In this document: piece after piece, positions 1-64,000 of the stretch
Position numbering within the stretch: the stretch's first letter is position 1
Layout: the number at the start of each line of letters is the position of its first letter
Source: Geodermatophilaceae bacterium
Lineage (GTDB): Bacteria; Actinomycetota; Actinomycetes; Mycobacteriales; Geodermatophilaceae
Assembly (NCBI GenBank): GCA_013695685.1
Contig: JACCZY010000046.1
Location: forward strand, 5,464 to 69,463
Length of the DNA stretch: 64,000 bases
Reading direction: 5' to 3'
The notes under the pieces: generated by a model
What the model was told of the DNA's origin: nothing
What the model saw: the letters and a program-made list of their open reading frames with translations, nothing else
Databases searched by the model: none
Made by a program: the position numbers and the translations under genes

Positions 1-353
1 GGCTGGGCTTCGTCCTGGACTCGGTCGCCGACCGGCTGGCGGATTCGGCGTACGTCGTCGCACTCTGGCTGCTCGGGGCGCCCGGCTGGCTGTGCGTGGT
101 GGCCGGGGGCGCCGCCGTCCTACCGGAGTACGTCCGGGCCCGCGCGGGGGTGGCGGGAATGCGGGCGATCGGTGTGGTCACCGTCTTCGAACGGCCGACC
201 CGGGTGATCCTGGTGACCGCACTGCTCGTCGCCGCCGCGGTGCTGCCCGGTCAGCACGCTGTCGTGGCGACGGCAGGCGCGGCGGCCTGGGCGCTGCTCG
301 GCGTCGTCGCCACCAGTCAGCTGTTGGCCGCCGTACGCCGCCTGCTCGGCTGA
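1..353 (+). CDS. CDP-alcohol phosphatidyltransferase family protein (C-terminal fragment; 5' end lies outside the window)
   Basis: Frame 3 is open from the window edge. LGFVLDSVADRLAD matches the G-x3-D-x3-D tail of the CDP-alcohol phosphatidyltransferase motif. Hydrophobic segments follow, with the stop at 351-353. Confidence 0.7.
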   Translation, partial: LGFVLDSVADRLADSAYVVALWLLGAPGWLCVVAGGAAVLPEYVRARAGVAGMRAIGVVTVFERPTRVILVTALLVAAAVLPGQHAVVATAGAAAWALLGVVATSQLLAAVRRLLG

Positions 354-396
354 CGGTCATACTTCCAAGCGCGACGGTCTGGGCAGAGGGGCTGCG

Positions 397-786
397 GTGA
401 AGCTGTTGCTAGTCGAGGACGAGGAGCGCATCGCGGCGTTCATGGCCAAGGGGCTGCGCCGGCGCGGCCATGACGTCGACGTCAAGGGTGTCGGCGCTGA
501 CGCCCTGAGCGCGCTGCTGGATCCGCACCCCGAGCATGACCTGCTGGTCCTGGATCTGGGGCTGCCCGACATCGACGGGCTCGACGTGCTCTGCCGGATG
601 CGCGAGCGCGGCGTACAGATTCCCGTCATCGTGGTGACTGCACGCACCGGCCGCGATGACCGGGCCAGGGCCAAGCAACTCGGCGTGGAGGCCTACCTCG
701 TCAAGCCGTTCCCGATGAAGGAACTGCTGGCGAGCGTCGACCGGCACGACCCGAGTCGTCACGATCCCGCCGTCCCCAGCACCTGA
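397..786 (+). CDS. Stand-alone response-regulator receiver domain protein (CheY-like, no output domain)
   Basis: GTG start. MKLLLVEDEE, the LLVLDLGLPDIDG phospho-acceptor Asp region, PVIVVTAR and AYLVKPF are classic REC motifs. At 129 aa there is no DNA-binding domain. Confidence 0.9.
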   Translation: MKLLLVEDEERIAAFMAKGLRRRGHDVDVKGVGADALSALLDPHPEHDLLVLDLGLPDIDGLDVLCRMRERGVQIPVIVVTARTGRDDRARAKQLGVEAYLVKPFPMKELLASVDRHDPSRHDPAVPST

Positions 787-795
787 ACCCGGGCC

Positions 796-1890
796 TCACA
801 GGGACCGCGACTTCCACACCAGTCGGCCCTGCCGACGCCGGCACACCGACCCAGCGGTCAAGAACCCGGCCGCCGCCACGGATGCCGGGTGCAGGAACAC
901 GTCAGGCCACAGCCGCGATCCGCTCCTCCGCGCGGCGACGGCCCGACCCGCCACGCCGAACAGGTACCCCGCCAGTCCCGCCCGCGAACCGGCCAGTGCG
1001 GCCAGCGCCGGTACGACGTACACCGCGGCAAGGGCGGTGACCACGGCAGCCGCACCGGCCGGGGAGCCGAAGGCGGTCCACAACGACTTGCTGTAGCCCT
1101 CGCGCACCCCCGGCCAGTCTTGGTACATCCGGCAGTGCGCCAGCCCGGTTCCGTCCACGACGGTGGTGCGTCCCCCCTCGCGCCGGATGTTGCGCGCCAG
1201 GGCCAGGTCCTCCATGACCGCACCGCGCACCGCCGCATGGCCGCCGGCCCGGTCGTAGGCGTCCCGGCGTACGGCGAAGAACTGCCCGCAGGACACCGCC
1301 AGGGACGGACGTGCCGACCGCTCCGCCACCCGCAGCGGCACGAACGTCAGCCACGACCACGCCAGCAGTGGCTGGACGAGCCGCTCGGCCCAGGTACCGG
1401 CGATCTGCCGCGGAAACGGGCAGACCAGGTCGACGCCAAGTGTGGCCAACTGCTCCAGCGCACTCACCACGGCGAGGGGCTCCAGCAGCACGTCGGCGTC
1501 CACGTAGACCAGCACGTCCGCGTCCGGGCAGGCCGCGGCGAGCTGTGCGCAGGCATGCGGCTTTCCCAGCCAGCCTGCCGGCGGCGCCACGCCGGCCAGC
1601 ACCCGGAGGCGCTCGTCACCGCTCGCCACCTCCGCCGCGACGGCCGCGGTCCGGTCGGTCGAGCAGTCGTCGAGCACCAGGATCCGCAGGTGTGGCATGC
1701 GCCGCTGGTCCATCAGGCGCTCGACGCACGGTCGCACCTGCACCGCCTCGTCGCGGACCGGCAGCAGCACTGCCACCGACAACCTGGACGGCTCGGGATC
1801 CGCCGCCGGGATCTGGAGCAGCTTGCTGTTGATCGCGGCATGCACCATGCCCACCGCGGCAGCCGCGCCGGCCAGTCCGAGCAGTCTCAC
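796..1890 (-). CDS. Family 2 glycosyltransferase with C-terminal membrane segments (CrtQ/CruC-like context)
   Basis: The GTG start forms a GTGA overlap with the stop of the upstream gene. GT-A signatures are present: SVAVLLPVRDE, LVLDDCSTDRT and LVYVDADV. The C-terminus is hydrophobic. The longer 910-aa ORF in the track is an upstream read-through artefact. Confidence 0.8.
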   Translation of the reverse strand: MRLLGLAGAAAAVGMVHAAINSKLLQIPAADPEPSRLSVAVLLPVRDEAVQVRPCVERLMDQRRMPHLRILVLDDCSTDRTAAVAAEVASGDERLRVLAGVAPPAGWLGKPHACAQLAAACPDADVLVYVDADVLLEPLAVVSALEQLATLGVDLVCPFPRQIAGTWAERLVQPLLAWSWLTFVPLRVAERSARPSLAVSCGQFFAVRRDAYDRAGGHAAVRGAVMEDLALARNIRREGGRTTVVDGTGLAHCRMYQDWPGVREGYSKSLWTAFGSPAGAAAVVTALAAVYVVPALAALAGSRAGLAGYLFGVAGRAVAARRSGSRLWPDVFLHPASVAAAGFLTAGSVCRRRQGRLVWKSRSL

Positions 1891-2654
1891 GACCGCAGCC
1901 GCTGGGACCGCTGCAACGCCACGGGAACGGCCACCACGCCCATACCGATCGCTCCCCACAGGGCGGCGTACGGGAGACCGAAGAAGATCGTGTGGGCGAG
2001 GATGCTGGAGAAGTAGACCCACAGGAAGGTTCCGACCGGTACGGCGTCCAGGTGGTCGGGGACGTCCCGGGTGCCGGCAAGGGCGTCGAAGGCCAGCATC
2101 AGCAGCACCGCGACGACGAGCCAGCCCAGGTGGTTCGTCAGCGGTACGCCGTACACGCCGGGAAGTCCCGGCTCGGGATCTGCCCACCGCCAGTACCCGC
2201 CGCTGACCATCTGCGGGTCGAGGAACAGATCCCACGAGGCGAGCGCCCAGGCGGCGAAGCCGATCCGCGACCAGCGCCCGGAGGTCAACCGGCCGGCGAC
2301 GATCCAGCTCGGCCAGGCCATCATCGCCCAGGCCAGGCCGGCGACCAGCGGAACGCCGAGCACCGCCGGTCCCAACCCGTCGCCGTAGGAGTAGCGCCCG
2401 AACGGGAAGCCGGTCGCCAGTCCGAGGACGTCCACCAGGAAACCGCCGCCGGCGAAGACCGCCACCAGGACCAGTGCGGTCCGTGCGCCGCGGGTGAGCG
2501 CCGCGTGCGTGATGGACGCGGCGCTGAAGAGGACCACCGACGTGATCCCGAGCAGGTCCCGGGCGTCGCCGTACACCAGGGGGTAGAAGACCTGAGCGAT
2601 CACCGCCGCGCCGGCCAGCAGGACGGGGGAGGGGTGGATCTGCTCCACGATCAT
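1887..2654 (-). CDS. Polytopic membrane protein resembling 'carotenoid biosynthesis protein' (DUF422/CruF-type hydratase family)
   Basis: 255 aa with about 7 hydrophobic helices. From memory it resembles PF04240-type proteins. It sits between a CrtI-like oxidoreductase and a GT2. Confidence 0.6.
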   Translation of the reverse strand: MIVEQIHPSPVLLAGAAVIAQVFYPLVYGDARDLLGITSVVLFSAASITHAALTRGARTALVLVAVFAGGGFLVDVLGLATGFPFGRYSYGDGLGPAVLGVPLVAGLAWAMMAWPSWIVAGRLTSGRWSRIGFAAWALASWDLFLDPQMVSGGYWRWADPEPGLPGVYGVPLTNHLGWLVVAVLLMLAFDALAGTRDVPDHLDAVPVGTFLWVYFSSILAHTIFFGLPYAALWGAIGMGVVAVPVALQRSQRLRS

Positions 2655-2693
2655 TCCTGCGTCTCCCCGGCGGAAAGTACGTCGGCGTGCACG

Positions 2694-3827
2694 TCAGCCG
2701 GGAGTGAGGTCGACCAGCGGTGCCCCGCGGGCGTTGAGGGCGGTTTCGGTGCGTTCGCGGGAGAAGGGGGGCGCGATGCGCACGACGTCCGACGGTGCGT
2801 CGACGAAGGTCGGGACGTAGCCCACCTGCGTAATGTCGTAGCTGTCGTCCCCTGCCAGACCGAACGTGACCTCGACCATGACGCCGTCGCGGTGAGGGGG
2901 CGTGGGATCGGAGCTGTAAACCGCTTGCTGGGCAAGGAAGTTCCCCAGACCGTAGATCACCCACCGGCCGTCCGGCAGCCGCTCGATCGGCTGTACGACG
3001 TGCGCGTGGTGACCCACGATCAGGTCGATCTCCGGGGCCCGCATGATCTCGTCGACCACCTGCTCCTGGTAGCTCGAGGGTTGCTGGTCGAGCTCCTCCC
3101 CGAAGTGCAGGCTCACGACGACGATGTCCGCGCCGGACTGCGTGAGCCGGGCGGCATCGGCGCGGATGGCCGGCGGGTCGATCAGGTTCACCGCCCACGG
3201 CGCGGGGGACGGCAGGCCGTTCAGTGCGTACGTGTAGGACAGGTGCCCGACATCGACACCCTGTACGTCGTAGATGGTCGGCTCGGCGTGCTCCTTCCGA
3301 CTGCGTGCGCTGCCGGTGTGCTCGATCCCCACCCGGTCCAGGTTGTCCAGCGTCGCGTTGATCCCGTCCAGACCGAGATCCACTGTGTGATTGGACGCCG
3401 TACTGCACGCGTCGAAGCCGATCTTCTGCTGGTCCTCGGCCAGTTCGTACGGTGCGTTGAAGCGCGGATACCCGGCCAGGCCGACGTTGTCGTCGGACAG
3501 CGGGGTCTCCTGATGGCAGACTGCCCAATCCGCCGCGGCGACGATCGGCGCCACCTCGGCGAGCATTGGCATGAAGTCGTAGCCCTGCCCGCCGGCGTAG
3601 CGCCCGGCGCGCTCTATCAGGGCATCGCTGGGCAGCATGTCGCCGGTGAAGAGCAGCCGGACCGATTCTGTGGCGGTCGTCGGCGTCGGCGTCGTCGTGG
3701 GCGTCGGCGTCGTCGTGGTCGTGGGCGTGGTCGTTGTGGTCTCGGGAGTGGCCACCGACGACCCCTCGTCAGCTGGGGCGCAGCCGGTCACCAGCACTGC
3801 GATGGTGGCGGCGACGAGCAGTCTCAT
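2694..3827 (-). CDS. CapA/PGA_cap-family metallophosphatase-like lipoprotein
   Basis: Signal peptide with lipobox (AVLVTGC), then a Thr/Pro linker. LLFTGDM, ASNHTVD, VVSLHFG and IVGHHAHV are typical of CapA-type calcineurin-like proteins. ATGA overlap with the upstream gene. Confidence 0.75.
   Translation of the reverse strand: MRLLVAATIAVLVTGCAPADEGSSVATPETTTTTPTTTTTPTPTTTPTPTTATESVRLLFTGDMLPSDALIERAGRYAGGQGYDFMPMLAEVAPIVAAADWAVCHQETPLSDDNVGLAGYPRFNAPYELAEDQQKIGFDACSTASNHTVDLGLDGINATLDNLDRVGIEHTGSARSRKEHAEPTIYDVQGVDVGHLSYTYALNGLPSPAPWAVNLIDPPAIRADAARLTQSGADIVVVSLHFGEELDQQPSSYQEQVVDEIMRAPEIDLIVGHHAHVVQPIERLPDGRWVIYGLGNFLAQQAVYSSDPTPPHRDGVMVEVTFGLAGDDSYDITQVGYVPTFVDAPSDVVRIAPPFSRERTETALNARGAPLVDLTPG
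3672..3742 (-). repeat. Degenerate short tandem repeat encoding a Thr/Pro-rich linker (TTTTTPTTTTTPTPTTTPTPTT)
   Basis: On the plus strand it reads as reiterated ggcgtcg/gtcgtcgtgg units. It lies in frame within the CapA-like lipoprotein gene. Confidence 0.8.
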
Positions 3828-5377
3828 CGGGTGTCCCGGAGCACGATCCGGGCGACCGTACGACCGCTGGCGCCGAACACGCCGCCGCCCGGATGGGTGG
3901 AGGCTCCCGTCAGGTACAGCCCGGTGACATCGGGAACGCGGTGACCGGCGAGTTCGGGCAACGGCCGCCAGCCGAACATCTGGTCCAGCGACATGTCGAC
4001 GTGCATCACGTTGCCCCGCAGGAGTCCGAGTTCGCGTTCGAGGTCGAGCGGAGACTGCACGTACACGTGCTCGACTGTATCCGCGAAGCCTGGTGCGACC
4101 GTGCTGATCGCGTCGACGAGCCGGCGTGCCTCGCGCTCGGCGATGTCCGGCCAACGCTCGGCGACCAACTCGTACGGGTGCCACTGTCCCCACACCGTGA
4201 CGTTGTGCCGTCCAGGTGGTGCGATCGTGTCGTCGAAGGCGGAGAACGTCATGGCAACTACGGGTGGGCGGGTGGCGGGCCGACCGCACAGGTAGTCGGC
4301 GTACGCCTCCCGGAGCGCGTGTCTGGACGGCGCGATCAACTGCATCGCGCGGTACGACGACCCGTCGGCGGCGGCTGACGGGTAGCGGGGAAGGTCCGTC
4401 GTACCCAGTCGGACCGCCATGCCGATCCCGTTGCCGGCCCGGACCAGCCGGCGGACCCGGTCGGCCAGCGCAGCGGGTGCGCCCTCGCCCAGCAGCTGCA
4501 TGGTGGTGAGGACGTGGCAACCCGCCACCACGACCGCCGAACCGAGCACGTCGCCGGAGTCGGTGCGTACGCCGCTCACCCGCCCGCTCCCGGCGAGGAT
4601 CTCGATGGCCCCGTCACCGAGACGAATCTCGCCGCCGTCGGCTCGCAACCGGGAGATCAGCGCGGTGGTCAGCATGCCGCTGCCGCCCCTTGGATGTCCG
4701 GGCGCCCGCCGGTGCATGAGGCTCGTCCAGCCGACGAGGTCGGCGGTGGCCGGCTCATGCATCGGGGATCCCGACTGCGCACCGAGCCAGGACAGCGCGG
4801 TCTTGAGCCGCTCGTCGGAGAAGTGCGCGTCCAGCAGGGCGTCACCGCTGGTGAGGAATTGCCGCGACAGCTCTATGCCGGAGAGCCCGGTACGCCGCCC
4901 GAGCCCCCACAGTGAGCGGGCGATCCGCGTCGGTGTCGGAGCGCTCGCGAAGGCATCGAAGACCAACTCGTTCCTGGCCGCCCAGTCCTCGGCGAAGCCG
5001 TGATACGCCTCGGCGTCGCGTGCGCCGCAGACCGACTCGATCGAGGCGCAGGTGCGGTCCAGGTCGACGGAGAAGGTCAAGGCCACCTGGCCGCCGTCGG
5101 CCGTTCGGAACGGAGCGAAGCCCCACGGGTCCATGTCCTGGTACTGCAAGCCGTGCCGGGCCAGTTCCAGCTGCTCGATGATGCCGGTGTGGCGGATCAT
5201 CACGTGTGCACTGGAGCCCCTGTCCATCTGATAGCCGGGAAAGCGCTCCACTGTGGACACTGCGCCGCCTGGCACCGTGTCCCGCTCGAGAACCGTCACC
5301 GCCAGTCCGGCCTTCGCCAGGTAGCAGGCGCTGACGAGCGCGTTGTGCCCGCTGCCGATTACGACGACGTCAGGCAT
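3824..5377 (-). CDS. Phytoene-desaturase-family NAD(P)/FAD-dependent oxidoreductase (CrtI/CrtD-like)
   Basis: N-terminal dinucleotide fold DVVVIGSGHNALVSACYLAKAGLAVTVLE. The 517-aa length and C-terminal LYLTGASTHPGGGV are typical of the family. Confidence 0.8.
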   Translation of the reverse strand: MPDVVVIGSGHNALVSACYLAKAGLAVTVLERDTVPGGAVSTVERFPGYQMDRGSSAHVMIRHTGIIEQLELARHGLQYQDMDPWGFAPFRTADGGQVALTFSVDLDRTCASIESVCGARDAEAYHGFAEDWAARNELVFDAFASAPTPTRIARSLWGLGRRTGLSGIELSRQFLTSGDALLDAHFSDERLKTALSWLGAQSGSPMHEPATADLVGWTSLMHRRAPGHPRGGSGMLTTALISRLRADGGEIRLGDGAIEILAGSGRVSGVRTDSGDVLGSAVVVAGCHVLTTMQLLGEGAPAALADRVRRLVRAGNGIGMAVRLGTTDLPRYPSAAADGSSYRAMQLIAPSRHALREAYADYLCGRPATRPPVVAMTFSAFDDTIAPPGRHNVTVWGQWHPYELVAERWPDIAEREARRLVDAISTVAPGFADTVEHVYVQSPLDLERELGLLRGNVMHVDMSLDQMFGWRPLPELAGHRVPDVTGLYLTGASTHPGGGVFGASGRTVARIVLRDTR

Positions 5378-5951
5378 CGTCCACAGTGGACTGCACTGTC
5401 AGTGGCAGGCGCGCCCCCAACACCGCGAACGGTCGCGCGTCCCCGGGGAACAGGTGCTGTCGGGCGAGGTCGACGAAGCCCAGCGAGCGGTAGAGGCGCC
5501 ACGCCCTGGTCTGACCCTCCGGGGTGGACAGCAGCACCGCAGGGTGCGGCGCGTCCTCAAGCAACGTCAGCAGGATCGCGCAGCCCAGACCGGCACCTTG
5601 GCGGTCCGGTCGCACGTGCAGCTCGCACAGTTCCACGCTTCCGGGCAGCCATTGCGCGGCTACGTCGCGGTCGACCGCCCTGCGTACCTGGTCGTGCCAC
5701 CACTGTCCGGGCGCGGAGGTGTAGCCGTAGCCGAAGCCGAGCAGCACGCCGTCCCGGTCGAGCGCGGCTACCGCCCGGAACCCCGGCCGGTCGGCATGAG
5801 CCGTGGCATAGCCGATGCGGTTGTCCACCACGCTCGCGGAGTAGCCCATGGCTTCGGCGTAGATCGTCATCGCGTCGCGTACCCGAGCGACGAACTCGGC
5901 CGGTTCCCACCGCACGAGGCGCGCGTCTCGTCGATGCATCGTGCTGCTCAC
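5370..5951 (-). CDS. GNAT family N-acetyltransferase
   Basis: Acetyl-CoA-binding motif A, LHVRPDRQGAGLGCAILL, followed by RLYRSLGF. Overlaps the start of the downstream CrtI-like gene by 8 nt. Confidence 0.8.
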   Translation of the reverse strand: MSSTMHRRDARLVRWEPAEFVARVRDAMTIYAEAMGYSASVVDNRIGYATAHADRPGFRAVAALDRDGVLLGFGYGYTSAPGQWWHDQVRRAVDRDVAAQWLPGSVELCELHVRPDRQGAGLGCAILLTLLEDAPHPAVLLSTPEGQTRAWRLYRSLGFVDLARQHLFPGDARPFAVLGARLPLTVQSTVDDA

Positions 5952-5977
5952 GCCAGCAGCGTAGGCGTCCCGTCGGG

Positions 5978-6445
5978 TCAGTCGCCCACCTCGGCCGACG
6001 TACCGGCGGTGATGCGCAGCAGTTCGTCGTACGTCGTGGGGAACACCGCGGCGGGATGACCGGCCGAGGCCCAGACGATGTCGAAGGTGGCAAGTGCGAT
6101 GTCGACCAGCGTCCCGATCGGCTCCGGGTGCCCGAGAGGGGCGACCCCGCCGATCGGCTGACCGGTGTGCCGGCGGACGAACTCCGGATCGGCCCGGTTC
6201 AAGGCCGGTATGCCGAGCAGTCGCTCGACCCGGGCGGTGTCGACGCGATGGGCGCCGCTGGTGAGGATTAGCAAGGGTGTGCCCCCGGCGTCGAAGAGCA
6301 GGCTGTTCGCGATGGCCCCGACGTCTACGCCGACCTGCTCAGCGGCCAGTGCCGCCGTACGGGCGGTGCCCGGCAACTCTCGCACCTGGCCCGCGGAGCC
6401 CGCCGCTCGCAGGGCCTCGGCCACGGCGACGACATTGGGGTGCAT
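5978..6445 (-). CDS. YbaK/EbsC-family (aminoacyl-tRNA deacylase-like) protein
   Basis: 155 aa. LLFDAGGTPLLILTSGAHRVD and GGVAPLGH resemble YbaK/ProX editing domains. The ATG lies 4 nt after the stop of the LigD-pol gene. Confidence 0.7.
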   Translation of the reverse strand: MHPNVVAVAEALRAAGSAGQVRELPGTARTAALAAEQVGVDVGAIANSLLFDAGGTPLLILTSGAHRVDTARVERLLGIPALNRADPEFVRRHTGQPIGGVAPLGHPEPIGTLVDIALATFDIVWASAGHPAAVFPTTYDELLRITAGTSAEVGD

Positions 6446-6449
6446 GTGT

Positions 6450-7388
6450 TCATACTGGCGCAGCCGGCGTTTCGCTGTCGTCGCGGTCGGCCCACTCCAG
6501 CAGCGTGTCCAGGGAGTACGCGTTGTCATCGATGCCGGCGTGCAGGTCGCCCAACCGCACGTACCGTTCCGGCACCGTGGCGATGGTGAAGTCCCGCGGC
6601 TCGGCGTCTGCAATCTCGGCCCAGGTGATCGGAGTCGATACGAGGGCCTCGGCCACCCCCCGCACCGAATACGCGGCCCGGATGGTGTGGTCGCGCGCGT
6701 TCTGGTTGTAGTCCACGAAGACCGTTTTCGGGTCACGGTCCCGTCGCCACCAGGTCAGGTCGACGAGATCTGGCAGGCGGCGTTCCACCTCGCGGGCGAA
6801 TGCCCGGGCGGCCCGGCGTACCTGCGGGAACTCCCACCGTGGCTCGATCCGGACGTAGACGTGCAGCCCCTTACCCGCGGAGGTTTTCGGCCACCCGACT
6901 GCGCCGAGCTCATCGAGCAGCTCGTGGACGACTGCCGCGACCCGGCGAACGTCGTCGTAGTCGGCCCGCGGCATCGGGTCGAGGTCGATCCGCCACTCGT
7001 CGGGCTCCTCGACGTGTCCGCGGCGGGAGTTCCAGGGGTGGAACTCCACTGTGGACATCTGCACCGCCCAGACGACGTCGGCGACGTGGGTGACGCACAG
7101 CTCGGAGGCGTGCCGACCGGACGGGAAGTCGACGCGCACCGTCTGGACCCAATCCGGGGCCCCGCGGGGCAGCCGCTTCTGGTGCACCTTCTCGCCGGAG
7201 ACGCCCTCAGGAAAGCGGTGCAGCATGCACGGCCGCTCGCGCAGCGCCCGGACGATCCCGTCGCCGACGGTCAGGTAGTACCGCGCCAGATCGAGCTTGG
7301 TCTCACCTCTGGCCGGGAAGTACACCCGGTCGGGGTTGCTGATCCGCACCGTGCGGTCGCCGATCTCCAGTTCGACCGAGTCGGCCAC
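6450..7388 (-). CDS. Stand-alone LigD polymerase/primase domain protein (NHEJ archaeo-eukaryotic primase fold)
   Basis: AEP motifs are present: WRIDLDP (DxD), KTSAGKGLHVYV (SGKGxH) and FVDYNQNARDHT. There is no ligase or phosphoesterase domain in the ORF. Confidence 0.85.
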   Translation of the reverse strand: MADSVELEIGDRTVRISNPDRVYFPARGETKLDLARYYLTVGDGIVRALRERPCMLHRFPEGVSGEKVHQKRLPRGAPDWVQTVRVDFPSGRHASELCVTHVADVVWAVQMSTVEFHPWNSRRGHVEEPDEWRIDLDPMPRADYDDVRRVAAVVHELLDELGAVGWPKTSAGKGLHVYVRIEPRWEFPQVRRAARAFAREVERRLPDLVDLTWWRRDRDPKTVFVDYNQNARDHTIRAAYSVRGVAEALVSTPITWAEIADAEPRDFTIATVPERYVRLGDLHAGIDDNAYSLDTLLEWADRDDSETPAAPV

Positions 7389-7406
7389 TGCTACAGGTTG
7401 CCACGG

Positions 7407-7955
7407 CTACAGGTGGAAGACCACGATCGCCACGATGCCGCCGACGATCGCCAACACGATGCCGACAAGTCGCATCTTCGGGCCGTCCAGGGCCGGAACT
7501 CGCAGCGCGAGGCGGCCGGGTCCGGTCAGGATCAGGGCGAATGCGGAGCAGAGGTAGAACAGCTCGAGTTCGGGACCACCTGCACCGGCGAAGAAGACGG
7601 CGTCGGTGCCCGCCTGGATGGCTGCGTACGCACCGGCCATGTTCGCCACCACCGCGGCAGCGGCGAGCGGTAGCGCGAGACCGACGGCGATGAGCAGGCC
7701 GCCACCGAGCTCCACCAGCCCGCTGAGGATCGCGTAGGGAGTTCCGGGTGAGAACCCGACCGCCTCGAAGTACCGGGCAGTGGAGTCGATCCCCCCGTCA
7801 CCTCCGAACCCGACAAGCTTCTGCGCGCCGTGGGCGACCATGGCGAGGCCCACGAACAGCCGGAGCACGAGCAACCCGAGTCTGAGCGTCGCTGTGTCGG
7901 TGTCTCGCACCGGAGCGGTGTCCCGTGGCCGATCTGTGACAGTCATCGTGCCCAC
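7407..7955 (-). CDS. DoxX family membrane protein
   Basis: Four hydrophobic helices. LRLFVGLAMVAHGAQKL is the typical DoxX N-terminal signature. The exact start is uncertain. Confidence 0.7.
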   Translation of the reverse strand: MGTMTVTDRPRDTAPVRDTDTATLRLGLLVLRLFVGLAMVAHGAQKLVGFGGDGGIDSTARYFEAVGFSPGTPYAILSGLVELGGGLLIAVGLALPLAAAAVVANMAGAYAAIQAGTDAVFFAGAGGPELELFYLCSAFALILTGPGRLALRVPALDGPKMRLVGIVLAIVGGIVAIVVFHL

Positions 7956-8055
7956 CTCCGCGAGTTCGTGTGCCTACACCGTTACACGCCGGGCGCGATC
8001 GTCCGGTTCGCCCGCCCGCTGCGAGGACGCGCAACCGCGGTGCGAGTATCGCCTC

Positions 8056-9267
8056 GTGCCCGCGCGTCGATCGTTGCCACGCGAGGTCTACGTCCTGGCT
8101 ACTGTCGCGTTCTTCGTCGCGGTCGGTTACGGGATCCTGGCTCCGGCGATCCCGGATTTCGCGCGGGACTTCGGGGTGGGTCGCACCGCCGCCGCGCTCG
8201 TCGTCAGTGCGTTCGCGTTCATGCGGCTGGTGTCTGCCTTCGGCAGCGGCGGGCTGGTCGACCGCTTCGGCGAGCGCTGGATCATGGCCATCGGGATCGG
8301 CATCGTCGCCACGACCAGCGCCGCAGCGGGCTTCGCCCAGAACTACCCGACGTTGCTGATCCTGCGCGGTTTGGGCGGTGTGGGATCGGCGATGTTCACC
8401 GTGTCGGCTGCGGCGTTGCTGATCCGGCTCGTCGGTAACGAACAGCGCGGCCAGGCCAGCGGAATCTTCGCCGGTGGGTTCCTCACCGGCGGGATCATCG
8501 GCCCGGTCTTCGGCGGTCCACTCACCGAGATCTCACTGCGGTTGCCGTTCTTCGTGTACGCCGCAACCCTGACCATGGCCGGGTTGGTCGCCGCCATCGC
8601 GCTGCGCAACACCGCACTGTCCACCGCACCGGTCGAGCGGCGCGGCCTGCGCGGCAGCGGCGTCGCGACCGCGTTGCGCGATCCGGCGTACCGGGCGGCA
8701 GTGGGGGCCAACGTGGCGGTGGGCTGGACGATCTTCGGAGTCCGGTTCGCGACGATCCCGCTGTTCGTCACCGAGGGGCTCCGGCTGGGCGCGGTCTGGA
8801 CCGGGGTCGGACTGGGTATCTTCGCCGTGGCGAATGCGGTGCTGCTCTGGCCGGCCGGGCGGTTCACCGACCGGCGGGGCCGGCGTCCTGTCCTGATCGC
8901 CGGTACGACGACGTGCGCGATCGGGCTGGCGTTGCTCGTCCTCCCGCCGGCGCTGCCGCTGTTCCTCGCGTCCATGGCCATCACCGGGGCCGGCTCCGCC
9001 CTGTTGACGGTGGCACCCGCGGCCGTCCTGGGTGATGTTGCGCCGGCGCGTAGCGGCTCGGTCGTCGCCGTCTTCCAGATGGCCGCCGACGTCGGCGCGA
9101 TGACGGGGCCGCTGTTGGCCAACGCCCTGGTCGACTCGTTCGGGTACGACGCCGGATTCGGCCTGACGGCGCTGGTGATGCTGGCGGCAGCTGGTTTGGC
9201 GGTGGTGATGCCGGAGACCCGAGACCGGGGCGCCACCACACCGGCCCGGCCGGGACGAGCCACCTAG
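8056..9267 (+). CDS. MFS transporter
   Basis: About 12 predicted TM helices. MFS loop motifs GGLVDRFGERW and GRFTDRRGRRPVL are present. I chose an internal GTG start because the upstream part of the 495-aa ORF is not hydrophobic. Confidence 0.8.
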   Translation: MPARRSLPREVYVLATVAFFVAVGYGILAPAIPDFARDFGVGRTAAALVVSAFAFMRLVSAFGSGGLVDRFGERWIMAIGIGIVATTSAAAGFAQNYPTLLILRGLGGVGSAMFTVSAAALLIRLVGNEQRGQASGIFAGGFLTGGIIGPVFGGPLTEISLRLPFFVYAATLTMAGLVAAIALRNTALSTAPVERRGLRGSGVATALRDPAYRAAVGANVAVGWTIFGVRFATIPLFVTEGLRLGAVWTGVGLGIFAVANAVLLWPAGRFTDRRGRRPVLIAGTTTCAIGLALLVLPPALPLFLASMAITGAGSALLTVAPAAVLGDVAPARSGSVVAVFQMAADVGAMTGPLLANALVDSFGYDAGFGLTALVMLAAAGLAVVMPETRDRGATTPARPGRAT

Positions 9268-9311
9268 CACGCGTACTGTCACCGTACGTCCATCGTCGGT
9301 CGGAGGACCCC

Positions 9312-10469
9312 GTGATGCAGTCGAGTCGTCTCCTGCTCCGCCGCACGCTTGTCCGGAGCTCGGTCGTAGCGGCATCGGCGCTCATGGCAGCCGGGCTGGC
9401 TGTCGTCCCGGCGTCGGCGGCTGATCCATTGCGAACCACCGAAGCTGCGGGGGCATCGCAGTTCATCGGGGAGGAAACTCTCCCTACGGGTCTGATGTTC
9501 GAAGGGACAGAGGTCGGTGGGCTGTCCGGGATCAGCTACGACTCCGCGCGCGATGTCTATTACGCGATCTCAGACGATCGCAGCCAGCTGGACCCGGCGC
9601 GGTTCTACACCCTGCAGATCGACCTGTCCGACGGTTCCCTCGACAGCGGGGACGTGTCTGTTATCAACGTGACCACGCTGCGCGATCCGCGAGGACGCCC
9701 CTTCCCGGAACTGAGCCTGGACCCAGAATCCATAGCGCTCACCCCCCGCCGCACGCTCATCATCACGTCCGAGGGAGACGCGACTCAGCTCATCGACCCC
9801 TTTGTGCGCGAGTTCAGCCTGAACGGACGGCAACTCAATAACGCATTCGTGCCGGGCTACTACGACCCGGCAGCCGACGGAACTTCCGGTGTACGGAACA
9901 ACCTGGGGTTCGAGAGCGCCGGCATCACGCCGGACGGGGACTACCTGTTCACCGGGACCGAGAACGCCCTGGCCCAGGACGGCCCGACCGCCACGCTGAC
10001 GACTACGAGCCCGGCACGGATACTGCGCTATGACCAGTCCGGTCGACTGGACAGGGAATTCGTGTACGTCGTCGAACCGGTGCAGGACCCACCGGTACCA
10101 GCCGACGGGTTCGTGGTGAACGGTCTGGTTGAGCTGTTGCCGCTCGGGCCGACTCGGCTGCTGGCGATGGAGCGCAGCTTCTCCACCGGCGTCGGTAATG
10201 ACGCCCGCGTCTACCTGGTGGACACCGCGGAGGCTACGAATGTCCGGGGGGTGCCGAAGCTGCCCGAGGACCTGTCGCTGCTTCGGGTAGTGCGCAAGAC
10301 CCTCGTCGTCGACCTGGACGTTCTGGGTATCACGTTGGACAACCTGGAGGGATTGACCTTCGGGCCGGCGCTACCCGATGGGCGGCAGAGCGTGCTGATC
10401 GTCAGTGACAACAACTTCTCCACCACCCAGGTGACCCAGTTCCTCGCTTTCGCGGTCTCAGGCCCCTGA
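9312..10469 (+). CDS. Secreted protein resembling the 'esterase-like activity of phytase' family
   Basis: Signal peptide ending in PASAAD. GLSGISYD, DPESIA, LEGLTFG and VSDNNF recall PF13449-type beta-propeller proteins; this assignment is from memory. Confidence 0.6.
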   Translation: MMQSSRLLLRRTLVRSSVVAASALMAAGLAVVPASAADPLRTTEAAGASQFIGEETLPTGLMFEGTEVGGLSGISYDSARDVYYAISDDRSQLDPARFYTLQIDLSDGSLDSGDVSVINVTTLRDPRGRPFPELSLDPESIALTPRRTLIITSEGDATQLIDPFVREFSLNGRQLNNAFVPGYYDPAADGTSGVRNNLGFESAGITPDGDYLFTGTENALAQDGPTATLTTTSPARILRYDQSGRLDREFVYVVEPVQDPPVPADGFVVNGLVELLPLGPTRLLAMERSFSTGVGNDARVYLVDTAEATNVRGVPKLPEDLSLLRVVRKTLVVDLDVLGITLDNLEGLTFGPALPDGRQSVLIVSDNNFSTTQVTQFLAFAVSGP

Positions 10470-10669
10470 GTTCACCGCCGCGACGATGAGAGCGCGCTCC
10501 GGTTCTTGTCGGCCCGCACGGCCAGGCGACTGACGGCGAGCACGCAGACGGAAGGCGTCCCCTCAGCGGGACGAGTTGTGCAGCGACGATTTGCTGACGA
10601 ACCACGTCCCGCAGCGTGTCGAGAACGCCGATCCATCGATCGACTCTCTGGCGAAGGCGTTGACGGTTC

Positions 10670-10691
10670 TGTCGGTGCTGGGGTTTACTAT
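10670..10691 (+). promoter_or_regulatory. RecA-NDp / PafBC-type DNA-damage promoter motif (TGTCGGTG-N8-TACTAT)
   Basis: tgtcggtg (10670-10677), 8 nt, then tactat (10686-10691). This matches the actinobacterial LexA-independent damage-promoter consensus tTGTCRgtg-N8-TAnnnT as I recall it. Confidence 0.6.
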
Positions 10692-10699
10692 CCCCTCAT

Positions 10700-10715
10700 T
10701 CGAACACAAGTTCGA
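10700..10715 (+). promoter_or_regulatory. LexA (SOS) box TCGAACacaaGTTCGA
   Basis: Perfect match to the actinobacterial/mycobacterial SOS box TCGAAC-N4-GTTCGA. It begins 9 nt downstream of the putative -10 hexamer, so it would overlap the transcription start. Confidence 0.8.
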
Positions 10716-10936
10716 ATGCCTGCCGGATCGAAGGTCTTTCGCGAAGCCGTCGTCTCGGCAGGACAGGGGCCAGGCTGTGGCCGGTCTGGCCCCGCTGGCG
10801 AGGACGCTCGCCGGAAGCAGCGGGTCTCGACCCCCGCTGTTTCGCCAGCTCGCTCACGGGTCCGGCGGTGCGGAGAAATCGCCGGCGGACCCGTGCTCCC
10901 GGATATAGATCGCCTCATGTAGCGAAGGGAGAAGTG

Positions 10937-11284
10937 GTGACCAGGCTGCATGCCGACCCCATCGACGTGGAGCGCGGCATGGTCGATGGCGGCAGCGGTG
11001 CCGAGCGGATCGAGGGACCTGCCCACTTCCACTGGGGCCGGCGGTCCTACGTCGTGCACGCCGTGCTCGATCACTGGATGGAGGCCGGGAACTGGTGGCG
11101 GCGGACCGGCCGTCCCCGAACCGAGCCCGGCGGTGCGGCACCCCGGCTCGACGACGGCGAGCGGGAGGTGTGGCGGGTCGAGGCCCGGCAGCTGCACGCC
11201 GGAAGGGACGCCCCGGTGGGCGTCTTCGATCTGAACTTCGACTGGAGCGTGGGGCGATGGTCATTGATTCGCGTGCACGACTGA
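10937..11284 (+). CDS. Small conserved protein, DUF6504-like (first gene of the DnaE2 operon)
   Basis: SD-like AAGGGAG lies 6 nt upstream of the GTG (alternative GTG at 10934). WMEAGNWW, EVWRVEA and GVFDLNFDWSVGRWSL match my memory of DUF6504 proteins. Overlaps the next ORF by 28 nt. Confidence 0.65.
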   Translation: MTRLHADPIDVERGMVDGGSGAERIEGPAHFHWGRRSYVVHAVLDHWMEAGNWWRRTGRPRTEPGGAAPRLDDGEREVWRVEARQLHAGRDAPVGVFDLNFDWSVGRWSLIRVHD

Positions 11285-11742
11285 CACGTGCACCACTGGC
11301 AGAGAGCCAGCCGACCCAACTCGCGTTGCTGCGGCCGAGGAGAGCGGTGTCCCCCTCCGCGCTCGTTCTGCTCGGTCAGGCGCAGGTTGGCCTGGCCGAG
11401 GCCGCTCAGTTGCCGTCCTCCGGTGAGCGGTACGCCGGGGCGCATCTGGCCGCGCTGCGGGCGACCGCGGCGGTGCTGGCGGCGCGGGCGAACCCGGACA
11501 CCCATGCAGGCAGCGGGTCGAGACGACGGCGCCGGCTGCGCAGCGCCTGGGATCTGCTGTGCGAGGTCGCTCCGGAGATGGGGGAGTGGGCGGCGTTCTT
11601 CGCCGCGGGTGCGCCCAAGCGCGCGGCGGCCGAGGCCGGTGTGACGCGAGCGGTCACGGCCCGCGAGGCAGATGACCTGGTTCGCGACGTCGAGACGTTT
11701 CTCGCTGTCGTGGCCACCACCGTCGGCGTCTGCCCGTCCTGA
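11257..11742 (+). CDS. SAV_6107-family HEPN-like domain protein (apparently lacks the Rx4-6H catalytic motif)
   Basis: ERYAGAHLAALRATAAVLAAR, RSAWDLLCEVAPEMGEWAAFFA and READDLVRDVETFL match my memory of the SAV_6107 HEPN family. The stop overlaps the dnaE2 ATG (TGATG). Confidence 0.65.
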   Translation: MVIDSRARLTRAPLAESQPTQLALLRPRRAVSPSALVLLGQAQVGLAEAAQLPSSGERYAGAHLAALRATAAVLAARANPDTHAGSGSRRRRRLRSAWDLLCEVAPEMGEWAAFFAAGAPKRAAAEAGVTRAVTAREADDLVRDVETFLAVVATTVGVCPS

Positions 11743-14700
11743 TGAGTGATCCGTTCGTGCATCTGCACGTGGCCTCCGGCTACTCGCTGCGCTACGGCGC
11801 CAGCCACCCCGCGACGCTGGTCGCGCGAGCGGCCGAGCACGGGATGGACACCCAGGCGCTCACCGATCGGGACGGCCTCTACGGCGCGGTGAAGTTCGTC
11901 AATGCCTGCCGCAGCGCCGGTATCCGGCCGGTCTTCGGGGTGGACTTGGCTGTCCGCCCGGCCGCCCATCCGGCGTTGAAAGGGGCGCCGGCCCGCAAGT
12001 CGCCGGCGCGGGGCGGGATCAGCGTGGACCCACGTCTGCCCCGGGTCACCCTGCTGGCGCGCACCGGTAAGGGCTGGGCCTCGCTGGCCCGGCTGATCAG
12101 CGCCACCCACCTCGGCGGGGAGCGGGGTACGCCGGTGAGCAGCCTGGAACTCATCGCCGAGCACTCCGAGGGCGTGCTGGTACTGCTCGGGCCGGAGTCC
12201 GAGGTCGGCCGGGCGCTGGCCGAGCGACGTCCCGACCTGGCCCGGGCACATCTGGGGCGGTGGCGGGAGGCACTGGGCCGCCGCCAGGTACTCGCCGAGG
12301 TGGTGCACCACCGAGCCAGGGGGGACCGGGTGCGGGCTGGTGCACTGCTGGGCTTCGCCGCCGAGCACCGGCTGCCCGCCGTACTGACCAACGCGGTGCG
12401 CTACGCCGAGCCGCATGACGCCCCGACCGCCGACGTGCTGGATTCCGCTCGCCGGCTCGTCCCACTGGATTCGCGGCACATCGACCGGCGTAATGCCGAG
12501 GGATACCTGAAGTCGGGCAAGCAGATGGCCGAGGTCGCCGAGGAGATCACCGGGCCGGACCGGGACGCCGCCGGCAGGCTGCTGGCTGCGACCCGGCAGG
12601 TGGCCGAGCGCTGCGCTGTCGATCCACGCGCCGACCTGGGAATCGGGGAGGTGCACTTTCCGGAACTGTCGGTCACTCGCCGGCCCCGGGAGGCTGCGGC
12701 CGGACCACAGGATGTGTTGCGGCTGCGCTGCGAGGCCGGCTTCGGCCGCCGGGGAATGGACCCAGGGCCCGTCGTACGTGGCCGGCTGGATGACGAGCTT
12801 GAAATCATCGGGACGCGCGGCTACCCGTCGTACTTCCTCACCGTCGCCGACGTGACCGACCTGATCCGGGCGATGAAGGTCAGGGTGGCCGCGCGGGGAT
12901 CGGGCGCGGGCAGCCTGGTGAACTACCTGCTCGGGATCTCCGACGTCGACCCGATCCGGCACCGGCTGCTGATGGAGCGGTTCCTCTCCCCGCTGCGCCA
13001 GGCGCTGCCCGACATCGACGTCGACGTGGAGTCCGCCCGCCGGATGGAGGTCTACGACGCCATCCTGGACCGCTTCGGTGCCGAGCGGTGCACGTGCGTG
13101 TCGATGATGGACACCTACCGGGTCCGGCACGCCATCCGCGACGTCGGCGCGGCGCTCGGCATGCCGCCGGGGGAGATCGACACCATCGCCAAGGCGTTCC
13201 CGCACATCCGGGCAAACCAGGTCAAAGCGGCGCTGTGCGACCTGCCGGAACTGCGGGCCAGCGGACTGGGCAGCGACCAGCTGACGGTGCTCTTCGACCT
13301 GGTCGAGCGGCTGGACGGCCTGCCCCGGCACATCGCCCTGCACCCGTGCGGGGTGCTGCTGTCCGATGCCACCCTGCTCGACCGCACGCCGGTGGAGGCC
13401 AGCTACCTCGGCTACCCGATGAGCCAGTTCGACAAGGACGACGTGGAAAACCTCGGCCTGCTCAAGCTCGACGTACTCGGCATCCGCATGCAGTCGGCGA
13501 TGGCCTACGCGATGGACGAGGTGGCCCGGGTCGACGGGCACCGGCCCGACGTCGACACCGCGCCGTTGGACGATCCGGCGACGTACGGGCTGATCCAGTC
13601 CACCCGGACGCTGGGGTGCTTCCAGATCGAGTCGCCCGGTCAGCGCGAACTGGTCGGCAAGTTCTCCCCGGAGACCTTCACCGACATCATCATCGACATC
13701 TCGCTGTTCCGGCCGGGTCCGGTCAAGAGCGACATGGTGACGCCGTTCCTGCGCGCCCGGCAGGGGTGGTGCGAGCCGCAGTACCCGCATCCGGATCTTG
13801 AGGACGCCCTGGCCGAGACGTACGGCGTGGTCGTCTTCCACGAGCAGGTGCTGGAGATCGTGGCGGTGCTCACCGGCGTGAGCCTGGCCGAGGCCGATGA
13901 GGTACGCCGGGCGCTCGGGGAGTTCGACGCGCACGCCGAGGTGCAGGCCTGGTTCATCCCGGCCGCGCTCGGCCAGGGCTATCCGCTCGACGTGGTCGAG
14001 CAGGCGTGGAATGTGCTCGCCGCGTTCGCCTCGTTCGGGTTCTGCAAGGCGCATGCGGCGGCGTTCGCGCTCCCGACGTACCAGTCGGCGTGGCTCAAGG
14101 CGCACCACACCGCGGCGTTTCTCGCCGGCGTGCTCACCCACGATCCCGGTATGTACCCCAAACGGCTGATCCTCGACGACGCCCGCAACTTCGGGATCGC
14201 GATCCTCCCGCTGGACGTCAACGTCTCCGACCAGGCCTATCGGGTGGAAAAGCAATCCGAGGGCTACGGCATCCGGCTGTCACTGACCGACGTCAAGGGC
14301 GTCACCGAGGCGGAGGTGGCCGGAATCGTGGCCGGGCGGCCGTACGCGTCGTTGTCGGACTTCTGGCGCCGCGCCGGGGTGTCGCGCCCGATCGCCGAGC
14401 GGCTCGTGCTCGCCGGCGGGTTCGACTCGACGTACGCGATCGGATCGAGGATGCCGGTACGCCGACGCAACCAGGTGACCCGCCGCGACCTGCTGCTGCA
14501 GGTGGCCGAGCTCGACGTCTGGAGCCGGGCGACCGCCCGAGCCGATCGGGCGCTGGCGCCCCGCAGACGTTCCGCCCACCGTCCCGCCGCCGGCGCCGCA
14601 GCCGCAGCCGGCGCACCGGACGGGCTGTCGGTGCGGGACTCGATACGAGACGCTGCCGCGCGGCAGTCACGTGCCACCGCCGGGGTCGCCCCGCAGCAGG

Positions 14701-15449
14701 TGCAGCTCGCCCTGGATCTCGGCGCGGGCTCCGGCTCGGGCTCCGGCGCGGACTCCGGCGCGGGGTCCGATTCAGGGGAGCGCCGCTCAGGACTGCCGGA
14801 GATGACCGAGGCGGAGCTGGTCCGCGCCGAGTTGGAGATCCTGGGGCTCGATGCCAGTCGGCACATCGTCGACTTCTACTCGACGTTCCTCGATGCCTTG
14901 GGGGTGGTCCGCTCCCGCGACCTGCTGGGGTGCAGGAGCAAGGCGGAGATTCTCGTCGCCGGGGTCAAGGTGGCCACCCAGACCCCACCGGTGCGCTCCG
15001 GTCGCCGGGTGGTCTTCGTGACCCTGGACGACTCCACCGGCCCGGTCGACGCGACGTTCTTCGAGGACGCCCAGGGGCCGTATGCGATGACGGTGTTCCA
15101 CTCCTGGCTGCTGGTCGTCCGCGGCGTGGTCCGCCGGACGGGAAGACGGGGCGTCTCGCTGCGGGCCACCGGCTGCTGGGAGCTTCCGGCGCTTCGCCAG
15201 ACCTGGGAATCGGTGGGAATGCCCGGTGTGTGGGAGGCGATGGACAGGTCCGCCGCGGACCTCACCGAGCAGGCGCTGCAGGGGGCGGCGGCGAGCCACT
15301 CCTCCCGGCCGGTGATGGCTCGCCCGGTGCTGGTTCACCCGTCGGGCTTCCGGATGTCGCCGTACGCCGACCTGAAACCGCCCGGGGAGGACGGCAAGAC
15401 CGTGCCGCGCAAGCTGTGGCACTCCAGCCCGGGCAGCTCCGGACACTGA
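11742..15449 (+). CDS. dnaE2: DnaE2-type (error-prone-like) DNA polymerase III alpha subunit
   Basis: PHP domain (FVHLHVASGYS, LTDRDGLYGAV). Polymerase core motifs LPDIDVDVES, GLLKLDVLGI, FQIESPGQ, SLFRPGPV and FGFCKAHAAAFA. C-terminal OB fold (ILVAGVKVATQTPP...VVFVTLDDSTGPVDATFF). The N-terminus resembles DnaE2 more than DnaE1. Confidence 0.85.
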   Translation: MSDPFVHLHVASGYSLRYGASHPATLVARAAEHGMDTQALTDRDGLYGAVKFVNACRSAGIRPVFGVDLAVRPAAHPALKGAPARKSPARGGISVDPRLPRVTLLARTGKGWASLARLISATHLGGERGTPVSSLELIAEHSEGVLVLLGPESEVGRALAERRPDLARAHLGRWREALGRRQVLAEVVHHRARGDRVRAGALLGFAAEHRLPAVLTNAVRYAEPHDAPTADVLDSARRLVPLDSRHIDRRNAEGYLKSGKQMAEVAEEITGPDRDAAGRLLAATRQVAERCAVDPRADLGIGEVHFPELSVTRRPREAAAGPQDVLRLRCEAGFGRRGMDPGPVVRGRLDDELEIIGTRGYPSYFLTVADVTDLIRAMKVRVAARGSGAGSLVNYLLGISDVDPIRHRLLMERFLSPLRQALPDIDVDVESARRMEVYDAILDRFGAERCTCVSMMDTYRVRHAIRDVGAALGMPPGEIDTIAKAFPHIRANQVKAALCDLPELRASGLGSDQLTVLFDLVERLDGLPRHIALHPCGVLLSDATLLDRTPVEASYLGYPMSQFDKDDVENLGLLKLDVLGIRMQSAMAYAMDEVARVDGHRPDVDTAPLDDPATYGLIQSTRTLGCFQIESPGQRELVGKFSPETFTDIIIDISLFRPGPVKSDMVTPFLRARQGWCEPQYPHPDLEDALAETYGVVVFHEQVLEIVAVLTGVSLAEADEVRRALGEFDAHAEVQAWFIPAALGQGYPLDVVEQAWNVLAAFASFGFCKAHAAAFALPTYQSAWLKAHHTAAFLAGVLTHDPGMYPKRLILDDARNFGIAILPLDVNVSDQAYRVEKQSEGYGIRLSLTDVKGVTEAEVAGIVAGRPYASLSDFWRRAGVSRPIAERLVLAGGFDSTYAIGSRMPVRRRNQVTRRDLLLQVAELDVWSRATARADRALAPRRRSAHRPAAGAAAAAGAPDGLSVRDSIRDAAARQSRATAGVAPQQVQLALDLGAGSGSGSGADSGAGSDSGERRSGLPEMTEAELVRAELEILGLDASRHIVDFYSTFLDALGVVRSRDLLGCRSKAEILVAGVKVATQTPPVRSGRRVVFVTLDDSTGPVDATFFEDAQGPYAMTVFHSWLLVVRGVVRRTGRRGVSLRATGCWELPALRQTWESVGMPGVWEAMDRSAADLTEQALQGAAASHSSRPVMARPVLVHPSGFRMSPYADLKPPGEDGKTVPRKLWHSSPGSSGH
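14721..14778 (+). repeat. Low-complexity Gly/Ser/Ala/Asp-coding repeat inside dnaE2 (GAGSGSGSGADSGAGSDSG)
   Basis: Reiterated ggctcc/ggcgcg hexamers, in frame, located between the polymerase core and the OB-fold domain. Confidence 0.7.
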
Positions 15450-15562
15450 CCTCATCCGTCGGAGCTGCCCTCCAGACATGCGGGCGACCGCATCCTGCGC
15501 CCCGGACTTGCTGGAGTCGGGTCCGCAACTCAACTGCGTTACGCGTACACCATGATGTCGTT

Positions 15563-17182
15563 GTGGCAGCCGACCGGGTCCTCGCCCGGCGGATACTCGA
15601 GGCGGTGGCAGCCGCCGGTGTAGACACCGTGTTCGGGCTGCCCGGCGTACACAATCTTGCGTTCTGGCGGGAGCACGGGCCGGACCTGCCGCGGATCGTC
15701 GGTGTCCGCCACGAGCAGACGGCGGTGTACGCCGCAGACGGGCAGGCCCGGGCGAGCGGCGGGCTCGGTGTCGCGCTCACGACCACCGGTCCGGGCGCCG
15801 CCAACGCCCTCGCCGCATTCGGGGAGGCCGCCGCCTCGGCCTCGCCCGTCCTGCTGGTCGCCACCGAGATCTCCACCAGGCTTCGGCGGCCCGGTGTGCT
15901 GCGTGGTGTCCTGCATGAGTCCGCCGACCAAGCGGGACTCTTCGCGCCGCTGGCCAAGGCCGTCTACCGGCCGCGGACGCCCGCGAACGTGGTGGAGCAG
16001 CTGGCGGCGGCGATCCAGACCGCGCTCACGTCCCCCCGAGGCCCGGTGTATGTCGACGTCCCGACCGACCTGCTGAGCCATTCCGCGCCGGCCGGTGCCC
16101 TGCAGCCGACGACGACCGTCGTGCCCGATCCCGAGGACATCGACCGCCTCCGCGGCGAGCTCGACGCGGCTCCGCGGATCGTGATCTGGGCAGGTGGCGG
16201 CGTCGTGCAGGCCGACGCCTCGGCCGAACTGGCCCGGCTGGCCGAGCTGCTGAGGGCACCGGTCGTGACCAGCTGGGCGGGCCGGGGTGTGCTCCCCCCG
16301 GAGCACCCGTGGCTGGTCGGAGCACCGCCACACGAGCCGGCCGTCGCCGATCTCGTCGCCGGTGCCGACCTGCTCCTCGCGGTGGGTACCGGCTTCGACG
16401 CGACGACCACCCGCAATTGGACGATGCCTATGCCGGCCCGACTGGCGTGCGTCAACGTCGACGCCGACGAGATGACTAAGAACTACTCGCCCGATGTCGC
16501 CGTGGTCGGTGACGCGAAGCTGGTCCTCGCTGCCCTCGCGGAGCAGGTCGCCCGGCCATCGGGGACCAACCCGGTCGCGGGTCTGCGGGCCGCCGTACGG
16601 GCGCGGCTGGCCGACGACCCAGCCGGGCCGGAACCGCTGCAGCTGTTGCGGTCGATCGGGGCAGCCATCGCAGGCGCCGACATCACCGTCATCGCCGACA
16701 TGGCGATCCCCGGCTACTGGTGGGTGGCCTACGGTGCCGTGGCCGGGCCGCGGCGGCTGCAGTACCCGCTCGGCTGGGGCACTCTCGGGTACGCGCTTCC
16801 CGCAGCCGTCGGTGCCGCGACGGTGCGCCCGGCGCTCGTCCTCTGCGGCGACGGCGGCCTCCTCATGGGCGTCGGTGAGCTCGCCACCCTGGCCCAGGAG
16901 GAGCTGCCGGTGACAGTCCTGGTCGTGGACGACGGGGGCTACGGCATGCTCCGCTACGACCAGAACCGTCTCGGTGACCCCCATCGGGGCGTGGATCTGC
17001 GGTCACCGGACTGGTCGCAGCTCGGCGCGGCGTTCGGCCTCCCCACCGAGATCGTCGATGGCGTCGGTGCACCGCTGGAGCAGGCGCTGCGCCGTGCGCT
17101 TGGCTCCGGCGGTCCTCGGCTCGTCGCCGTAGCGGCCCGGTTCGTCCCCCCGCGGACGACCTCGCCCCGCTGGAACGACTGA
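15563..17182 (+). CDS. Thiamine-pyrophosphate-dependent enzyme (acetolactate-synthase-like family)
   Basis: Three-domain TPP layout: GVDTVFGLPG, TTGPGAANA, and the TPP motif CGDGGLLMG...VLVVDDGGYG. GTG start chosen; the upstream part of the 1058-aa ORF overlaps dnaE2 in another frame. Confidence 0.85.
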   Translation: MAADRVLARRILEAVAAAGVDTVFGLPGVHNLAFWREHGPDLPRIVGVRHEQTAVYAADGQARASGGLGVALTTTGPGAANALAAFGEAAASASPVLLVATEISTRLRRPGVLRGVLHESADQAGLFAPLAKAVYRPRTPANVVEQLAAAIQTALTSPRGPVYVDVPTDLLSHSAPAGALQPTTTVVPDPEDIDRLRGELDAAPRIVIWAGGGVVQADASAELARLAELLRAPVVTSWAGRGVLPPEHPWLVGAPPHEPAVADLVAGADLLLAVGTGFDATTTRNWTMPMPARLACVNVDADEMTKNYSPDVAVVGDAKLVLAALAEQVARPSGTNPVAGLRAAVRARLADDPAGPEPLQLLRSIGAAIAGADITVIADMAIPGYWWVAYGAVAGPRRLQYPLGWGTLGYALPAAVGAATVRPALVLCGDGGLLMGVGELATLAQEELPVTVLVVDDGGYGMLRYDQNRLGDPHRGVDLRSPDWSQLGAAFGLPTEIVDGVGAPLEQALRRALGSGGPRLVAVAARFVPPRTTSPRWND

Positions 17183-17203
17183 TCCGCGGCATACCATCGG
17201 GGC

Positions 17204-18046
17204 ATGGTCACCCCCGCCACGATGTCCCCGCCACGCACGGTTCCGGCCGGCATTCCCCGACCCGAGTACGTCGGCAAGCCTGGGCCTGCGCCGTACACCG
17301 GGCCGGAGGTCAAGGACGCCGACACCATCGCGGCGATGCGGGTGTCCGGCCGGCTGGCCGCCCAGGCGCTGGCCGAGGTAGGACGGCAGGTAGCGCCCGG
17401 CGTCACCACTGACGAGCTCGACCGGATCGGCCACGAGTTCCTCATCGCCCACGGCGCCTATCCGTCGACCCTCGGCTACAAGGGCTTCCCGAAATCGCTG
17501 TGTACGTCGATCAACGAGGTGATCTGCCACGGCATCCCGGACGCGACGGTGCTGTGCGACGGCGACATCGTCAACGTCGACATCACCGGCTACCTCGAGG
17601 GGGTGCACGGCGACACCGACGCGACCTTCCCCGTCGGGGAGATCGACGAGGAGTCCCGACTGCTGATCGAGCGCACGCATGAGGCGATGATGCGCGGCAT
17701 CAGAGCTGTCAAGCCCGGCCGATCGATCAGTGTGATCGGCCGGGTGATCGAGTCCTACGCCAAGCGCTTCGGGTACGGCGTGGTCCGCGACTACACCGGC
17801 CACGGCATCGGCACCGCGTTCCACACCGGCCTCGTCGTGCTGCACTACGACGAGCCGCGTGTGAACACCGTGCTGGAGCCCGGGATGACCTTCACGGTCG
17901 AGCCGATGCTCACCCTGGGTTCGATCGAGCACGACGTCTGGCCGGACGGGTGGACCGTGGTGACGCGTGACGGCCGCCGCAGCGCACAGTTCGAGCACAC
18001 CCTGCTCGTGACCGACGACGGCGCTGAGATCCTGACCCTCCCTTAG
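17204..18046 (+). CDS. map: Type I methionine aminopeptidase
   Basis: Metal-ligand motifs [18 protein letters not shown] and QFEHT. N-terminal extension as seen in actinobacterial MapB. Confidence 0.95.
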
Positions 18047-18055
18047 GGTCGAGCG

Positions 18056-18805
18056 ATGTCCCCGGACGACCGCTTCGTGCCAGGCGGCGCGGCGCTGTCC
18101 GCGCGGACCGCCGCGGTCTGGTCGGTCCTGTACGGCGAGCTTGGCCGCCGACCCGGCGCTGAACTGTCCATTGTGGACGTCGGGGGTGGTACCGGCGGAT
18201 TCGCCGTCCCCCTGGCTCAACTGGGGCACGTGGTCACCGTCGTCGACCCGAGCCCGGACGCGCTGGCCACGCTGGACCGCCGGGCGCAGACCGCCGACGT
18301 GGCTGATCGAATCCGGGCGATCCAGGGCGACACGGACACGCTGCTCGACTTGGTCGCGCCGGACAGCGCGGACCTGGTGTTGTGCCACAGCCTGCTGGAG
18401 GTCGTGGACGACCCAGAGCGGACCCTCCGGCGCGTGGCCGCCGTCCTGCGCGCCGGCGGCTGCCTCAGCGTCCTCGTCGCCAACCGGGCGGCTGCGGTCC
18501 TCGCCCGGGCGCTGGGCGGGCACTTCGCCGAGGCGCAGCGGGCACTCGCCGACCCCGAGGGGCGCTGGGGGGATGGCGACGGGAGCACCCGCCGCTTCGA
18601 CACCGGCCGGATCCTTGCCATGCTCGATGGGGTCGGCCTGTCCGTCGAGCAACTGCACGGGGTCCGGGTGGTCGCCGATCTGGTTCCGGGCGCGGTGGCC
18701 GACGGGGCGGGGGAGTCGCTGGTGGACGTCGAACTCGCGTTGGCCGCCGTTTCGCCGTACCGGGACATCGCGACCCAACTGCACGTCCTCGCCCGCAAGC
18801 CCTGA
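18056..18805 (+). CDS. Class I SAM-dependent methyltransferase
   Basis: SAM-binding motif I, IVDVGGGTGGFAVPLA, with a post-I acidic residue (VVDPS). Confidence 0.8.
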   Translation: MSPDDRFVPGGAALSARTAAVWSVLYGELGRRPGAELSIVDVGGGTGGFAVPLAQLGHVVTVVDPSPDALATLDRRAQTADVADRIRAIQGDTDTLLDLVAPDSADLVLCHSLLEVVDDPERTLRRVAAVLRAGGCLSVLVANRAAAVLARALGGHFAEAQRALADPEGRWGDGDGSTRRFDTGRILAMLDGVGLSVEQLHGVRVVADLVPGAVADGAGESLVDVELALAAVSPYRDIATQLHVLARKP

Positions 18806-19050
18806 GCCGTGTCCACGGGTAGTGGGCCGAAAAGTGCCACCCATCGTCGATCGAGCGCATGCTGGCCAAGGGTGGGTGTCCGGCCATCGGCTGACCGACT
18901 TCGACGAATACCGTCCCGGGCCCTTCGTCGCCACCGAGCCGCTGAGTGGCTCGCGGCGCTTCATGGCGCCCGAGCGGTCGGTTACTCTCAGCCCGTGTCG
19001 GAGCCTCCGAGTAGGCCCTGCCGCCCGCCCAAGGTTGGCGGCGGTGCGGC

Positions 19051-20373
19051 ATGAGCTTCGCCCTCGACGTCGTACTGGTGATCGTCTTCATCCTGATCGG
19101 TGGACTCTTCGTGGCGGCGGAGATCTCGCTGATCTCCCTGCGTGAGGGGCAGGTACGCAGCCTCGCCGAGCGCGGCAGGCGTGGTGGCCGGCTGGCCCGC
19201 CTGATGGCCGACCCGAACCGGTTCCTCGCCGCCGGGCAGATCGGCGTCACGCTTGCCGGCTTCCTGTCCGCAGCGTTCGGCGCGGCCACCTTGTCGGAGC
19301 CGTTCGCCGCCTGGCTCATCGAGCGCGGGCTGGGTCCGGGCCTCGCGCCCGCCGTCGCGCTGGTACTGATCACGATCGTCATCACCTACGTCTCGCTCGT
19401 GCTCGGTGAACTGGCGCCCAAGCGGCTGGCGCTGCAACGGGCCGAGGGCATCGCAGTGGTGGTGGCCGCACCGCTGGACCGGATCGCCACCCTGCTGCGG
19501 CCGGTGATCTGGTTGCTGTCGAAGTCCACCGACGTCGTCATCCGGGCCTTCCGCGGCGACCCCGGTACCCGGGGCGAGGCGATCACGCAGAAGGAACTGC
19601 GCGATCTGGTGGCCGCGCACGAGTCGCTGAGCAGCGACGAGCGGATGCTGATCGATGAGGTGTTCGCCGCCGGCCAGCGGCAGATCTCCGAGGTGATGAT
19701 CCCCAGGACGGAGGTCGACTTTCTGGACGCGGGGATGACGGTGAGCCGGGCCGGCCGCCAGGTCGCGGACTCTCCGCACTCGCGGTATCCCGTCGTCGGG
19801 CGCAGCCAGGACGACGTGCTGGGCTTCGTGCACATCCGTGACCTGCTCACGCCGTCGCACCCGGCCGGGCGGGCGGCCACCGTCGGGGACGTGGCCCGCC
19901 AGGTCACCCAGCTGCCCGGCTCGAAGAAGGTGCTCGCCGCGCTGTCGGAGATGCGCCGCGGAGGGCACCACCTCGCCATCGTCGTCGACGAGTACGGCGG
20001 GACCGATGGGATCGTGACCCTGGAGGACCTGATCGAGGAGGTCATCGGGGAGATCCGGGACGAGTACGACGAGGCGATCGACGAGCCTCGGCACTCCCCG
20101 TCGGGCGAGATCGAGGTGGACGGCCTGCTCAACCTGGACGACTTCGCCGAAGCGACCGGTGTCCTGCTGCCCGACGGGCCGTACGAGACGGCGGCCGGCT
20201 TCGTGCTGTCCCGGCTGGGGCAGCTGCCGGCGGTAGGCGACGCCGTCCGCGTCGACGGGCGGAGCCTCGACGTTCTGGAGCTCGACGGCCGGCGGATCGC
20301 CCGGCTGCGGCTCGGCCCGGCGGTGCAGGACCCCGAAACCGCGAGCCCTGCTGTCACATCCGGGAGCGGATGA
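19051..20373 (+). CDS. CNNM/HlyC-CorC family transporter (DUF21 + CBS pair + CorC_HlyC)
   Basis: N-terminal TM DUF21 region ([11 protein letters not shown]), a CBS pair ([10 protein letters not shown]..., [29 protein letters not shown]) and a C-terminal transporter-associated domain. Confidence 0.85.
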
Positions 20374-21307
20374 ACTCCCACGCGTCGGCGACCATCACGT
20401 CGATCTCGGGGTGGGCCGGCTCCCACCCGAGTTCGGCCCGGATCCGTTCGCTGGAGGCGACCAGTACAGCGGGGTCACCGGGCCGGCGCGGGCCGACCTC
20501 GACCGGGATCGGGTGCCCGGTGACGCGGCGGGCGGCCTCGATCACCTCGCGCACCGAGAACCCGGCCCCGTTGCCCAGGTTGTAGATCCGGTGCGATCCC
20601 GGCTCACAGGCCTGCACAGCGAGCAGGTGCGCCCCGGCGAGGTCAGCCACATGGATGTAGTCCCGAACGCAGGTGCCGTCGGGCGTCGGCCAGTCCTCGC
20701 CGTAGACGACGAGCTGCTCGCGCTCACCCGCCGCCACCTGCAGCGCGATCGGGATCAAATGCGTCTCCACGGCGTGCCGCTCCCCGAAACCACCGTGTGC
20801 TCCAGCGACGTTGAAGTAGCGCAGGCTCACCGCACCGAGGCCGTGCGCGAGTGCTTCCCCGCCCAGCATCCGGTCGACAGCGAGCTTGCTGTGCCCGTAC
20901 GTGTTCGTCGGTGCGGTCGGCGCCGTCTCGTCGATCGGGACGGTGTCCGGCTCGCCGTACGTCGCAGCGGTGGAGGAGAACACGATCCGGCGTACGCCGG
21001 CGTGCCGCAACGCGTCCAGCAGCGCCAGAGTGCCGGCGACGTTGGTGCGCCAGTACAGCTCCGGCCGCTGCTGGGACTCGCCCACCAGTGACTTGGCGGC
21101 GAAGTGCAACACCCCGTCGAAGTCGGCGGTCACCACCTTCGCGCTGTCGGCGATGTCCGCCTCGACGAAGTGGGCACCGGCCGGTACGGCGTCGCGGTGG
21201 CCGGTGGACAGGTCGTCGAGGACGGTCACCTCGTGGTCCGCCTCGAGCAGCTGGGCTGCGACGACGCTGCCGATGTACCCGGCACCTCCGGTCACGAGCA
21301 GCTTCAC
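20354..21307 (-). CDS. galE: UDP-glucose 4-epimerase
   Basis: [11 protein letters not shown] Rossmann motif, YGHSK (YxxxK), and full-length similarity to GalE. GTG start preceded by GAGAGGAAG. Its 3' end overlaps the convergent CNNM gene by 20 nt. Confidence 0.9.
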
Positions 21308-21456
21308 AGGGCTTCCTCTCGAATACGCCGACCGGTCGAGGGTGCCATACGCCGACCCCGCGACCCGGCAGCCCGGGGATGCGATGATCGGGGGACGGGC
21401 TGCCGTCGTACGGCGACGTAGGACGGTGCAGTCGCGCAACACAGGGAGGTGGGTCG

Positions 21457-22562
21457 GTGCCGGTGAGACCACGCGCGGACATCGCAGCGCTGCCCGCCTA
21501 CAAGCCCGGCCGCAACCCGGCCGACCTGGCTCGCGAGCTCGGCCTCCCGTCGGCGGTGAAACTGGCCAGCAACGAGGTCGCCTACAGCCCGCTGCCCAGC
21601 GTGGTCGACGCGGTGACGGCGGCCGCCGGCACGATGAACCGCTATCCCGACAACGGCGCGCAGCTGCTCACCGAGGCACTTGCCACGCGCGCCGGCGTAG
21701 CCGTGGGCCGGATCGCGGTGGGCTGCGGATCGGTCAGCCTCTGCCAGCAGCTACTGCAGGCGTACGCCGGACCCGGCGACGAGGTGATCTTCGCCTGGCG
21801 GTCCTTCGAGGCCTACCCGCTGCTCGTCACGGTGTCCGCTGCCACGCCGGTGATGGTGCCGTTGAAGGACCGGTACGACCACGACCTCGACGCGATGGCC
21901 GCTGCGATCACCGACCGCACGAGGATCGTCTTCGTCTGCACCCCGAACAATCCGACCGGTACGGCGGTGCGCCGCGACGCGCTGACCCGGTTTCTCGACG
22001 CGGTGCCGGACACGGTCGTGGTGGCGCTGGACGAGGCCTACCGCGAGTTCGTCAGTGACCCCGATGTACCGGACGGGATCGAGCTGGCGGCCGGGCGGCC
22101 GAACGTCTGCGTCCTGCGCACGTTCTCCAAGGCGTACGGCCTCGCGGGCCTTCGAGTCGGGTACCTCGTGGCCGGTGATCCGTCGGTCGCCGAGGCGGTG
22201 CGCAAGACGTACGTGCCGTTCTCGGTCTCGACGGTCGCGCAGGCCGCCGCGATCGCCTCGCTGGCCGCGGAGGATGAGCTGTTGGCCCGGTGCAACGACG
22301 TCGTGGTGGAACGCGAGCGGGTAGTCGCGGCGCTGCGCGAGATGGGTGCCGACGTGCCTGACAGCCAGGCCAATTTTGTCTGGCTGCCGCTCGGGGACGC
22401 GACCATGGACTTCGCCGCGGCGTGCGAGCAGAGCGGCATCATCGTGCGTCCGTTCGCCGGTGACGGTGCCCGGGTCACGATCGGGGAGCCGGCGGAGAAC
22501 GACGCGTTCCTCGCGATCGTGTCACGGTGGCAGCGGACGAGCTCAGCGAGTGAGCCGGTGAC

Positions 22563-22566
<4 letters not shown>
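21457..22566 (+). CDS. Class II pyridoxal-phosphate aminotransferase (HisC-like / aromatic amino acid aminotransferase)
   Basis: NPTG and [16 protein letters not shown] (PLP lysine). The LASNE N-terminal motif is typical of the HisC/Pat family. Confidence 0.9.
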
Positions 22567-24676
<2,110 letters not shown>

Positions 24677-24685
24677 GTACGCCAG

Positions 24686-25207
24686 GTGGGTTCGCTGGTC
24701 CTGGGGGTGGCGATCGCTCTTCCCGAGCCGCTGGCCGCGGAACTGGCGACGTGGCGGGTGCGCAGCGGCGACAACCAGGCAGGCAAGGTCCCGCCGCACG
24801 TCACCCTGCTGCCGCCCACCCGGGTCGCCGAGTCGGCGCTTTCCGACGTACGCCGGCACCTCACCGATGTCGCCGCTGTGGCAGTTCCGTTCGAGCTGCA
24901 CCTGCACGGGACCGGGACGTTCCGGCCGGTCTCGCAGGTCGTCTTCGTGACCGTGGCCAGCGGCATCTCCTACTGCGAGCTGCTGGAGGCCGATCTCCGC
25001 TCGGGGCCGCTGGAGCGGGACATCGACTATCCCTACCATCCGCACGTGACGGTCGCCCAGGACGTACCGGCGGACATGCTCGACGCGGCGTACGGCGGGC
25101 TGTCGGGGTACGACGCCCGGTTCACCGTCGACGCCTTCACCGCCTTCGAGCAGGACCGGGACGGGCGCTGGCTGCCCTCCCAGCACTTCCTCTTCGGCCT
25201 GCGATGA
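24686..25207 (+). CDS. 2H phosphoesterase superfamily protein (LigT / 2'-5' RNA ligase-like)
   Basis: Two H-x-T/S motifs, PHVTLL and HPHVTVA, spaced as in the 2H fold. 173 aa. Confidence 0.8.
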   Translation: MGSLVLGVAIALPEPLAAELATWRVRSGDNQAGKVPPHVTLLPPTRVAESALSDVRRHLTDVAAVAVPFELHLHGTGTFRPVSQVVFVTVASGISYCELLEADLRSGPLERDIDYPYHPHVTVAQDVPADMLDAAYGGLSGYDARFTVDAFTAFEQDRDGRWLPSQHFLFGLR

Positions 25208-26307
25208 CCCCGGAAGCCGAGGACAAGCCGGGGTTCGCTGCCCGCGTCATGGCGAGCTGGCGGAAGCAGCGCGCCAGCCGGCCCTGGCTCAATCACCTCG
25301 TCCGCGCCGCCTCCCATTACAGCTCCCGGCAGGCCGACCTGCTCGCGGCCGGAATCACCTACTACGGCTTCCTCGCGCTCTTCCCCGTCATTCTGCTGGC
25401 CGTGTCGATCGCCGGCTTCGTCCTCAGTGGACAGCCGGAGCTGCTGCGGGAACTCATCCTGCAGATCCGGGTGGCGGTCCCGGGCGACCTCGGCCGGCAG
25501 CTCGTCGACGCCGTCATCCTCGCCACCGAGAAGCGCCGCGTGGTCGGTGTGATCGGTCTGGTGGGCGTGCTCTACGCCGGAGTCCTCTGGATGGGCAAAC
25601 TCCGGGTTGCCATGCAGACGATCTGGCGCGGGGCACCTGACGAGGCGAACTTCGTGAAGGACACCATCCGCGACCTGCTGTCGCTGATCGGCCTCGGCGG
25701 CGCCTTCCTGGCCTCTGTCGCCCTGACCGCCCTTGCCACCGGGCTGACGTCGTTCGTGATCGACCTGCTCGGCCTGTCCGAGATCCCCGGAATCCGGGTG
25801 GTCACGTCGCTACTCGGGATCCTGATCGCGGTCGCCGGAGACACGTTGATCTTCTTGTGGTTGTTCACTCGGCTGCCGCGGATGCACGCACCCATCCGCC
25901 GGATACTGTCCGGCGCCGTCTTCGGCGCTGTCGGCTTCGAGATCCTCAAGCTGGTCGGAACGCTCTACATCGCTCAGGTGACCAGCAGCCCCGCCTTGGC
26001 CGCATTCAGCAGCCTCATCGGGTTGCTCGTGTGGATCTACATCGCGTCACGGTTCCTGCTCTTCGCCGCGGCGTGGACGTCGACCTCGCGGCGAATGGTG
26101 GACCTGATCGTCGCAGAGGCCGCCGCCAACGATCCCGCTGAGCCGGTCATCGAGGGTCCACGGGTACCGCCGCTGAAGCGCCCGACCGAGGGCGGACCGA
26201 GCACGTCTGCGGTGGCGGCCGGCCTGGTTGGCGTCGGTGCGATCGTGGGCGCCGTGGCCCAGCCGGCGGTACGCCGATGGTGGCGCCGGGGCCGGGCCCG
26301 CGGCTGA
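25204..26307 (+). CDS. YihY/BrkB family membrane protein
   Basis: ATGA overlap with the upstream gene. AAGITYYGFLALFP is the typical YihY N-terminal motif. Six hydrophobic helices. Confidence 0.75.
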   Translation: MTPEAEDKPGFAARVMASWRKQRASRPWLNHLVRAASHYSSRQADLLAAGITYYGFLALFPVILLAVSIAGFVLSGQPELLRELILQIRVAVPGDLGRQLVDAVILATEKRRVVGVIGLVGVLYAGVLWMGKLRVAMQTIWRGAPDEANFVKDTIRDLLSLIGLGGAFLASVALTALATGLTSFVIDLLGLSEIPGIRVVTSLLGILIAVAGDTLIFLWLFTRLPRMHAPIRRILSGAVFGAVGFEILKLVGTLYIAQVTSSPALAAFSSLIGLLVWIYIASRFLLFAAAWTSTSRRMVDLIVAEAAANDPAEPVIEGPRVPPLKRPTEGGPSTSAVAAGLVGVGAIVGAVAQPAVRRWWRRGRARG

Positions 26308-26317
26308 CTACCCGGGG

Positions 26318-27556
26318 TCAGTCACGGCGGTGGGGGTGGCGCTGGGGGTGGCGGTCGCGGCTTCGGGCGAGTACGGCGACGAGGAGTGCGCTGCCAAGCC
26401 CTAGCCCGACGAGCAGGACCGGTGCGGGATCAGCAGCGGGCTGGTCGTCGGCGCCGCCGGACACCAAGGGAGGCTGCGCTGGGTCGGCTGTCGCACGCGT
26501 CGGTGGCTGCGCCGGTCGTGAGGTGGGGGCTGGGACGCCCGGCGGCCGCGGCCGCACGAGTTCGCCGACCGGCGGCGTACCGGCGGGGAGGGCGAAACCC
26601 CAGTCCAGCAGCCGGGCGGCCTGCGCAACCAACGGGATCGGCCTCTGCTCGCCGAGCATCAGGCTGACCACCAGGCGCCGGCCGCCCCGCTCGGCGGCGC
26701 CGACAAAGGTGTACCTCGCCGCGTCGGTGAAGCCGTTCTTGCCGGCGAGCATCCCCGGGTACGACGTCAGCATCGGGTTCTGGTTCTGGATCTGATATGC
26801 CGGATAGCGCGGCGGCACGGCCGGCATCACCGCGGTGGGAGTCCGCACGATGGCGAGCAGCTCCGGGTCGTCGACGACCTGCCGCATGATCAGCGCCAGG
26901 TCGTACGGCGACGAGCTCTGCCCGGCCACGTCGAGGCCGGAGGGGGTGCCGGCAATCGTGTCGTAGGCCTGTAGCTGCGAGGCGGTGCCGTTCATCAACT
27001 CCAGCGTCTGCTCGGGGCCACCAGCCGCGCGGGTCAGCGCCCACGCCGCGTCGTTGCCGGAGGCCATCATGAGGGCCTGGAACAGCAGCGGGACGGGATA
27101 CTTCCCGCCCTCGACGAGGCCGACCTTGGTTCCCTCCGCGCTGGAGTCCTCGACCGTGCCTGTGACGACCGCGGCGGGGTCGAGCTCGTCGTGCAGCGCC
27201 AGCAGGGTCAGCGTCTTGAGCGTGCTCGCCGGGTAGTAGCGCCCGTGCGGGTCCCGTGCGGCCAGCACCTCGCCACCGTCCAGGTCGGCGATCAACCAGC
27301 CCTGGGCAGTGATGTCGGTCGGCAACGCCGGCGCGTCGTCGGGCAGGACGAACCCGCGCTCGCCCAGCGCATCGCCGCCCACGACCGTCCCGTCCGGGCT
27401 GCTCCCCTCGGGCGGTCCACCCGGATGCGGGGTGGTCGGCGTCGCCACGCTCGGCTCGGGCGTCGGGCCGGCCACGGCGGCGGTTCCCGGCGCACCGACG
27501 AGCAGAGCGAGCGCCGCGGCGGTCAGCCAGCGAGCACCGCGTCGGGAGGAGACCAT
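26318..27556 (-). CDS. D-alanyl-D-alanine carboxypeptidase (peptidase S11, DacB-like) with Pro-rich linker and C-terminal anchor
   Basis: SxxK (ASTLK), SxN (SGND) and a KTG-like motif (GKNGFT). Signal peptide at the N-terminus. An alternative start lies at 27589. Confidence 0.85.
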   Translation of the reverse strand: MVSSRRGARWLTAAALALLVGAPGTAAVAGPTPEPSVATPTTPHPGGPPEGSSPDGTVVGGDALGERGFVLPDDAPALPTDITAQGWLIADLDGGEVLAARDPHGRYYPASTLKTLTLLALHDELDPAAVVTGTVEDSSAEGTKVGLVEGGKYPVPLLFQALMMASGNDAAWALTRAAGGPEQTLELMNGTASQLQAYDTIAGTPSGLDVAGQSSSPYDLALIMRQVVDDPELLAIVRTPTAVMPAVPPRYPAYQIQNQNPMLTSYPGMLAGKNGFTDAARYTFVGAAERGGRRLVVSLMLGEQRPIPLVAQAARLLDWGFALPAGTPPVGELVRPRPPGVPAPTSRPAQPPTRATADPAQPPLVSGGADDQPAADPAPVLLVGLGLGSALLVAVLARSRDRHPQRHPHRRD

Positions 27557-27725
27557 CGCAGAGCAGGTTACCGCCGCCGACCCGGCCACTCCCGTGGCTT
27601 TGGCGAGCTTCGCCGTACAACGATGTGGTCTCGGGCGGATCTGAACGTGGATTCCCCTCGCGGCCGACGGTACGGTGACCGGTCAGCGGCCGGGGAGTGG
27701 TCCCGGCCAGTGAGAGGAGATCGTC

Positions 27726-28832
27726 TTGCGTCGAGCCCGTGGTAGGTCCATCGCTGCAGCGCTGCTTTTGGGCTGCCTGTCGTTGGCAGCATGTGCGGAG
27801 GATGCCGGCAACGGCAACGGGACTGGGACCGGTGGGAACGGAGGGACAGCCACAAACGGCGGCACCGATCCCACCGAGGAGACTCCCGAGGCCAGAGTCG
27901 GCCTGGCCTTCGACGTCGGCGGGGAGGGCGACCAGTCGTTCAACGACTCCGCTGTTGCCGGTCTCCAGCAGGCGATCGACGAGTTCGGCATCGAATCGCA
28001 GAAGGTCAGCCCGAACGACGACGGCTCCAACCGCGCCGAGCTGCTCGCGCAGCTGGCCGAGCAGGGATTCAACCCGGTCATCGCTGTGGGCTTCGCCTAC
28101 GACGAGGTCATCGCCGATGTCGCGGCGGAGTTCCCCGACACGACCTTCGCCCAGGTCGACGGCTCCAACGCGGTCTTCGACGGCAGCTCGAAGGGACCCA
28201 ATCACACCGGGCTGCTCTTCGCCGAGGAGCAGGGGTCGTTCCTCGCCGGCGTCGCGGCGGCGCTCAAGACCGAGACTGACCACATAGGCTTCGTCGGCGG
28301 CGTCGACATCGGCCTGATCCAGAAGTTCGAGGCCGGCTATGTTGCTGGTGCCACCGCGGTCAACCCCGACATCGTCGTCGACGTCCAGTACATCTCGCCC
28401 GCCGGTGACTTCTCCGGCTTCGGCGACCCGGCCCGCGGCAAGATCGTCGCTCAGGGCATGTACGACGGCGGCGCGGACATCGTCTACCACGCCGCGGGCG
28501 GATCCGGCGGTGGTGTCTTCGAGGCCGCCGCCGAGGCCGACGCGCTGGCCATCGGCGTTGACTCCGACCAGTACAACACCGTCGGCGATCCGGCGCTGCA
28601 AGAAGTGATCATGACGTCGATGCTGAAGCGGGTCGACGTGGCGGTGTACGAGTTCATCTCATCGTTCATCGATGGCACCGTCGAGGGCGGCACGGACATC
28701 ATCTACGACCTCGAGGTCGACGGTGTCGGTCTGGCCACCTCCGGGGGACAGATCGACGACATCCAGGATGAAATCGACAGCTACAAGCAGCAGATCATCG
28801 ACGGCGAGATCGAGGTTCCGACCACTCCGTAG
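27726..28832 (+). CDS. BMP-family (PnrA/Med-like) ABC substrate-binding lipoprotein, probably for nucleosides
   Basis: TTG start, lipobox LSLAAC, Gly/Thr/Asn linker. DQSFNDSA and GFVGG motifs of the BMP family. First gene of an operon containing cdd and deoA. Confidence 0.85.
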   Translation: MRRARGRSIAAALLLGCLSLAACAEDAGNGNGTGTGGNGGTATNGGTDPTEETPEARVGLAFDVGGEGDQSFNDSAVAGLQQAIDEFGIESQKVSPNDDGSNRAELLAQLAEQGFNPVIAVGFAYDEVIADVAAEFPDTTFAQVDGSNAVFDGSSKGPNHTGLLFAEEQGSFLAGVAAALKTETDHIGFVGGVDIGLIQKFEAGYVAGATAVNPDIVVDVQYISPAGDFSGFGDPARGKIVAQGMYDGGADIVYHAAGGSGGGVFEAAAEADALAIGVDSDQYNTVGDPALQEVIMTSMLKRVDVAVYEFISSFIDGTVEGGTDIIYDLEVDGVGLATSGGQIDDIQDEIDSYKQQIIDGEIEVPTTP

Positions 28833-28847
28833 ACACCGAACGCCGAC

Positions 28848-28885
28848 GGCGGGCTCGGGTGGCTTCGCGCTCACCCGGGCCCGCC
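28848..28885 (+). terminator. Strong intercistronic stem-loop after the substrate-binding-protein gene (attenuator or mRNA-stabilising hairpin)
   Basis: ggcgggctcgggtg (28848-28861) pairs with cacccgggcccgcc (28872-28885): 14 bp with one G-U pair. It is followed by guuaucgugug, which is only weakly U-rich. Confidence 0.45.
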
Positions 28886-28966
28886 GTTATCGTGTGATCC
28901 CTTCCGCGGCGCGGTGGACGCCGCAGCGAGGACCGCCCGCACCGAGGAGACGGGAGTGACGGCCGC

Positions 28967-30484
28967 ATGAACGACGTCCCACCCGCGGTGGAGCTGCGCG
29001 GAATCACGAAACGTTTTCCGGGCGTGGTCGCCAACTCCGACATCAATCTGGTGGTCCGCCGCAGTGAGGTGCACGCGATCGTCGGCGAGAACGGCGCCGG
29101 CAAGTCCACGCTGATGAAGACGCTGTACGGCATGCATCGACCGGATGAGGGCACCATCGCGGTCAACGGCAAGCACGTGCACTTCAAGAGTCCGGCCGAC
29201 GCCATCGCCGCCGGAATCGGCATGGTGCACCAACACTTCATGCTCGCCGACAACTTCACTGTCCTCGAGAACATCGTGCTCGGCAGCGAGCCCAGGACCG
29301 GCCTGGCCCTGGACTTCGTCGGCGCCCGCCGCAAGCTCGCGGAGATCTCCACGTCCTACGGTCTGGACCTGGAGCCCGACGCACTGGTCGAGGACCTCGG
29401 CGTCGGTGACCGGCAGCGGGTGGAGATCGCCAAGGTGCTCTATCGCGGCGCCACCACGCTGATCCTGGACGAGCCGACCGCCGTACTCGTGCCCCAGGAG
29501 GTCGACGAGCTCTTCGGCAATCTTGCCGAGCTCAAGAGCGAGGGCCTGACCGTCATCTTCATCTCGCACAAGCTGGACGAGGTCCGCCGGGTGGCCGACA
29601 GCATCACGGTCATCCGCAGAGGTACGACCGTCGGCACCGCCGACCCGAATTCCGTCACCGCCAGGCAACTGGCCGAGATGATGGTCGGTAGTGAACTGCC
29701 GACCCTGGAGACCCGGGACTCGACGGTGACTGACGAGGTGGTGCTCGGCGTCGAGGATCTGACAGTGCTACTCCCTACGGGGCGGCCGGTGGTTGACTCG
29801 GTCAGCTTCCAGGTCCGCCGCGGCGAGGTAGTCGGTATCGCCGGCGTAGAAGGCAACGGCCAGTCCGAACTGGTCGAGACCATCATGGGTCTGCATGAGC
29901 TGGCCGCCGGGACACTGCGGTTCGGCGCAGAGGACATGACCGGGTGGTCCACCCGACAACGGCGAGAGAGCGGCGTGGGATTCATCCCCGAGGACCGGCA
30001 GCGGCAGGGGATGCTGCTGGACGCACCACTCTGGGAGAACCGCATCCTCGGAAACCAGACCCGGCCGCCCGCGGTGAAGGGCATCTTCATCGACCGCTCG
30101 GCGGCACGGAAGGACTGCGCCCGGATCATGCAGGAGTACGACGTCCGCGCACCGGGCTGCGACACCCTCGCGGTCGCGCTGTCCGGCGGCAACCAGCAGA
30201 AGCTGATAGTCGGCCGGGAGATGAGCGGGAACCCGAAGCTGCTCATCGCCGCCCACCCGACCCGCGGGGTCGACGTCGGCGCACAGGCGGCGATTTGGGA
30301 GTTGCTCAAGGACGCCCGGAGCGCCGGACTCGCGATCATCCTCGTATCGGCCGATCTGGACGAGCTGATCGGCTTGTCCGACACGCTCTACGTGATGCTG
30401 CGTGGCCGCCTGGTCGCACAGCTCGATCCCGCCGACGTGACGCCCGAGCAGTTGGGCATTCATATGACGGGTGCTGCCGCATGA
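28967..30484 (+). CDS. ABC transporter ATP-binding protein with duplicated ATPase domains
   Basis: Walker A GENGAGKST and a second P-loop GVEGNGQS. LSGGNQQK signature and LILDEPT Walker B. Confidence 0.9.
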   Translation: MNDVPPAVELRGITKRFPGVVANSDINLVVRRSEVHAIVGENGAGKSTLMKTLYGMHRPDEGTIAVNGKHVHFKSPADAIAAGIGMVHQHFMLADNFTVLENIVLGSEPRTGLALDFVGARRKLAEISTSYGLDLEPDALVEDLGVGDRQRVEIAKVLYRGATTLILDEPTAVLVPQEVDELFGNLAELKSEGLTVIFISHKLDEVRRVADSITVIRRGTTVGTADPNSVTARQLAEMMVGSELPTLETRDSTVTDEVVLGVEDLTVLLPTGRPVVDSVSFQVRRGEVVGIAGVEGNGQSELVETIMGLHELAAGTLRFGAEDMTGWSTRQRRESGVGFIPEDRQRQGMLLDAPLWENRILGNQTRPPAVKGIFIDRSAARKDCARIMQEYDVRAPGCDTLAVALSGGNQQKLIVGREMSGNPKLLIAAHPTRGVDVGAQAAIWELLKDARSAGLAIILVSADLDELIGLSDTLYVMLRGRLVAQLDPADVTPEQLGIHMTGAAA

Positions 30485-31626
30485 ACCTGGTGCGCCGCGT
30501 CGGGTTGACCCTATTTGCGCCCACCCTCGCGTTGATCGTCGCGTTGGCGATCTCGGCAATCGTGATCCTCGCGATCGGAGAGAGCCCCCTGGTCGCGCTG
30601 CGCGAGCTGTTCAACTTCGGGGATTCCTCGGCCAGCCAGATCCAGGCGGTCACGGTCATCCTCAACCGCGCCATCCCGCTCTTCCTCGCTGGTCTGGCCG
30701 TCTCGATCGGCTTCCGGATGGGCCTGTTCAACATCGGAGTCGAGGGCCAGTACCGGCTTGCCACCATCATGGCCGCCTGGGTCGGCTCGGCGATCGTGCT
30801 GCCGGCCCCGCTGCACCTGCTGTTGATCGTCGTCGTGGCGATGGCCGTCGGAGCGATCTGGGCGGGTATCGCCGGCGTGCTGAAGGTCACCCGCGGCGTC
30901 AGCGAGGTGATCTCCACGATCATGCTGAACTTCATAGCGATCGGGCTGGCGTCGTACCTGCTGACCGGGCCGTTCCGTGGGACGCCGGAGGGTTCCCTCA
31001 CCATCGCGACCGAGGACCTGCCCGAGTCCGGCCGGCTAGCCAGCTTGAACGGCCTGCTCGGCCAGCTCGGCCTGGCGCAGCCGCGAACGGACCTGTCCGG
31101 GTTCCTGATCCCGGCGATCGTCGTCGGCGTGGTCGTTGCCGTCGTGGTCAAGCGGACCCGGTTCGGTTTCGACCTGCGGGCCAGCGGCCTGAATCCGGCC
31201 GCGGCCACCACCAGCGGCGTCAACGCCAAGGGCATGGTGGTCAAGGCCATGCTGATCTCCGGTGGCCTGGCCGGGCTGATCGGGCTGCCGGACCTGCTGG
31301 GCGACACCTATCACTACGGCACCGAGTTCACCAGCGGGCTGGGGTTCCTCGGGATCGCCGTCGCGCTGCTGGGCCGCAACAACCCGCTCGGGATCGCCTT
31401 CGGGGCCCTCTTGTTCGGGTTCCTCGACCGCGCGGCGCTGTCGCTGCAGTTCGCCGGCATCCCGTCGCAGGTCGTGACCATCATCCAGGGGACCATCGTG
31501 CTGGCAGTCGTCATCGCGAACGAGGTGGCTCGGCGGATAGCGATCCGGCAGGCGGAGCGTTCCGGTGCGAACCTGCCCACCGCCGGTCCGCCTGCCGGCG
31601 AGCAACCGGCGACGGTGGCAACGTGA
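30481..31626 (+). CDS. ABC transporter permease (BPD/ribose-type)
   Basis: ATGA overlap with the ATPase gene. Polytopic, with GFRMGLFNIGVEGQ typical of nucleoside/sugar ABC permeases. Confidence 0.85.
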   Translation: MNLVRRVGLTLFAPTLALIVALAISAIVILAIGESPLVALRELFNFGDSSASQIQAVTVILNRAIPLFLAGLAVSIGFRMGLFNIGVEGQYRLATIMAAWVGSAIVLPAPLHLLLIVVVAMAVGAIWAGIAGVLKVTRGVSEVISTIMLNFIAIGLASYLLTGPFRGTPEGSLTIATEDLPESGRLASLNGLLGQLGLAQPRTDLSGFLIPAIVVGVVVAVVVKRTRFGFDLRASGLNPAAATTSGVNAKGMVVKAMLISGGLAGLIGLPDLLGDTYHYGTEFTSGLGFLGIAVALLGRNNPLGIAFGALLFGFLDRAALSLQFAGIPSQVVTIIQGTIVLAVVIANEVARRIAIRQAERSGANLPTAGPPAGEQPATVAT

Positions 31627-32903
31627 GCACCGACATTGCCACGGCCGCACCCGGGCCGACCCCCGCCGCCTCAGCGCCCAAGCGGCGCCGCAGCAACGGT
31701 GTCCGCGTGGCGCTGCTCTTCGGCGGTATCTTCGTGCTGCTGTCCGTCGTCCGGCTGGCCTCCTCCCAGCCGGCGCTGACTTCCTCCAGCACGTTCTCCG
31801 CGATGCTGATCCTCGCGGTGCCGATCGGATTGGCCGGTCTCGGCGGGTTGTACGCCGAGCGCGCCGGCGTGGTCAACATCGGGCTCGAGGGGATGATGAT
31901 CCTCGGTACCTGGGGGGCCGGCTGGGCCGGCTACCAGTGGGGGCCGCTCGCGGCCGTCGTCGCCGGCATGGTCTTCGGTGCCCTGGGCGGCCTGCTGCAC
32001 GCGGTCGCGACCGTGACGTTCGGCGTAGACCACATCGTCAGCGGTGTCGCGATCAACATCCTCGGTGAGGGCATCGCGCGGTTTCTTTCCGAGGTCTTCT
32101 ACTCCGGCGGCGACACCGGCGGCGGCGTCACGCAGTCACCACCGCTCAAGGGTGATCCGCCGAAGGTCAGCCTCCCGCTGCTGTCCTCGGGCCCGGACCT
32201 GCTCGGTGACCTGGAGCGGCAGCGCTGGTTCCTGGTCTCCGATGCCGCGGGCCTGCTGCGCGGGCTGACGAACTCGATCAACATCTACGTCATCTTCGCG
32301 GTGCTGCTGATCCCGTTCTCGTGGTGGCTGCTGTGGCGGACAGCGTTTGGACTGCGGCTGCGCTCGTGCGGGGAGAACCCGTGGGCAGCGGACAGCCTCG
32401 GCGTACCGGTCTATCGGATGAAGTACATCGCGGTGCTGATCTCCGGTGCGATGGCCGGACTCGGTGGCGTGTTCCTGGTGTTCGTGGCGAACATCTACCG
32501 GGAGGGCCAGACGGGCGGGCGCGGCTTCATCGGCCTGGCCGCGATGATCTTCGGAAACTGGCGGCCCGGCGGGCTGGCCGCCGGAGCCGGACTCTTCGGC
32601 TACGCCGACGCCCTGCAGTTGCGCAGCCAGGCAGCGGTCGTCGGTCTACTACTGCTCGTGGCGATCGTGCTGGCCGGGGTGGCCGCCTGGCAGTTGCGCG
32701 GCGGACGGACGATCCGCGCGGCGATCGCCGCGGTCTTCGCCCTGGGTGCGTTCGCGCTCTGGCTGAGCGTCGACCGGTTGCCCAGCGGGTTCGTGTTCTT
32801 CACCCCGCACCTGACGACGTTGCTCGTACTGTCCCTGGCCTCCCAACGACTACGAATGCCCGCCGCCGACGGAGTTCGATATCGGCGCGGAGAGGACAAA
32901 TGA
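31623..32903 (+). CDS. ABC transporter permease (second subunit)
   Basis: GTGA overlap. Polytopic, with ERAGVVNIGLEGMM and ENPWAADSLGV motifs. Confidence 0.85.
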   Translation: MSTDIATAAPGPTPAASAPKRRRSNGVRVALLFGGIFVLLSVVRLASSQPALTSSSTFSAMLILAVPIGLAGLGGLYAERAGVVNIGLEGMMILGTWGAGWAGYQWGPLAAVVAGMVFGALGGLLHAVATVTFGVDHIVSGVAINILGEGIARFLSEVFYSGGDTGGGVTQSPPLKGDPPKVSLPLLSSGPDLLGDLERQRWFLVSDAAGLLRGLTNSINIYVIFAVLLIPFSWWLLWRTAFGLRLRSCGENPWAADSLGVPVYRMKYIAVLISGAMAGLGGVFLVFVANIYREGQTGGRGFIGLAAMIFGNWRPGGLAAGAGLFGYADALQLRSQAAVVGLLLLVAIVLAGVAAWQLRGGRTIRAAIAAVFALGAFALWLSVDRLPSGFVFFTPHLTTLLVLSLASQRLRMPAADGVRYRRGEDK

Positions 32904-33295
32904 CAACCGAGGTCGACTGGACAGCGTTGCGTGCGGCGGCCCGGGAGGCGATGACCCATGCGTACGCGCCGTACTCACGATTCCCGGTCGGGGTGGCGGC
33001 ACTGGTCGACGACGGCCGCACGATCGTCGGCTGCAACGTGGAGAACGCGTCGTACGGGCTGGGTCTGTGTGCGGAGTGCGGGTTGGTGTCGGCGTTGCAT
33101 GCATCCGGTGGCGGTCGTCTCGTGGCGGTGTCCTGTGTGGACAGCAGGGGTATACCGCTGATGCCGTGCGGCCGCTGCCGTCAACTGCTCTGGGAGCACG
33201 GCGGCGCTGCGCTGCTCGTCGAGACGACCGACGGACCTCGGCCGATGGTGGAGATCCTGCCCGATGCCTTCGATGCCGCGGACCTGACCAGATGA
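32900..33295 (+). CDS. cdd: Cytidine deaminase
   Basis: ATGA overlap. Zinc motifs CAECG and PCGRCRQ. YSRFPVGAA-type N-terminus. 131 aa. Confidence 0.95.
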   Translation: MTTEVDWTALRAAAREAMTHAYAPYSRFPVGVAALVDDGRTIVGCNVENASYGLGLCAECGLVSALHASGGGRLVAVSCVDSRGIPLMPCGRCRQLLWEHGGAALLVETTDGPRPMVEILPDAFDAADLTR

Positions 33296-34572
33296 GTGAG
33301 TTCGACGCCGTCGATGTGATCCGCACCAAGCGCGACGGTGCCCGGCTCAGTGACGAGCAAATCGACTGGGTCATCGACGCCTACACCCGGCGGCAGGTGC
33401 CGGACGAGCAGATGGCGGCCCTGCTCATGGCACTCTTCCTGCGGGGCATGCATCCCGGTGAGCTGTCGCGGTGGACAGCGGCCATGATCTCCTCCGGCGT
33501 ACGGATGGATCTGTCCACTGTGGACCGCCCTACAGTGGACAAGCACTCGACCGGTGGTGTCGGTGACAAGATCACGCTGCCGCTGGCGCCCCTGGTGGCT
33601 GCCTGCGGTGCGGCGGTACCCCAGCTGTCGGGTCGTGGCCTCGGCCACACCGGCGGAACGCTGGACAAGCTGGAGTCGATCCCCGGCTGGCGGGCCGGCT
33701 TGTCCAACGCTGAGTTCCTGACCCAACTGCGGGACATCGGAGCCGTCGTATGCGCCGCCGGCGACGACCTGGCGCCCGCCGACAAGCTGCTCTACGCCCT
33801 GCGCGACGTCACCGGCACGGTCGAGTCGATCCCTCTGATAGCCAGCTCGATCATGAGCAAGAAGATCGCCGAGGGCGCCGAGGCGCTGGTGCTCGACGTG
33901 AAGGTGGGCTCCGGTGCCTTCATGAAGGATGTCGAGGCAGCCCGCATCCTGGCCGAGACGATGGTCGGCCTGGGTGACGCACACGGCGTACGTACCGTTG
34001 CTGTGCTCACCGCCATGGACGTTCCGCTCGGCCGTACGGCCGGCAATGCACTGGAGGTCGCCGAGTCGGTCGAGGTGCTGTCCGGCGGCGGGCCCCCTGA
34101 TGTGGTGGAGCTCACCCTGGTCCTCGCCCGGGAGATGCTGGCAGCGGCAGGTCTGTCCACTGTGGACCCTGCCGAGGCGTTGCAGGATGGGCGCGCGATG
34201 GACACGTGGCGAGCGATGATCTCGGCGCAGGGCGGTGACCCGGACGCGGCCTTGCCGACCGCACCGGAGCGGCACGTCGTCACGGCGGTGGAGGCGGGCG
34301 TACTGACTGGTCTTGACGCCTATGCGGTCGGCGTGGCCGCGTGGCGGCTCGGAGCCGGTCGCGCCCGCAAGGAGGATCCGGTGTCCGCCGTTGCCGGTGT
34401 CGTCGTACTGGCCAAGCCCGGCGACCGGGTCGAGGCGGGCGCGCCGCTGCTGGAACTGCACACCGACGACCCGGCGCGGATTCCGCGGGCACTGGCGGCC
34501 CTGGACGGTGCGGTAGAACTTGACGGGCCGAGCCAGACGCTGCCACTGCTCATCGACCGGATCGGAGCCTGA
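33292..34572 (+). CDS. deoA: Thymidine/pyrimidine-nucleoside phosphorylase
   Basis: ATGA overlap. KHSTGGVGDK, SGRGLGHTGGTLDKLE and SIMSKK motifs. Confidence 0.95.
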   Translation: MSEFDAVDVIRTKRDGARLSDEQIDWVIDAYTRRQVPDEQMAALLMALFLRGMHPGELSRWTAAMISSGVRMDLSTVDRPTVDKHSTGGVGDKITLPLAPLVAACGAAVPQLSGRGLGHTGGTLDKLESIPGWRAGLSNAEFLTQLRDIGAVVCAAGDDLAPADKLLYALRDVTGTVESIPLIASSIMSKKIAEGAEALVLDVKVGSGAFMKDVEAARILAETMVGLGDAHGVRTVAVLTAMDVPLGRTAGNALEVAESVEVLSGGGPPDVVELTLVLAREMLAAAGLSTVDPAEALQDGRAMDTWRAMISAQGGDPDAALPTAPERHVVTAVEAGVLTGLDAYAVGVAAWRLGAGRARKEDPVSAVAGVVVLAKPGDRVEAGAPLLELHTDDPARIPRALAALDGAVELDGPSQTLPLLIDRIGA

Positions 34573-34573
34573 C

Positions 34574-34933
34574 ATGCCACAGCTGATCGACGCACCGACA
34601 AGTATCCCGGTGCCGGGCGGCAAGCAGATCGACGAGTACGTCGGCCGCGCCAACACCGGCACCGAGGCGTTGTCCGTCGCCCACATGACCGCCCCGGGCG
34701 GCTGGGAGGAGCCCGCCCAGACCCCGGAGTTCGACGAGATCACGCTGGTGCTGCGCGGCGTGGTCAGGGTCGAGCACGCCGGCGGTCAGCTGGATGTCGG
34801 TGCGGGCCAAGCCGTCATCACCAAGGCGGGGGAGACGGTCCGCTACACCACGCCGGGGGCGGACGGCGCCGAGTACGTAGCGATCTGCGTGCCCGCCTTC
34901 GCCCCCGAACTCGCCCGCCGTGCTGACGCATGA
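34574..34933 (+). CDS. Small cupin-fold protein
   Basis: The ATG lies 1 nt after the deoA stop. 119 aa, with a beta-rich pattern (EITLVLRGVVRVEHAGG...GQAVITKAGETVRY) typical of single-domain cupins. No His metal ligands are obvious. Confidence 0.5.
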   Translation: MPQLIDAPTSIPVPGGKQIDEYVGRANTGTEALSVAHMTAPGGWEEPAQTPEFDEITLVLRGVVRVEHAGGQLDVGAGQAVITKAGETVRYTTPGADGAEYVAICVPAFAPELARRADA

Positions 34934-34935
34934 TT

Positions 34936-34958
34936 CCTGTCTAGACAGACTAGACAGG
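34936..34958. promoter_or_regulatory. Palindromic operator candidate upstream of the toxin-antitoxin pair
   Basis: CCTGTCTAGacagaCTAGACAGG has perfect 9-bp inverted arms and also contains a direct repeat, TAGACAG x2. It ends 8 nt before the antitoxin ATG. Confidence 0.6.
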
Positions 34959-34966
34959 AGTGCCCG

Positions 34967-35209
34967 ATGTCGTGGCAGCTGCAAGAGGCGAAGCAACGCT
35001 TCTCCGAACTCGTGCGTAAGGCCGAGTCCGAAGGTCCGCAGGTCGTCACCCGCAATGGCCGCGAGGTGGTGGTGGTCGTCTCCGCCGAGGAGTTCCATCG
35101 GACCCGCGAGCCGAAGATGAACTTCAAAGAGTTCCTCATGCCGGGTCCGGACTTCGACCTGTTGGATATCGAACGGGCCGAGGACATGCCCCGCGAGATC
35201 GACTGGTGA
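34967..35209 (+). CDS. Type II antitoxin, Phd/YefM family
   Basis: 80 aa. The N-terminus QEAKQRFSELVRKAESEGPQVVTRNGREVVVVVSAEEF is the typical Phd/YefM fold signature. The stop overlaps the toxin start (GTGA). Confidence 0.8.
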   Translation: MSWQLQEAKQRFSELVRKAESEGPQVVTRNGREVVVVVSAEEFHRTREPKMNFKEFLMPGPDFDLLDIERAEDMPREIDW

Positions 35210-35619
35210 GCTTCCTCGTTGACACCAACGTGCTCTCCGAGGCACGCAAGCCCAGGCGGGCGGACCTCGGAGTCACGTCCTGGCTGGCGTCGAGCCCACC
35301 GGAGCAGCTCTACCTATCCGTCCTCGTGATCGGAGAGGTACGCCGCGGGGCCGACGCACTTGCTCGTCGGAATCCCCGTCAAGCGGCCGTCTTCGCCGAC
35401 TGGCTACTGACCGTCCGCCGGGACTATGCCGAGCGCATCCTCCCAGTCACCGAAGCGATCGGTGACCAGTGGGGGAGAATGAACGCGGTCCGGCGGCTGC
35501 CCGCGATCGACGGTCTGATGGCGGCCACAGCCGTCGTACACGGTTTGACTCTGGTGACGCGCAACGAGCGTGCTGTCGACGGCAGCGGCGCGCAGACCTT
35601 CAACCCCTTCTCCGGCTGA
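35206..35619 (+). CDS. vapC: Type II toxin, PIN-domain ribonuclease VapC
   Basis: FLVDTNVLSE (first catalytic Asp), IGEV, AIDGLMAATA and LVTRNE motifs. 137 aa. Confidence 0.85.
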   Translation: MSFLVDTNVLSEARKPRRADLGVTSWLASSPPEQLYLSVLVIGEVRRGADALARRNPRQAAVFADWLLTVRRDYAERILPVTEAIGDQWGRMNAVRRLPAIDGLMAATAVVHGLTLVTRNERAVDGSGAQTFNPFSG

Positions 35620-35702
35620 GACCCGCCTCCACCGAACGGTGGACGGCAGCGTGGCCGGAAGGCGGTCGCGGCGCGGCGGCGTTCGGGAGCATCCTCGTTG
35701 AC

Positions 35703-36554
35703 ATGACCAGAGCTGACAGTGCAATCCGGGTGCGCGGCCTGACCAAACGGTACGGCGACCACCAGGCGGTGGCAGGAGTCGACCTCGACGTCGAAGTCGG
35801 TGAGATCTTCTCGCTGCTCGGTCCGAACGGTGCCGGAAAGACGACATGCGTGGAGATCCTGGAGGGCTACCGGCACCGCGACGGCGGCGAGGTCGAGGTA
35901 CTCGGCGTCGATCCGGCCACGGCCGACGCCCACTGGAAGGCCCGGATCGGGATCGTCTTACAGTCCACGAAGGACTTCGCCGAACTGACGCCGACCGAGG
36001 CCTTGTCGACGTTCGCCGCCTATTACCCGAGCCCGCGCCCGATCGACGAGGTGCTCGAACTCGTCGGCCTGACTGACAAGCGGAAGACCCGAGGCGACCA
36101 GCTGTCCGGCGGGCAGCGCCGGCGACTCGATGTGGGTCTCGGCATCCTCGGCAATCCCGAGCTGCTCTTCCTGGACGAGCCGACCACCGGCTTCGATCCG
36201 GAGGCGCGCCGGCAATTCTGGGGTCTGATCGAGAGTCTCAGCGACCTGGGCACCACGATCCTGCTGACGACGCACTACCTGGACGAGGCCGAACGGCTGG
36301 CCGACCGGGTCGGTGTGATCGCCGACGGCCGGGTCGTCGCGGTGGACGATCCGGCGATGTTGGGCGGCCGGGGCGCGGCAGCGGCGACGGTGTCCTGGCG
36401 TGGCCCGAACGGTCGCGAACGGATCAGTACCGACGCTCCCACCAGGGTCGTCCGCGAACTCGCTGACACCTTCGGTGGCGAGATACCCGAACTCGCGGTG
36501 TCCCGTCCCACCCTCGAGGACGTGTACCTCCAGATGATCGGAGCAGCCACGTGA
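35703..36554 (+). CDS. ABC transporter ATP-binding protein (ABC-2 exporter type)
   Basis: Walker A GPNGAGKTT, signature LSGGQRRRL, Walker B LLFLDEPT. Confidence 0.9.
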   Translation: MTRADSAIRVRGLTKRYGDHQAVAGVDLDVEVGEIFSLLGPNGAGKTTCVEILEGYRHRDGGEVEVLGVDPATADAHWKARIGIVLQSTKDFAELTPTEALSTFAAYYPSPRPIDEVLELVGLTDKRKTRGDQLSGGQRRRLDVGLGILGNPELLFLDEPTTGFDPEARRQFWGLIESLSDLGTTILLTTHYLDEAERLADRVGVIADGRVVAVDDPAMLGGRGAAAATVSWRGPNGRERISTDAPTRVVRELADTFGGEIPELAVSRPTLEDVYLQMIGAAT

Positions 36555-37384
36555 CCGCTACGACCACTCGTCAACGGCCCGCCAAGCTGCCGTCGCTGGC
36601 GACGGTGTCCAAGGCGAGGGTGCGGGCCGAACTGCTCAGCTTCCGGGAGCGGGACGCGGTCGTCTTCGTCCTGCTCTTCCCGGTCATCTTGCTCGTCGTC
36701 TTCGGCGCGGTGTTCGGAGGCAACGCCGAGGTGGCACCCGGAGTGTCGTTCATCCAGTACTTCGTGGCCGGCATGATCGCCGCCGGACTGCTCAGCGCGA
36801 GCTTCCAGAACCTGGCCATCCAGATCCCGATCGAACGGGACGCTGGGTACCTCAAACGCCTCTCCGGTACACCGATGCCCAAGGCCGCCTATTTCGTCGG
36901 CAAGATCGTCCTCGTCGGGTTCATCGCGCTGATCCAGACGGTGATGCTGCTGGCCATCGGCATCCTCCTGTACGACGTGACGTTGCCCACGGGCTTCGAG
37001 CCGTGGCTGAACTTCGCCTGGATCGCCCTGCTCGGGGTCACCTCCTGCACGCTGCTCGGCATCGCCTTCTCCAGCGTGCCGAAGAACGGCAAGAGCGCCC
37101 CGGCCATCGTCTCCCCGATCGCGATCGTGCTGCAGTTCATCTCCGGGGTTTTCTTCGTCTTCAGCCAACTGCCGAACTGGATGCAGACGATCGCGGCGAT
37201 CTTCCCGCTGAAGTGGATGACCCAGGGCATGCGGTCGGTGTTCCTGCCCGACGCCGCGCGGGCCGCTGAGCCGGCCGGCAGCTGGGAGCTGGGCCGGATC
37301 GCGCTGGTTCTCGCGGTGTGGTGCGTGGTTGGCTTGGCGCTGTGCCTGCTGACCTTCCGCTGGCGCACCCGATCGGACGGCTGA
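36551..37384 (+). CDS. ABC-2 type transporter permease
   Basis: GTGA overlap with the ATPase gene. Six hydrophobic helices. 277 aa. Confidence 0.8.
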   Translation: MTATTTRQRPAKLPSLATVSKARVRAELLSFRERDAVVFVLLFPVILLVVFGAVFGGNAEVAPGVSFIQYFVAGMIAAGLLSASFQNLAIQIPIERDAGYLKRLSGTPMPKAAYFVGKIVLVGFIALIQTVMLLAIGILLYDVTLPTGFEPWLNFAWIALLGVTSCTLLGIAFSSVPKNGKSAPAIVSPIAIVLQFISGVFFVFSQLPNWMQTIAAIFPLKWMTQGMRSVFLPDAARAAEPAGSWELGRIALVLAVWCVVGLALCLLTFRWRTRSDG

Positions 37385-37425
37385 GTCCGGTGCCAGCCGG
37401 CGTCGGCGGGGACACAGCCGTCGAC

Positions 37426-38586
37426 ATGGGTGTGCGAGCGGAGCAGAACTTCTGGGAACGCGCGGCCGGCGGTTGGCACGCTGTCTTCGCCGCACTGCTG
37501 GTGATCTCCGTCGGGGTGGCGCTCAGTGAGCAGAACGCCTCGGTGACTGCCCGCGGCGCCGCGGTGGTCGTGCTCGCCGGCTGGGGCGCGTGGTACTTCG
37601 CGACCTGGCGCCGCTGGTGGCGCGATGACAGCGGGTCGTTGGGTCGGCTCTACCTGGCCGGAATGGTCCCGCTGTGCCTGGCCACGCTGACGATCCTGCC
37701 TTCCACGAGCATCATGCTCTTCGCCGCGATACCCCAGATCTACGCGACCATCGAAAGACTGCGATACGCGGCCGGCGTCGTCGTGCTGCTCTTCGCCGGC
37801 TTCGGTTCGGCGTTGTTCCTTCGTGGCGCCGGCTCCGAGGTGTTCATCGGGCTTGGCTTCTCCGCGCTGTTCTCCGCGGTGCTGGGCGCCTGGATCGGCG
37901 GAATCATCCGGCAGAGTCAACAGCGAGCCGACTGGATCACCGAGCTGCGCGCTACCAGGGAGCAGCTGGCCGAGGTCAACCACGAGCACGGTGCACTTGC
38001 TGAACGGGAGCGGCTTTCGCGGGACATCCACGACACCCTGGCCCAGGGGTTCACGAGCATTGTCATGTTGCTCGAAGCTGCCGAGGCCGAGATCGGCGCC
38101 GATGACGGGGCTGCGCGCCGGCATCTCGCGCTGGCCCGCTCTACTGCCCGGGAGAATCTCGCCGAGGCGCGGTCGCTCGTCGCGGCGTTGACTCCGGCCG
38201 GACTGACCGACGGCTCGCTGGTCGACGCCGTAGGCCGGCTGGTGAGCCGTTGCGCTGACGAGCTGCAGGTGCACGCCAGCCTGAGCGTTATCGGCGATCC
38301 ACGGCGGCTACCCGCTGCCGGCGAGGTAGTGCTGCTGCGGGCGGCGCAGGAGAGTCTGGCCAACGTGCGCAAGCATGCCGGTGCCTCGCGGGTCGAGGTG
38401 CAACTGGACTACACCGACGAAGCCACGACGCTGCGCGTGCTCGATGACGGCTGCGGGTTCACCCCAGCCGCCGGGCCGGGCTTCGGGCTGGCCGGGATGC
38501 GCGCCCGCGCCGAGCAGGTCGGCGGCTGCTTGCGGCTCGACAGCGCTCCGGGCGCCGGTACAGCGGTCGAGGTGCGTGTGCCGTGA
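37426..38586 (+). CDS. Sensor histidine kinase (HisKA_3 / NarL-partner type)
   Basis: N-terminal TM helices, H-box [12 protein letters not shown], and HATPase_c motifs ([23 protein letters not shown]). An alternative GTG start lies at 37390. Confidence 0.85.
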
Positions 38587-39221
38587 CGGCGACGCCGAGG
38601 GTTCGGATCCTCGTGGTGGACGACCACCCGGTCGTCCGCACCGGCCTCATCGCGATGCTCGCCGCCGAACCGGACATCGAGGTCGTCGGGGAGGGCGGCT
38701 CCGGCTCGGAGGCGATCCGACTGGCCGGGCAGCTCGCGCCCGACGTCGTCCTCATGGACCTGCGGATGCCCGGGATGGACGGGGTGGCCGCCACCAAGGC
38801 GATCGTGGCGGGCGGCGGGCCGCGAGTCGTGGTCGTGACGACGTACGACACCGACTCAGACATCCTGCGCGCGGTCGAGGCCGGCGCCACCGGCTACCTG
38901 CTCAAGGACACGCCGCGCCAGCAGATGGCCGACGCGGTGCGAGCGGCAGCCCGAGGTGAGACGGTGCTGGCGCCGCCGGTGGCCGCAAGGTTGATGACCC
39001 GCATGCGGGCCGGGCCGGCCGACCTGCTGACCGCGCGGGAGCTGGAAGTCCTCGAGCTGGTCGGTGCGGGGCTCACGAACGCCGAGGTCGGCCGCCGGCT
39101 GTACATCAGCGAGGCGACTGTCAAGACCCACCTGCTGCGGGTGTTCGTCAAGCTCGGGGTGGACGACCGGACCGCTGCTGTCACCACCGCCATGGCCCGT
39201 GGCATCATCCCGGCCCCGTGA
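38583..39221 (+). CDS. NarL/LuxR-family response regulator
   Basis: GTGA overlap. REC domain ([21 protein letters not shown]) plus a LuxR HTH ([35 protein letters not shown]). Confidence 0.9.
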
Positions 39222-39350
39222 CGGGAGCCCACCGGGCGGTGTGCATGTGAAGCTTGCCGAGCAAGGCGACTATTCGACAGATCCACCTTCGCAGACTCAA
39301 GGAGCAGCCATGGCCCGTCCGCATGCCACCCGGCGCGACCGAGTGCGCGT

Positions 39351-40847
39351 GTGACGTCGCCACAGCGGGCTACGGCGCTGCCGGACTGGCTTGCCGGCGC
39401 CCTCGTCTTTCTGGCCTCCGCCGCCGTACTTGTCCTGGAGATCGTCGGGCTGCGGCTGGTCGCGCCGTACATCGGGATCACCCTGGAAACCAGCAGCGCC
39501 ATCATCGGCATCGCTCTCGCCGCGATCGCAGCCGGCGCGTGGACCGGCGGCCGGCTCGCCGACGAGACCGACCCTCGGCGGCGGCTGGGGCTGTTGCTGA
39601 TCGCCGGCGGAGCGCTGATCATGCTCGTGCCGCCGGTGGTGGCCCGGGCGGGTCAGGAGCTGACCGGTGCCGGAGCCGGCGGTGTGCTGCTGCTCGCGGG
39701 GCTGGCTGTCTTCGCTCCGGCGGCGGTCCTGTCCGCGGTCCCGCCGATGGTCGTCAAGCTTCAGCTGGCGAGCCTGTCGAAGACCGGCACGGTGGTCGGC
39801 CGGTTGTCCGGGGTCGGCACCCTCGGGGCGATCGCCGGAACCTTTCTCACCGGCTTCGTGCTCGTGGCGATCGCGCCGAGCAGCGTGATCCTGGTCGCGA
39901 CGGGCGGCGTGCTCCTGCTCTGCGGTGCCGGGTTGTCGTTCTATCTGCATGAGCGCGCCCCGATCCGGCCCGCCGTCGTGACGTTCCTCGTCGGCGTGCT
40001 CATCGCCGGGCTGACCGTGTTCGGGTCGCGGCTGTGCGACGTGGAGACCAGGTACCACTGCGCACGTGTCGTCACCGATCCGGACCGGTCGACCGGCCAG
40101 CTGCTGCTCCTGGACACCCTTCGGCACAGCTACGTCGACGCCGCGGATCCGACGTACCTGGAGTTCAACTACGTCACCGCGATCGCGTCCCTGGCAGACG
40201 TCATCGCCCCGGCCGGCGAGCCGCTCGCCACCTTGCACATCGGCGGCGGCGGGCTGACCCTTCCGCGCTACCTCGCGGCCACCCGCCCGGGCGGGCGCAA
40301 CGTCGTACTGGAGATCGATCCCGGCGTGGCCGAGATCGCCCAGGGACTGCAACCGCCGACCGGCCCCGATCTGGAGCTGCGCGTCGTCGACGGGCGGGTC
40401 GGGCTCGGCCAGCAGGCCGAGGAGTCCTTCGATCTGGTGGTCGGCGACGCCTTCGGTGGCCTGTCCGTCCCCTGGCACCTGACCACCCGTGAGACGGTGC
40501 AGGAGGTACGCCGGGCGCTGCGGCCGGACGGCGTCTACGCGCTCAACGTCATCGACTACCCGCCCGGGGACTTCGCCCGCGCGGAGATCGCCACGGTCAT
40601 GAGCGTGTTCGACCACGTCGCGGTGATCGGAACCGCGGGGGCGGTGGACATGAGTGTCGGCGGCAACTACGTGATCCTGGCCGCAGCGCAGGAACTGCCC
40701 CTGACGGAGATCGCCGGCCGGCTGGACCAGCGTGGATCGCTGCTGCAGATCCTGGCCGGCGACGAGCTGGCACAGCTGGTGGCGGACAGCCCTGTGCTCA
40801 CTGACGACTACGCGCCGGTCGACCAGTTGCTGACGCCGTACCGGTAG
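39351..40847 (+). CDS. Fused polytopic membrane / spermidine-synthase-like (class I methyltransferase fold) protein
   Basis: About 7 N-terminal TM helices, then LHIGGGGLTLPRY, VVLEIDPGV and VVGDAF motifs of the spermidine synthase family. Confidence 0.75.
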   Translation: MTSPQRATALPDWLAGALVFLASAAVLVLEIVGLRLVAPYIGITLETSSAIIGIALAAIAAGAWTGGRLADETDPRRRLGLLLIAGGALIMLVPPVVARAGQELTGAGAGGVLLLAGLAVFAPAAVLSAVPPMVVKLQLASLSKTGTVVGRLSGVGTLGAIAGTFLTGFVLVAIAPSSVILVATGGVLLLCGAGLSFYLHERAPIRPAVVTFLVGVLIAGLTVFGSRLCDVETRYHCARVVTDPDRSTGQLLLLDTLRHSYVDAADPTYLEFNYVTAIASLADVIAPAGEPLATLHIGGGGLTLPRYLAATRPGGRNVVLEIDPGVAEIAQGLQPPTGPDLELRVVDGRVGLGQQAEESFDLVVGDAFGGLSVPWHLTTRETVQEVRRALRPDGVYALNVIDYPPGDFARAEIATVMSVFDHVAVIGTAGAVDMSVGGNYVILAAAQELPLTEIAGRLDQRGSLLQILAGDELAQLVADSPVLTDDYAPVDQLLTPYR

Positions 40848-40888
40848 AGGGTCACCGGCAGCACGGTGGGTGTCGTTAGCCTCAACGC

Positions 40889-41974
40889 GTGCCCACCCCC
40901 CTGACGCCCGAGACGATCCTGCTGGCCCCCAAGGTGCTGCTGCACGACCATCTCGACGGAGGCGTCCGGCCGGACACCGTCCTGGAACTGGCCGCCGAGA
41001 GCGGACACCAGTTGCCGGCCGCGGACGTCACGTCGCTGGAGCAGTGGTTCCGCGAGTCCGCGGACTCCGGGTCGCTGGAGCGCTATCTCGAGACGTTCGT
41101 CCACACCGTCGGGGTCATGCAAACCCGCGAGGCGCTGGTCCGGGTGGCTGCCGAGTGCGCCAAGGACCTGGCCGCCGATGGCGTGGTGTACGCCGAAGTC
41201 CGCTACGCGCCCGAGCTGCACGTCGAGGGCGGACTGCTGCTCACCGACGTCGTGGAGGCCGTGCTGGAGGGCTTCGACGCCGGCACCCGGGCCGCGGCTG
41301 AGCAGGGCGACACCATCCGGATCGGGACGCTCTTGACGGCGATGCGGCACGCCGCCCGGTCCCGAGAGATCGCCGAACTCGCTGTGCGCTACCGCGACGA
41401 CGGCGTGGTCGGCTTCGACATCGCGGGAGCGGAGGCCGGCTTCCCGCCGACCCGTCACCTCGACGCCTTCGAGTACCTGCGCCGGGAGAACGCGCACTTC
41501 ACGATCCATGCGGGCGAAGGCTTCGGGCTGCCCTCGATCTGGGAGGCCCTGGCGTGGTGCGGTACCGACCGGCTCGGGCACGGCGTACGGATCATCGACG
41601 ACATCAGCGCCGCGGAGGACGGCACGGTACGGCTCGGACGGCTCGCGCAATACGTCCGGGACCGCCGAATACCGCTGGAGATGTGCCCGTCGTCCAACGT
41701 CCAGACCGGGGCGGCGGCGTCCATCGCCGAGCATCCGATCGGCCTGTTGCGGCAGCTGTCGTTCCGCGTCACCGTCAACACCGACAACCGCCTGATGAGC
41801 GGCGTGTCCATGAGTTCGGAGATGGCGGCCCTGGTCGAGGCGTTCGGCTACGGCTGGGACGACCTGCAGTGGTTGACGCTGAACGCGATGAAGTCCGCGT
41901 TCATCCCCTTTGACGAGCGGCTGGAACTGATCAATACGGTGATCAAGCCGGGATACGCCACACTCAAGGCCTGA
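40889..41974 (+). CDS. add: Adenosine deaminase
   Basis: [16 protein letters not shown] and [11 protein letters not shown] metal and catalytic motifs. 361 aa. Confidence 0.95.
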
Positions 41975-41995
41975 GCTTCCTGCATCCGGTCCGAC

Positions 41996-42043
41996 GTGAT
42001 CATGGGATACGGCCGGTTATCACCGGCAATACTCCATGATCAC
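41996..42043. terminator. Inverted repeat between convergent add and alpha-glucosidase genes (possible bidirectional terminator)
   Basis: GTGATCATGG (41996-42005) pairs with CCATGATCAC (42034-42043), with an inner GCCGGttatcaCCGGC hairpin. Locally AT-richer, with no clear U-tract. The distal arm covers the glucosidase stop codon. Confidence 0.35.
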
Positions 42044-43746
42044 GAGGCGAGCGTCCGGCGGTAGATGCGGGCTTCCCACGGGCGAAGCCGCAGCCCCTCG
42101 ACGACGTCCGGGTAGTTGCCGAGCACCAGTTCACTGACCGCCCATTCCGCGGCATCCGGGACCGCCGCGTCGGCCTTTGCGGGGGAGAAGTTCGCCACCA
42201 CCAGCAGCGCTACGTCCTCGAGCCGGCGGATGAAGGCGTAGACCCGCTCGTCGTCGGGCAGCAGCATCGTGAAGTCGCCGACGGCGACAACCGGCTCGTG
42301 GTGCCGCAGCTCGATCAACCTGCGGTAGTGGTGCCACACCGAGGACGGGTCGGCCGTCGCGGCGGCGGCGTTGATCTCGGTGCGGTTGGGATTCACCGGT
42401 ATCCACGGCGTTCCGGTGGTGAATCCCGCGTGCGCTGAGGGGTCCCACTGCACCGGCGTACGCGCGTTGTCGCGGCTCTTCACCCGCAGGGCTGCGAGCA
42501 CCTGATCCGGCGGAGTCCGGCGCACGCCGATCTCGTACGCGTAGTGGTTGAGCGATTCGATGTCGCGGTAGTCGTCGATGGCCTGGAAGGGGGCGTTCGT
42601 CATCCCCAGTTCCTCACCCTGATAGACGTACGGCGTACCGCGGTGCAGGTGCAGGACGGTGCCCAGCAACTTCGCCGACTCGACCCGGTAGCGCCCGTCG
42701 TCGCCGAAGCGGGAGACGACCCGCGGCTGGTCGTGGTTGTTCCAGTAGAGGCTGTTCCAGCCCTTCTCGGCCAGCGCGGCCTGCCAGCGTCCCAGCGACG
42801 CCTTGAGATCGGTCAGCCGCAGTGGCCGGTGGTCCCACTTGGACAGGCCGTGGTCGAGACCCACGTGCTCGAACTGGAAGACCATGTTCACCTCGCCGCG
42901 GGCGGGATCGGTGAAGAGCACCGCATCCTCGACCGTGACGCCGGGCATCTCGCCCACCACGAGCAGCCGCTCGGCGTGCTCGGCGAAGACCTCGCGGTGC
43001 ATCTCCTGGAGGAACTCGTGCACCCTGGGACCGCTGATGTACGACGATGAGCCGTCGCCGAGGAGACCGTCGGGCAGCCGGGGGCCGTCCGGCAGCGCGA
43101 CATCCTTGGAGATGAAGTTGATGACGTCCATCCGGAAGCCGTCGACGCCGCGGTCGAGCCACCACCGCATCATCGTGTAGACGGCCTGACGCACCTGCGC
43201 GTTCTCCCAGTTGAGGTCGGGCTGCGTGCGGGAGAACAGGTGCAGGTAGTACTCACCGGTCGCATCGTCGAGTTGCCAGGCCGAGCCGGAGAACAGCGAC
43301 ACCCAGTTCGTCGGCTCGGCACCCGGCGTCCCGACCTCGAAGCCGTCGCGGGCCGGCCGCCACCAGTACCAGTCGCGTTGTGGGCTATCCACCGCGGATC
43401 GTGACTCGGTGAACCACGGATGCTTGTCCGAGGTGTGGTTGACGACGAGGTCCATCACCAGTCGCATACCGCGCCGGTGCACCTCGGTAAGCAGCGCGTC
43501 GAATTCCGGCAACGTGCCGAACACCGGGTCGACGCCCTGGTAGTCGCTGATGTCGTAGCCGTTGTCGTCCTGCGGCGACGGGTAGATCGGAGACAGCCAG
43601 AGCACGTCGACGCCGAGATCGGCCAGGTAGTCCAGTTTGGTGGTGATGCCGGCGAGATCGCCGATCCCGTCGGCGTTCGAGTCGGCGAAGCTGCGCGGGT
43701 AGATCTGGTAGACGACGGCGGATGTCCACCAGGGGTCGGGTGTCAG
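42040..43746 (-). CDS. GH13 alpha-glucosidase / oligo-1,6-glucosidase family enzyme with an apparent non-canonical CTG start
   Basis: Conserved GH13 regions: YQIYPRSF, DGIGDL, VMDLVVNHTS, GFRMDVINF, VGEM and YWNNHDQPR. The first in-frame ATG/GTG/TTG (43605) would delete the first barrel strand. A CTG at 43744-43746 overlaps the upstream stop (CTGA) and gives a normal-looking N-terminus, (M)TPDPWWTSAVVYQ. Confidence 0.8.
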   Translation of the reverse strand: MTPDPWWTSAVVYQIYPRSFADSNADGIGDLAGITTKLDYLADLGVDVLWLSPIYPSPQDDNGYDISDYQGVDPVFGTLPEFDALLTEVHRRGMRLVMDLVVNHTSDKHPWFTESRSAVDSPQRDWYWWRPARDGFEVGTPGAEPTNWVSLFSGSAWQLDDATGEYYLHLFSRTQPDLNWENAQVRQAVYTMMRWWLDRGVDGFRMDVINFISKDVALPDGPRLPDGLLGDGSSSYISGPRVHEFLQEMHREVFAEHAERLLVVGEMPGVTVEDAVLFTDPARGEVNMVFQFEHVGLDHGLSKWDHRPLRLTDLKASLGRWQAALAEKGWNSLYWNNHDQPRVVSRFGDDGRYRVESAKLLGTVLHLHRGTPYVYQGEELGMTNAPFQAIDDYRDIESLNHYAYEIGVRRTPPDQVLAALRVKSRDNARTPVQWDPSAHAGFTTGTPWIPVNPNRTEINAAAATADPSSVWHHYRRLIELRHHEPVVAVGDFTMLLPDDERVYAFIRRLEDVALLVVANFSPAKADAAVPDAAEWAVSELVLGNYPDVVEGLRLRPWEARIYRRTLAS

Positions 43747-44990
43747 TCGTGCCAGCGCAGGCAGGAGGAGATCTGGGCAACTACCTCATGCCACTGCTCG
43801 GCGAGAACGGCAACCTCGGACTCCGCCGGCCGCTCGTCGTCATCGTCGCCGTTCTGGACGTCCGCCATCGCCGCACCGAGTTCGGTGTCGGGAGCGAGCA
43901 GGTCGCTCACCCGCTCGAGGTGGCAGTACTCGGCCAGATCCAGGGCCGCCTCCCCGACCTGGCCGAGCAGGGCGACATCCCAGTGATTCGCCGTACCGTC
44001 GAGCATGTCGGTGACCTGCCCGAAGTCGTAGCTGTCTTCATCGGCCGGAATGGGGTCGGCGTCGGCTTCCACGACCGCGCCCCACGTCGCCAGCGCCGCC
44101 AGATCGTTCGGTTCACCCTCCTCGACGAAGCTGGACAGGCCGTCGGCGGACCGGAAGACATCAACGGTCAGTTCGCGGCCGAGGAACCGCGCGGTGTCCT
44201 CGACGTAACAGCGCAGGGTCAGACCGCTGCCCTCGGCGAAGGCCAGCCGAACGGGCAGGATGCCCACGCTCTCCCAGAACTCTGTGGCCGCCCGGGATTG
44301 CTCGGTGCTGTCCTCCACCCCCACGAGCGCGCCGCCACGCAACACTGTTGCCCCCACTACATCGTCGATGGAGTCGTCGTCGGTTTCGTCGGCTTCCTCC
44401 TCGTCGTCGTCGGGGAGCTCGACCGGCTCCACCCAGTGCAGGGCACCCGACAGCGCCTCCAGCACCGGTTCCCAGTGCTCGGCGAGACCTTCGGCAACCT
44501 CCATCCACGCCTTGTCCCCCGCGCGCGTGCTGAACACCTCGTGGCCGCTGTCCAGCAACCCGAGGCCAGGAATCTTCCTGAGGTGGTCCTCGACCGCCTC
44601 GACGTCGCAGCAGTCGGCCATCCGCTCGACCATGTCGACGGCGTCCGCGAGCTCACCGACCGACCACCGGTCAGGGCCACCGGTGGCGAGGTCGTACACC
44701 GCGTCGAGGTCGAAGACGTAGTCGTCGTCGGGCACCAGCTGGCGCTTCGACCAGGTCAGCACGGCGGGCCACGCGGGGTGGTCATCGAGGTCGTGCTCGG
44801 TGTCCATGCCGAGGAAGTGGATCAGCTGGGCGGGCGTGGTGAACAGGTGGATCCGCCCGCCGGTCCCGAGGAACGCCTGCCACTCCTCGCCGTCCTCCTC
44901 CCACGGCGGGGCCCAGAGCGTGTAGCCGGTGCGTTCGTCCAGCACCACAGCGATCGGCACGATGCTCTCGGCTGGCAGGTTGTCGTCCAT
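43743..44990 (-). CDS. Highly acidic hypothetical protein built from two homologous halves
   Basis: 415 aa, with Asp/Glu in great excess over Lys/Arg. Internal repeat: DDDYVFDLDAVYD...AEHWEPVLEALSGALHW versus EDSYDFGQVTDML...AEQWHEVVAQISSCLRW, joined by the linker PDDDEEEADETDDDSIDD. TGATG overlap with the upstream gene (alternative ATG at 45011). Confidence 0.6.
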   Translation of the reverse strand: MDDNLPAESIVPIAVVLDERTGYTLWAPPWEEDGEEWQAFLGTGGRIHLFTTPAQLIHFLGMDTEHDLDDHPAWPAVLTWSKRQLVPDDDYVFDLDAVYDLATGGPDRWSVGELADAVDMVERMADCCDVEAVEDHLRKIPGLGLLDSGHEVFSTRAGDKAWMEVAEGLAEHWEPVLEALSGALHWVEPVELPDDDEEEADETDDDSIDDVVGATVLRGGALVGVEDSTEQSRAATEFWESVGILPVRLAFAEGSGLTLRCYVEDTARFLGRELTVDVFRSADGLSSFVEEGEPNDLAALATWGAVVEADADPIPADEDSYDFGQVTDMLDGTANHWDVALLGQVGEAALDLAEYCHLERVSDLLAPDTELGAAMADVQNGDDDDERPAESEVAVLAEQWHEVVAQISSCLRWHD

Positions 44991-45874
44991 CACACGCCCA
45001 TCGGATGCCATACGGTCTTGGTCTCCAGCCACGCGGTGAGGCGGAGCAGCCCTGGATCGGAGGTCCAGTCCGGTTCGCCGGCTCGCAGCACCCGCTTGAT
45101 GTTGTCCGCGGCGCTGCGTTCCAACTCGACTGCCTGTTCCGGGTCGCCGCCGCAGAGGTCGATGGCGTTGACGTCGCGGTGCTCGGCCAGCCACGGTGCC
45201 AGTTCCGCCGTCCGTCCCGTCAGGATGTTCACCACGCCGGCGGGTACGTCGGAGGTCGCGAGCACCTCGCCCAGGACGACAGCCGGCAGCGGCCGGTCCT
45301 CGCTGGCGAGAACCACACACGTGGATCCGCCCGCGAGTACCGGAGCCACGACGCTGACGAGGCCGAGCAGTGCCGAGCGCTGCGGCGCGAGGACCGCCAC
45401 GACGCCGGTGGGCTCGGGTACCGACAGGTTGAAGTAGGGGCCGGCAACCGGGTTGGCGTTGCCCACGACCTGGGCGATCTTGTCCGTCCAGCCGGCGTAC
45501 CAGACCCAGCGGTCGATCGCAGTGTCTACTGTGGACTGAGCTACCCGGGCAGTGACGCCTTCGGCTGCGGCCACTTCAGCGGCGAACTGCTCACGCCGGC
45601 CTTCCATGACCTCGGCCACGCGGTACAGCACCTGCCCGCGGTTGTACGCCGTGGCACCTGCCCAGCCGGGAAACGCCTTGCGGGCGGCAACCACGGCGTC
45701 GCGGGCGTCCTTGCGCGAACCCTGTGCGGCGTTGGCCAGAAAGCTGCCCTTGCCGTCGACCACGGCGTAGGTCCGGCCCGACTCGGAGCGGGGGAACGCG
45801 CCGCCGACGTACAGCTTGTACGTCTTGCGGACGTCGAGTCTGGAGGTCGCTGGCCTAGGCACCGGGGCCGCCAC
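44990..45874 (-). CDS. Truncated aldehyde-dehydrogenase-like protein (cofactor-binding half only)
   Basis: Aligns by eye to the first ~290 residues of the adjacent ALDH (YKLYVGG vs YGLFIGG; PAGVVNILTG vs PPGVVNIVTG). It ends before the ELGGK Glu and the catalytic Cys region. Confidence 0.7.
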   Translation of the reverse strand: MAAPVPRPATSRLDVRKTYKLYVGGAFPRSESGRTYAVVDGKGSFLANAAQGSRKDARDAVVAARKAFPGWAGATAYNRGQVLYRVAEVMEGRREQFAAEVAAAEGVTARVAQSTVDTAIDRWVWYAGWTDKIAQVVGNANPVAGPYFNLSVPEPTGVVAVLAPQRSALLGLVSVVAPVLAGGSTCVVLASEDRPLPAVVLGEVLATSDVPAGVVNILTGRTAELAPWLAEHRDVNAIDLCGGDPEQAVELERSAADNIKRVLRAGEPDWTSDPGLLRLTAWLETKTVWHPMGV

Positions 45875-47303
45875 GGGTCAGGTACGCCGCGAGGCCCTGT
45901 CGGCCGCCTTCGCGACCGAAGCCGGACTCCTTGTAGCCGCCGAACGGCGAGGTCGGGTCGAACCGGTTGAACGTGTTGGCCCACACGACGCCCGCGCGGA
46001 GCCGGCCGGCCATCCAGAGGATCCGGGAACCCTTCTCGGTCCAGACGCCCGCGGACAGGCCGTACGGCGTGTTGTTCGCCTTGGCCACCGCCTCCTCCGG
46101 GGTGCGGAACGTGAGGACGGTCAACACCGGGCCGAAGATCTCCTCCTGCGCGATCCGGCTGGACTGGCCGGCGCCGGTGAACAACGTCGGCGGGAACCAG
46201 AAGCCGTGCTCGGGCAGCTCGCACGGCGGTGACCACCGCTGCGCCCCCTCGGATTCGCCGACGTCGGACAGCTCGCGGATGCGGGCCAGCTGGGCGGCGG
46301 AGTTGATGGCGCCGATGTCGGTGTTCTTGTCCAGCGGATCGCCGAGCCGCAGTGTCCCCAGTCGTCGCCGCAGCGAGTCGAGCACCTCGTCGTACACGTT
46401 CTCCTGGACCAGCAGCCGGGAACCGGCGCAGCAGACGTGGCCCTGGTTGAAGAAGATGCCGTTGACGATGCCCTCGACCGCCTGGTCAATGGGTGCGTCG
46501 TCGAAGACGATGTTGGCGGCCTTGCCGCCCAGCTCCAACGTGGCCTTCTTGGGGGTTCCTGCGATCGCGCGGGCGATGGCCTTACCGACCTCGGTCGAGC
46601 CGGTGAACGCGACCTTGTCCACGTCCGGGTGTTCGACGAGCGCCCGCCCGGTCTCTCCGGCGCCGGTGACGATGTTCACCACGCCCGGCGGCAGGTCGGC
46701 CTGCTGGCAGATCTCGGCGAAGAGCAGTGCCGTCAGCGGCGTGGTCTCCGCCGGCTTCAGTACGACGGTGTTGCCGGCGGCCAGGGCCGGGGCGATCTTC
46801 CAGGACAGCATGAGCAGCGGGAAGTTCCACGGGATGATCTGTCCCGCAACGCCGAGCGGGCGCGGCGCCGGGCCGAGACCGGCATAGTCGAGCTTGTCCG
46901 CCCAGCCGGCGTAGTAGAAGAAGTGTGCGGCAGCGGTGGGCACGTCCACGTCCCGCGACTCGCGGATCGGCTTGCCGTTGTCCAGTGACTCCAAGACCGC
47001 CAGTTCGCGAGCCCGTTCCTGGACGATGCGGGCGATCCGGTACAGGTACTTACCCCGCTCGGCCGGGGCGAGCCGGCCCCAGACACCGGTGTACGCCCTG
47101 CGGGCCGCCTTGACCGCTCTGTCCACATCGGACGGTCCGGCCTCGCTCACCTCGGCCAGCACCTCCTCCGACGAGGGGCTGATCGTCTTGAACGGCGTGC
47201 CGTCCGTCGCGTCGGTGAACTCCCCGCCGATGAACAGGCCGTACGACGCCTTGATGTCCACAATGGCGCGGGACTCCGGAGCTGGGGCGTAGTCGAAGGG
47301 CAC
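45855..47303 (-). CDS. NAD(P)-dependent aldehyde dehydrogenase
   Basis: IPWNFP, VLKPAE, GSTEVG, catalytic LELGGKA and FFNQGHVCCAGSR. The GTG start lies 5 nt after the deoC stop. Confidence 0.9.
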   Translation of the reverse strand: MPFDYAPAPESRAIVDIKASYGLFIGGEFTDATDGTPFKTISPSSEEVLAEVSEAGPSDVDRAVKAARRAYTGVWGRLAPAERGKYLYRIARIVQERARELAVLESLDNGKPIRESRDVDVPTAAAHFFYYAGWADKLDYAGLGPAPRPLGVAGQIIPWNFPLLMLSWKIAPALAAGNTVVLKPAETTPLTALLFAEICQQADLPPGVVNIVTGAGETGRALVEHPDVDKVAFTGSTEVGKAIARAIAGTPKKATLELGGKAANIVFDDAPIDQAVEGIVNGIFFNQGHVCCAGSRLLVQENVYDEVLDSLRRRLGTLRLGDPLDKNTDIGAINSAAQLARIRELSDVGESEGAQRWSPPCELPEHGFWFPPTLFTGAGQSSRIAQEEIFGPVLTVLTFRTPEEAVAKANNTPYGLSAGVWTEKGSRILWMAGRLRAGVVWANTFNRFDPTSPFGGYKESGFGREGGRQGLAAYLTRGGPGA

Positions 47304-47308
47304 GTCGC

Positions 47309-48250
47309 TCAGTCCAGGGTGATGTAGTCGGGGCCTGAGTAGTGCCCGGTGGCCAGTTTCTGGCGCTGCAGCAGCAGGTCGTTCAGCAACGTAGACGCTC
47401 CGAACCGGAACCAGTCGGGCGAGAGCCACTCCTCACCGACGGTCTCGTTCACCATGACGAGGTGGCGGATCGCGTCCTTGCTGGTGCGGATGCCGCCGGC
47501 CGGCTTGACGCCGACCTGCCGTCCGGTGCTGGCGCGGAAGTCGCGGACCGCCTCGAGCATCACCAGCAGCACGGGGAGGGTGGCGGCGGGTGAGATCTTG
47601 CCGGTGGAGGTCTTGATGAAGTCGGCATCGGCGAGCATGGCCAACCAGGCGGCCCGCCGTACGTTGTCGTACGTCGCCAGCTCCCCGGTCTCCAGGATCA
47701 CCTTGAGGTGTGCCGGGGCGGAAGCCTGCTTGACCGCGACGATCTCCTCGAACACCTGCAGGTAGCGGCCGGACAGGAACGCGCCCCGGTCGATCACCAT
47801 GTCGATCTCGTCGGCACCGGCCGCGACCGCATCCTTGGTGTCGGCGAGCTTGACCGTGAGGCTCGCCCGGCCGGACGGGAAGGCGGTGGCGACGGCGGCG
47901 ACGTGGACGCCGCTGTCTCCGAGTGCTTCTTTGGCTGTAGCGACGAGGTCGCCGTACACGCAGACCGCTGCGACCTGCGGGGTAGTCGGGTCGCCCGGGT
48001 CCGGCCGGCGGGCCTTGGCGCAGAGGTTGCGCACCTTGCCGGGGGTGTCGGCACCCTCGAGCGTGGTCAGATCGATCATCGAAATGGCGGTGTCGATGGC
48101 CCACTGCTTGCTGGTGGTCTTGATCGAGCGCGTCGACAGCATCGCGGCTCTTGCCTCGGCGCCGACCTGGTCGACTCCCGGCAGGCCGTGCAGGAAGGCT
48201 CGCAACGACGCGTCGTCCCGGCTGACGTCGGGAAGGGTGCCGGTGCTCAT
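47309..48250 (-). CDS. deoC: Deoxyribose-phosphate aldolase (long actinobacterial form)
   Basis: Class I aldolase with Schiff-base Lys region FIKTSTGK, VKPAGGIR, and EIDMVI. Confidence 0.9.
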   Translation of the reverse strand: MSTGTLPDVSRDDASLRAFLHGLPGVDQVGAEARAAMLSTRSIKTTSKQWAIDTAISMIDLTTLEGADTPGKVRNLCAKARRPDPGDPTTPQVAAVCVYGDLVATAKEALGDSGVHVAAVATAFPSGRASLTVKLADTKDAVAAGADEIDMVIDRGAFLSGRYLQVFEEIVAVKQASAPAHLKVILETGELATYDNVRRAAWLAMLADADFIKTSTGKISPAATLPVLLVMLEAVRDFRASTGRQVGVKPAGGIRTSKDAIRHLVMVNETVGEEWLSPDWFRFGASTLLNDLLLQRQKLATGHYSGPDYITLD

Positions 48251-48316
48251 GTGGCCGGAGTCTAGGCCACCGACGGGTCGGTTCGGCCCGCACCGAGGGC
48301 GCTAGGGTCTGGCCTC

Positions 48317-48940
48317 GTGCAGACCTTGGTCGTGGACCACCCGCTCGCCCGCGCCCGCCTGACGACGATGCGAGATGCCCGTACGGACAACGCGACGTTC
48401 CGTGCGGCCCTGCGGGAGCTAACGCTGATGCTGGTGTACGAGGCGACTCGCGAGCTGGCGGTCGTGACGTCGACGATCATGACGCCGGTCGCGCGAACCG
48501 CCGGGACCGCGCTGGCGAACGCGCCGTTGCTCGTTCCGGTGCTCCGGGCGGGGATCGGGATGGCGGAGGCGGCGTTCGGGCTGCTCCCCGAGGCCCAGAT
48601 GGGCTTCGTGGGGCTGGCCCGGGACGAGGAGACGTTCGCGCCGCGGGCCTACATGGAATCGCTGCCGGAGGACTTGACCGACCGCCCGGTCTTCGTGCTC
48701 GATCCGATGCTCGCCACGGGCGGGTCTATGGAGCACTGCTGCCGGCTGCTCACCAGCCGCGGCGCCACCGACATCACCGTCCTGTGCGCCCTGTCGGCGC
48801 CCGAGGGCCTGGCCCGGCTGGAGGCCAGCGGGATGCCCCTGCGGGTGGTCACCGCGAGCATCGACGAGCGGTTGAACGATTCGGCGTACATCGTCCCCGG
48901 CCTGGGTGACGCCGGGGACCGCCAGTTCGGGGCCGTCTAG
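48317..48940 (+). CDS. upp: Uracil phosphoribosyltransferase
   Basis: PRPP-binding motif [13 protein letters not shown] and C-terminal [12 protein letters not shown]. Confidence 0.95.
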
Positions 48941-48954
48941 CCGGCGGCGCTCAT

Positions 48955-50550
48955 CTAGCTGGGCAACCCCAGGGTCTTGCCCACATCGGCTCGGAGCTGC
49001 GACATCCGAGCGGCGGCTTCGGAACGGGCCGCTGCCACGGACCCGGTCACCGGCACGACGACCTCCAGGTAGGCCTTGAGCTTCGGCTCGGTCCCGCTCG
49101 GCCGCACCACGACCCGCAGGCCGTCCGCCGTGAGCCGTACGACGTCCGCATCGGGAGCGAGGTCCTCCAAGGCCACCGCCCGGCCGGACAGCTCGTTCGG
49201 GGGCGAGGCCCGCAGCGCGGACATGGCCGCACCGATCACCGACAGGTCCTGGACGCGAATCGAGAGCTGATCGGTGTGATGGACGCCGTGCTCGGCGGCG
49301 AGGTCGTCCAGGCGGTCGAGCAGGGTCTTGCCGTCGGCACGGAGCCTCGCGGCCACCGCCGCGACCACGAGGGCAGCGGAGATGCCGTCCTTGTCCAGGA
49401 CGACATCCGGAGCGACGGCGTACCCGAGGGCTTCCTCGTAGCCGAACGCCAGCGGTACGCCCGTCTGCTCGGGCGCCCGGACGATCCACTTGAAGCCGGT
49501 CAGGGTCTCGGCGTACGGGACGCCGGCCGCTGTGCATATCGAGCGAAGCATGGACGAGGAGACGATCGTGGTCGCGAACGTCCCGGTCCGTCCGGCGGTG
49601 AGCAGGGCATCGGCGAGCAGGACGCCGACCTCGTCGCCCGACAGCATCCGGCCGCCGCAGATCACCGCGCACCGGTCGGCGTCCGGGTCGTTCGCGATCG
49701 CGATGTCCGCGCCGCATTCCGCGGCGAGCGCGAGCAGCAGGTCGACCGCTCCGGGCTCCTCCGGATTGGGGAACGGGACTGTCGGGAAGGCCGGATCGGG
49801 TGCGGCCTGCTCGATGACACCGTGCGGTTCGGTGAATCCGGCCCCGACGAACGCGCGGCGCATCACCTCAGCACCGACCCCGTGCAGCGCCGTGTACGCC
49901 ACGGTCAACTCCCGCGAACCCGGCGGTGGTACGGCGCACACCGCGGCCAGGTACGCGTCCAGGACCTCCTCGCCGAGGACGATGTAGTCCTCGGAGAGGG
50001 GCAGCGCGAGGACCGAGCGCACCGCGGCGATGGACCGCTGGATGAGGACGTCGGCCGGCGACACGATCTGCGCGCCGTCAGCGAGGTAGACCTTGTACCC
50101 GTTGTCCTGCGGCGGGTTGTGGCTGGCGGTGACCATCACACCGGCTGCCGCGCGCAGGTGGCGGACAGCGAAGGCCAGCACCGGGGTCGGCAGCGGCGCC
50201 GGCAACAGCAGAGTGGGTAGCCCCGCGCCGGCGATGACCGCCGCGCTGTCGCATGCGAAGTCGGTACTGCCGCGACGGGCGTCGTACCCGATCACCACCG
50301 GTCCGTCGGCCCGGATCGAGACGAGGTAGCCCGCCAGTCCGGCGGCCGCCCGGCGTACGACCGCCCTGTTCATGCCGTTGGGGCCGGCGCGGACCACGCC
50401 GCGGAGCCCCGCCGTGCCGAACGTGAGGGGTCCGGAGAAGCGGTCACGCAACTCCGCCTCGTTGCCGGCGTCGAGCAGCGCCTGTAGTTCCTCGCGGGTG
50501 GCGGGGTCGGGATCGTCGGCGATCCAGGCCCTGATCGCTGCTTCCGTCAC
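48955..50550 (-). CDS. Phospho-sugar mutase (PMM/PGM family; phosphopentomutase role plausible from context)
   Basis: Phosphoserine loop TASHNPPQDNGYK, Mg loop ANDPDADR, sugar loop GYEEALG. GTGA overlap with the upstream SDR gene. Confidence 0.9.
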   Translation of the reverse strand: MTEAAIRAWIADDPDPATREELQALLDAGNEAELRDRFSGPLTFGTAGLRGVVRAGPNGMNRAVVRRAAAGLAGYLVSIRADGPVVIGYDARRGSTDFACDSAAVIAGAGLPTLLLPAPLPTPVLAFAVRHLRAAAGVMVTASHNPPQDNGYKVYLADGAQIVSPADVLIQRSIAAVRSVLALPLSEDYIVLGEEVLDAYLAAVCAVPPPGSRELTVAYTALHGVGAEVMRRAFVGAGFTEPHGVIEQAAPDPAFPTVPFPNPEEPGAVDLLLALAAECGADIAIANDPDADRCAVICGGRMLSGDEVGVLLADALLTAGRTGTFATTIVSSSMLRSICTAAGVPYAETLTGFKWIVRAPEQTGVPLAFGYEEALGYAVAPDVVLDKDGISAALVVAAVAARLRADGKTLLDRLDDLAAEHGVHHTDQLSIRVQDLSVIGAAMSALRASPPNELSGRAVALEDLAPDADVVRLTADGLRVVVRPSGTEPKLKAYLEVVVPVTGSVAAARSEAAARMSQLRADVGKTLGLPS

Positions 50551-51338
50551 GCGATGTCGTACTCCGGGCCGGTGAACTCGCCGCCGAGCAGCTCGTCGGT
50601 GGGGTCGGCTCCCTCGCCGACATCGTCTGCGTGGGACTCCGCGTCGTCGAGCGGGTGGTAGCCCAGCGCCCGCCCCGGTTGCATGTCCCACCAGCCGCGA
50701 GTGTTCGCGGAGATGCCGTACACCACCACGAATCCGGGGCTGGGAGCGGACAGTGCAGCGTCCACGAGCCGCACGACGTCGCCGTCGGACAGCCAGGTCG
50801 ATAGATGCCGCGGGCGCAGCGGGCGTGGGAGCTGGCTGCCGATCCGCAGGCATACGACGTCCAGTCCGTAGCGGTCGACGTACAGCGATCCGAGTGCCTC
50901 GCCGGTGACCTTGCTGACTCCGTAGAACGAGTCCGGCCGGGGCCTGGTGTCGACAGGGACACAGTCGGCCCGCGGCGTGAAGCCGACCGCGTGGTTGCTG
51001 CTGGCGAAGACCACCCGGGTGACTCCGGCTCGGCGGGCGGCCTCGTACACGTGGAAGGTCCCGTCGATGTTGACCCGCCTGATGTCCTCGTACGCCGCCT
51101 CACCGGCCAACCCGCCCATGTGGACGACGGCGTCCACGCCTTCGGTGGCGGCCAGCAGATCGTCCAGGTCCGTGACGTCGGCGCGGATCAGCTCCTCGCC
51201 TTCGCCGGCAGCCCCCATGTCGGCGATGTCGAGGCAGCGCAACGACCAGCCCGTTGATGGGAGCCCGGCTCGCAGCAGCCTGCCGATCTGCCCGGCCGCG
51301 CCGGTGAGCAGGACCCGGCGCGTCGGTGGGGATGTCAC
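50547..51338 (-). CDS. NAD-dependent epimerase/dehydratase-family SDR (uronate-dehydrogenase-like)
   Basis: [10 protein letters not shown] Rossmann motif and YGVSK (YxxxK). GTGA overlaps on both sides. Confidence 0.75.
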
Positions 51339-52141
51339 AGCCGGCCCACGAGGTCGGCCAGCAGGGTTCCCATCCTGCTGGCCGCTGCCTGGCCGGCCGC
51401 CAGCACCTCGGCGTGATCCAGCGGTTCGCCGGTGATGCCCGCGGCGAGGTTCGTCACCAGCGAGATGCCGAGCACCTCCAACCCAGCCGCCCGTGCGGCT
51501 ATCGCCTCCAGCGCGGTGGACATCCCCACGAGGTCGGCACCGGCCAAAGCAAGCATCCGGATCTCGGCCGGCGTCTCGTAATGCGGCCCGGGGAGTGCGG
51601 CGTACACGCCGGCTGCCAGATCGGGGTCGGCCGCGCGGACCAGCGCCCGGAGCCGGGCCGAGTACAGGTCGGTGAGGTCGACGAACTGCGCGCCGGTCAG
51701 CGGCGACTGGCCGGTGAAGTTCAGGTGATCGGAGATCAGCACCGGCTGCCCGACGCCGTACTCGGGACGGAGCCCGCCGGCGGCATTGGTGAGTACGACG
51801 GTGGCGCAGCCGGCGGCGGCGGCCACCCGCACGCCGTGTGCGACAGGCCCCACGCCGCGGCCCTCGTACAGGTGGGTGCGGCCGAGCAGCACCATGACCC
51901 GTTTACCGGCGACCTCCACGGACCGGATCTTCCCCGAATGACCGATCACTCCCGGCGGAGTGAAGCCGGGCAGGTCGGTGGCGGAGATCTCGACGCTCGG
52001 TGGGCCGAGTGCATCGGCGGCGGGCAGCCAGCCCGACCCCATCACTATCGCGATGTCGTGGCGTTGCGTTCCGGTGGCGGCGGCGAAGGCTGTCGCAGCG
52101 GCTGCTGCGAGCTCCAGCGGATCCTGCTCGGTGGTCGTCAC
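51335..52141 (-). CDS. punA: Purine nucleoside phosphorylase (trimeric PNP family)
   Basis: [24 protein letters not shown] and GMSTALE motifs of the PunA/DeoD-II family. Confidence 0.9.
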
Positions 52142-52276
52142 GGCGGAGCATCTTAGCCATCACGGCGCGACTGTGCGTGACCAATGGCCCGACATCCCTG
52201 GTCAGCGGCTCACGGCGGGCTTGAGCCCCCCAGCGGCAGCTGCCCGGCGGGTCAGGCGGCAGCAACAGATTCACCT

Positions 52277-52320
52277 TTGTCAGTGGATCCGCGTCACCAG
52301 TGACGCGAAAGCACTGACAA
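52277..52320. promoter_or_regulatory. Nested palindrome upstream of the acyl-CoA mutase gene (operator or 5'-UTR structure)
   Basis: Outer arms TTGTCAGTG (52277-52285) and CACTGACAA (52312-52320). Inner palindrome GCGTCAC-ca-GTGACGC (52291-52306). It ends 34 nt before the ATG. Confidence 0.4.
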
Positions 52321-52354
52321 CTCGGCCGGCAGGCGCCGGGCCTAGCATGCGTGC

Positions 52355-53932
52355 ATGAGCCGCCAGGCCGAATCCGGCTTTGAGATCCCCGCGGTGTACG
52401 ACGCCGCCTCGGTCGCCGACGACCTGCCGGCGCGGGTCGGCCAGCCCGGGGAGTACCCGTACACCCGCGGCGTCTACCCGTCCATGTACACCCAGCGGCC
52501 GTGGACGATGCGCCAGTACGCCGGGTTCGGCACAGCCAGGGAGTCCAACGAGCGCTACCACGACCTGCTGTCCCACGGCACGAGCGGGCTGTCCGTCGCC
52601 TTCGACCTGCCGACCCAGATGGGGATCGACTCCGACGCCGACCGCGCGGCGGGTGAGGTGGGCAAGGTGGGCGTCGCCATCGATTCGGTCGAGGACATGG
52701 CGATCCTCTTCGACGGCATCCCCCTGGACGAGGTGTCCACGTCGATGACGATCAATGCGCCGGCCGCCGTACTGCTGCTGATGTACCAGCTCGTCGCCGA
52801 GGAGAACGGGATCGGCGCGGACAAGCTGAACGGCACGGTGCAGAACGACGTACTCAAGGAGTACATCGCCCGAGGAACGTACATCTACCCGCCCGCGCAG
52901 TCGCTGCGCCTGGTCACGGACGTGTTCCAGTACTGCCGCGCTGAGATCCCGCGCTGGAACACCATTTCCATCTCCGGCTACCACATGGCCGAGGCCGGCG
53001 CGACGCCGGCGCAGGAGATCGCCTTCACCCTCGCCAACGGCATCGAGTACGTGCGGGCCGCCGTCGCCGTCGGGATGGACGTCGACGAGTTCGCTCCCCG
53101 CCTGGCTTTTTTCTTCGTCTCCCGCACGACGATCCTCGAGGAGGTGGCGAAGTTCCGCGCCGCCCGGCGGATCTGGGCACAGGTGATGAAGGAGGAGTTC
53201 GGCGCGCAGAACCCGAAGTCCATGATGCTGCGTTTCCACACCCAGACGGCCGGAGTCCAGCTGACGGCGCAGCAGCCCGAGGTCAACCTGGTGCGGGTGA
53301 CTGTGCAGGCGTTGGCGGCCGTACTCGGCGGGACCCAGTCGCTGCACACGAACTCCTTCGATGAAGCCATCGCGCTGCCCACCGCCAAGGCGGCCAGGCT
53401 GGCGCTGCGTACCCAGCAGGTGCTCGCGCATGAGACGGACGTGACCGCCACCGTCGATCCGTTCGCCGGCTCCTACGTCGTCGAGTCCATGACCGATGAG
53501 GTGGAGTCCCTGAGCCGTCGGCTGATGGAGCAGGTGGAGGAGATGGGCGGAGCGGTCCAGGCGATCGAGCACGGCTTCCAAAAGGCGGAGATCGAGCGGT
53601 CGGCGTACGACGTCACCCTCTCGATCGAGGACGGCTCCCGGGTCGTCGTCGGACTGAACCGCTTCACCGTCGACCACGACGAGCGGTACGAACCGCTCCA
53701 GGTGGACCCGGGAATCGAGGCGAACCAGAGCAAGCAGCTCGCCGCCCTGCGGACGCGCCGGTCGAACGACGACGTACGCCGGGGGCTGGACGGCATCCGG
53801 CGCGCGGCCGACGGAACGGCCAACGTGCTGCCCCCGTTGAAGCAGGCGCTGGCGGCCCGGGCGACAGTCGGAGAGGTGTGCGACGCGCTGCGAGAGGTGT
53901 GGGGCAGCTACTCGCCGGCGGAGAACCTGTGA
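52355..53932 (+). CDS. Methylmalonyl-CoA-mutase-family catalytic (substrate-binding TIM barrel) subunit without a B12-binding domain
   Basis: [32 protein letters not shown] and [13 protein letters not shown]. The Tyr and Arg at positions that distinguish MCM from isobutyryl-CoA mutase look MCM-like (alignment from memory). The protein ends before any DxHxxG cobalamin domain. Confidence 0.9.
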
Positions 53933-53987
53933 GCGGCCGCAACTACACTCGTCGTCCGTCCCCCGTTCGCCGTCGAGTCCCCTGGTC

Positions 53988-55166
53988 GTGTGCGTGAGTT
54001 TCAGTTGGCTGGACCGGTGGGTCGACGACCACACCGACTACTTGATCGCCGTACGCCGGCAGCTGCACGCGAACCCCGAACTCAGCTTCGGCGAGAACAA
54101 GACCACGGAACTGCTGGCCGACACGCTGCGCGCCGCGGGGCTGAGCCCGCAGATTCTTCCGATGGGCACCGGGCTGACGTGTGACATCGGCACGGGCGGG
54201 CGTCGGGTGGGGTTCCGCGGAGACATCGATGCGCTGCCGTTGCGTGATCTCAAAGACGTTCCCTATCGATCCACAGTGGATGGTGTCTGCCACGCATGTG
54301 GTCATGACGCGCATGCGGCGATCGCACTCGGCGTCGGTCTTGCGCTTGCCAGCGCCCCGGACCTGCCCGGCCAGGTGCGCCTGATCTTCCAGCCCGCCGA
54401 GGAGACGATCCCCGGCGGCGGGGAGGGTGTCGTCAGCAGCGGGGTCCTGGCCGATCTGGAGCGGGTGTTCGCCCTGCACTGCGATCCCCGGCTTGACTGC
54501 GGCAAGGTGGGGCTGTTGGCGGGGCCGATCACCGCCGCTGCGGACTCGGTGTCGGTGACCTTGCGCGGCCCCGGCGGGCACACCGCCCGGCCACACCTCA
54601 GCGTGGACATCGTGGACGCCCTCGGCCGGATCGTGACGACGCTCCCGGGTCTCCTCTCGCGTCAGGTCGATCCCCGCGCCGGCCTGTCGCTGGTCTGGGC
54701 GGCGATCGGGGCGGGTATCGCGCACAACACGATCCCCGAGACCGGGTCGCTGCGCGGGACAGTTCGGGTGCTGCGACGCGAGGCATGGGACGGCGCGGAG
54801 AAACTGATCTGCGGCCTGATCGAGCAGGTGGTGGCGCCCACCGGGGCCGAGGTCGAGATCCGGTACCAGCGGGGCGTCCCCCCAGTCGTCAACGACGCCT
54901 GGTCGATCGAGTTGCTCCGCTCCGGCGTCATCGACGCCCTGGGCCCGGACGGCGTCGCAGACACCGCGCAGAGCATGGGGGCGGAGGACTTCGGCTGGTA
55001 CGCCGACGTCGCACCGATCGCGCTGGCCCGACTCGGCACCGCCAGCGGTGGTCGTGAACTCGACCTGCACATGGGCAGCTTCGACATCGACGAGCGGGCT
55101 ATCGCGATCGGCGTACGGGTGATGACCCACACGTTGCTGACGAGCCTGACCCGCCCGACCAGTTAA
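53988..55166 (+). CDS. M20 family amidohydrolase (N-acyl-L-amino-acid amidohydrolase / hippurate hydrolase type)
   Basis: HACGHDAH metal motif, FQPAEE, and RQLHANPELSF N-terminal signature. Confidence 0.85.
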   Translation: MCVSFSWLDRWVDDHTDYLIAVRRQLHANPELSFGENKTTELLADTLRAAGLSPQILPMGTGLTCDIGTGGRRVGFRGDIDALPLRDLKDVPYRSTVDGVCHACGHDAHAAIALGVGLALASAPDLPGQVRLIFQPAEETIPGGGEGVVSSGVLADLERVFALHCDPRLDCGKVGLLAGPITAAADSVSVTLRGPGGHTARPHLSVDIVDALGRIVTTLPGLLSRQVDPRAGLSLVWAAIGAGIAHNTIPETGSLRGTVRVLRREAWDGAEKLICGLIEQVVAPTGAEVEIRYQRGVPPVVNDAWSIELLRSGVIDALGPDGVADTAQSMGAEDFGWYADVAPIALARLGTASGGRELDLHMGSFDIDERAIAIGVRVMTHTLLTSLTRPTS

Positions 55167-55186
55167 CTCGCCGGTAAGGCCGCCCG

Positions 55187-55639
55187 CTAACTGCCGATCG
55201 AGCGGCACTCGCGGGACCGCAGTCCGGCGAGGTAGTCCGTCGGGGCTCCCGCCACCTCGGCCGCGTCGGCCAGCACACCCAGGTACCGCGCCGAGGGCAG
55301 CCCGCCCTCGAAGGCGTCGAGCACATAGGCCCAGGCCAGGACGTCGCCGGACAGCGTGTGAACTCGGACGCGGACCTTGCGGTACAGGCCGTGGTCCGCG
55401 CCCTCCCAGGCGTCCAGGGTCTGCTCGTCCTGACGGGTGACGTCGTACAGCCCTACGAAAACCTCGCCGGCCGGGTCGGGCACGATCGTCGCCAGCGCGC
55501 CTTCCCAGCCCAACTGCTCGCCGCCGAAGGTCAGCCGCCACCCGCGCACCCAGCCGGTGCCTGCCGCCGGCGAGTGCGGGCAGCGCTCATGCATCTGCGC
55601 CGGGTCCATGTTGGACCCGTAGGCGGCGTACAGGGCCAT
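55187..55639 (-). CDS. Gamma-glutamylcyclotransferase (AIG2/GGACT-like) family protein
   Basis: N-terminal YAAYGSNM (YGS-type) motif. 150 aa from an internal ATG. The longer track ORF would overlap the divergent gene's promoter region. Confidence 0.7.
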   Translation of the reverse strand: MALYAAYGSNMDPAQMHERCPHSPAAGTGWVRGWRLTFGGEQLGWEGALATIVPDPAGEVFVGLYDVTRQDEQTLDAWEGADHGLYRKVRVRVHTLSGDVLAWAYVLDAFEGGLPSARYLGVLADAAEVAGAPTDYLAGLRSRECRSIGS

Positions 55640-55715
55640 GGCGCCGAGCGTAGCGACGGCTGGGAGACTGCAAGGGGACAGCCGCGCCCGCAACGCGCCC
55701 GCAAGGAGAAGGCCT

Positions 55716-57134
55716 GTGAGTACGCCGTCGACCCGCATCGTCATCATCGGCGGTGGTCCGGCCGGCTACGAGGCGGCGCTCGTCGCGGCGCAGCTCGGGG
55801 CGGCAGTGTCTCTTGTGGAGCGTGAGGGTCTCGGCGGCGCCTGCGTCCTCTACGACTGTGTGCCGTCCAAGACGTTCATCGCGACCAGCGGGTCGATGAC
55901 GTCCGTGCGCGAGGCGCCGACGCTCGGCGTACGGGCCGGTGAACCCGACGAGGTCCACATCGACCCGGCAGTGGTGCACGGCCGGGTGCGTGCGCTTGCC
56001 CTCGCCCAGTCCGCGGACGTGCGGGCGCGGCTGGCTCGGGAGGGTGTCGAGCTGCTGTCGGGTACCGCCCGGTTCGCCGACGCGCAGCCGGGACTCGCGC
56101 GGCACCGGATCAGGGTCGAGTCCCCGGACGGAGACTGCACCGACCTCATGGCCGACATCGTCCTGATCGCGACCGGTGCCAGCCCCCGGATCGTCCCGGG
56201 TGCCGAACCCGACGGCGTGCGGGTCCTGACCTGGCGCCAGGTCTATGACCTCGAAGAACTGCCCGAGCACCTCATCGTCGTCGGCTCCGGCGTGACCGGT
56301 GCGGAGTTCGCCAGCGCGTACACCCAACTGGGCGTTCGGGTCACCCTGGTCAGCAGCAGGGAGCGGGTGTTGCCGGGCGAGGACGCCGACGCGGCCGCCG
56401 TACTGGAGCAGGTCTTCGCCGAGCGGGGCACGGAGATCGTCAAGGGCGCACGGGCGTCGTCGGTGACCCGCGTCGGTGACACCGTGGAGGTCGTGCTCGA
56501 CGACGGCCGTCGCTTGTCGGCCTCGCACGCGCTGATGACCGTGGGCTCCGTTCCCAACACCACCGATCTCGGCCTGGACACGGTAGGCGTCGAGCTGGAC
56601 AAGAGCCGGTTCATCGCGACCGACCGGGTATCGCGCACCAACATCCCGGGTGTGTACGCCGCGGGCGACTGCACCGGCGTGCTCATGCTCGCCTCGGTCG
56701 CGGCGATGCAGGGGCGGATCGCCATGTGGCACGCGCTCGGCGAGGCGGTGAGCCCGCTTCAACTGAAAACGGTGTCCGCCAACGTCTTCACCCATCCGGA
56801 GATCGCGACGGTCGGCCTGTCGCAGCATGCGATCGAGGGGGATTCGGTGCCGGCACGGGTCGTGACGCTTCCGTTCGCCACCAACGCGCGGGCGAAGATG
56901 GCCGGCGTACGCGAGGGCTTCGTCAAGCTCATCGCCCGGCACCCCACCGGCGTCGTCGTCGGCGGCGTGGTCGTGGCGCCGTACGCCTCCGAACTGATCC
57001 TCCCGATCACCCTCGCCGTGCAGAACAGCCTCACCGTGTCGCACCTGGCGCAGACCTTCTCGGTGTACCCGTCGATGGGCGGGTCGATCACCGAAGCCGG
57101 GCGGCAGCTGATGGCTCACGGCGACCCGGACTGA
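55716..57134 (+). CDS. Pyridine-nucleotide-disulfide flavoprotein (LpdA-like NAD(P)H-quinone/dihydrolipoamide dehydrogenase family)
   Basis: RBS AGGAGAAGG then GTG. IIGGGPAGY FAD motif, redox-centre-like GGACVLYDCVPSK, second Rossmann VVGSGVTGAE, and a dimerisation domain. Confidence 0.85.
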   Translation: MSTPSTRIVIIGGGPAGYEAALVAAQLGAAVSLVEREGLGGACVLYDCVPSKTFIATSGSMTSVREAPTLGVRAGEPDEVHIDPAVVHGRVRALALAQSADVRARLAREGVELLSGTARFADAQPGLARHRIRVESPDGDCTDLMADIVLIATGASPRIVPGAEPDGVRVLTWRQVYDLEELPEHLIVVGSGVTGAEFASAYTQLGVRVTLVSSRERVLPGEDADAAAVLEQVFAERGTEIVKGARASSVTRVGDTVEVVLDDGRRLSASHALMTVGSVPNTTDLGLDTVGVELDKSRFIATDRVSRTNIPGVYAAGDCTGVLMLASVAAMQGRIAMWHALGEAVSPLQLKTVSANVFTHPEIATVGLSQHAIEGDSVPARVVTLPFATNARAKMAGVREGFVKLIARHPTGVVVGGVVVAPYASELILPITLAVQNSLTVSHLAQTFSVYPSMGGSITEAGRQLMAHGDPD

Positions 57135-57143
57135 TCGGCACCC

Positions 57144-58022
57144 GTGGACGTCGATCTGGACTGGGGGTACCTACGGGCGCACCCACACAACCTCGACCGG
57201 TTGATCGAGCATCAGCGGATCCGGACGACTCCGCTGCCCGGCGGCGACACCTGCCGGGCCGAGCGGCTGACCCTGGACGACGGCAGCTCGGTCTTCGCCA
57301 AGTCCCTGGCCGGCGCCGCGGCCGGCTTCTTCGGCAGCGAGGCGGCCGGGCTGCGGTGGCTGGGCGAGTGCGGGTGCGTATCAGTACCGGACGTCGTCGC
57401 GGTCACCGAGTCGATGCTGCTGCTGTCGTGGATCGACTCCGGCGCCCCGACCCCCGCGGCCGCCGAGCAACTCGGCCGGGCGTTGGCGGCGCTGCACGCC
57501 TCGGGTGCGGATGACTTCGGCGCGACATGGCCGGGCTGGATCGGGCGGCTGCCGCTGGACAACACCCCGGCGACGTCATGGCCGGAGTTCTACGTCGGGC
57601 GGCGGGTGCTTCCCTACATCCGGCATGCGATGGACGCCGGGCGGATGACCGCGGCGGACGCCGCTTCCGTCGAGCGGGTGATGGATCGGATCGGGAACGT
57701 CGGCGTACCGGCCGAACCGCCGGCTCGGCTGCACGGCGACCTGTGGTCCGGCAACGTCATGTGGTCGGCCGCGGGTCCGGCCTATCTGGTGGACCCGGCC
57801 GCGCACGGAGGTCACCGCGAGAGCGACCTGGCGATGCTGGCGCTCTTCGGCCTGCCGCATATCGACCGCGTCGTCGCGGCGTACGACGAAGCGGCGCCGC
57901 TGGCGCAGGGCTGGCGGGAGCGGGTTGGCCTGCACCAGCTGCATCCGCTTGCGGTGCACGCGGCGATGTTCGGGGGCGGGTACGGCGCGCGCGCGGCGGC
58001 AGTGGCACGACAGTATCTGTGA
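57144..58022 (+). CDS. Fructosamine/ketosamine-3-kinase family protein
   Basis: LHGDLWSGN catalytic loop and AYLVDPAAHGGHRESDLA, typical of the FN3K family. Confidence 0.85.
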   Translation: MDVDLDWGYLRAHPHNLDRLIEHQRIRTTPLPGGDTCRAERLTLDDGSSVFAKSLAGAAAGFFGSEAAGLRWLGECGCVSVPDVVAVTESMLLLSWIDSGAPTPAAAEQLGRALAALHASGADDFGATWPGWIGRLPLDNTPATSWPEFYVGRRVLPYIRHAMDAGRMTAADAASVERVMDRIGNVGVPAEPPARLHGDLWSGNVMWSAAGPAYLVDPAAHGGHRESDLAMLALFGLPHIDRVVAAYDEAAPLAQGWRERVGLHQLHPLAVHAAMFGGGYGARAAAVARQYL

Positions 58023-58023
58023 T

Positions 58024-58806
58024 GTGACCGGAGCTGCAGCGGCCCGCTGGCGGGCCGAACTCGAGGCCTGGGCGATCCCGCCGGAGATCCTGGCCGCGGC
58101 GCCTGAGTCGCCGTACGGCTTCCCGGTCGGGATGTTCACCGCCGACCCGGAACCGGTTGACACGCCCTCGCAGCAGCGCGCGCGGGAGGCGCTGCCGGCC
58201 GGCGGAACCGTCCTGGATGTGGGCTGTGGCGGCGGCGCCGGGGCGATGGCGCTAGTACCTCCGGCGGGACTGGTGGTGGGTGTGGATTCCGCACCGCACA
58301 TGCTCGAGGCGTTCGCCGCGGCGGCGGATTCCCGTGGCGTCGCCCACGGCGAGATCCTCGGCAACTGGCCGGACGTCGCCGCCGAGGCCGGGCCGGCAGA
58401 CGTGGTGGTGGTCCACCACGTGACGTACAACGTGCCGGATCTGGTCGCCTTCGCCGTCGCGCTGGATGCGGCGGCGCGGCGGCGGGTGGTGGTCGAGATG
58501 ACCGACCTGCACCCGTGGGTGCCGACCAACGACCTGTGGCTGCGCTTTCACGACCTGGCCCGGCCCTCCGGCCCGAGTGCGCAGCTGTGCGCGGAGGTCC
58601 TGCGCGACGCCGGTCTGGAGGTGCAGACCGAGTCGTGGCGGCGGCCGGCACGCCGGACGAACCGGCCGGAGACGGTGTCGTTCATCCGCCGCCGGCTGTG
58701 CCTGCCAGCCGCCGCCGAGCCCGAGGTCGATGCCGCGTTGCCTGCGGACTACCAGTTCGTCTCGCGCGGGGTCACCACCATCTGGTGGGACCCCCAACCG
58801 GCGTGA
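58024..58806 (+). CDS. Class I SAM-dependent methyltransferase
   Basis: The GTG lies 1 nt after the upstream stop. SAM motif I VLDVGCGGGAG and post-II VVVVHHVTYN. Confidence 0.75.
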   Translation: MTGAAAARWRAELEAWAIPPEILAAAPESPYGFPVGMFTADPEPVDTPSQQRAREALPAGGTVLDVGCGGGAGAMALVPPAGLVVGVDSAPHMLEAFAAAADSRGVAHGEILGNWPDVAAEAGPADVVVVHHVTYNVPDLVAFAVALDAAARRRVVVEMTDLHPWVPTNDLWLRFHDLARPSGPSAQLCAEVLRDAGLEVQTESWRRPARRTNRPETVSFIRRRLCLPAAAEPEVDAALPADYQFVSRGVTTIWWDPQPA

Positions 58807-58923
58807 TCATGAAGATCCGGACAGCCAGATAGGGATAAAAGGCGCGAATCGGGCCACACATCATCATGATCGCCGGGGAGACAGGACCGCGCAGGGCAGG
58901 GCGGCGAGGTCAGCCCGGCGGCC

Positions 58924-59220
58924 TCAGAGTTTGGCGGCGAGAACGTCGATCGGCTTGATGTCCGGCGGGGAACTGAGCAGGTCGTCCGCCTTGTCCATCA
59001 GCGCCGCGGCGATCGGTCCGTTGAGGTGCGCCTGCCGCCCGTCGTCACTGGGGAAGACGTCGAAGACGCCGTACGTCGAGTCATCGAGCTTGATCGCGAA
59101 CCAGGCGGTCGTGTCCGGTTCCTGCTGCGCCAGCGGCAGCGCGCTCTCCAGGAAGGAGGCCAACTCCTCCTCCTTGCCAGGCTTTGCCGTGAGGGTTACC
59201 TGCAGACCTACCGTGACCAT
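58924..59220 (-). CDS. Antibiotic-biosynthesis-monooxygenase (ABM/Dabb) fold protein
   Basis: 98 aa from an ATG preceded by GGGAGA. The ferredoxin-like pattern (VTLTAKPGKEEELASFL...WFAIKLDDSTYGVFDVF) is typical of ABM-domain proteins. Confidence 0.6.
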   Translation of the reverse strand: MVTVGLQVTLTAKPGKEEELASFLESALPLAQQEPDTTAWFAIKLDDSTYGVFDVFPSDDGRQAHLNGPIAAALMDKADDLLSSPPDIKPIDVLAAKL

Positions 59221-59297
59221 CTCGCATCTCCCGTCGCTGATTGGGCGTACCGAGCACCGCTCGGCCAACCGTACGGGCGCGGGGCAGGGGCGTCTGC

Positions 59298-61061
59298 TCA
59301 ACCGGTGATTTCGCAGATCACCGAACCGCTGGTGACCACGGCGCCTACCGCGGCAGCGAGGCCGGACACGGTGCCGTCCTTGTGCGCGTTGAGGGGTTGC
59401 TCCATCTTCATGGCTTCGAGGACGACGATGAGGTCTCCGGCGGCAACCGTCGCACCGTCCTCGACGGCGATCTTGACGATCGTGCCCTGCATCGGGCTGG
59501 TCAGCGCGTCGCCACTCGCGCCGCCGCCTGCCTTTGCACCGCCCGCGCGACGGGGTGCCGCCTTCTTGATCTTCGCCCCGGCGCCGAGCCCGGCCGGGAG
59601 CGAGACCTCCAGCCGGCGCCCACCGACCTCCACGACGACGGTCTCCCGCTCGGTCAGCTCGGCGTCGGAGTCGGAGGCGGATTCGGCGGCATCGGCGTAC
59701 GGCGGGATCCGGTTGTCGAACTCGGTCTCTATCCACCGGGTGTGCACGGTGAACGCCGAGCCGTCGGCCGGCACAAAGGCCGGGTCCTCGACCACGACGC
59801 GGTGGAACGGCAGCAGGGTCGCCATCCCCTCGACCCGCATCTCGGCCAGCGCCCGGCGGGAGCGTTCCAGGGCGTGCTCGCGACTGCTGCCCACCACGAT
59901 CAGCTTGGCCAGCAGTGAGTCGAACGCGCCGCCGATGACCGACCCGGCCTCGACCCCGGAGTCGACCCGTACGCCGGGACCGGCCGGCGGCACCCAGGTG
60001 GTGACGGTCCCGGGCGCCGGCAGGAAGTTGCGGCCAGGGTCCTCGCCGTTGATCCGGAACTCGAACGCGTGCCCGTACGGCGCCGGATCCTCGGTCAGGG
60101 TCAGCTTCTCACCGGCGGCGATCCGCAGCTGCTCGCGGACGAGGTCCAGGCCGGTGGTCTCCTCGCTGACCGGGTGCTCGACCTGCAACCGGGTGTTGAC
60201 CTCCAGGAACGACACGGTCCCGTCGGCGCCGACGAGGAACTCAACGGTCCCTGCGCCGTGGTAGCCGGCTTCCGCGCAGATCGCCTTCGCCGAGGCGTGG
60301 ATCTCAGTGCGCTGATCGTCGGTGAGGAACGGCGCGGGCGCCTCCTCGACGAGTTTCTGATGCCTGCGCTGCAGAGAGCAGTCCCGCGTCCCCACCACGA
60401 TGACTGTGCCGTGCGTATCGGCGAGGATCTGCGCTTCGACGTGCCGGGGCTTGTCCAGGTACCGCTCGACGAAGCACTCCCCGCGCCCGAACGCCGACTC
60501 GGCCTCGCGCACGGCAGAGGCGAAGAGTTCCGGGATCTCCTCGATCGTGCGGGCGACCTTGAGCCCGCGCCCACCGCCACCGAAGGCCGCCTTGATGGCT
60601 ACCGGTACGCCGTACTCGCGGGCAAAGGCGACCACCTCGTCCGGTCCGCTCACCGGGTCCTTGGTGCCAGGTACCAGCGGGGCGCCGGCCTTGGTCGCGA
60701 TATGCCGAGCCTGCACCTTGTCACCGAGTGCCAGGATCGCCTCGGGCGTCGGGCCCACCCAGATCAGGCCGGCGTCGATGACCGCTTGGGCGAAGTCGGA
60801 GTTCTCGGCCAGGAAGCCGTAGCCGGGATGCACGGTGTCCGCACCGGACTGCCGGCACGCCTCGATGATCTTGTCGATCACGAGGTAGGAGTCGCCCGGG
60901 GTAGTCCCGCCCAGCGCGAACGCCTCGTCGGCCATCCGGACGTGCAGCGCGTCGCGGTCGGGTTCGGCGTAGACCGCGACGCTGGTCAGCCCGGCGTCCT
61001 TGCAGGCCCGGATGACGCGCACTGCGATCTCGCCGCGGTTGGCGATGAGGACCTTCTGCAC
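59298..61061 (-). CDS. accA: Acyl-CoA carboxylase alpha subunit (biotin carboxylase + biotin carboxyl carrier domain)
   Basis: [13 protein letters not shown]-grasp [18 protein letters not shown], and C-terminal biotinylation motif LEAMKME. GTG start preceded by GGAGGGAAAG. Confidence 0.95.
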
Positions 61062-61096
61062 CGGCGCTTTCCCTCCAGCGTGCTGACGGCGTGAGT

Positions 61097-61744
61097 CTAG
61101 GCTGATCGCCACAGTGCCGTGATCAACACGTCGTGGCGTGCCAGCAACCGCCGCAGCACCGGCAGGGACAGCCCGATGACCGTGCCGGGATCGCCGTCGA
61201 CGCTGTCGACGAACGGCCCACCCAGTCCGTCGATCGTGAACGCGCCGGCGACCCGCAGCGGCTCTCCGGAGCAGATGTACGCCGTCAGCTCGGCAGCTGT
61301 CGGCCGCCCGAAGCGGACCACGGTCGAGCTGACCTCGCCGAAGCGCCGGCCGGTCAGCGTCGAGATCAGGCAGTGCCCGGTGTACAGCACGCCGGTGCGG
61401 CCGGCCATCTGCTGCCAGCGCCGCTGCGCCTCGGCGGCGTCGGCCGGCTTGCCCAAGACGTCGCCGTCGAGGTCCAGCGCCGAGTCGCATCCGAGTACCA
61501 GCGCGTCGCCGTCTTCGCCGTCTTCGCCGTCTTCGCCGTCTTCGCCGTCGAGGCCGGCCGCCACCGTGGCGGCCTTGGCCTCGGCCAGGGCGGCGCACAG
61601 GCCGGCGGCGTCCGGCGCCGTGACGGCTGCCTCGTCGACCCCGCTCACGACGACCTCGGGCGCCATCCCGGCGGCGCGCAGTAAGCGCAGCCGGGCCGGC
61701 GAGCCGCTGGCAAGCACGAACCGCGGAGCCTGCTGCCCGGTCAC
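61097..61744 (-). CDS. maf: Maf-family nucleoside-triphosphate pyrophosphatase (septum-formation-protein-like)
   Basis: [13 protein letters not shown]-terminal motif, [13 protein letters not shown]. The preferred GTG start forms a GTGA overlap with the accE stop (track ATG at 61765 is the alternative). Confidence 0.85.
61505..61549 (-). repeat. Perfect 9-bp tandem repeat (gtcttcgcc x4 on the plus strand) encoding (GED)n inside maf
   Basis: Units at 61511-19, 61520-28, 61529-37 and 61538-46, with partial copies on each side. Translation on the minus strand is [14 protein letters not shown]. Confidence 0.95.
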
Positions 61745-61995
61745 GGCAGCGCTGACGTCCGCCACGCTCCGGACCCGGTGCGCAGCGGGCGCCGCATGAG
61801 GGGCTGGCGGTCTGCCCAGCCGGGAGCGGTACGCCGCTGCGCCGGCGGCTCGGTCCGGGTCAGCACGACGACGAGCAGCGCGGCGAGTTCCTGCGGCGTC
61901 GGGTCGCCGCGGACGATCCGCAGCACCGGCCTGTCCAGGTCACTTCCGGCGTGCTCCTCAGCACCCGTTTCAGCCACCTCCACTCCCACACCCAC
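61741..61995 (-). CDS. Acyl-CoA carboxylase epsilon subunit
   Basis: [21 protein letters not shown] is the hallmark of AccE-type epsilon subunits. It sits immediately downstream of the carboxyltransferase gene. The exact start is uncertain. Confidence 0.65.
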
Positions 61996-62079
61996 TTTGC
62001 CTGCCGGGTGGCCGCCTGCGCGCCCGATGTGCCCGCTGTGCGCGGCCGTGCGACAGGCAAAGTCGCCGAGGGTGGGCAG

Positions 62080-63705
62080 TCACAGCGGGATGTTCCCGTG
62101 CTTCTTCGGCGGGAGCGACTCGCGCTTGTTGCGCAACAGCCGGAGCGCGCGCACGACGTAGGAGCGGGTGTACGACGGCGGGATCACCGAGTCGACGTAC
62201 CCGCGCTCCGCAGCGACATAGGGATTGGCGAGGGACTCCTCGTACTCGGTGATGTAGGTCGCCCGCGCCGCGTCCGGGTCCTCGGCCGCGGTGAGCTCGC
62301 TCCGGTAGAGGATGTTGACAGCACCCTGCGCCCCCATCACCGCGATCTGAGCGGTCGGCCAGGCCAGGTTGACGTCGGCGCCGAGATGCTTGGAGCCCAT
62401 CACGTCGTAGGCCCCGCCGTAGGCCTTGCGAGTGATGACGGTGACCTTCGGGACAGTTGCCTCGGCGTAGGCGTAGATGAGCTTGGCCCCGCGCCGGATG
62501 ATGCCGTCCCACTCCTGGTCGGTCCCGGGCAGGAAGCCCGGGACGTCGACGAAGGTGAGTACCGGGACGTTGAAGGCGTCGCAGGTCCGCACGAAACGGG
62601 CGGCCTTCTCCGAGGCCTCGATGTCCAGACAGCCGGCCAGGTGCAGTGGCTGGTTCGCGACCACACCCACCGAGCGGCCCTCGACCCGCCCGAATCCGCA
62701 GAGGATGTTCGGGGCGAAGAGCTCGTGGATCTCCAGGAAGTCGCCCTCGTCGAGAACGTGCCCGATCACCTCGTGCATGTCGTACGGCGTGTTCGCCGAG
62801 TCCGGGATGAAGCTGTCCAGCTCGCGATCGGCGTCGGTGATCCCGTCGGGGATCGCCGCGTCGAACTCCACGTCGTAGGACGGGACTTCGTCCAGGTTGT
62901 TGCTCGGCAGGAACGACAGCAGCGCCTTGACGAAGTCGATGGCGCCTTGCTCGTCGCCGGCCATGTGATGGGCCACGCCGGACTTGGTGTTGTGCGACCT
63001 CGCGCCGCCGAGTTCCTCCATCGGGACGTCCTCGCCGGTCACCGTCTTGATGACGTCCGGCCCGGTGATGAACATGTGCGAGGTCTGGTCGACCATGACG
63101 ACGAAGTCGGTGATGGCGGGGGAGTAGACCGCGCCGCCGGCGCAGGGCCCCATGATGAGCGAGATCTGCGGTATCACGCCGGAGGCCTGCACGTTGCGGT
63201 AGAAGATCTCGCCGTAGAGGCCGAGGGAGACCACTCCCTCCTGGATCCGCGCGCCACCGGAGTCGTTGATCCCGATCAGCGGGCAGCCATTCTTCATGGC
63301 CAGGTCCATCACCTTGACGATCTTCTCGCCGAACACCTCGCCCAGGCTGCCGCCGAACACCGTGAAGTCCTGGGCGAAGACGCAGACCGGGCGCTCATCC
63401 ACCGTGCCGTAGCCGGTGACGACCCCGTCGCCGTACGGCCGGTTCTTCTCCTGCCCGAAGGCCACGCTGCGGTGCCGGGCGAGCTCGTCCATCTCGATGA
63501 ACGAGCCAGGGTCGAGCAGCATGTCGATCCGCTCGCGGGCGGTCATCTTGCCCCGCGCGTGCTGCTTGTCCACCGCCCGTGCCGATCCGGCGTGGACCGC
63601 CTCCTCGTTGCGCTGGATCAGATCCGCGAGCTTGCCCGCGGTCGAATGCACGTCGGGCGGCTGGTCCGCAGGAACGTCCACGCCGTCAGCGGGGTGCGCT
63701 GTCAC
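62080..63705 (-). CDS. pccB: Acyl-CoA carboxylase carboxyltransferase beta subunit (propionyl-CoA carboxylase type, AccD5/PccB-like)
   Basis: [39 protein letters not shown] and [10 protein letters not shown] prefer the GTG start at 63705 because the 63756 start would overlap divergent birA. Confidence 0.93.
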
Positions 63706-63724
63706 GGCGGCATAGCCTAGTCCC

Positions 63725-64000
63725 GTGTACGCCGACTTGAGCCGACCACCGCTCAACGCGGTGGCGCTGTCCCGGGCAGTGGTGTTCGACGGGTCGCTGT
63801 GGCGGGAGTTACGGGTCGTTGCGAGCGCCGGTTCGACGAACGCCGACCTCGCCGTGCTGGCGCGGGAGGGTGCGCCGCAGGGCGTGGTCCTGGTCGCCGA
63901 GCAGCAGACGCTCGGGAGGGGGCGGCTGGACCGTGGCTGGGTCTCCCCGCCGCAGGCCGGGCTGACGTTCTCGATACTGCTGCGCCCGCCCGGCGACTTC
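63725..64000 (+). CDS. birA: Biotin--[acetyl-CoA-carboxylase] ligase (N-terminal fragment; 3' end lies outside the window)
   Basis: GTG start, STNADL, and the biotin-binding loop [12 protein letters not shown] (GRGRxGR). Divergent from the carboxyltransferase gene, as in mycobacteria. Confidence 0.8.

Follow-up and report, generated by a model that had tools for sequence, protein, structure and literature searches.

Two DNA damage inputs in actinobacterial promoters

Dual control by the SOS response and PafBC, including promoters that carry both motifs, is already published for mycobacteria. The mycobacterial recA gene has both a LexA site and a PafBC site, and the two sites at imuA'/B are 166 nt apart (PMC8682763). 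Mycobacterial dnaE2 and imuB need both pathways, above all after quinolones (PMC8682763). In Mycobacterium tuberculosis, Rv2100, ruvC, Rv2719c and recA bind LexA and also carry the RecA-NDp motif, and these genes are only partly RecA-dependent (PMC3381160). The mapped start of Rv2100 lies inside a functional SOS box, and when this box is destroyed, basal expression climbs as high as that of the induced wild type; induced expression is raised as well, and damage induction persists (PMC3381160). PafBC promoters have a -26 element, which PafB contacts at a GTC triplet, and a canonical -10 element but no -35 element, and a cryo-EM-based model positions PafBC between sigma region 4 and the DNA (PMC8635444). 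A PafB protein and a recA promoter of Blastococcus (Geodermatophilaceae) appear in published PafBC alignments. Timinskas et al. (2026) describe DnaE2B polymerases of Actinobacteria that are associated with a small stand-alone ImuB-C protein where the genome lacks imuA and imuB, and they mention neither LexA nor PafBC, HEPN or a leader (PMC12926913).

The locus described here lies in a window of 64 kb, which is the whole stretch of DNA that was analysed. Protein homologues point to Geodermatophilaceae as its lineage. Like Rv2100, ruvC and Rv2719c (PMC3381160; Dawson 2010 and Brooks 2006 as cited there), it combines in one promoter region -26 and -10 elements of PafBC type with a LexA box that lies at the start site or across it. 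The boxes of Rv2100 (13E12/DUF222 family), ruvC and Rv2719c have one to three mismatches, and their client genes are others (PMC3381160), whereas the present promoter has a perfect box at a fixed 8-nt offset, a DUF6504-HEPN-DnaE2B client and a long structured leader. With the mycobacterial mutasome (dnaE2, imuA'-imuB; Adefisayo et al. 2021, PMC8682763) it has in common a C-family polymerase system, in the present case putatively error-prone, with LexA and PafBC motifs. However, in the mutasome and recA genes each site has a promoter of its own (at a distance of about 166 nt for imuA', and as P1 versus P2 for recA), and the mutasome polymerase is DnaE2A with ImuA'/ImuB (PMC8682763), whereas here both sites are fused and the cassette is of another type. 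The motif, its -26 element, the canonical -10 and the lack of a usable -35 agree with the PafBC 'sigma adaptation' promoters (Mueller et al. 2021, PMC8635444), and the geometry fits that model. In contrast, the model recA promoter has no LexA box in its core, and the conserved TTGACG found here at -38 is not part of the model (PMC8635444). A DnaE2-like polymerase beside a small stand-alone protein is also the pattern of the DnaE2B-[ImuB-C] modules, which are found only in Actinobacteria (PMC12926913), in which case the DUF6504 protein would be the candidate counterpart of ImuB-C.

The composite promoter is thus a well-conserved but ordinary case of known dual control. New are the operon that it serves, the operator with its perfect sequence and fixed position, and how widely the layout occurs in Actinobacteria. 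Because the dual-control biology is already established, the gain is one of scope and not of principle.

The composite promoter and its conservation

The elements of the promoter are as follows.

10660..10665, plus strand: upstream element TTGACG, conserved, -38 to -33 from the predicted start
10670..10677, plus strand: PafBC-type -26 element TGTCGGTG, with its GTC triplet at about -27 to -25 from the predicted start
10686..10691, plus strand: -10 hexamer TACTAT (TAnnnT), 8 nt 3' of the -26 element block
A10698, plus strand: predicted transcription start, placed by geometry 7 nt past the -10
10700..10715, plus strand: LexA operator (SOS box) TCGAACacaaGTTCGA, +3 to +18 from the predicted start

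The preliminary description had read cTGTCGGTG (10669-10677), ctggggtt (10678-10685) and TACTAT as a PafBC/RecA-NDp-type motif, and direct reading of the sequence bears out both the letters and the coordinates, with TGTCGGTG, an N8 spacer (10678-10685) and TACTAT in that order. The part TGTCGG (10670-10675)-N10-TACTAT fits the published PafBC consensus tGTCgg(N10)tA(N3)T and is unique in the window, where TGTCGG-N10-TA-N3-T is expected 0.12 times by chance. Eight bases (10692-10699) separate TACTAT from TCGAACacaaGTTCGA, which begins at the ninth base past the -10. This sequence is the perfect SOS box that had been claimed, as all 12 half-site bases match the mycobacterial box TCGAAC-N4-GTTCGA, and the window holds one exact copy of it compared with 0.00 expected from 100 shuffles. 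The palindrome extends beyond the box to 20 bp, ATTCGAAC-N4-GTTCGAAT, at 10698-10717. The two sites adjoin each other in intergenic DNA, and both are on the plus strand and point at the plus-strand DUF6504-HEPN-polymerase operon. The upstream gene, which is phytase-like (9312-10469), is co-directional, and hence the promoter serves no divergent gene. The higher AT content noticed earlier in this region holds modestly, the GC fraction in 100-nt windows being 0.57-0.59 over 10600-10750 and about 0.62-0.81 in the flanks.

Conservation was assessed in relatives picked by the DUF6504 protein alone, blind to the promoter. They came from a scan of one genome per species (5 loci), from contigs encoding homologous proteins and from representatives of clusters at 50% identity or less, four of which were taken from an exhaustive library for locus look-up. 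Seventeen distinct loci were evaluable, and two further loci had too little upstream sequence. All 17 carry a perfect TCGAAC-N4-GTTCGA and TGTCGG-N10-TAnnnT at a gap of 8-9 nt, and these include loci whose proteins are only 44-46% identical to the DUF6504 protein of the window; three of the cluster representatives at 50% identity or less are among the loci carrying both motifs. The 12 half-site bases of the LexA box are kept in each of the 17, and its central N4 varies. When 14 loci are aligned without gaps, positions -38 to +18 have a pairwise identity of 80%, compared with 31% in the 60 nt farther upstream. The variation falls in the spacer, in the discriminator and in the N4 centre of the box, namely the bases that are free in both motifs. 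The -10 is TACT[A/G]T in close relatives and TAGTCT in loci L004 and L005, and the base 7 nt past the -10 is a purine in 14 of the 14 aligned loci. Chance co-occurrence of the two motifs is ruled out by the shuffle counts, the intergenic adjacency and the conservation in relatives. The proposal that both actinobacterial damage-control inputs act on one promoter is thus supported at the sequence level by the consensus matches, their orientation and the fixed spacing in 17 of 17 relatives.

At locus L144, a called 228-aa gene within positions 1-700 runs across the composite promoter and the leader that precede a DUF6504 gene. It is probably an artefact of gene calling in GC-rich DNA.

The palindrome could in principle be the operator of a dimeric repressor other than LexA, and ArsR-family proteins have been speculated to bind SOS-box-like sites in M. 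tuberculosis (PMC8151990). Such a reading is highly improbable, however, since the palindrome agrees in full with the actinobacterial LexA consensus that experiments have defined and precedes an error-prone polymerase operon, which is a core member of the LexA regulon in many phyla (PMC3381160).

The upstream element TTGACG raises the question of an ordinary LexA-repressed SigA promoter, in which TGTCGG would be incidental or read by a factor other than PafBC and TTGACG would serve as an unusual -35. The hexamer is near-consensus as a -35 and identical in 12 of the 14 protein-selected loci, and its role is unexplained by the published PafBC promoter model. Relatives of the cassette in Nonomuraea (34% identity) and on a Streptomyces plasmid (polymerase copy) also have LexA-like boxes, while the PafBC motif was not found at the Nonomuraea locus or at the one Streptomyces plasmid locus scanned. 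On the other hand, TTGACG is the sole -35-like hexamer and lies 20 nt from the -10, which is too long for a normal SigA -35 and leaves the canonical spacing of 16-19 nt unfilled, and a sigma-70 scan of 10400-11000 found no promoter; a terminator scan of the same range found no terminator. Furthermore, TGTCGG-N10-TAnnnT is exact even in distant relatives with different spacer bases, and among the metagenome matches listed the motif pair recurs before known PafBC/LexA clients (recA, dnaB, LysM/Rv2719c-like and DUF222/13E12-like genes). We therefore regard the SigA promoter as quite unlikely.

The relatives without the motif indicate that the PafBC part is lineage-specific. They are in line with a published remark on S. 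venezuelae, in which no mycobacterial PafBC motif was found (PMC9380542). The polymerases encoded on Streptomyces plasmids show about 50% identity. The LexA-like boxes in question are GAGAACatatGTTCGA and TCGAACtattGTCCGA, at L126 (Nonomuraea gerenzanensis NZ_LT559118.1) and L140 (S. clavuligerus pSCL3), respectively; the Nonomuraea record is 11.85 Mb long and filed as a plasmid.

The preferred reading, to which we give a probability of about 0.78, is a single DNA damage promoter read by two regulators, the activator PafBC and the repressor LexA. RNA polymerase with the housekeeping sigma factor would be unable to use this promoter by itself, since the good -10 (TACTAT) is not accompanied by a -35 within usable reach. 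PafBC, activated by single-stranded DNA, would bind the TGTCGG element near -26 and adapt sigma, with transcription predicted to start at about A10698. The sequencing runs that contain this sequence are all DNA metagenome contigs that pass through the region, and no 5' ends are seen in them. A LexA dimer on the +3 to +18 palindrome would cover the start together with the polymerase contacts downstream and would leave the PafBC site free. By lying over the start and the initially transcribed DNA, the dimer would block the polymerase. Because LexA would overlap the start but not the PafBC site, the simplest reading of the regulatory logic is that repression by occlusion is added to an activation that is itself obligatory, and strong expression would need both LexA cleavage via RecA filaments and activation by PafBC, a brake on top of an activator. 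The transcript is expected to consist of a 221-nt structured leader followed by the translationally coupled genes for DUF6504, HEPN_SAV_6107 and a DnaE2B-type error-prone polymerase.

The same two sites may follow a looser logic, in which PafBC largely overrides LexA, induction is mostly RecA-independent and control is OR-like or graded, with LexA trimming basal and peak levels. M. tuberculosis ruvC, Rv2719c, Rv2100 and recA, which have both motifs, have been classed as only partially RecA-dependent, and the same paper attributes the larger part of ruvC and Rv2719c induction to the RecA-NDp motif (PMC3381160). However, the mycobacterial boxes have one to three mismatches, whereas here a perfect 20-bp extended palindrome lies over +3 to +18 with the box perfect in 17 of 17 loci, and full induction of imuB in mycobacteria requires both pathways (PMC8682763). 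Looser logic is therefore unlikely, but it is the most serious competitor of brake-on-activator control. As the two-motif genes of M. tuberculosis depend on RecA only in part (PMC3381160), a strict AND gate need not follow, and the mycobacterial data warn that the logic may be graded.

The polymerase operon and its leader

The promoter had been said to drive the DnaE2 operon. A polymerase operon does lie downstream, but it is not a bare DnaE2 operon: the order is DUF6504, HEPN_SAV_6107 and a putative DnaE2B-type polymerase, and a 221-nt structured leader lies between promoter and genes.

10716..10936, plus strand: 5' leader of 221 nt with four covarying hairpins in an alignment of 12 relatives
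10766-10793, plus strand: hairpin A
10795-10814, plus strand: hairpin B
10816-10841, plus strand: hairpin C, with the invariant loop UCUCGACC
About 10855-10895, plus strand: hairpin D
10937..11284, plus strand: DUF6504 protein, 115 aa (Pfam PF20114, E = 3e-13), with a GTG start and the Shine-Dalgarno (SD) sequence GAAGGGAG
11257..11742, plus strand: HEPN_SAV_6107 protein, 161 aa (Pfam PF18726, E = 3.5e-36)
11742..15449, plus strand: C-family DNA polymerase, 1235 aa, putatively of the DnaE2B type, with PHP, DNA_pol3_alpha, finger, HHH_6 and OB domains

The HEPN_SAV_6107 gene overlaps the DUF6504 gene by 28 nt, an overlap that is the same in L127, L133 and L138, and the ATG of the polymerase gene and the stop codon of the HEPN gene have one base in common. 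In the NCBIfam models the polymerase scores 676 bits against a cut-off of 1002 for replicative DnaE and 656 against 939 for the error-prone polymerase, both below the cut-off. A profile search with DUF6504 over 1.8 billion representatives gave 754 matches; nearly all of the best 150 of the 754 stand alone and are 90-200 aa long, and none of these 150 is a protein of ImuB length with a C-terminal DUF6504 match.

In the alignment of 12 relatives, the leader forms 45 pairs with 98.9% of cells paired, and 10 pairs show compensatory changes. The observed covariation values were reached by 0-1 of 500 shuffles, and slid controls were far lower. A search of 10400-11100 against Rfam gave no family match. 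The structure includes invariant G-U pairs and is therefore assigned to the plus strand, which in turn indirectly supports an RNA start upstream of 10766. An upstream open reading frame was rejected as an explanation of the leader: L003, L004 and further loci lack the ATG at 10716, and compensatory base-pair changes are seen with no codon-like conservation.

After hairpin D, the sequence CUCCC (10897-10901) pairs with the SD sequence GGGAG (10926-10930) in the minimum free energy fold of the window, and a CU-rich stretch pairs with the SD sequence in the minimum free energy folds of some relatives, too. This pairing suggests translational masking. The element TCGACCC occurs within 350 nt past the composite promoter at 32 of 69 cassette loci compared with 1 of 58 other composite-promoter loci. 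It is found mostly where a HEPN gene is present, and also in HEPN-methyltransferase operons without a polymerase. A further proposal is that the promoter is the first of three control layers, and that the leader is an undescribed cis-regulatory RNA read by the co-encoded, catalytically inert HEPN_SAV_6107 protein, which would mask or unmask the SD sequence to control translation. We consider this proposal doubtful. The leader and its HEPN link are a more unusual by-product of the analysis than the promoter itself.

Recurrence of the layout in public metagenomes

Metagenome contigs were scanned with the pattern TGTCRGTG-N8-TANNNT-N(0-30)-TCGAAC-N4-GTTCGA. This joint pattern was found in at least 120 loci. 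Among the 120 matches listed, the distance from the -10 to the LexA box is 0-1 nt in 38 and 7-9 nt in 65, with almost nothing above 14 nt. When promoters of at least 80% identity were collapsed, the matches listed gave 83 clusters and both gap modes persisted, with 30 clusters at 0-1 nt and 34 at 7-9 nt; compared with a uniform spread, the gap distribution of these 83 clusters has a chi-square p of about 1e-47. The downstream families among the 120 matches listed are as follows.

DnaE2B cassettes (DUF6504, with or without HEPN, then the polymerase): 52, the commonest family
LysM gene followed by nrdR (Rv2719c-like position): 24
DUF222/HNH (13E12-like): 9
dnaB: 4
nrdR: 3
recA: 2
ImuA'-like: 1
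Methyltransferase: 1
Family unassigned, many of them on cut contigs: 24

Because this set was chosen by motif, it shows that the layout recurs and where, not how often a given gene has it. The fusion of LexA and PafBC sites known from a few mycobacterial genes appears as the standard switch of the DUF6504-HEPN-DnaE2B cassette class in soil and freshwater Actinobacteria. These cassettes represent a recently described and uncharacterised class of error-prone polymerases, and the composite promoter makes a testable prediction of when such mutagenic enzymes are made. The perfect operator with its fixed spacing also offers a clean natural template for work on how one promoter joins a repressor with a sigma-adapting activator.

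In low-GC lineages, which are probably freshwater ones, the LexA box abuts the -10 and the ATG of the DUF6504 gene lies inside the box, which implies a leaderless mRNA. Throughout the phylum, PafBC/LexA promoters may fall into two mechanistic classes that are set apart by the LexA offset, 0-1 or 7-9 nt past the -10. The arrangement TCGAACAT-ATG-TTCGA is seen in L012, L014, L029, L045, L050, L057, L111 and L124, where the cassette is without HEPN.

HEPN_SAV_6107 paralogues stand directly behind a PafBC plus LexA composite promoter in L046, L064, L096 and L113 and also in L006, L109, L112 and L105. Some of them are followed by a SAM methyltransferase and some are alone, and several of the loci have the TCGACCC element. 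Within the sequence fetched for these paralogue loci, there was no match to DUF6504 or the polymerase. In the window itself, a homologue of the methyltransferase of the HEPN operons, with 66% identity, is encoded at 18098-18802 on the plus strand, 2.6 kb downstream of the polymerase gene.

Follow-up and report, generated by a model that had tools for sequence, protein, structure and literature searches.

Which proteins make up a damage-inducible mutagenesis system when the gene for a DnaE2-type polymerase stands without imuA' and imuB? Drug-resistance mutations in mycobacteria are driven by DnaE2-dependent mutagenesis, and which subunits carry it out is a subject of current research. We know of no experimental test of the core system formed by DnaE2B and a stand-alone ImuB-C, which was catalogued only in 2026. 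In the 64-kb window (the whole stretch of DNA that was analysed), three coupled genes, encoding a DUF6504 protein, a HEPN_SAV_6107 protein and a DnaE-type polymerase, lie downstream of a perfect LexA box and a TGTCGG promoter. In our reading, which we consider well founded, the region encodes a translesion (mutagenic) polymerase system of the DnaE2B class that is independent of ImuA and ImuB, in an operon under LexA repression and, probably, PafBC activation. Its features are as follows.

10660 to 10691, plus strand: promoter, with TTGACG at 10660-10665 (-35-like), TGTCGGTG at 10670-10677, 8 nt, and TACTAT at 10686-10691 (-10)
10670 to 10677, plus strand: TGTCGGTG, PafBC / RecA-NDp-type element
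10700 to 10715, plus strand: LexA (SOS) box TCGAACACAAGTTCGA, a perfect actinobacterial box, 8 nt 3' of the -10 hexamer
10716 to 10904, plus strand: candidate cis-regulatory element, a structured 5' leader RNA (about 190 nt) predicted to form five hairpins
10937 to 11284, plus strand: imuB-C (DUF6504), 115 aa, GTG start, preceded by AAGGGAG
11257 to 11742, plus strand: hepn (HEPN_SAV_6107), 161 aa, ATG start
11742 to 15449, plus strand: dnaE2B, 1235 aa, ATG start, with PHP, DNA_pol3_alpha, finger, HHH_6 and OB domains
15458 to 17182: TPP-enzyme gene, inserted between dnaE2B and the methyltransferase gene
17204 to 18046: M24 peptidase gene, inserted at the same place
18056 to 18805, plus strand: class I SAM-dependent methyltransferase, 249 aa (Methyltransf_11/25/12/23)

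The SOS promoter and its leader RNA

Of the 81 related loci scanned, 80 have a perfect TCGAAC-N4-GTTCGA sequence ahead of the DUF6504 gene; the only locus without it, L003, has its upstream sequence cut off. Because the box is kept so widely, that of the window is not a chance match, and the sequences strongly support SOS control of the operon. The arrangement TTGAC..TGTCGG..TACnnT directly upstream of the LexA box is kept in 79 distinct related loci, 16 of which, the window among them, have the strict form TGTCRGTG-N7-9-TANNNT. The LexA and RecA-NDp promoter placed ahead of all three genes by the initial annotation could thus be read in both its elements and is conserved across related loci. 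In mycobacteria the TGTCGG element is the PafBC site, and imuA'B is under dual LexA/PafBC control (PMC8682763); the window operon is, in our reading, LexA-repressed and probably PafBC-activated as well. As in the mycobacterial imuA'-imuB and recA promoters described there, TGTCGG(TG) lies 5' of the -10 hexamer and the LexA box at the transcription start region. In the window, unlike there, both elements, including the putative PafBC site, sit close together in a single promoter: the LexA box comes 8 nt past the -10 hexamer and is followed by the structured leader of about 190 nt.

One loop of the leader structure, modelled with RNAalifold on 5 loci and then on 18, is an invariant CUCGACCC, and another reads GGGGAAGCG. 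Two covariance models, R1 and R2, place this RNA in 29 of 88 loci, on the plus strand only and directly upstream of the first cassette gene only. With the alignment fitted to the model, pairing accounts for 92% of cells where slid controls reach 37-43%, and both partners vary in 58 of the 64 pairs. The minimum free energy is -113 kcal/mol (z-score -4.4), and Rfam returned no match even at E<=1. The RNA, with its strong covariation, appears to be new and probably adds post-transcriptional control; it would be a third regulatory layer on damage-induced mutagenesis. Two other explanations of the leader were rejected. A protein-coding gene hidden in its 221 nt does not fit the open reading frames at 10506-10922 and 10576-10908, which have poor third-position GC (0.59 and 0.77), the longer having no Pfam match, nor the indels between related loci, whose lengths are not divisible by three. 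Nor does the leader look like an intrinsic terminator or an attenuator, as no U-run is found 3' of the last hairpin.

A DnaE2B polymerase and a stand-alone ImuB-C

The dnaE2B product retains an intact PDIDVD catalytic motif, and its PHP site is degenerate. Relative to M. tuberculosis DnaE1 (alignment to 5lew/7pu7, residue numbers read off by hand), 7 of the 9 metal ligands are substituted (H16->A, D23->Y, H48->R, H107->R, C158 lost, D226->A, H228->R), with H14 kept and E73 being D. N-terminal identity to three published DnaE2B proteins is 56% (over the N-terminal 365 aa, with N. euryhalodurans DnaE2B), 49% and 42%, and overall identity to three DnaE2A proteins is 30-33%. M. tuberculosis DnaE1 matched with 370 bits only. 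NCBIfam scores are below both cut-offs, at 675.7 bits (cut-off 1002) for the DnaE1 model and 656.3 (cut-off 939) for the error-prone model. A related genome, Geodermatophilus obscurus, is tabulated with one DnaE1, one DnaE2B and no DnaE2A. Judged by pairwise identities rather than a full phylogeny, the window polymerase is a non-replicative DnaE2-type enzyme of the DnaE2B subgroup, in agreement with the DnaE2 type assigned at first. A QLALDL motif, conserved among the 55 orthologues compared, lies in a disordered linker. After it come the OB fold and a conserved C-terminal tail ending in ...PRKLWHSSPGSSG; both the distinct tail and the polymerase's own QLxLxL-type motif set it apart from mycobacterial DnaE2.

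The 115-aa product of the first gene matches Pfam DUF6504 (PF20114) above the cut-off (E 3e-13) and is 44.5% identical to the published stand-alone ImuB-C QBR94233 (blastp, E 1e-22). A profile built for it (A1) matches all nine published ImuB-C sequences tried. Comparison with full-length ImuB, using sequences from annotated proteobacterial imuA-imuB-dnaE2 plasmid loci, gave PF20114 matches at the extreme C-termini of two proteins, at residues 428-500 (E 7e-4) and 425-499 (E 3e-4), both below the gathering score; hhalign of DUF6504 against ImuB C-termini gave a probability of 66% (E 5.6e-5) over 34 columns. By these sequence comparisons DUF6504 is a stand-alone ImuB C-terminal domain, its link to full-length ImuB being weak directly and strong through intermediates, which bears out the resemblance to the extreme C-terminal module of ImuB suggested at first. 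AF2 predicts an all-beta fold of six strands (pLDDT 76). No PDB neighbour was found for it (best Foldseek match E 1.3, probability <=0.15), and the DUF6504 profile matched nothing among PDB sequences at E<=10. A tblastn search of a plasmid collection gave one marginal match for the ImuB-C protein and none for the HEPN protein.

As the initial annotation had noted, ImuA' and ImuB are missing here: we found no RecA/ImuA-like gene, ImuB, other Y-family polymerase or second dnaE in the 64-kb window, where tblastn with four ImuA, four ImuB, two PolY and one RecA sequence returned nothing. The canonical ImuA-ImuB-DnaE2 mutasome, with ImuA or ImuA' and a dead Y-family ImuB near dnaE2, is thus not what the window encodes. 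With the mycobacterial ImuA'-ImuB-DnaE2 mutasome (Warner et al. 2010; PMC10421592; PMC11791113) the operon shares damage-inducible, LexA/PafBC-type control, a C-family polymerase with an inactive PHP domain and, by analogy, the ImuB C-terminal beta-barrel as the putative DnaE2-binding element. Unlike that system, it has neither a RecA-fold ImuA' nor the Y-family body of ImuB with its clamp and RecA-NT motifs, and its polymerase is DnaE2B, not DnaE2A.

The core of this interpretation is not new, because pairing of DnaE2B with ImuB-C free of ImuA and ImuB has been published (Nucleic Acids Res 2019, 2026). Stand-alone ImuB-C was first analysed in 2019 (PMC6511836), and the association modules DnaE2B-[ImuB-C] and DnaE2B-PolY-[ImuB-C]-RecA have been described (PMC6511836; Nucleic Acids Res 2026, PMC12926913). 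The supplement of the latter gives DnaE2B-ImuBC dimers and DnaE2B-PolY-ImuBC-RecA tetramers as good modelled complexes (pLDDT about 85-89), and its AF3 models of homologues show ImuB-C contacting the DnaE2 PHP domain (PMC12926913). The window has the same polymerase group and the same stand-alone ImuB-C, in the same phylum; it lacks imuA and imuB as the published genomes do, and most of its relatives have PolY.

We propose that DNA damage would derepress the operon and that the beta-barrel of ImuB-C would dock on the inactive PHP domain of the polymerase, the contact seen in AlphaFold models published for homologous pairs. DnaE2B would reach the sliding clamp by its own QLALDL motif or with the help of a DinB-type PolY whose gene would lie elsewhere in the genome, and the complex would then extend across lesions with low fidelity.

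The HEPN protein and its genomic partners

The published modules list only DnaE2B, ImuB-C, PolY and RecA, to which the clade of the window adds HEPN_SAV_6107 and a methyltransferase. The 161-aa product of the middle gene matches PF18726 (E 3.5e-36) over profile positions 1-97 of 98. Its frame overlaps imuB-C by 28 nt and shares a TGATG with dnaE2B, exactly as the initial annotation gave both junctions; third-position GC backs the reading frames of all three genes, and independent gene callers (ENA, Logan assemblies) also called the 115-aa and 161-aa models. The AF2 model (pLDDT 82) is a helical bundle with helices at 33-50, 55-77, 97-126 (kinked) and 135-156 and a disordered Arg-rich insert at 78-96. 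Its top Foldseek matches are HEPN proteins (2hsb, 1wol, 2q00, 4nqf, 3o10), all weak (best E 0.088).

The catalytic motif Rx4-6H had been reported absent from this protein. That holds at the canonical HEPN site, the end of helix 3, where K121-R122-AAA-E126 contains no histidine; it does not hold for the whole protein, as an invariant R58-x4-H63 lies in predicted helix 2. In a 2013 survey the family was scored 'No' for the catalytic motif (PMC3710099). The protein is, by its sequence, a HEPN_SAV_6107 family member of which RNase activity is not expected, given the canonical site. The same survey placed the family in the HEPN-M clade and gives neither fusions nor gene context for it. With HEPN-MNT toxin-antitoxin pairs and other HEPN-M proteins the window protein shares this clade and, as far as the weak fold matches go, a predicted helical bundle. 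Unlike them, it lacks Rx4-6H at the canonical site and an adjacent nucleotidyltransferase; it is instead partnered, under LexA control, by genes for translesion polymerases and a SAM methyltransferase.

Related genome loci were collected as the best 80 of 503 confirmed relatives, with a 30-sequence alignment for the DUF6504 scan, and HEPN-anchored loci among the 80 best metagenome matches; since both samples are the best matches to window proteins, locus frequencies are biased to close relatives. The order DUF6504, HEPN, DnaE2B is found in every best-80 genome locus with enough sequence. The HEPN/dnaE2B junction was measured in 77 loci, in most of which the genes overlap or are separated by <=30 nt. 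Most of these relatives continue with the methyltransferase gene and then an apparently active DinB-type PolY. The usual cassette of the clade, which appears to be new, has five genes: imuB-C, hepn, dnaE2B, methyltransferase and polY. In the window the methyltransferase, an orthologue of the gene between dnaE2B and polY (48-76% identical to cassette methyltransferases and, far below the cut-off, distantly similar to CmoM over its full length), lies 2.6 kb downstream of the operon, displaced by the two inserted genes. A polY remnant was looked for 3' of it and not found; the locus in the window has lost its polY, and the Geodermatophilaceae loci L007 and L095 are likewise without a nearby polY.

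In contrast to the published description, hepn in this clade always lies between imuB-C and dnaE2B, and the methyltransferase gene between dnaE2B and polY. The supplements of PMC12926913 mention no HEPN, DUF6504, SAV_6107 or methyltransferase, and its main text no HEPN; the one-number gaps between protein ids in Janibacter, Kineococcus and Ornithinimicrobium (PMC12926913) fit the spacing expected of HEPN and methyltransferase genes. DnaE2B/ImuB-C systems apparently without HEPN, having consecutive protein ids, occur in Tessaracoccus, Arthrobacter, Cryobacterium and Pseudarthrobacter, and that of Nonomuraea gerenzanensis has no HEPN gene. The literature yielded nothing on DUF6504, nothing joining HEPN with LexA and dnaE2, and nothing relevant on HEPN with ImuB; neither the HEPN-like protein nor the linked methyltransferase nor the structured leader RNA was found in published descriptions of DnaE2B systems.

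The HEPN family extends beyond these cassettes. In addition to the DnaE2B loci, the following arrangements were found.

ImuA'-ImuB-DnaE2A-HEPN-methyltransferase: L094
DnaE2A-HEPN-methyltransferase: L134, L157
HEPN-ImuA'-ImuB: L141, L148, L151, L176
HEPN-methyltransferase-PolY, without DnaE2: L098, L110, L115, L118, L132, L159

Between all these polymerase-locus classes, HEPN cores share 50-66% identity (ImuB-C is about 40-50% identical across genome loci), and hepn often has its own perfect LexA box at the other architectures. Among the 65 classifiable HEPN-anchored metagenome loci, 54 adjoin either this methyltransferase or a gene of a polymerase module. The remaining 11 have no polymerase partner, which shows that the family also occurs outside polymerase cassettes; those examined, which lack a LexA box, adjoin pyrR-pyrB-pyrC and a BldD-like regulator. 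Streptomyces avermitilis SAV_6107, the namesake, is outside this sample. HEPN_SAV_6107, usually with one SAM methyltransferase, recurs under LexA control as a partner in at least four translesion-polymerase architectures, an association that itself appears new.

Accessory factor, independent module or scaffold

We suggest that HEPN_SAV_6107 is an accessory factor shared by actinobacterial SOS polymerase modules and does not stand in for ImuA' or ImuB. Our best guess is a small regulatory or assembly subunit whose target would be common to DnaE2A, DnaE2B and DinB-type systems, possibly the clamp, RecA-coated ssDNA or polymerase hand-off, and which probably works together with the co-conserved methyltransferase. 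In its full form, in which the pair would be an unrecognised general accessory or regulator of SOS translesion polymerases (DnaE2A/ImuA'B, DnaE2B/ImuB-C and DinB-type PolY) and the new leader RNA would gate expression atop LexA/PafBC, possibly sensing a damage-related signal, the proposal is tentative. Both genes occur in or beside four polymerase gene arrangements under the same SOS box. If the two proteins take part, published component lists are incomplete, and HEPN would be a new, strongly conserved factor of SOS polymerase systems.

Alternatively, HEPN_SAV_6107 and the methyltransferase could form an independent SOS two-gene module, for example RNA- or nucleotide-directed and growth-arresting or protective, that shares a LexA-controlled neighbourhood and stays outside the polymerase complex. 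This is a possibility to be taken seriously, if not one we favour. The two genes are the most persistent pair, some HEPN genes are solitary, and an own LexA box stands between dnaE2A and hepn or ahead of the hepn-methyltransferase-polY genes. The neighbourhood occupies a conserved chromosomal site (DUF3040, TgpA and MTHFR neighbours), HEPN domains are usually RNA-directed (PMC3710099), and the methyltransferase is distantly CmoM-like. However, mere neighbourhood is hard to reconcile with the clade of the window, where hepn is wedged between imuB-C and dnaE2B with frames overlapping or abutting on both sides; moreover, hepn is directly 5' of imuA'-imuB in four loci, and the canonical RNase motif is missing. 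Even as an independent pair, the two genes would be a widespread part of the actinobacterial LexA regulon that is so far uncharacterised.

The proposal of the initial annotation, a self-sufficient mutasome of ImuB-C-like, HEPN-like and DnaE2 proteins in which the small proteins scaffold in place of ImuB and ImuA', now seems unlikely. It draws on the constant adjacency and tight coupling of the three genes in the clade of the window, on the clamp-type motif of DnaE2B itself, and on the lack of imuA, imuB and polY in the window (and of nearby polY in L007 and L095). However, HEPN cannot well be a functional replacement of ImuA'/ImuB, because operon-like clusters (L094, L141, L148, L151, L176) carry it alongside bona fide ImuA' and ImuB, and it also adjoins methyltransferase-polY genes without DnaE2 or ImuB-C. 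Nor do three proteins look like the whole minimal system when most relatives add the methyltransferase and an apparently active PolY in a five-gene cassette. In addition, the place of ImuA is taken in published models by RecA and not by a HEPN protein (PMC12926913).

That the polymerase is a replicative DnaE1, sole or second, with the small genes as unrelated hitch-hikers, is effectively refuted: the DnaE1 score marginally exceeds the error-prone one and the best PDB matches are replicative alpha subunits (the PDB copy searched held no DnaE2 or ImuB structure), but both scores are far under their cut-offs, the PHP ligands are lost, a conserved LexA box stands in front, identity to published DnaE2B is 42-56% and the related genome has a separate DnaE1.

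Separately, Rv3395A, which adjoins M. tuberculosis imuA' and is divergently transcribed, was considered as a possible HEPN homologue.

A probable LexA-controlled operon and its conserved order

On the forward strand of the window (G+C about 70%) we re-read the promoter and gene models of the operon and its leader:

10660-10665 (+), TTGACG, −35-like, upstream of imuB-C
10670-10677 (+), TGTCGGTG, PafBC/RecA-NDp-type promoter element, eight bases before TACTAT
10686-10691 (+), TACTAT, upstream of imuB-C
10700-10715 (+), perfect LexA box TCGAACACAAGTTCGA, upstream of imuB-C
10716-10904 (+), structured leader RNA of ~190 nt with five hairpins
10937-11284 (+), imuB-C (DUF6504), GTG start, 115 aa; Pfam DUF6504, E 3e-13
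11257-11742 (+), hepn, ATG start, 161 aa; Pfam HEPN_SAV_6107, E 3.5e-36
11742-15449 (+), dnaE2B, ATG start, 1235 aa; PHP, DNA_pol3_alpha, finger, HHH_6 and OB domains
18056-18805 (+), class I SAM methyltransferase

The imuB-C and hepn reading frames overlap by 28 nt, and hepn is joined to dnaE2B at TGATG. Gene callers returned the same 115-aa and 161-aa models on independent ENA and Logan assemblies, and third-position G+C favours all three frames. The nearest protein relatives of the window genes come from Geodermatophilaceae metagenome-assembled genomes. No ImuA/RecA-like gene, ImuB, other Y-family polymerase gene or second dnaE was found within the 64-kb window. The initial annotation, which described three coupled genes behind a LexA and RecA-NDp promoter and neither a RecA-fold ImuA' nor a Y-family ImuB, was therefore accurate on these points.

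Relatives were collected by a DUF6504-alignment pattern scan with one genome per species, and the best 80 loci of 503 confirmed relatives were analysed with HMMs; this sample, like the HEPN-anchored one below, is biased to close relatives of the window proteins. Of the 81 loci scanned, 80 have a perfect LexA box 5' of DUF6504; the other is truncated on its upstream side. Directly 5' of the box, a TTGAC..TGTCGG..TACnnT promoter is kept in 79 distinct sequences, 16 of which, the window among them, have the strict mycobacterial RecA-NDp form. TGTCGG serves as the PafBC site in mycobacteria, where both LexA and PafBC control imuA'B (PMC8682763); the element in the window promoter resembles that site in sequence.

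The order DUF6504, HEPN_SAV_6107, DnaE2B was seen in all loci with sufficient sequence among these best 80 of 503, which range over Geodermatophilaceae, Mycobacteriales and Frankiales metagenome-assembled genomes, Jiangellales, Acidothermaceae, Nocardioides, Marmoricola and Embleya. Among 77 loci measured, hepn and dnaE2B overlap in 32, and in most others they lie 0-30 nt apart. The majority of the 80 continue, often through 4-nt junctions, with a class I SAM methyltransferase of ~250-290 aa and a DinB-type polymerase (PolY; NCBIfam 'DNA polymerase IV'). The earlier proposal that three proteins form a minimal complex is thus not supported as an account of the whole system, and the five-gene cassette of the window's clade is apparently new. 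No polY was found in the window, in the related locus L007 or in the Modestobacter locus L095, and the related contig L001 retains the methyltransferase-polY pair. In the window, inserted TPP-enzyme and peptidase genes stand between dnaE2B and the methyltransferase, which is orthologous to those of the cassettes (48-76% identity).

The upstream neighbours of the cassette are LigD Prim-Pol, DoxX and phytase-like genes, and those downstream of dnaE2B encode a TPP enzyme, an M24 peptidase, the SAM methyltransferase and a CNNM transporter. The LigD gene, a stand-alone primase-polymerase of the NHEJ type (6450-7388, minus strand), lies 3.5 kb upstream of the cassette; it also occurs 1.7-2.7 kb upstream in the relatives L001 (7337-8266) and L002 (6311-7252), and probably reflects family-level synteny outside the system. 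One contig binned as a Spirochaetaceae metagenome-assembled genome (L028, JAJAYQ010000020.1), probably in error, also has a LexA box and a DUF6504-HEPN-DnaE2B cassette of the usual actinobacterial kind.

DnaE2B and a stand-alone ImuB C-terminal domain

The window polymerase reaches neither the DnaE1 nor the error-prone NCBIfam cut-off. Alignment to M. tuberculosis DnaE1 shows that seven of its nine PHP metal ligands are replaced, and its catalytic PDIDVD motif is intact. Over the first 365 residues it shares 56%, 49% and 42% identity with three published DnaE2B proteins; with DnaE2A proteins encoded in imuA-imuB-dnaE2 cassettes of actinobacteria and proteobacteria, identity is 30-33%. The PHP loss and the 42-56% identity bear out the earlier DnaE2-type call and, at the level of sequence, identify the enzyme as a non-replicative DnaE2B. 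For Geodermatophilus obscurus, the genome table of PMC12926913 gives a single copy each of DnaE1 and DnaE2B, and none of DnaE2A.

DnaE2B orthologues keep a QLxLxL-type motif (VQLALDLG; window residues 984-993, ~nt 14691-14720) within an otherwise disordered low-complexity linker; non-canonical QLPLx-type motifs were noted earlier in actinobacterial DnaE2 (PMC3919608). They also share a distinctive tail, SGFxxSPYADxKPxG...PRKLWHSSPGSSG, in the last ~35 residues (~nt 15342-15446 of the window), which was not present in the DnaE2A proteins compared. In a plasmid collection, a Streptomyces 'dnaE' (NZ_CP117710.1, 67462-70209, hit H4) is ~50% identical to window polymerase residues 5-924, far closer than DnaE2A or DnaE1, and ~140 other Streptomyces plasmids carry a similar gene. 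The HEPN protein had no tblastn match in this collection.

The likeness of the DUF6504 protein to the C-terminal module of ImuB, noted previously, was upheld by several comparisons. 'ImuB-C' of the published Nocardioides euryhalodurans system and the window protein share 44.5% identity (E 1e-22), and a profile of its relatives recognises nine of nine published ImuB-C sequences tested. Pfam DUF6504 matches the final ~75 residues of two annotated ImuB proteins of plasmid imuA-imuB-dnaE2 cassettes (E 3e-4 and 7e-4, slightly below the gathering score), the motif ERI..EWW ... WFLHG is seen in plasmid-cassette ImuB proteins, and the profile-profile comparison with ImuB C-termini that had been suggested gave a probability of 66% (E 5.6e-5). 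An AlphaFold2 model predicts an all-beta protein of six strands with no PDB neighbour, which agrees with the description of ImuB-C as a beta-barrel of a new fold (PMC12926913). By these sequence criteria DUF6504 is the stand-alone ImuB C-terminal domain. Three proteins, P0047 (1196 aa), P0077 (2898 aa) and P0097 (4656 aa), show 6-11 separate matches to the DUF6504 profile (E 2e-17 to 6e-14); a repeated W-rich beta unit or an artefact of composition could account for these.

The core of the initial interpretation is thus correct but already in print. Stand-alone ImuB-C proteins and ImuA-free mutasome variants were described in 2019 (PMC6511836), and a 2026 survey defined DnaE2B as a polymerase group occurring in genomes that have neither imuA nor imuB. 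It set out two actinobacteria-only modules, DnaE2B-PolY-[ImuB-C]-RecA and DnaE2B-[ImuB-C], and modelled the complexes of both with AlphaFold (PMC12926913). The window proteins are nearest to the first module. Following the published models, ImuB-C would dock on the DnaE2B PHP domain; DnaE2B would reach the clamp through its conserved QLALDL motif or through a distant PolY, and the HEPN protein and methyltransferase would act as accessory or regulatory factors.

HEPN and methyltransferase at SOS polymerase loci

HEPN, DUF6504 and the methyltransferase are not mentioned in the supplements of PMC12926913, nor HEPN in its main text. Its protein ids leave one-gene gaps on both sides of DnaE2B, towards ImuB-C and towards PolY, in Janibacter and Kineococcus. 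A gap of this size separates ImuB-C from DnaE2B in Ornithinimicrobium and DnaE2B from PolY in Nocardioides; in Tessaracoccus, Arthrobacter, Cryobacterium and Pseudarthrobacter the ids are consecutive. In Nonomuraea gerenzanensis DUF6504 is paired with DnaE2B and HEPN is missing.

The HEPN family has many members: among 8000 candidates examined, 5041 clusters scored E<=0.001. We sampled its contexts by individual protein look-ups and a metagenome scan, classifying the best 80 metagenome loci.

Contexts of 80 HEPN-anchored metagenome loci (MT, methyltransferase)
DUF6504-HEPN(-DnaE2B...): 27
DUF6504-HEPN-MT(-PolY), without DnaE2: 2
HEPN-MT(-PolY): 19
DnaE2A-HEPN(-MT): 2
HEPN-ImuA'-ImuB: 4
HEPN without any such partner, at least 1 kb downstream present: 11
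Insufficient length to classify: 15

The two small proteins had been thought to replace ImuA'/ImuB. Since the HEPN family adjoins ImuA'-ImuB, DnaE2A and MT-PolY alike, such a role is not supported for its member here: besides the four HEPN-ImuA'-ImuB loci, contig L094 reads ImuA' (PF27531), ImuB, DnaE2A, HEPN, methyltransferase. The HEPN protein accompanies several SOS polymerase modules and is not tied to one set of partners. Perfect LexA boxes lie immediately 5' of hepn in HEPN-MT-PolY loci, and also between dnaE2A and hepn; the solitary hepn copies examined have no LexA box and adjoin a BldD-like regulator and pyrR-pyrB-pyrC. Across all context classes the HEPN cores are 50-66% identical, with invariant RYAxAHLAALR, EWAxFFAAGAxKRAAAEAG and READDLxRD.

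The methyltransferase, distantly CmoM-like, is co-conserved with hepn. It stands between dnaE2B and polY in most cassettes of the best 80 of 503, and immediately 3' of hepn in HEPN-MT-PolY and DnaE2A-HEPN-MT loci (for example L009 14627-15442, L038 15170-16042, L094 8782-9582 and L098 8616-9371). This recurrent association of the HEPN-methyltransferase pair with several SOS polymerase architectures is apparently new. Two reduced cassettes, L096 (8485-9190; DUF6504-HEPN-MT-PolY without dnaE2B, methyltransferase fragmented) and L098 (7833-10695; HEPN-MT-PolY, without DUF6504 and dnaE2B), occupy the same chromosomal site beside DUF3040 and TgpA/MoxR genes. Metagenome contig L113 carries two inverted HEPN-methyltransferase copies pointing apart (1663-3371, minus; 5148-6856, plus).

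The AlphaFold2 model of the HEPN protein (pLDDT 82) has helices at 33-50, 55-77, 97-126 (kinked) and 135-156, and a disordered Arg-rich insert at 78-96; its top PDB matches are HEPN proteins, none statistically significant. The initial annotation saw no Rx4-6H motif. This holds at the canonical site, the end of helix 3 (PMC3710099), which reads KRAAAE; however, an invariant R58-x4-H63 sits in helix 2. Because KRAAAE has no histidine, a non-catalytic role appears the more likely.

A structured leader RNA

Geodermatophilaceae conserve the 221-nt stretch that separates the LexA box from the imuB-C start; the lengths of its indels are not divisible by three. This stretch holds a leader, apparently new and without an Rfam match even at E<=1, that folds into five hairpins (window copy, minimum free energy -113 kcal/mol, z-score -4.4). 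Covariance models built on five and then 19 sequences found it in 29 of 88 loci, always on the plus strand and directly 5' of the first cassette gene, including Frankiales, Acidothermaceae, Jiangellales and Embleya loci, one HEPN-imuA'-imuB and one HEPN-MT-PolY locus. Copies in relatives include L001 9724-9904, L002 9717-9900, L007 1573-1761, L008 1969-2156, L082 9714-9904, L043 9757-9933, L151 9625-9763 and L098 7851-8041, among others.

Pairing holds for 92% of cells in the model-fitted alignment and for 37-43% in slid controls; both sides change in 58 of 64 pairs. An independent MAFFT/RNAalifold alignment of 18 sequences showed compensatory changes in 22 of 27 predicted pairs. In the leader, the CUCGACCC loop is invariant and another loop reads GGGGAAGCG; their CCCC and GGGG runs might base-pair.
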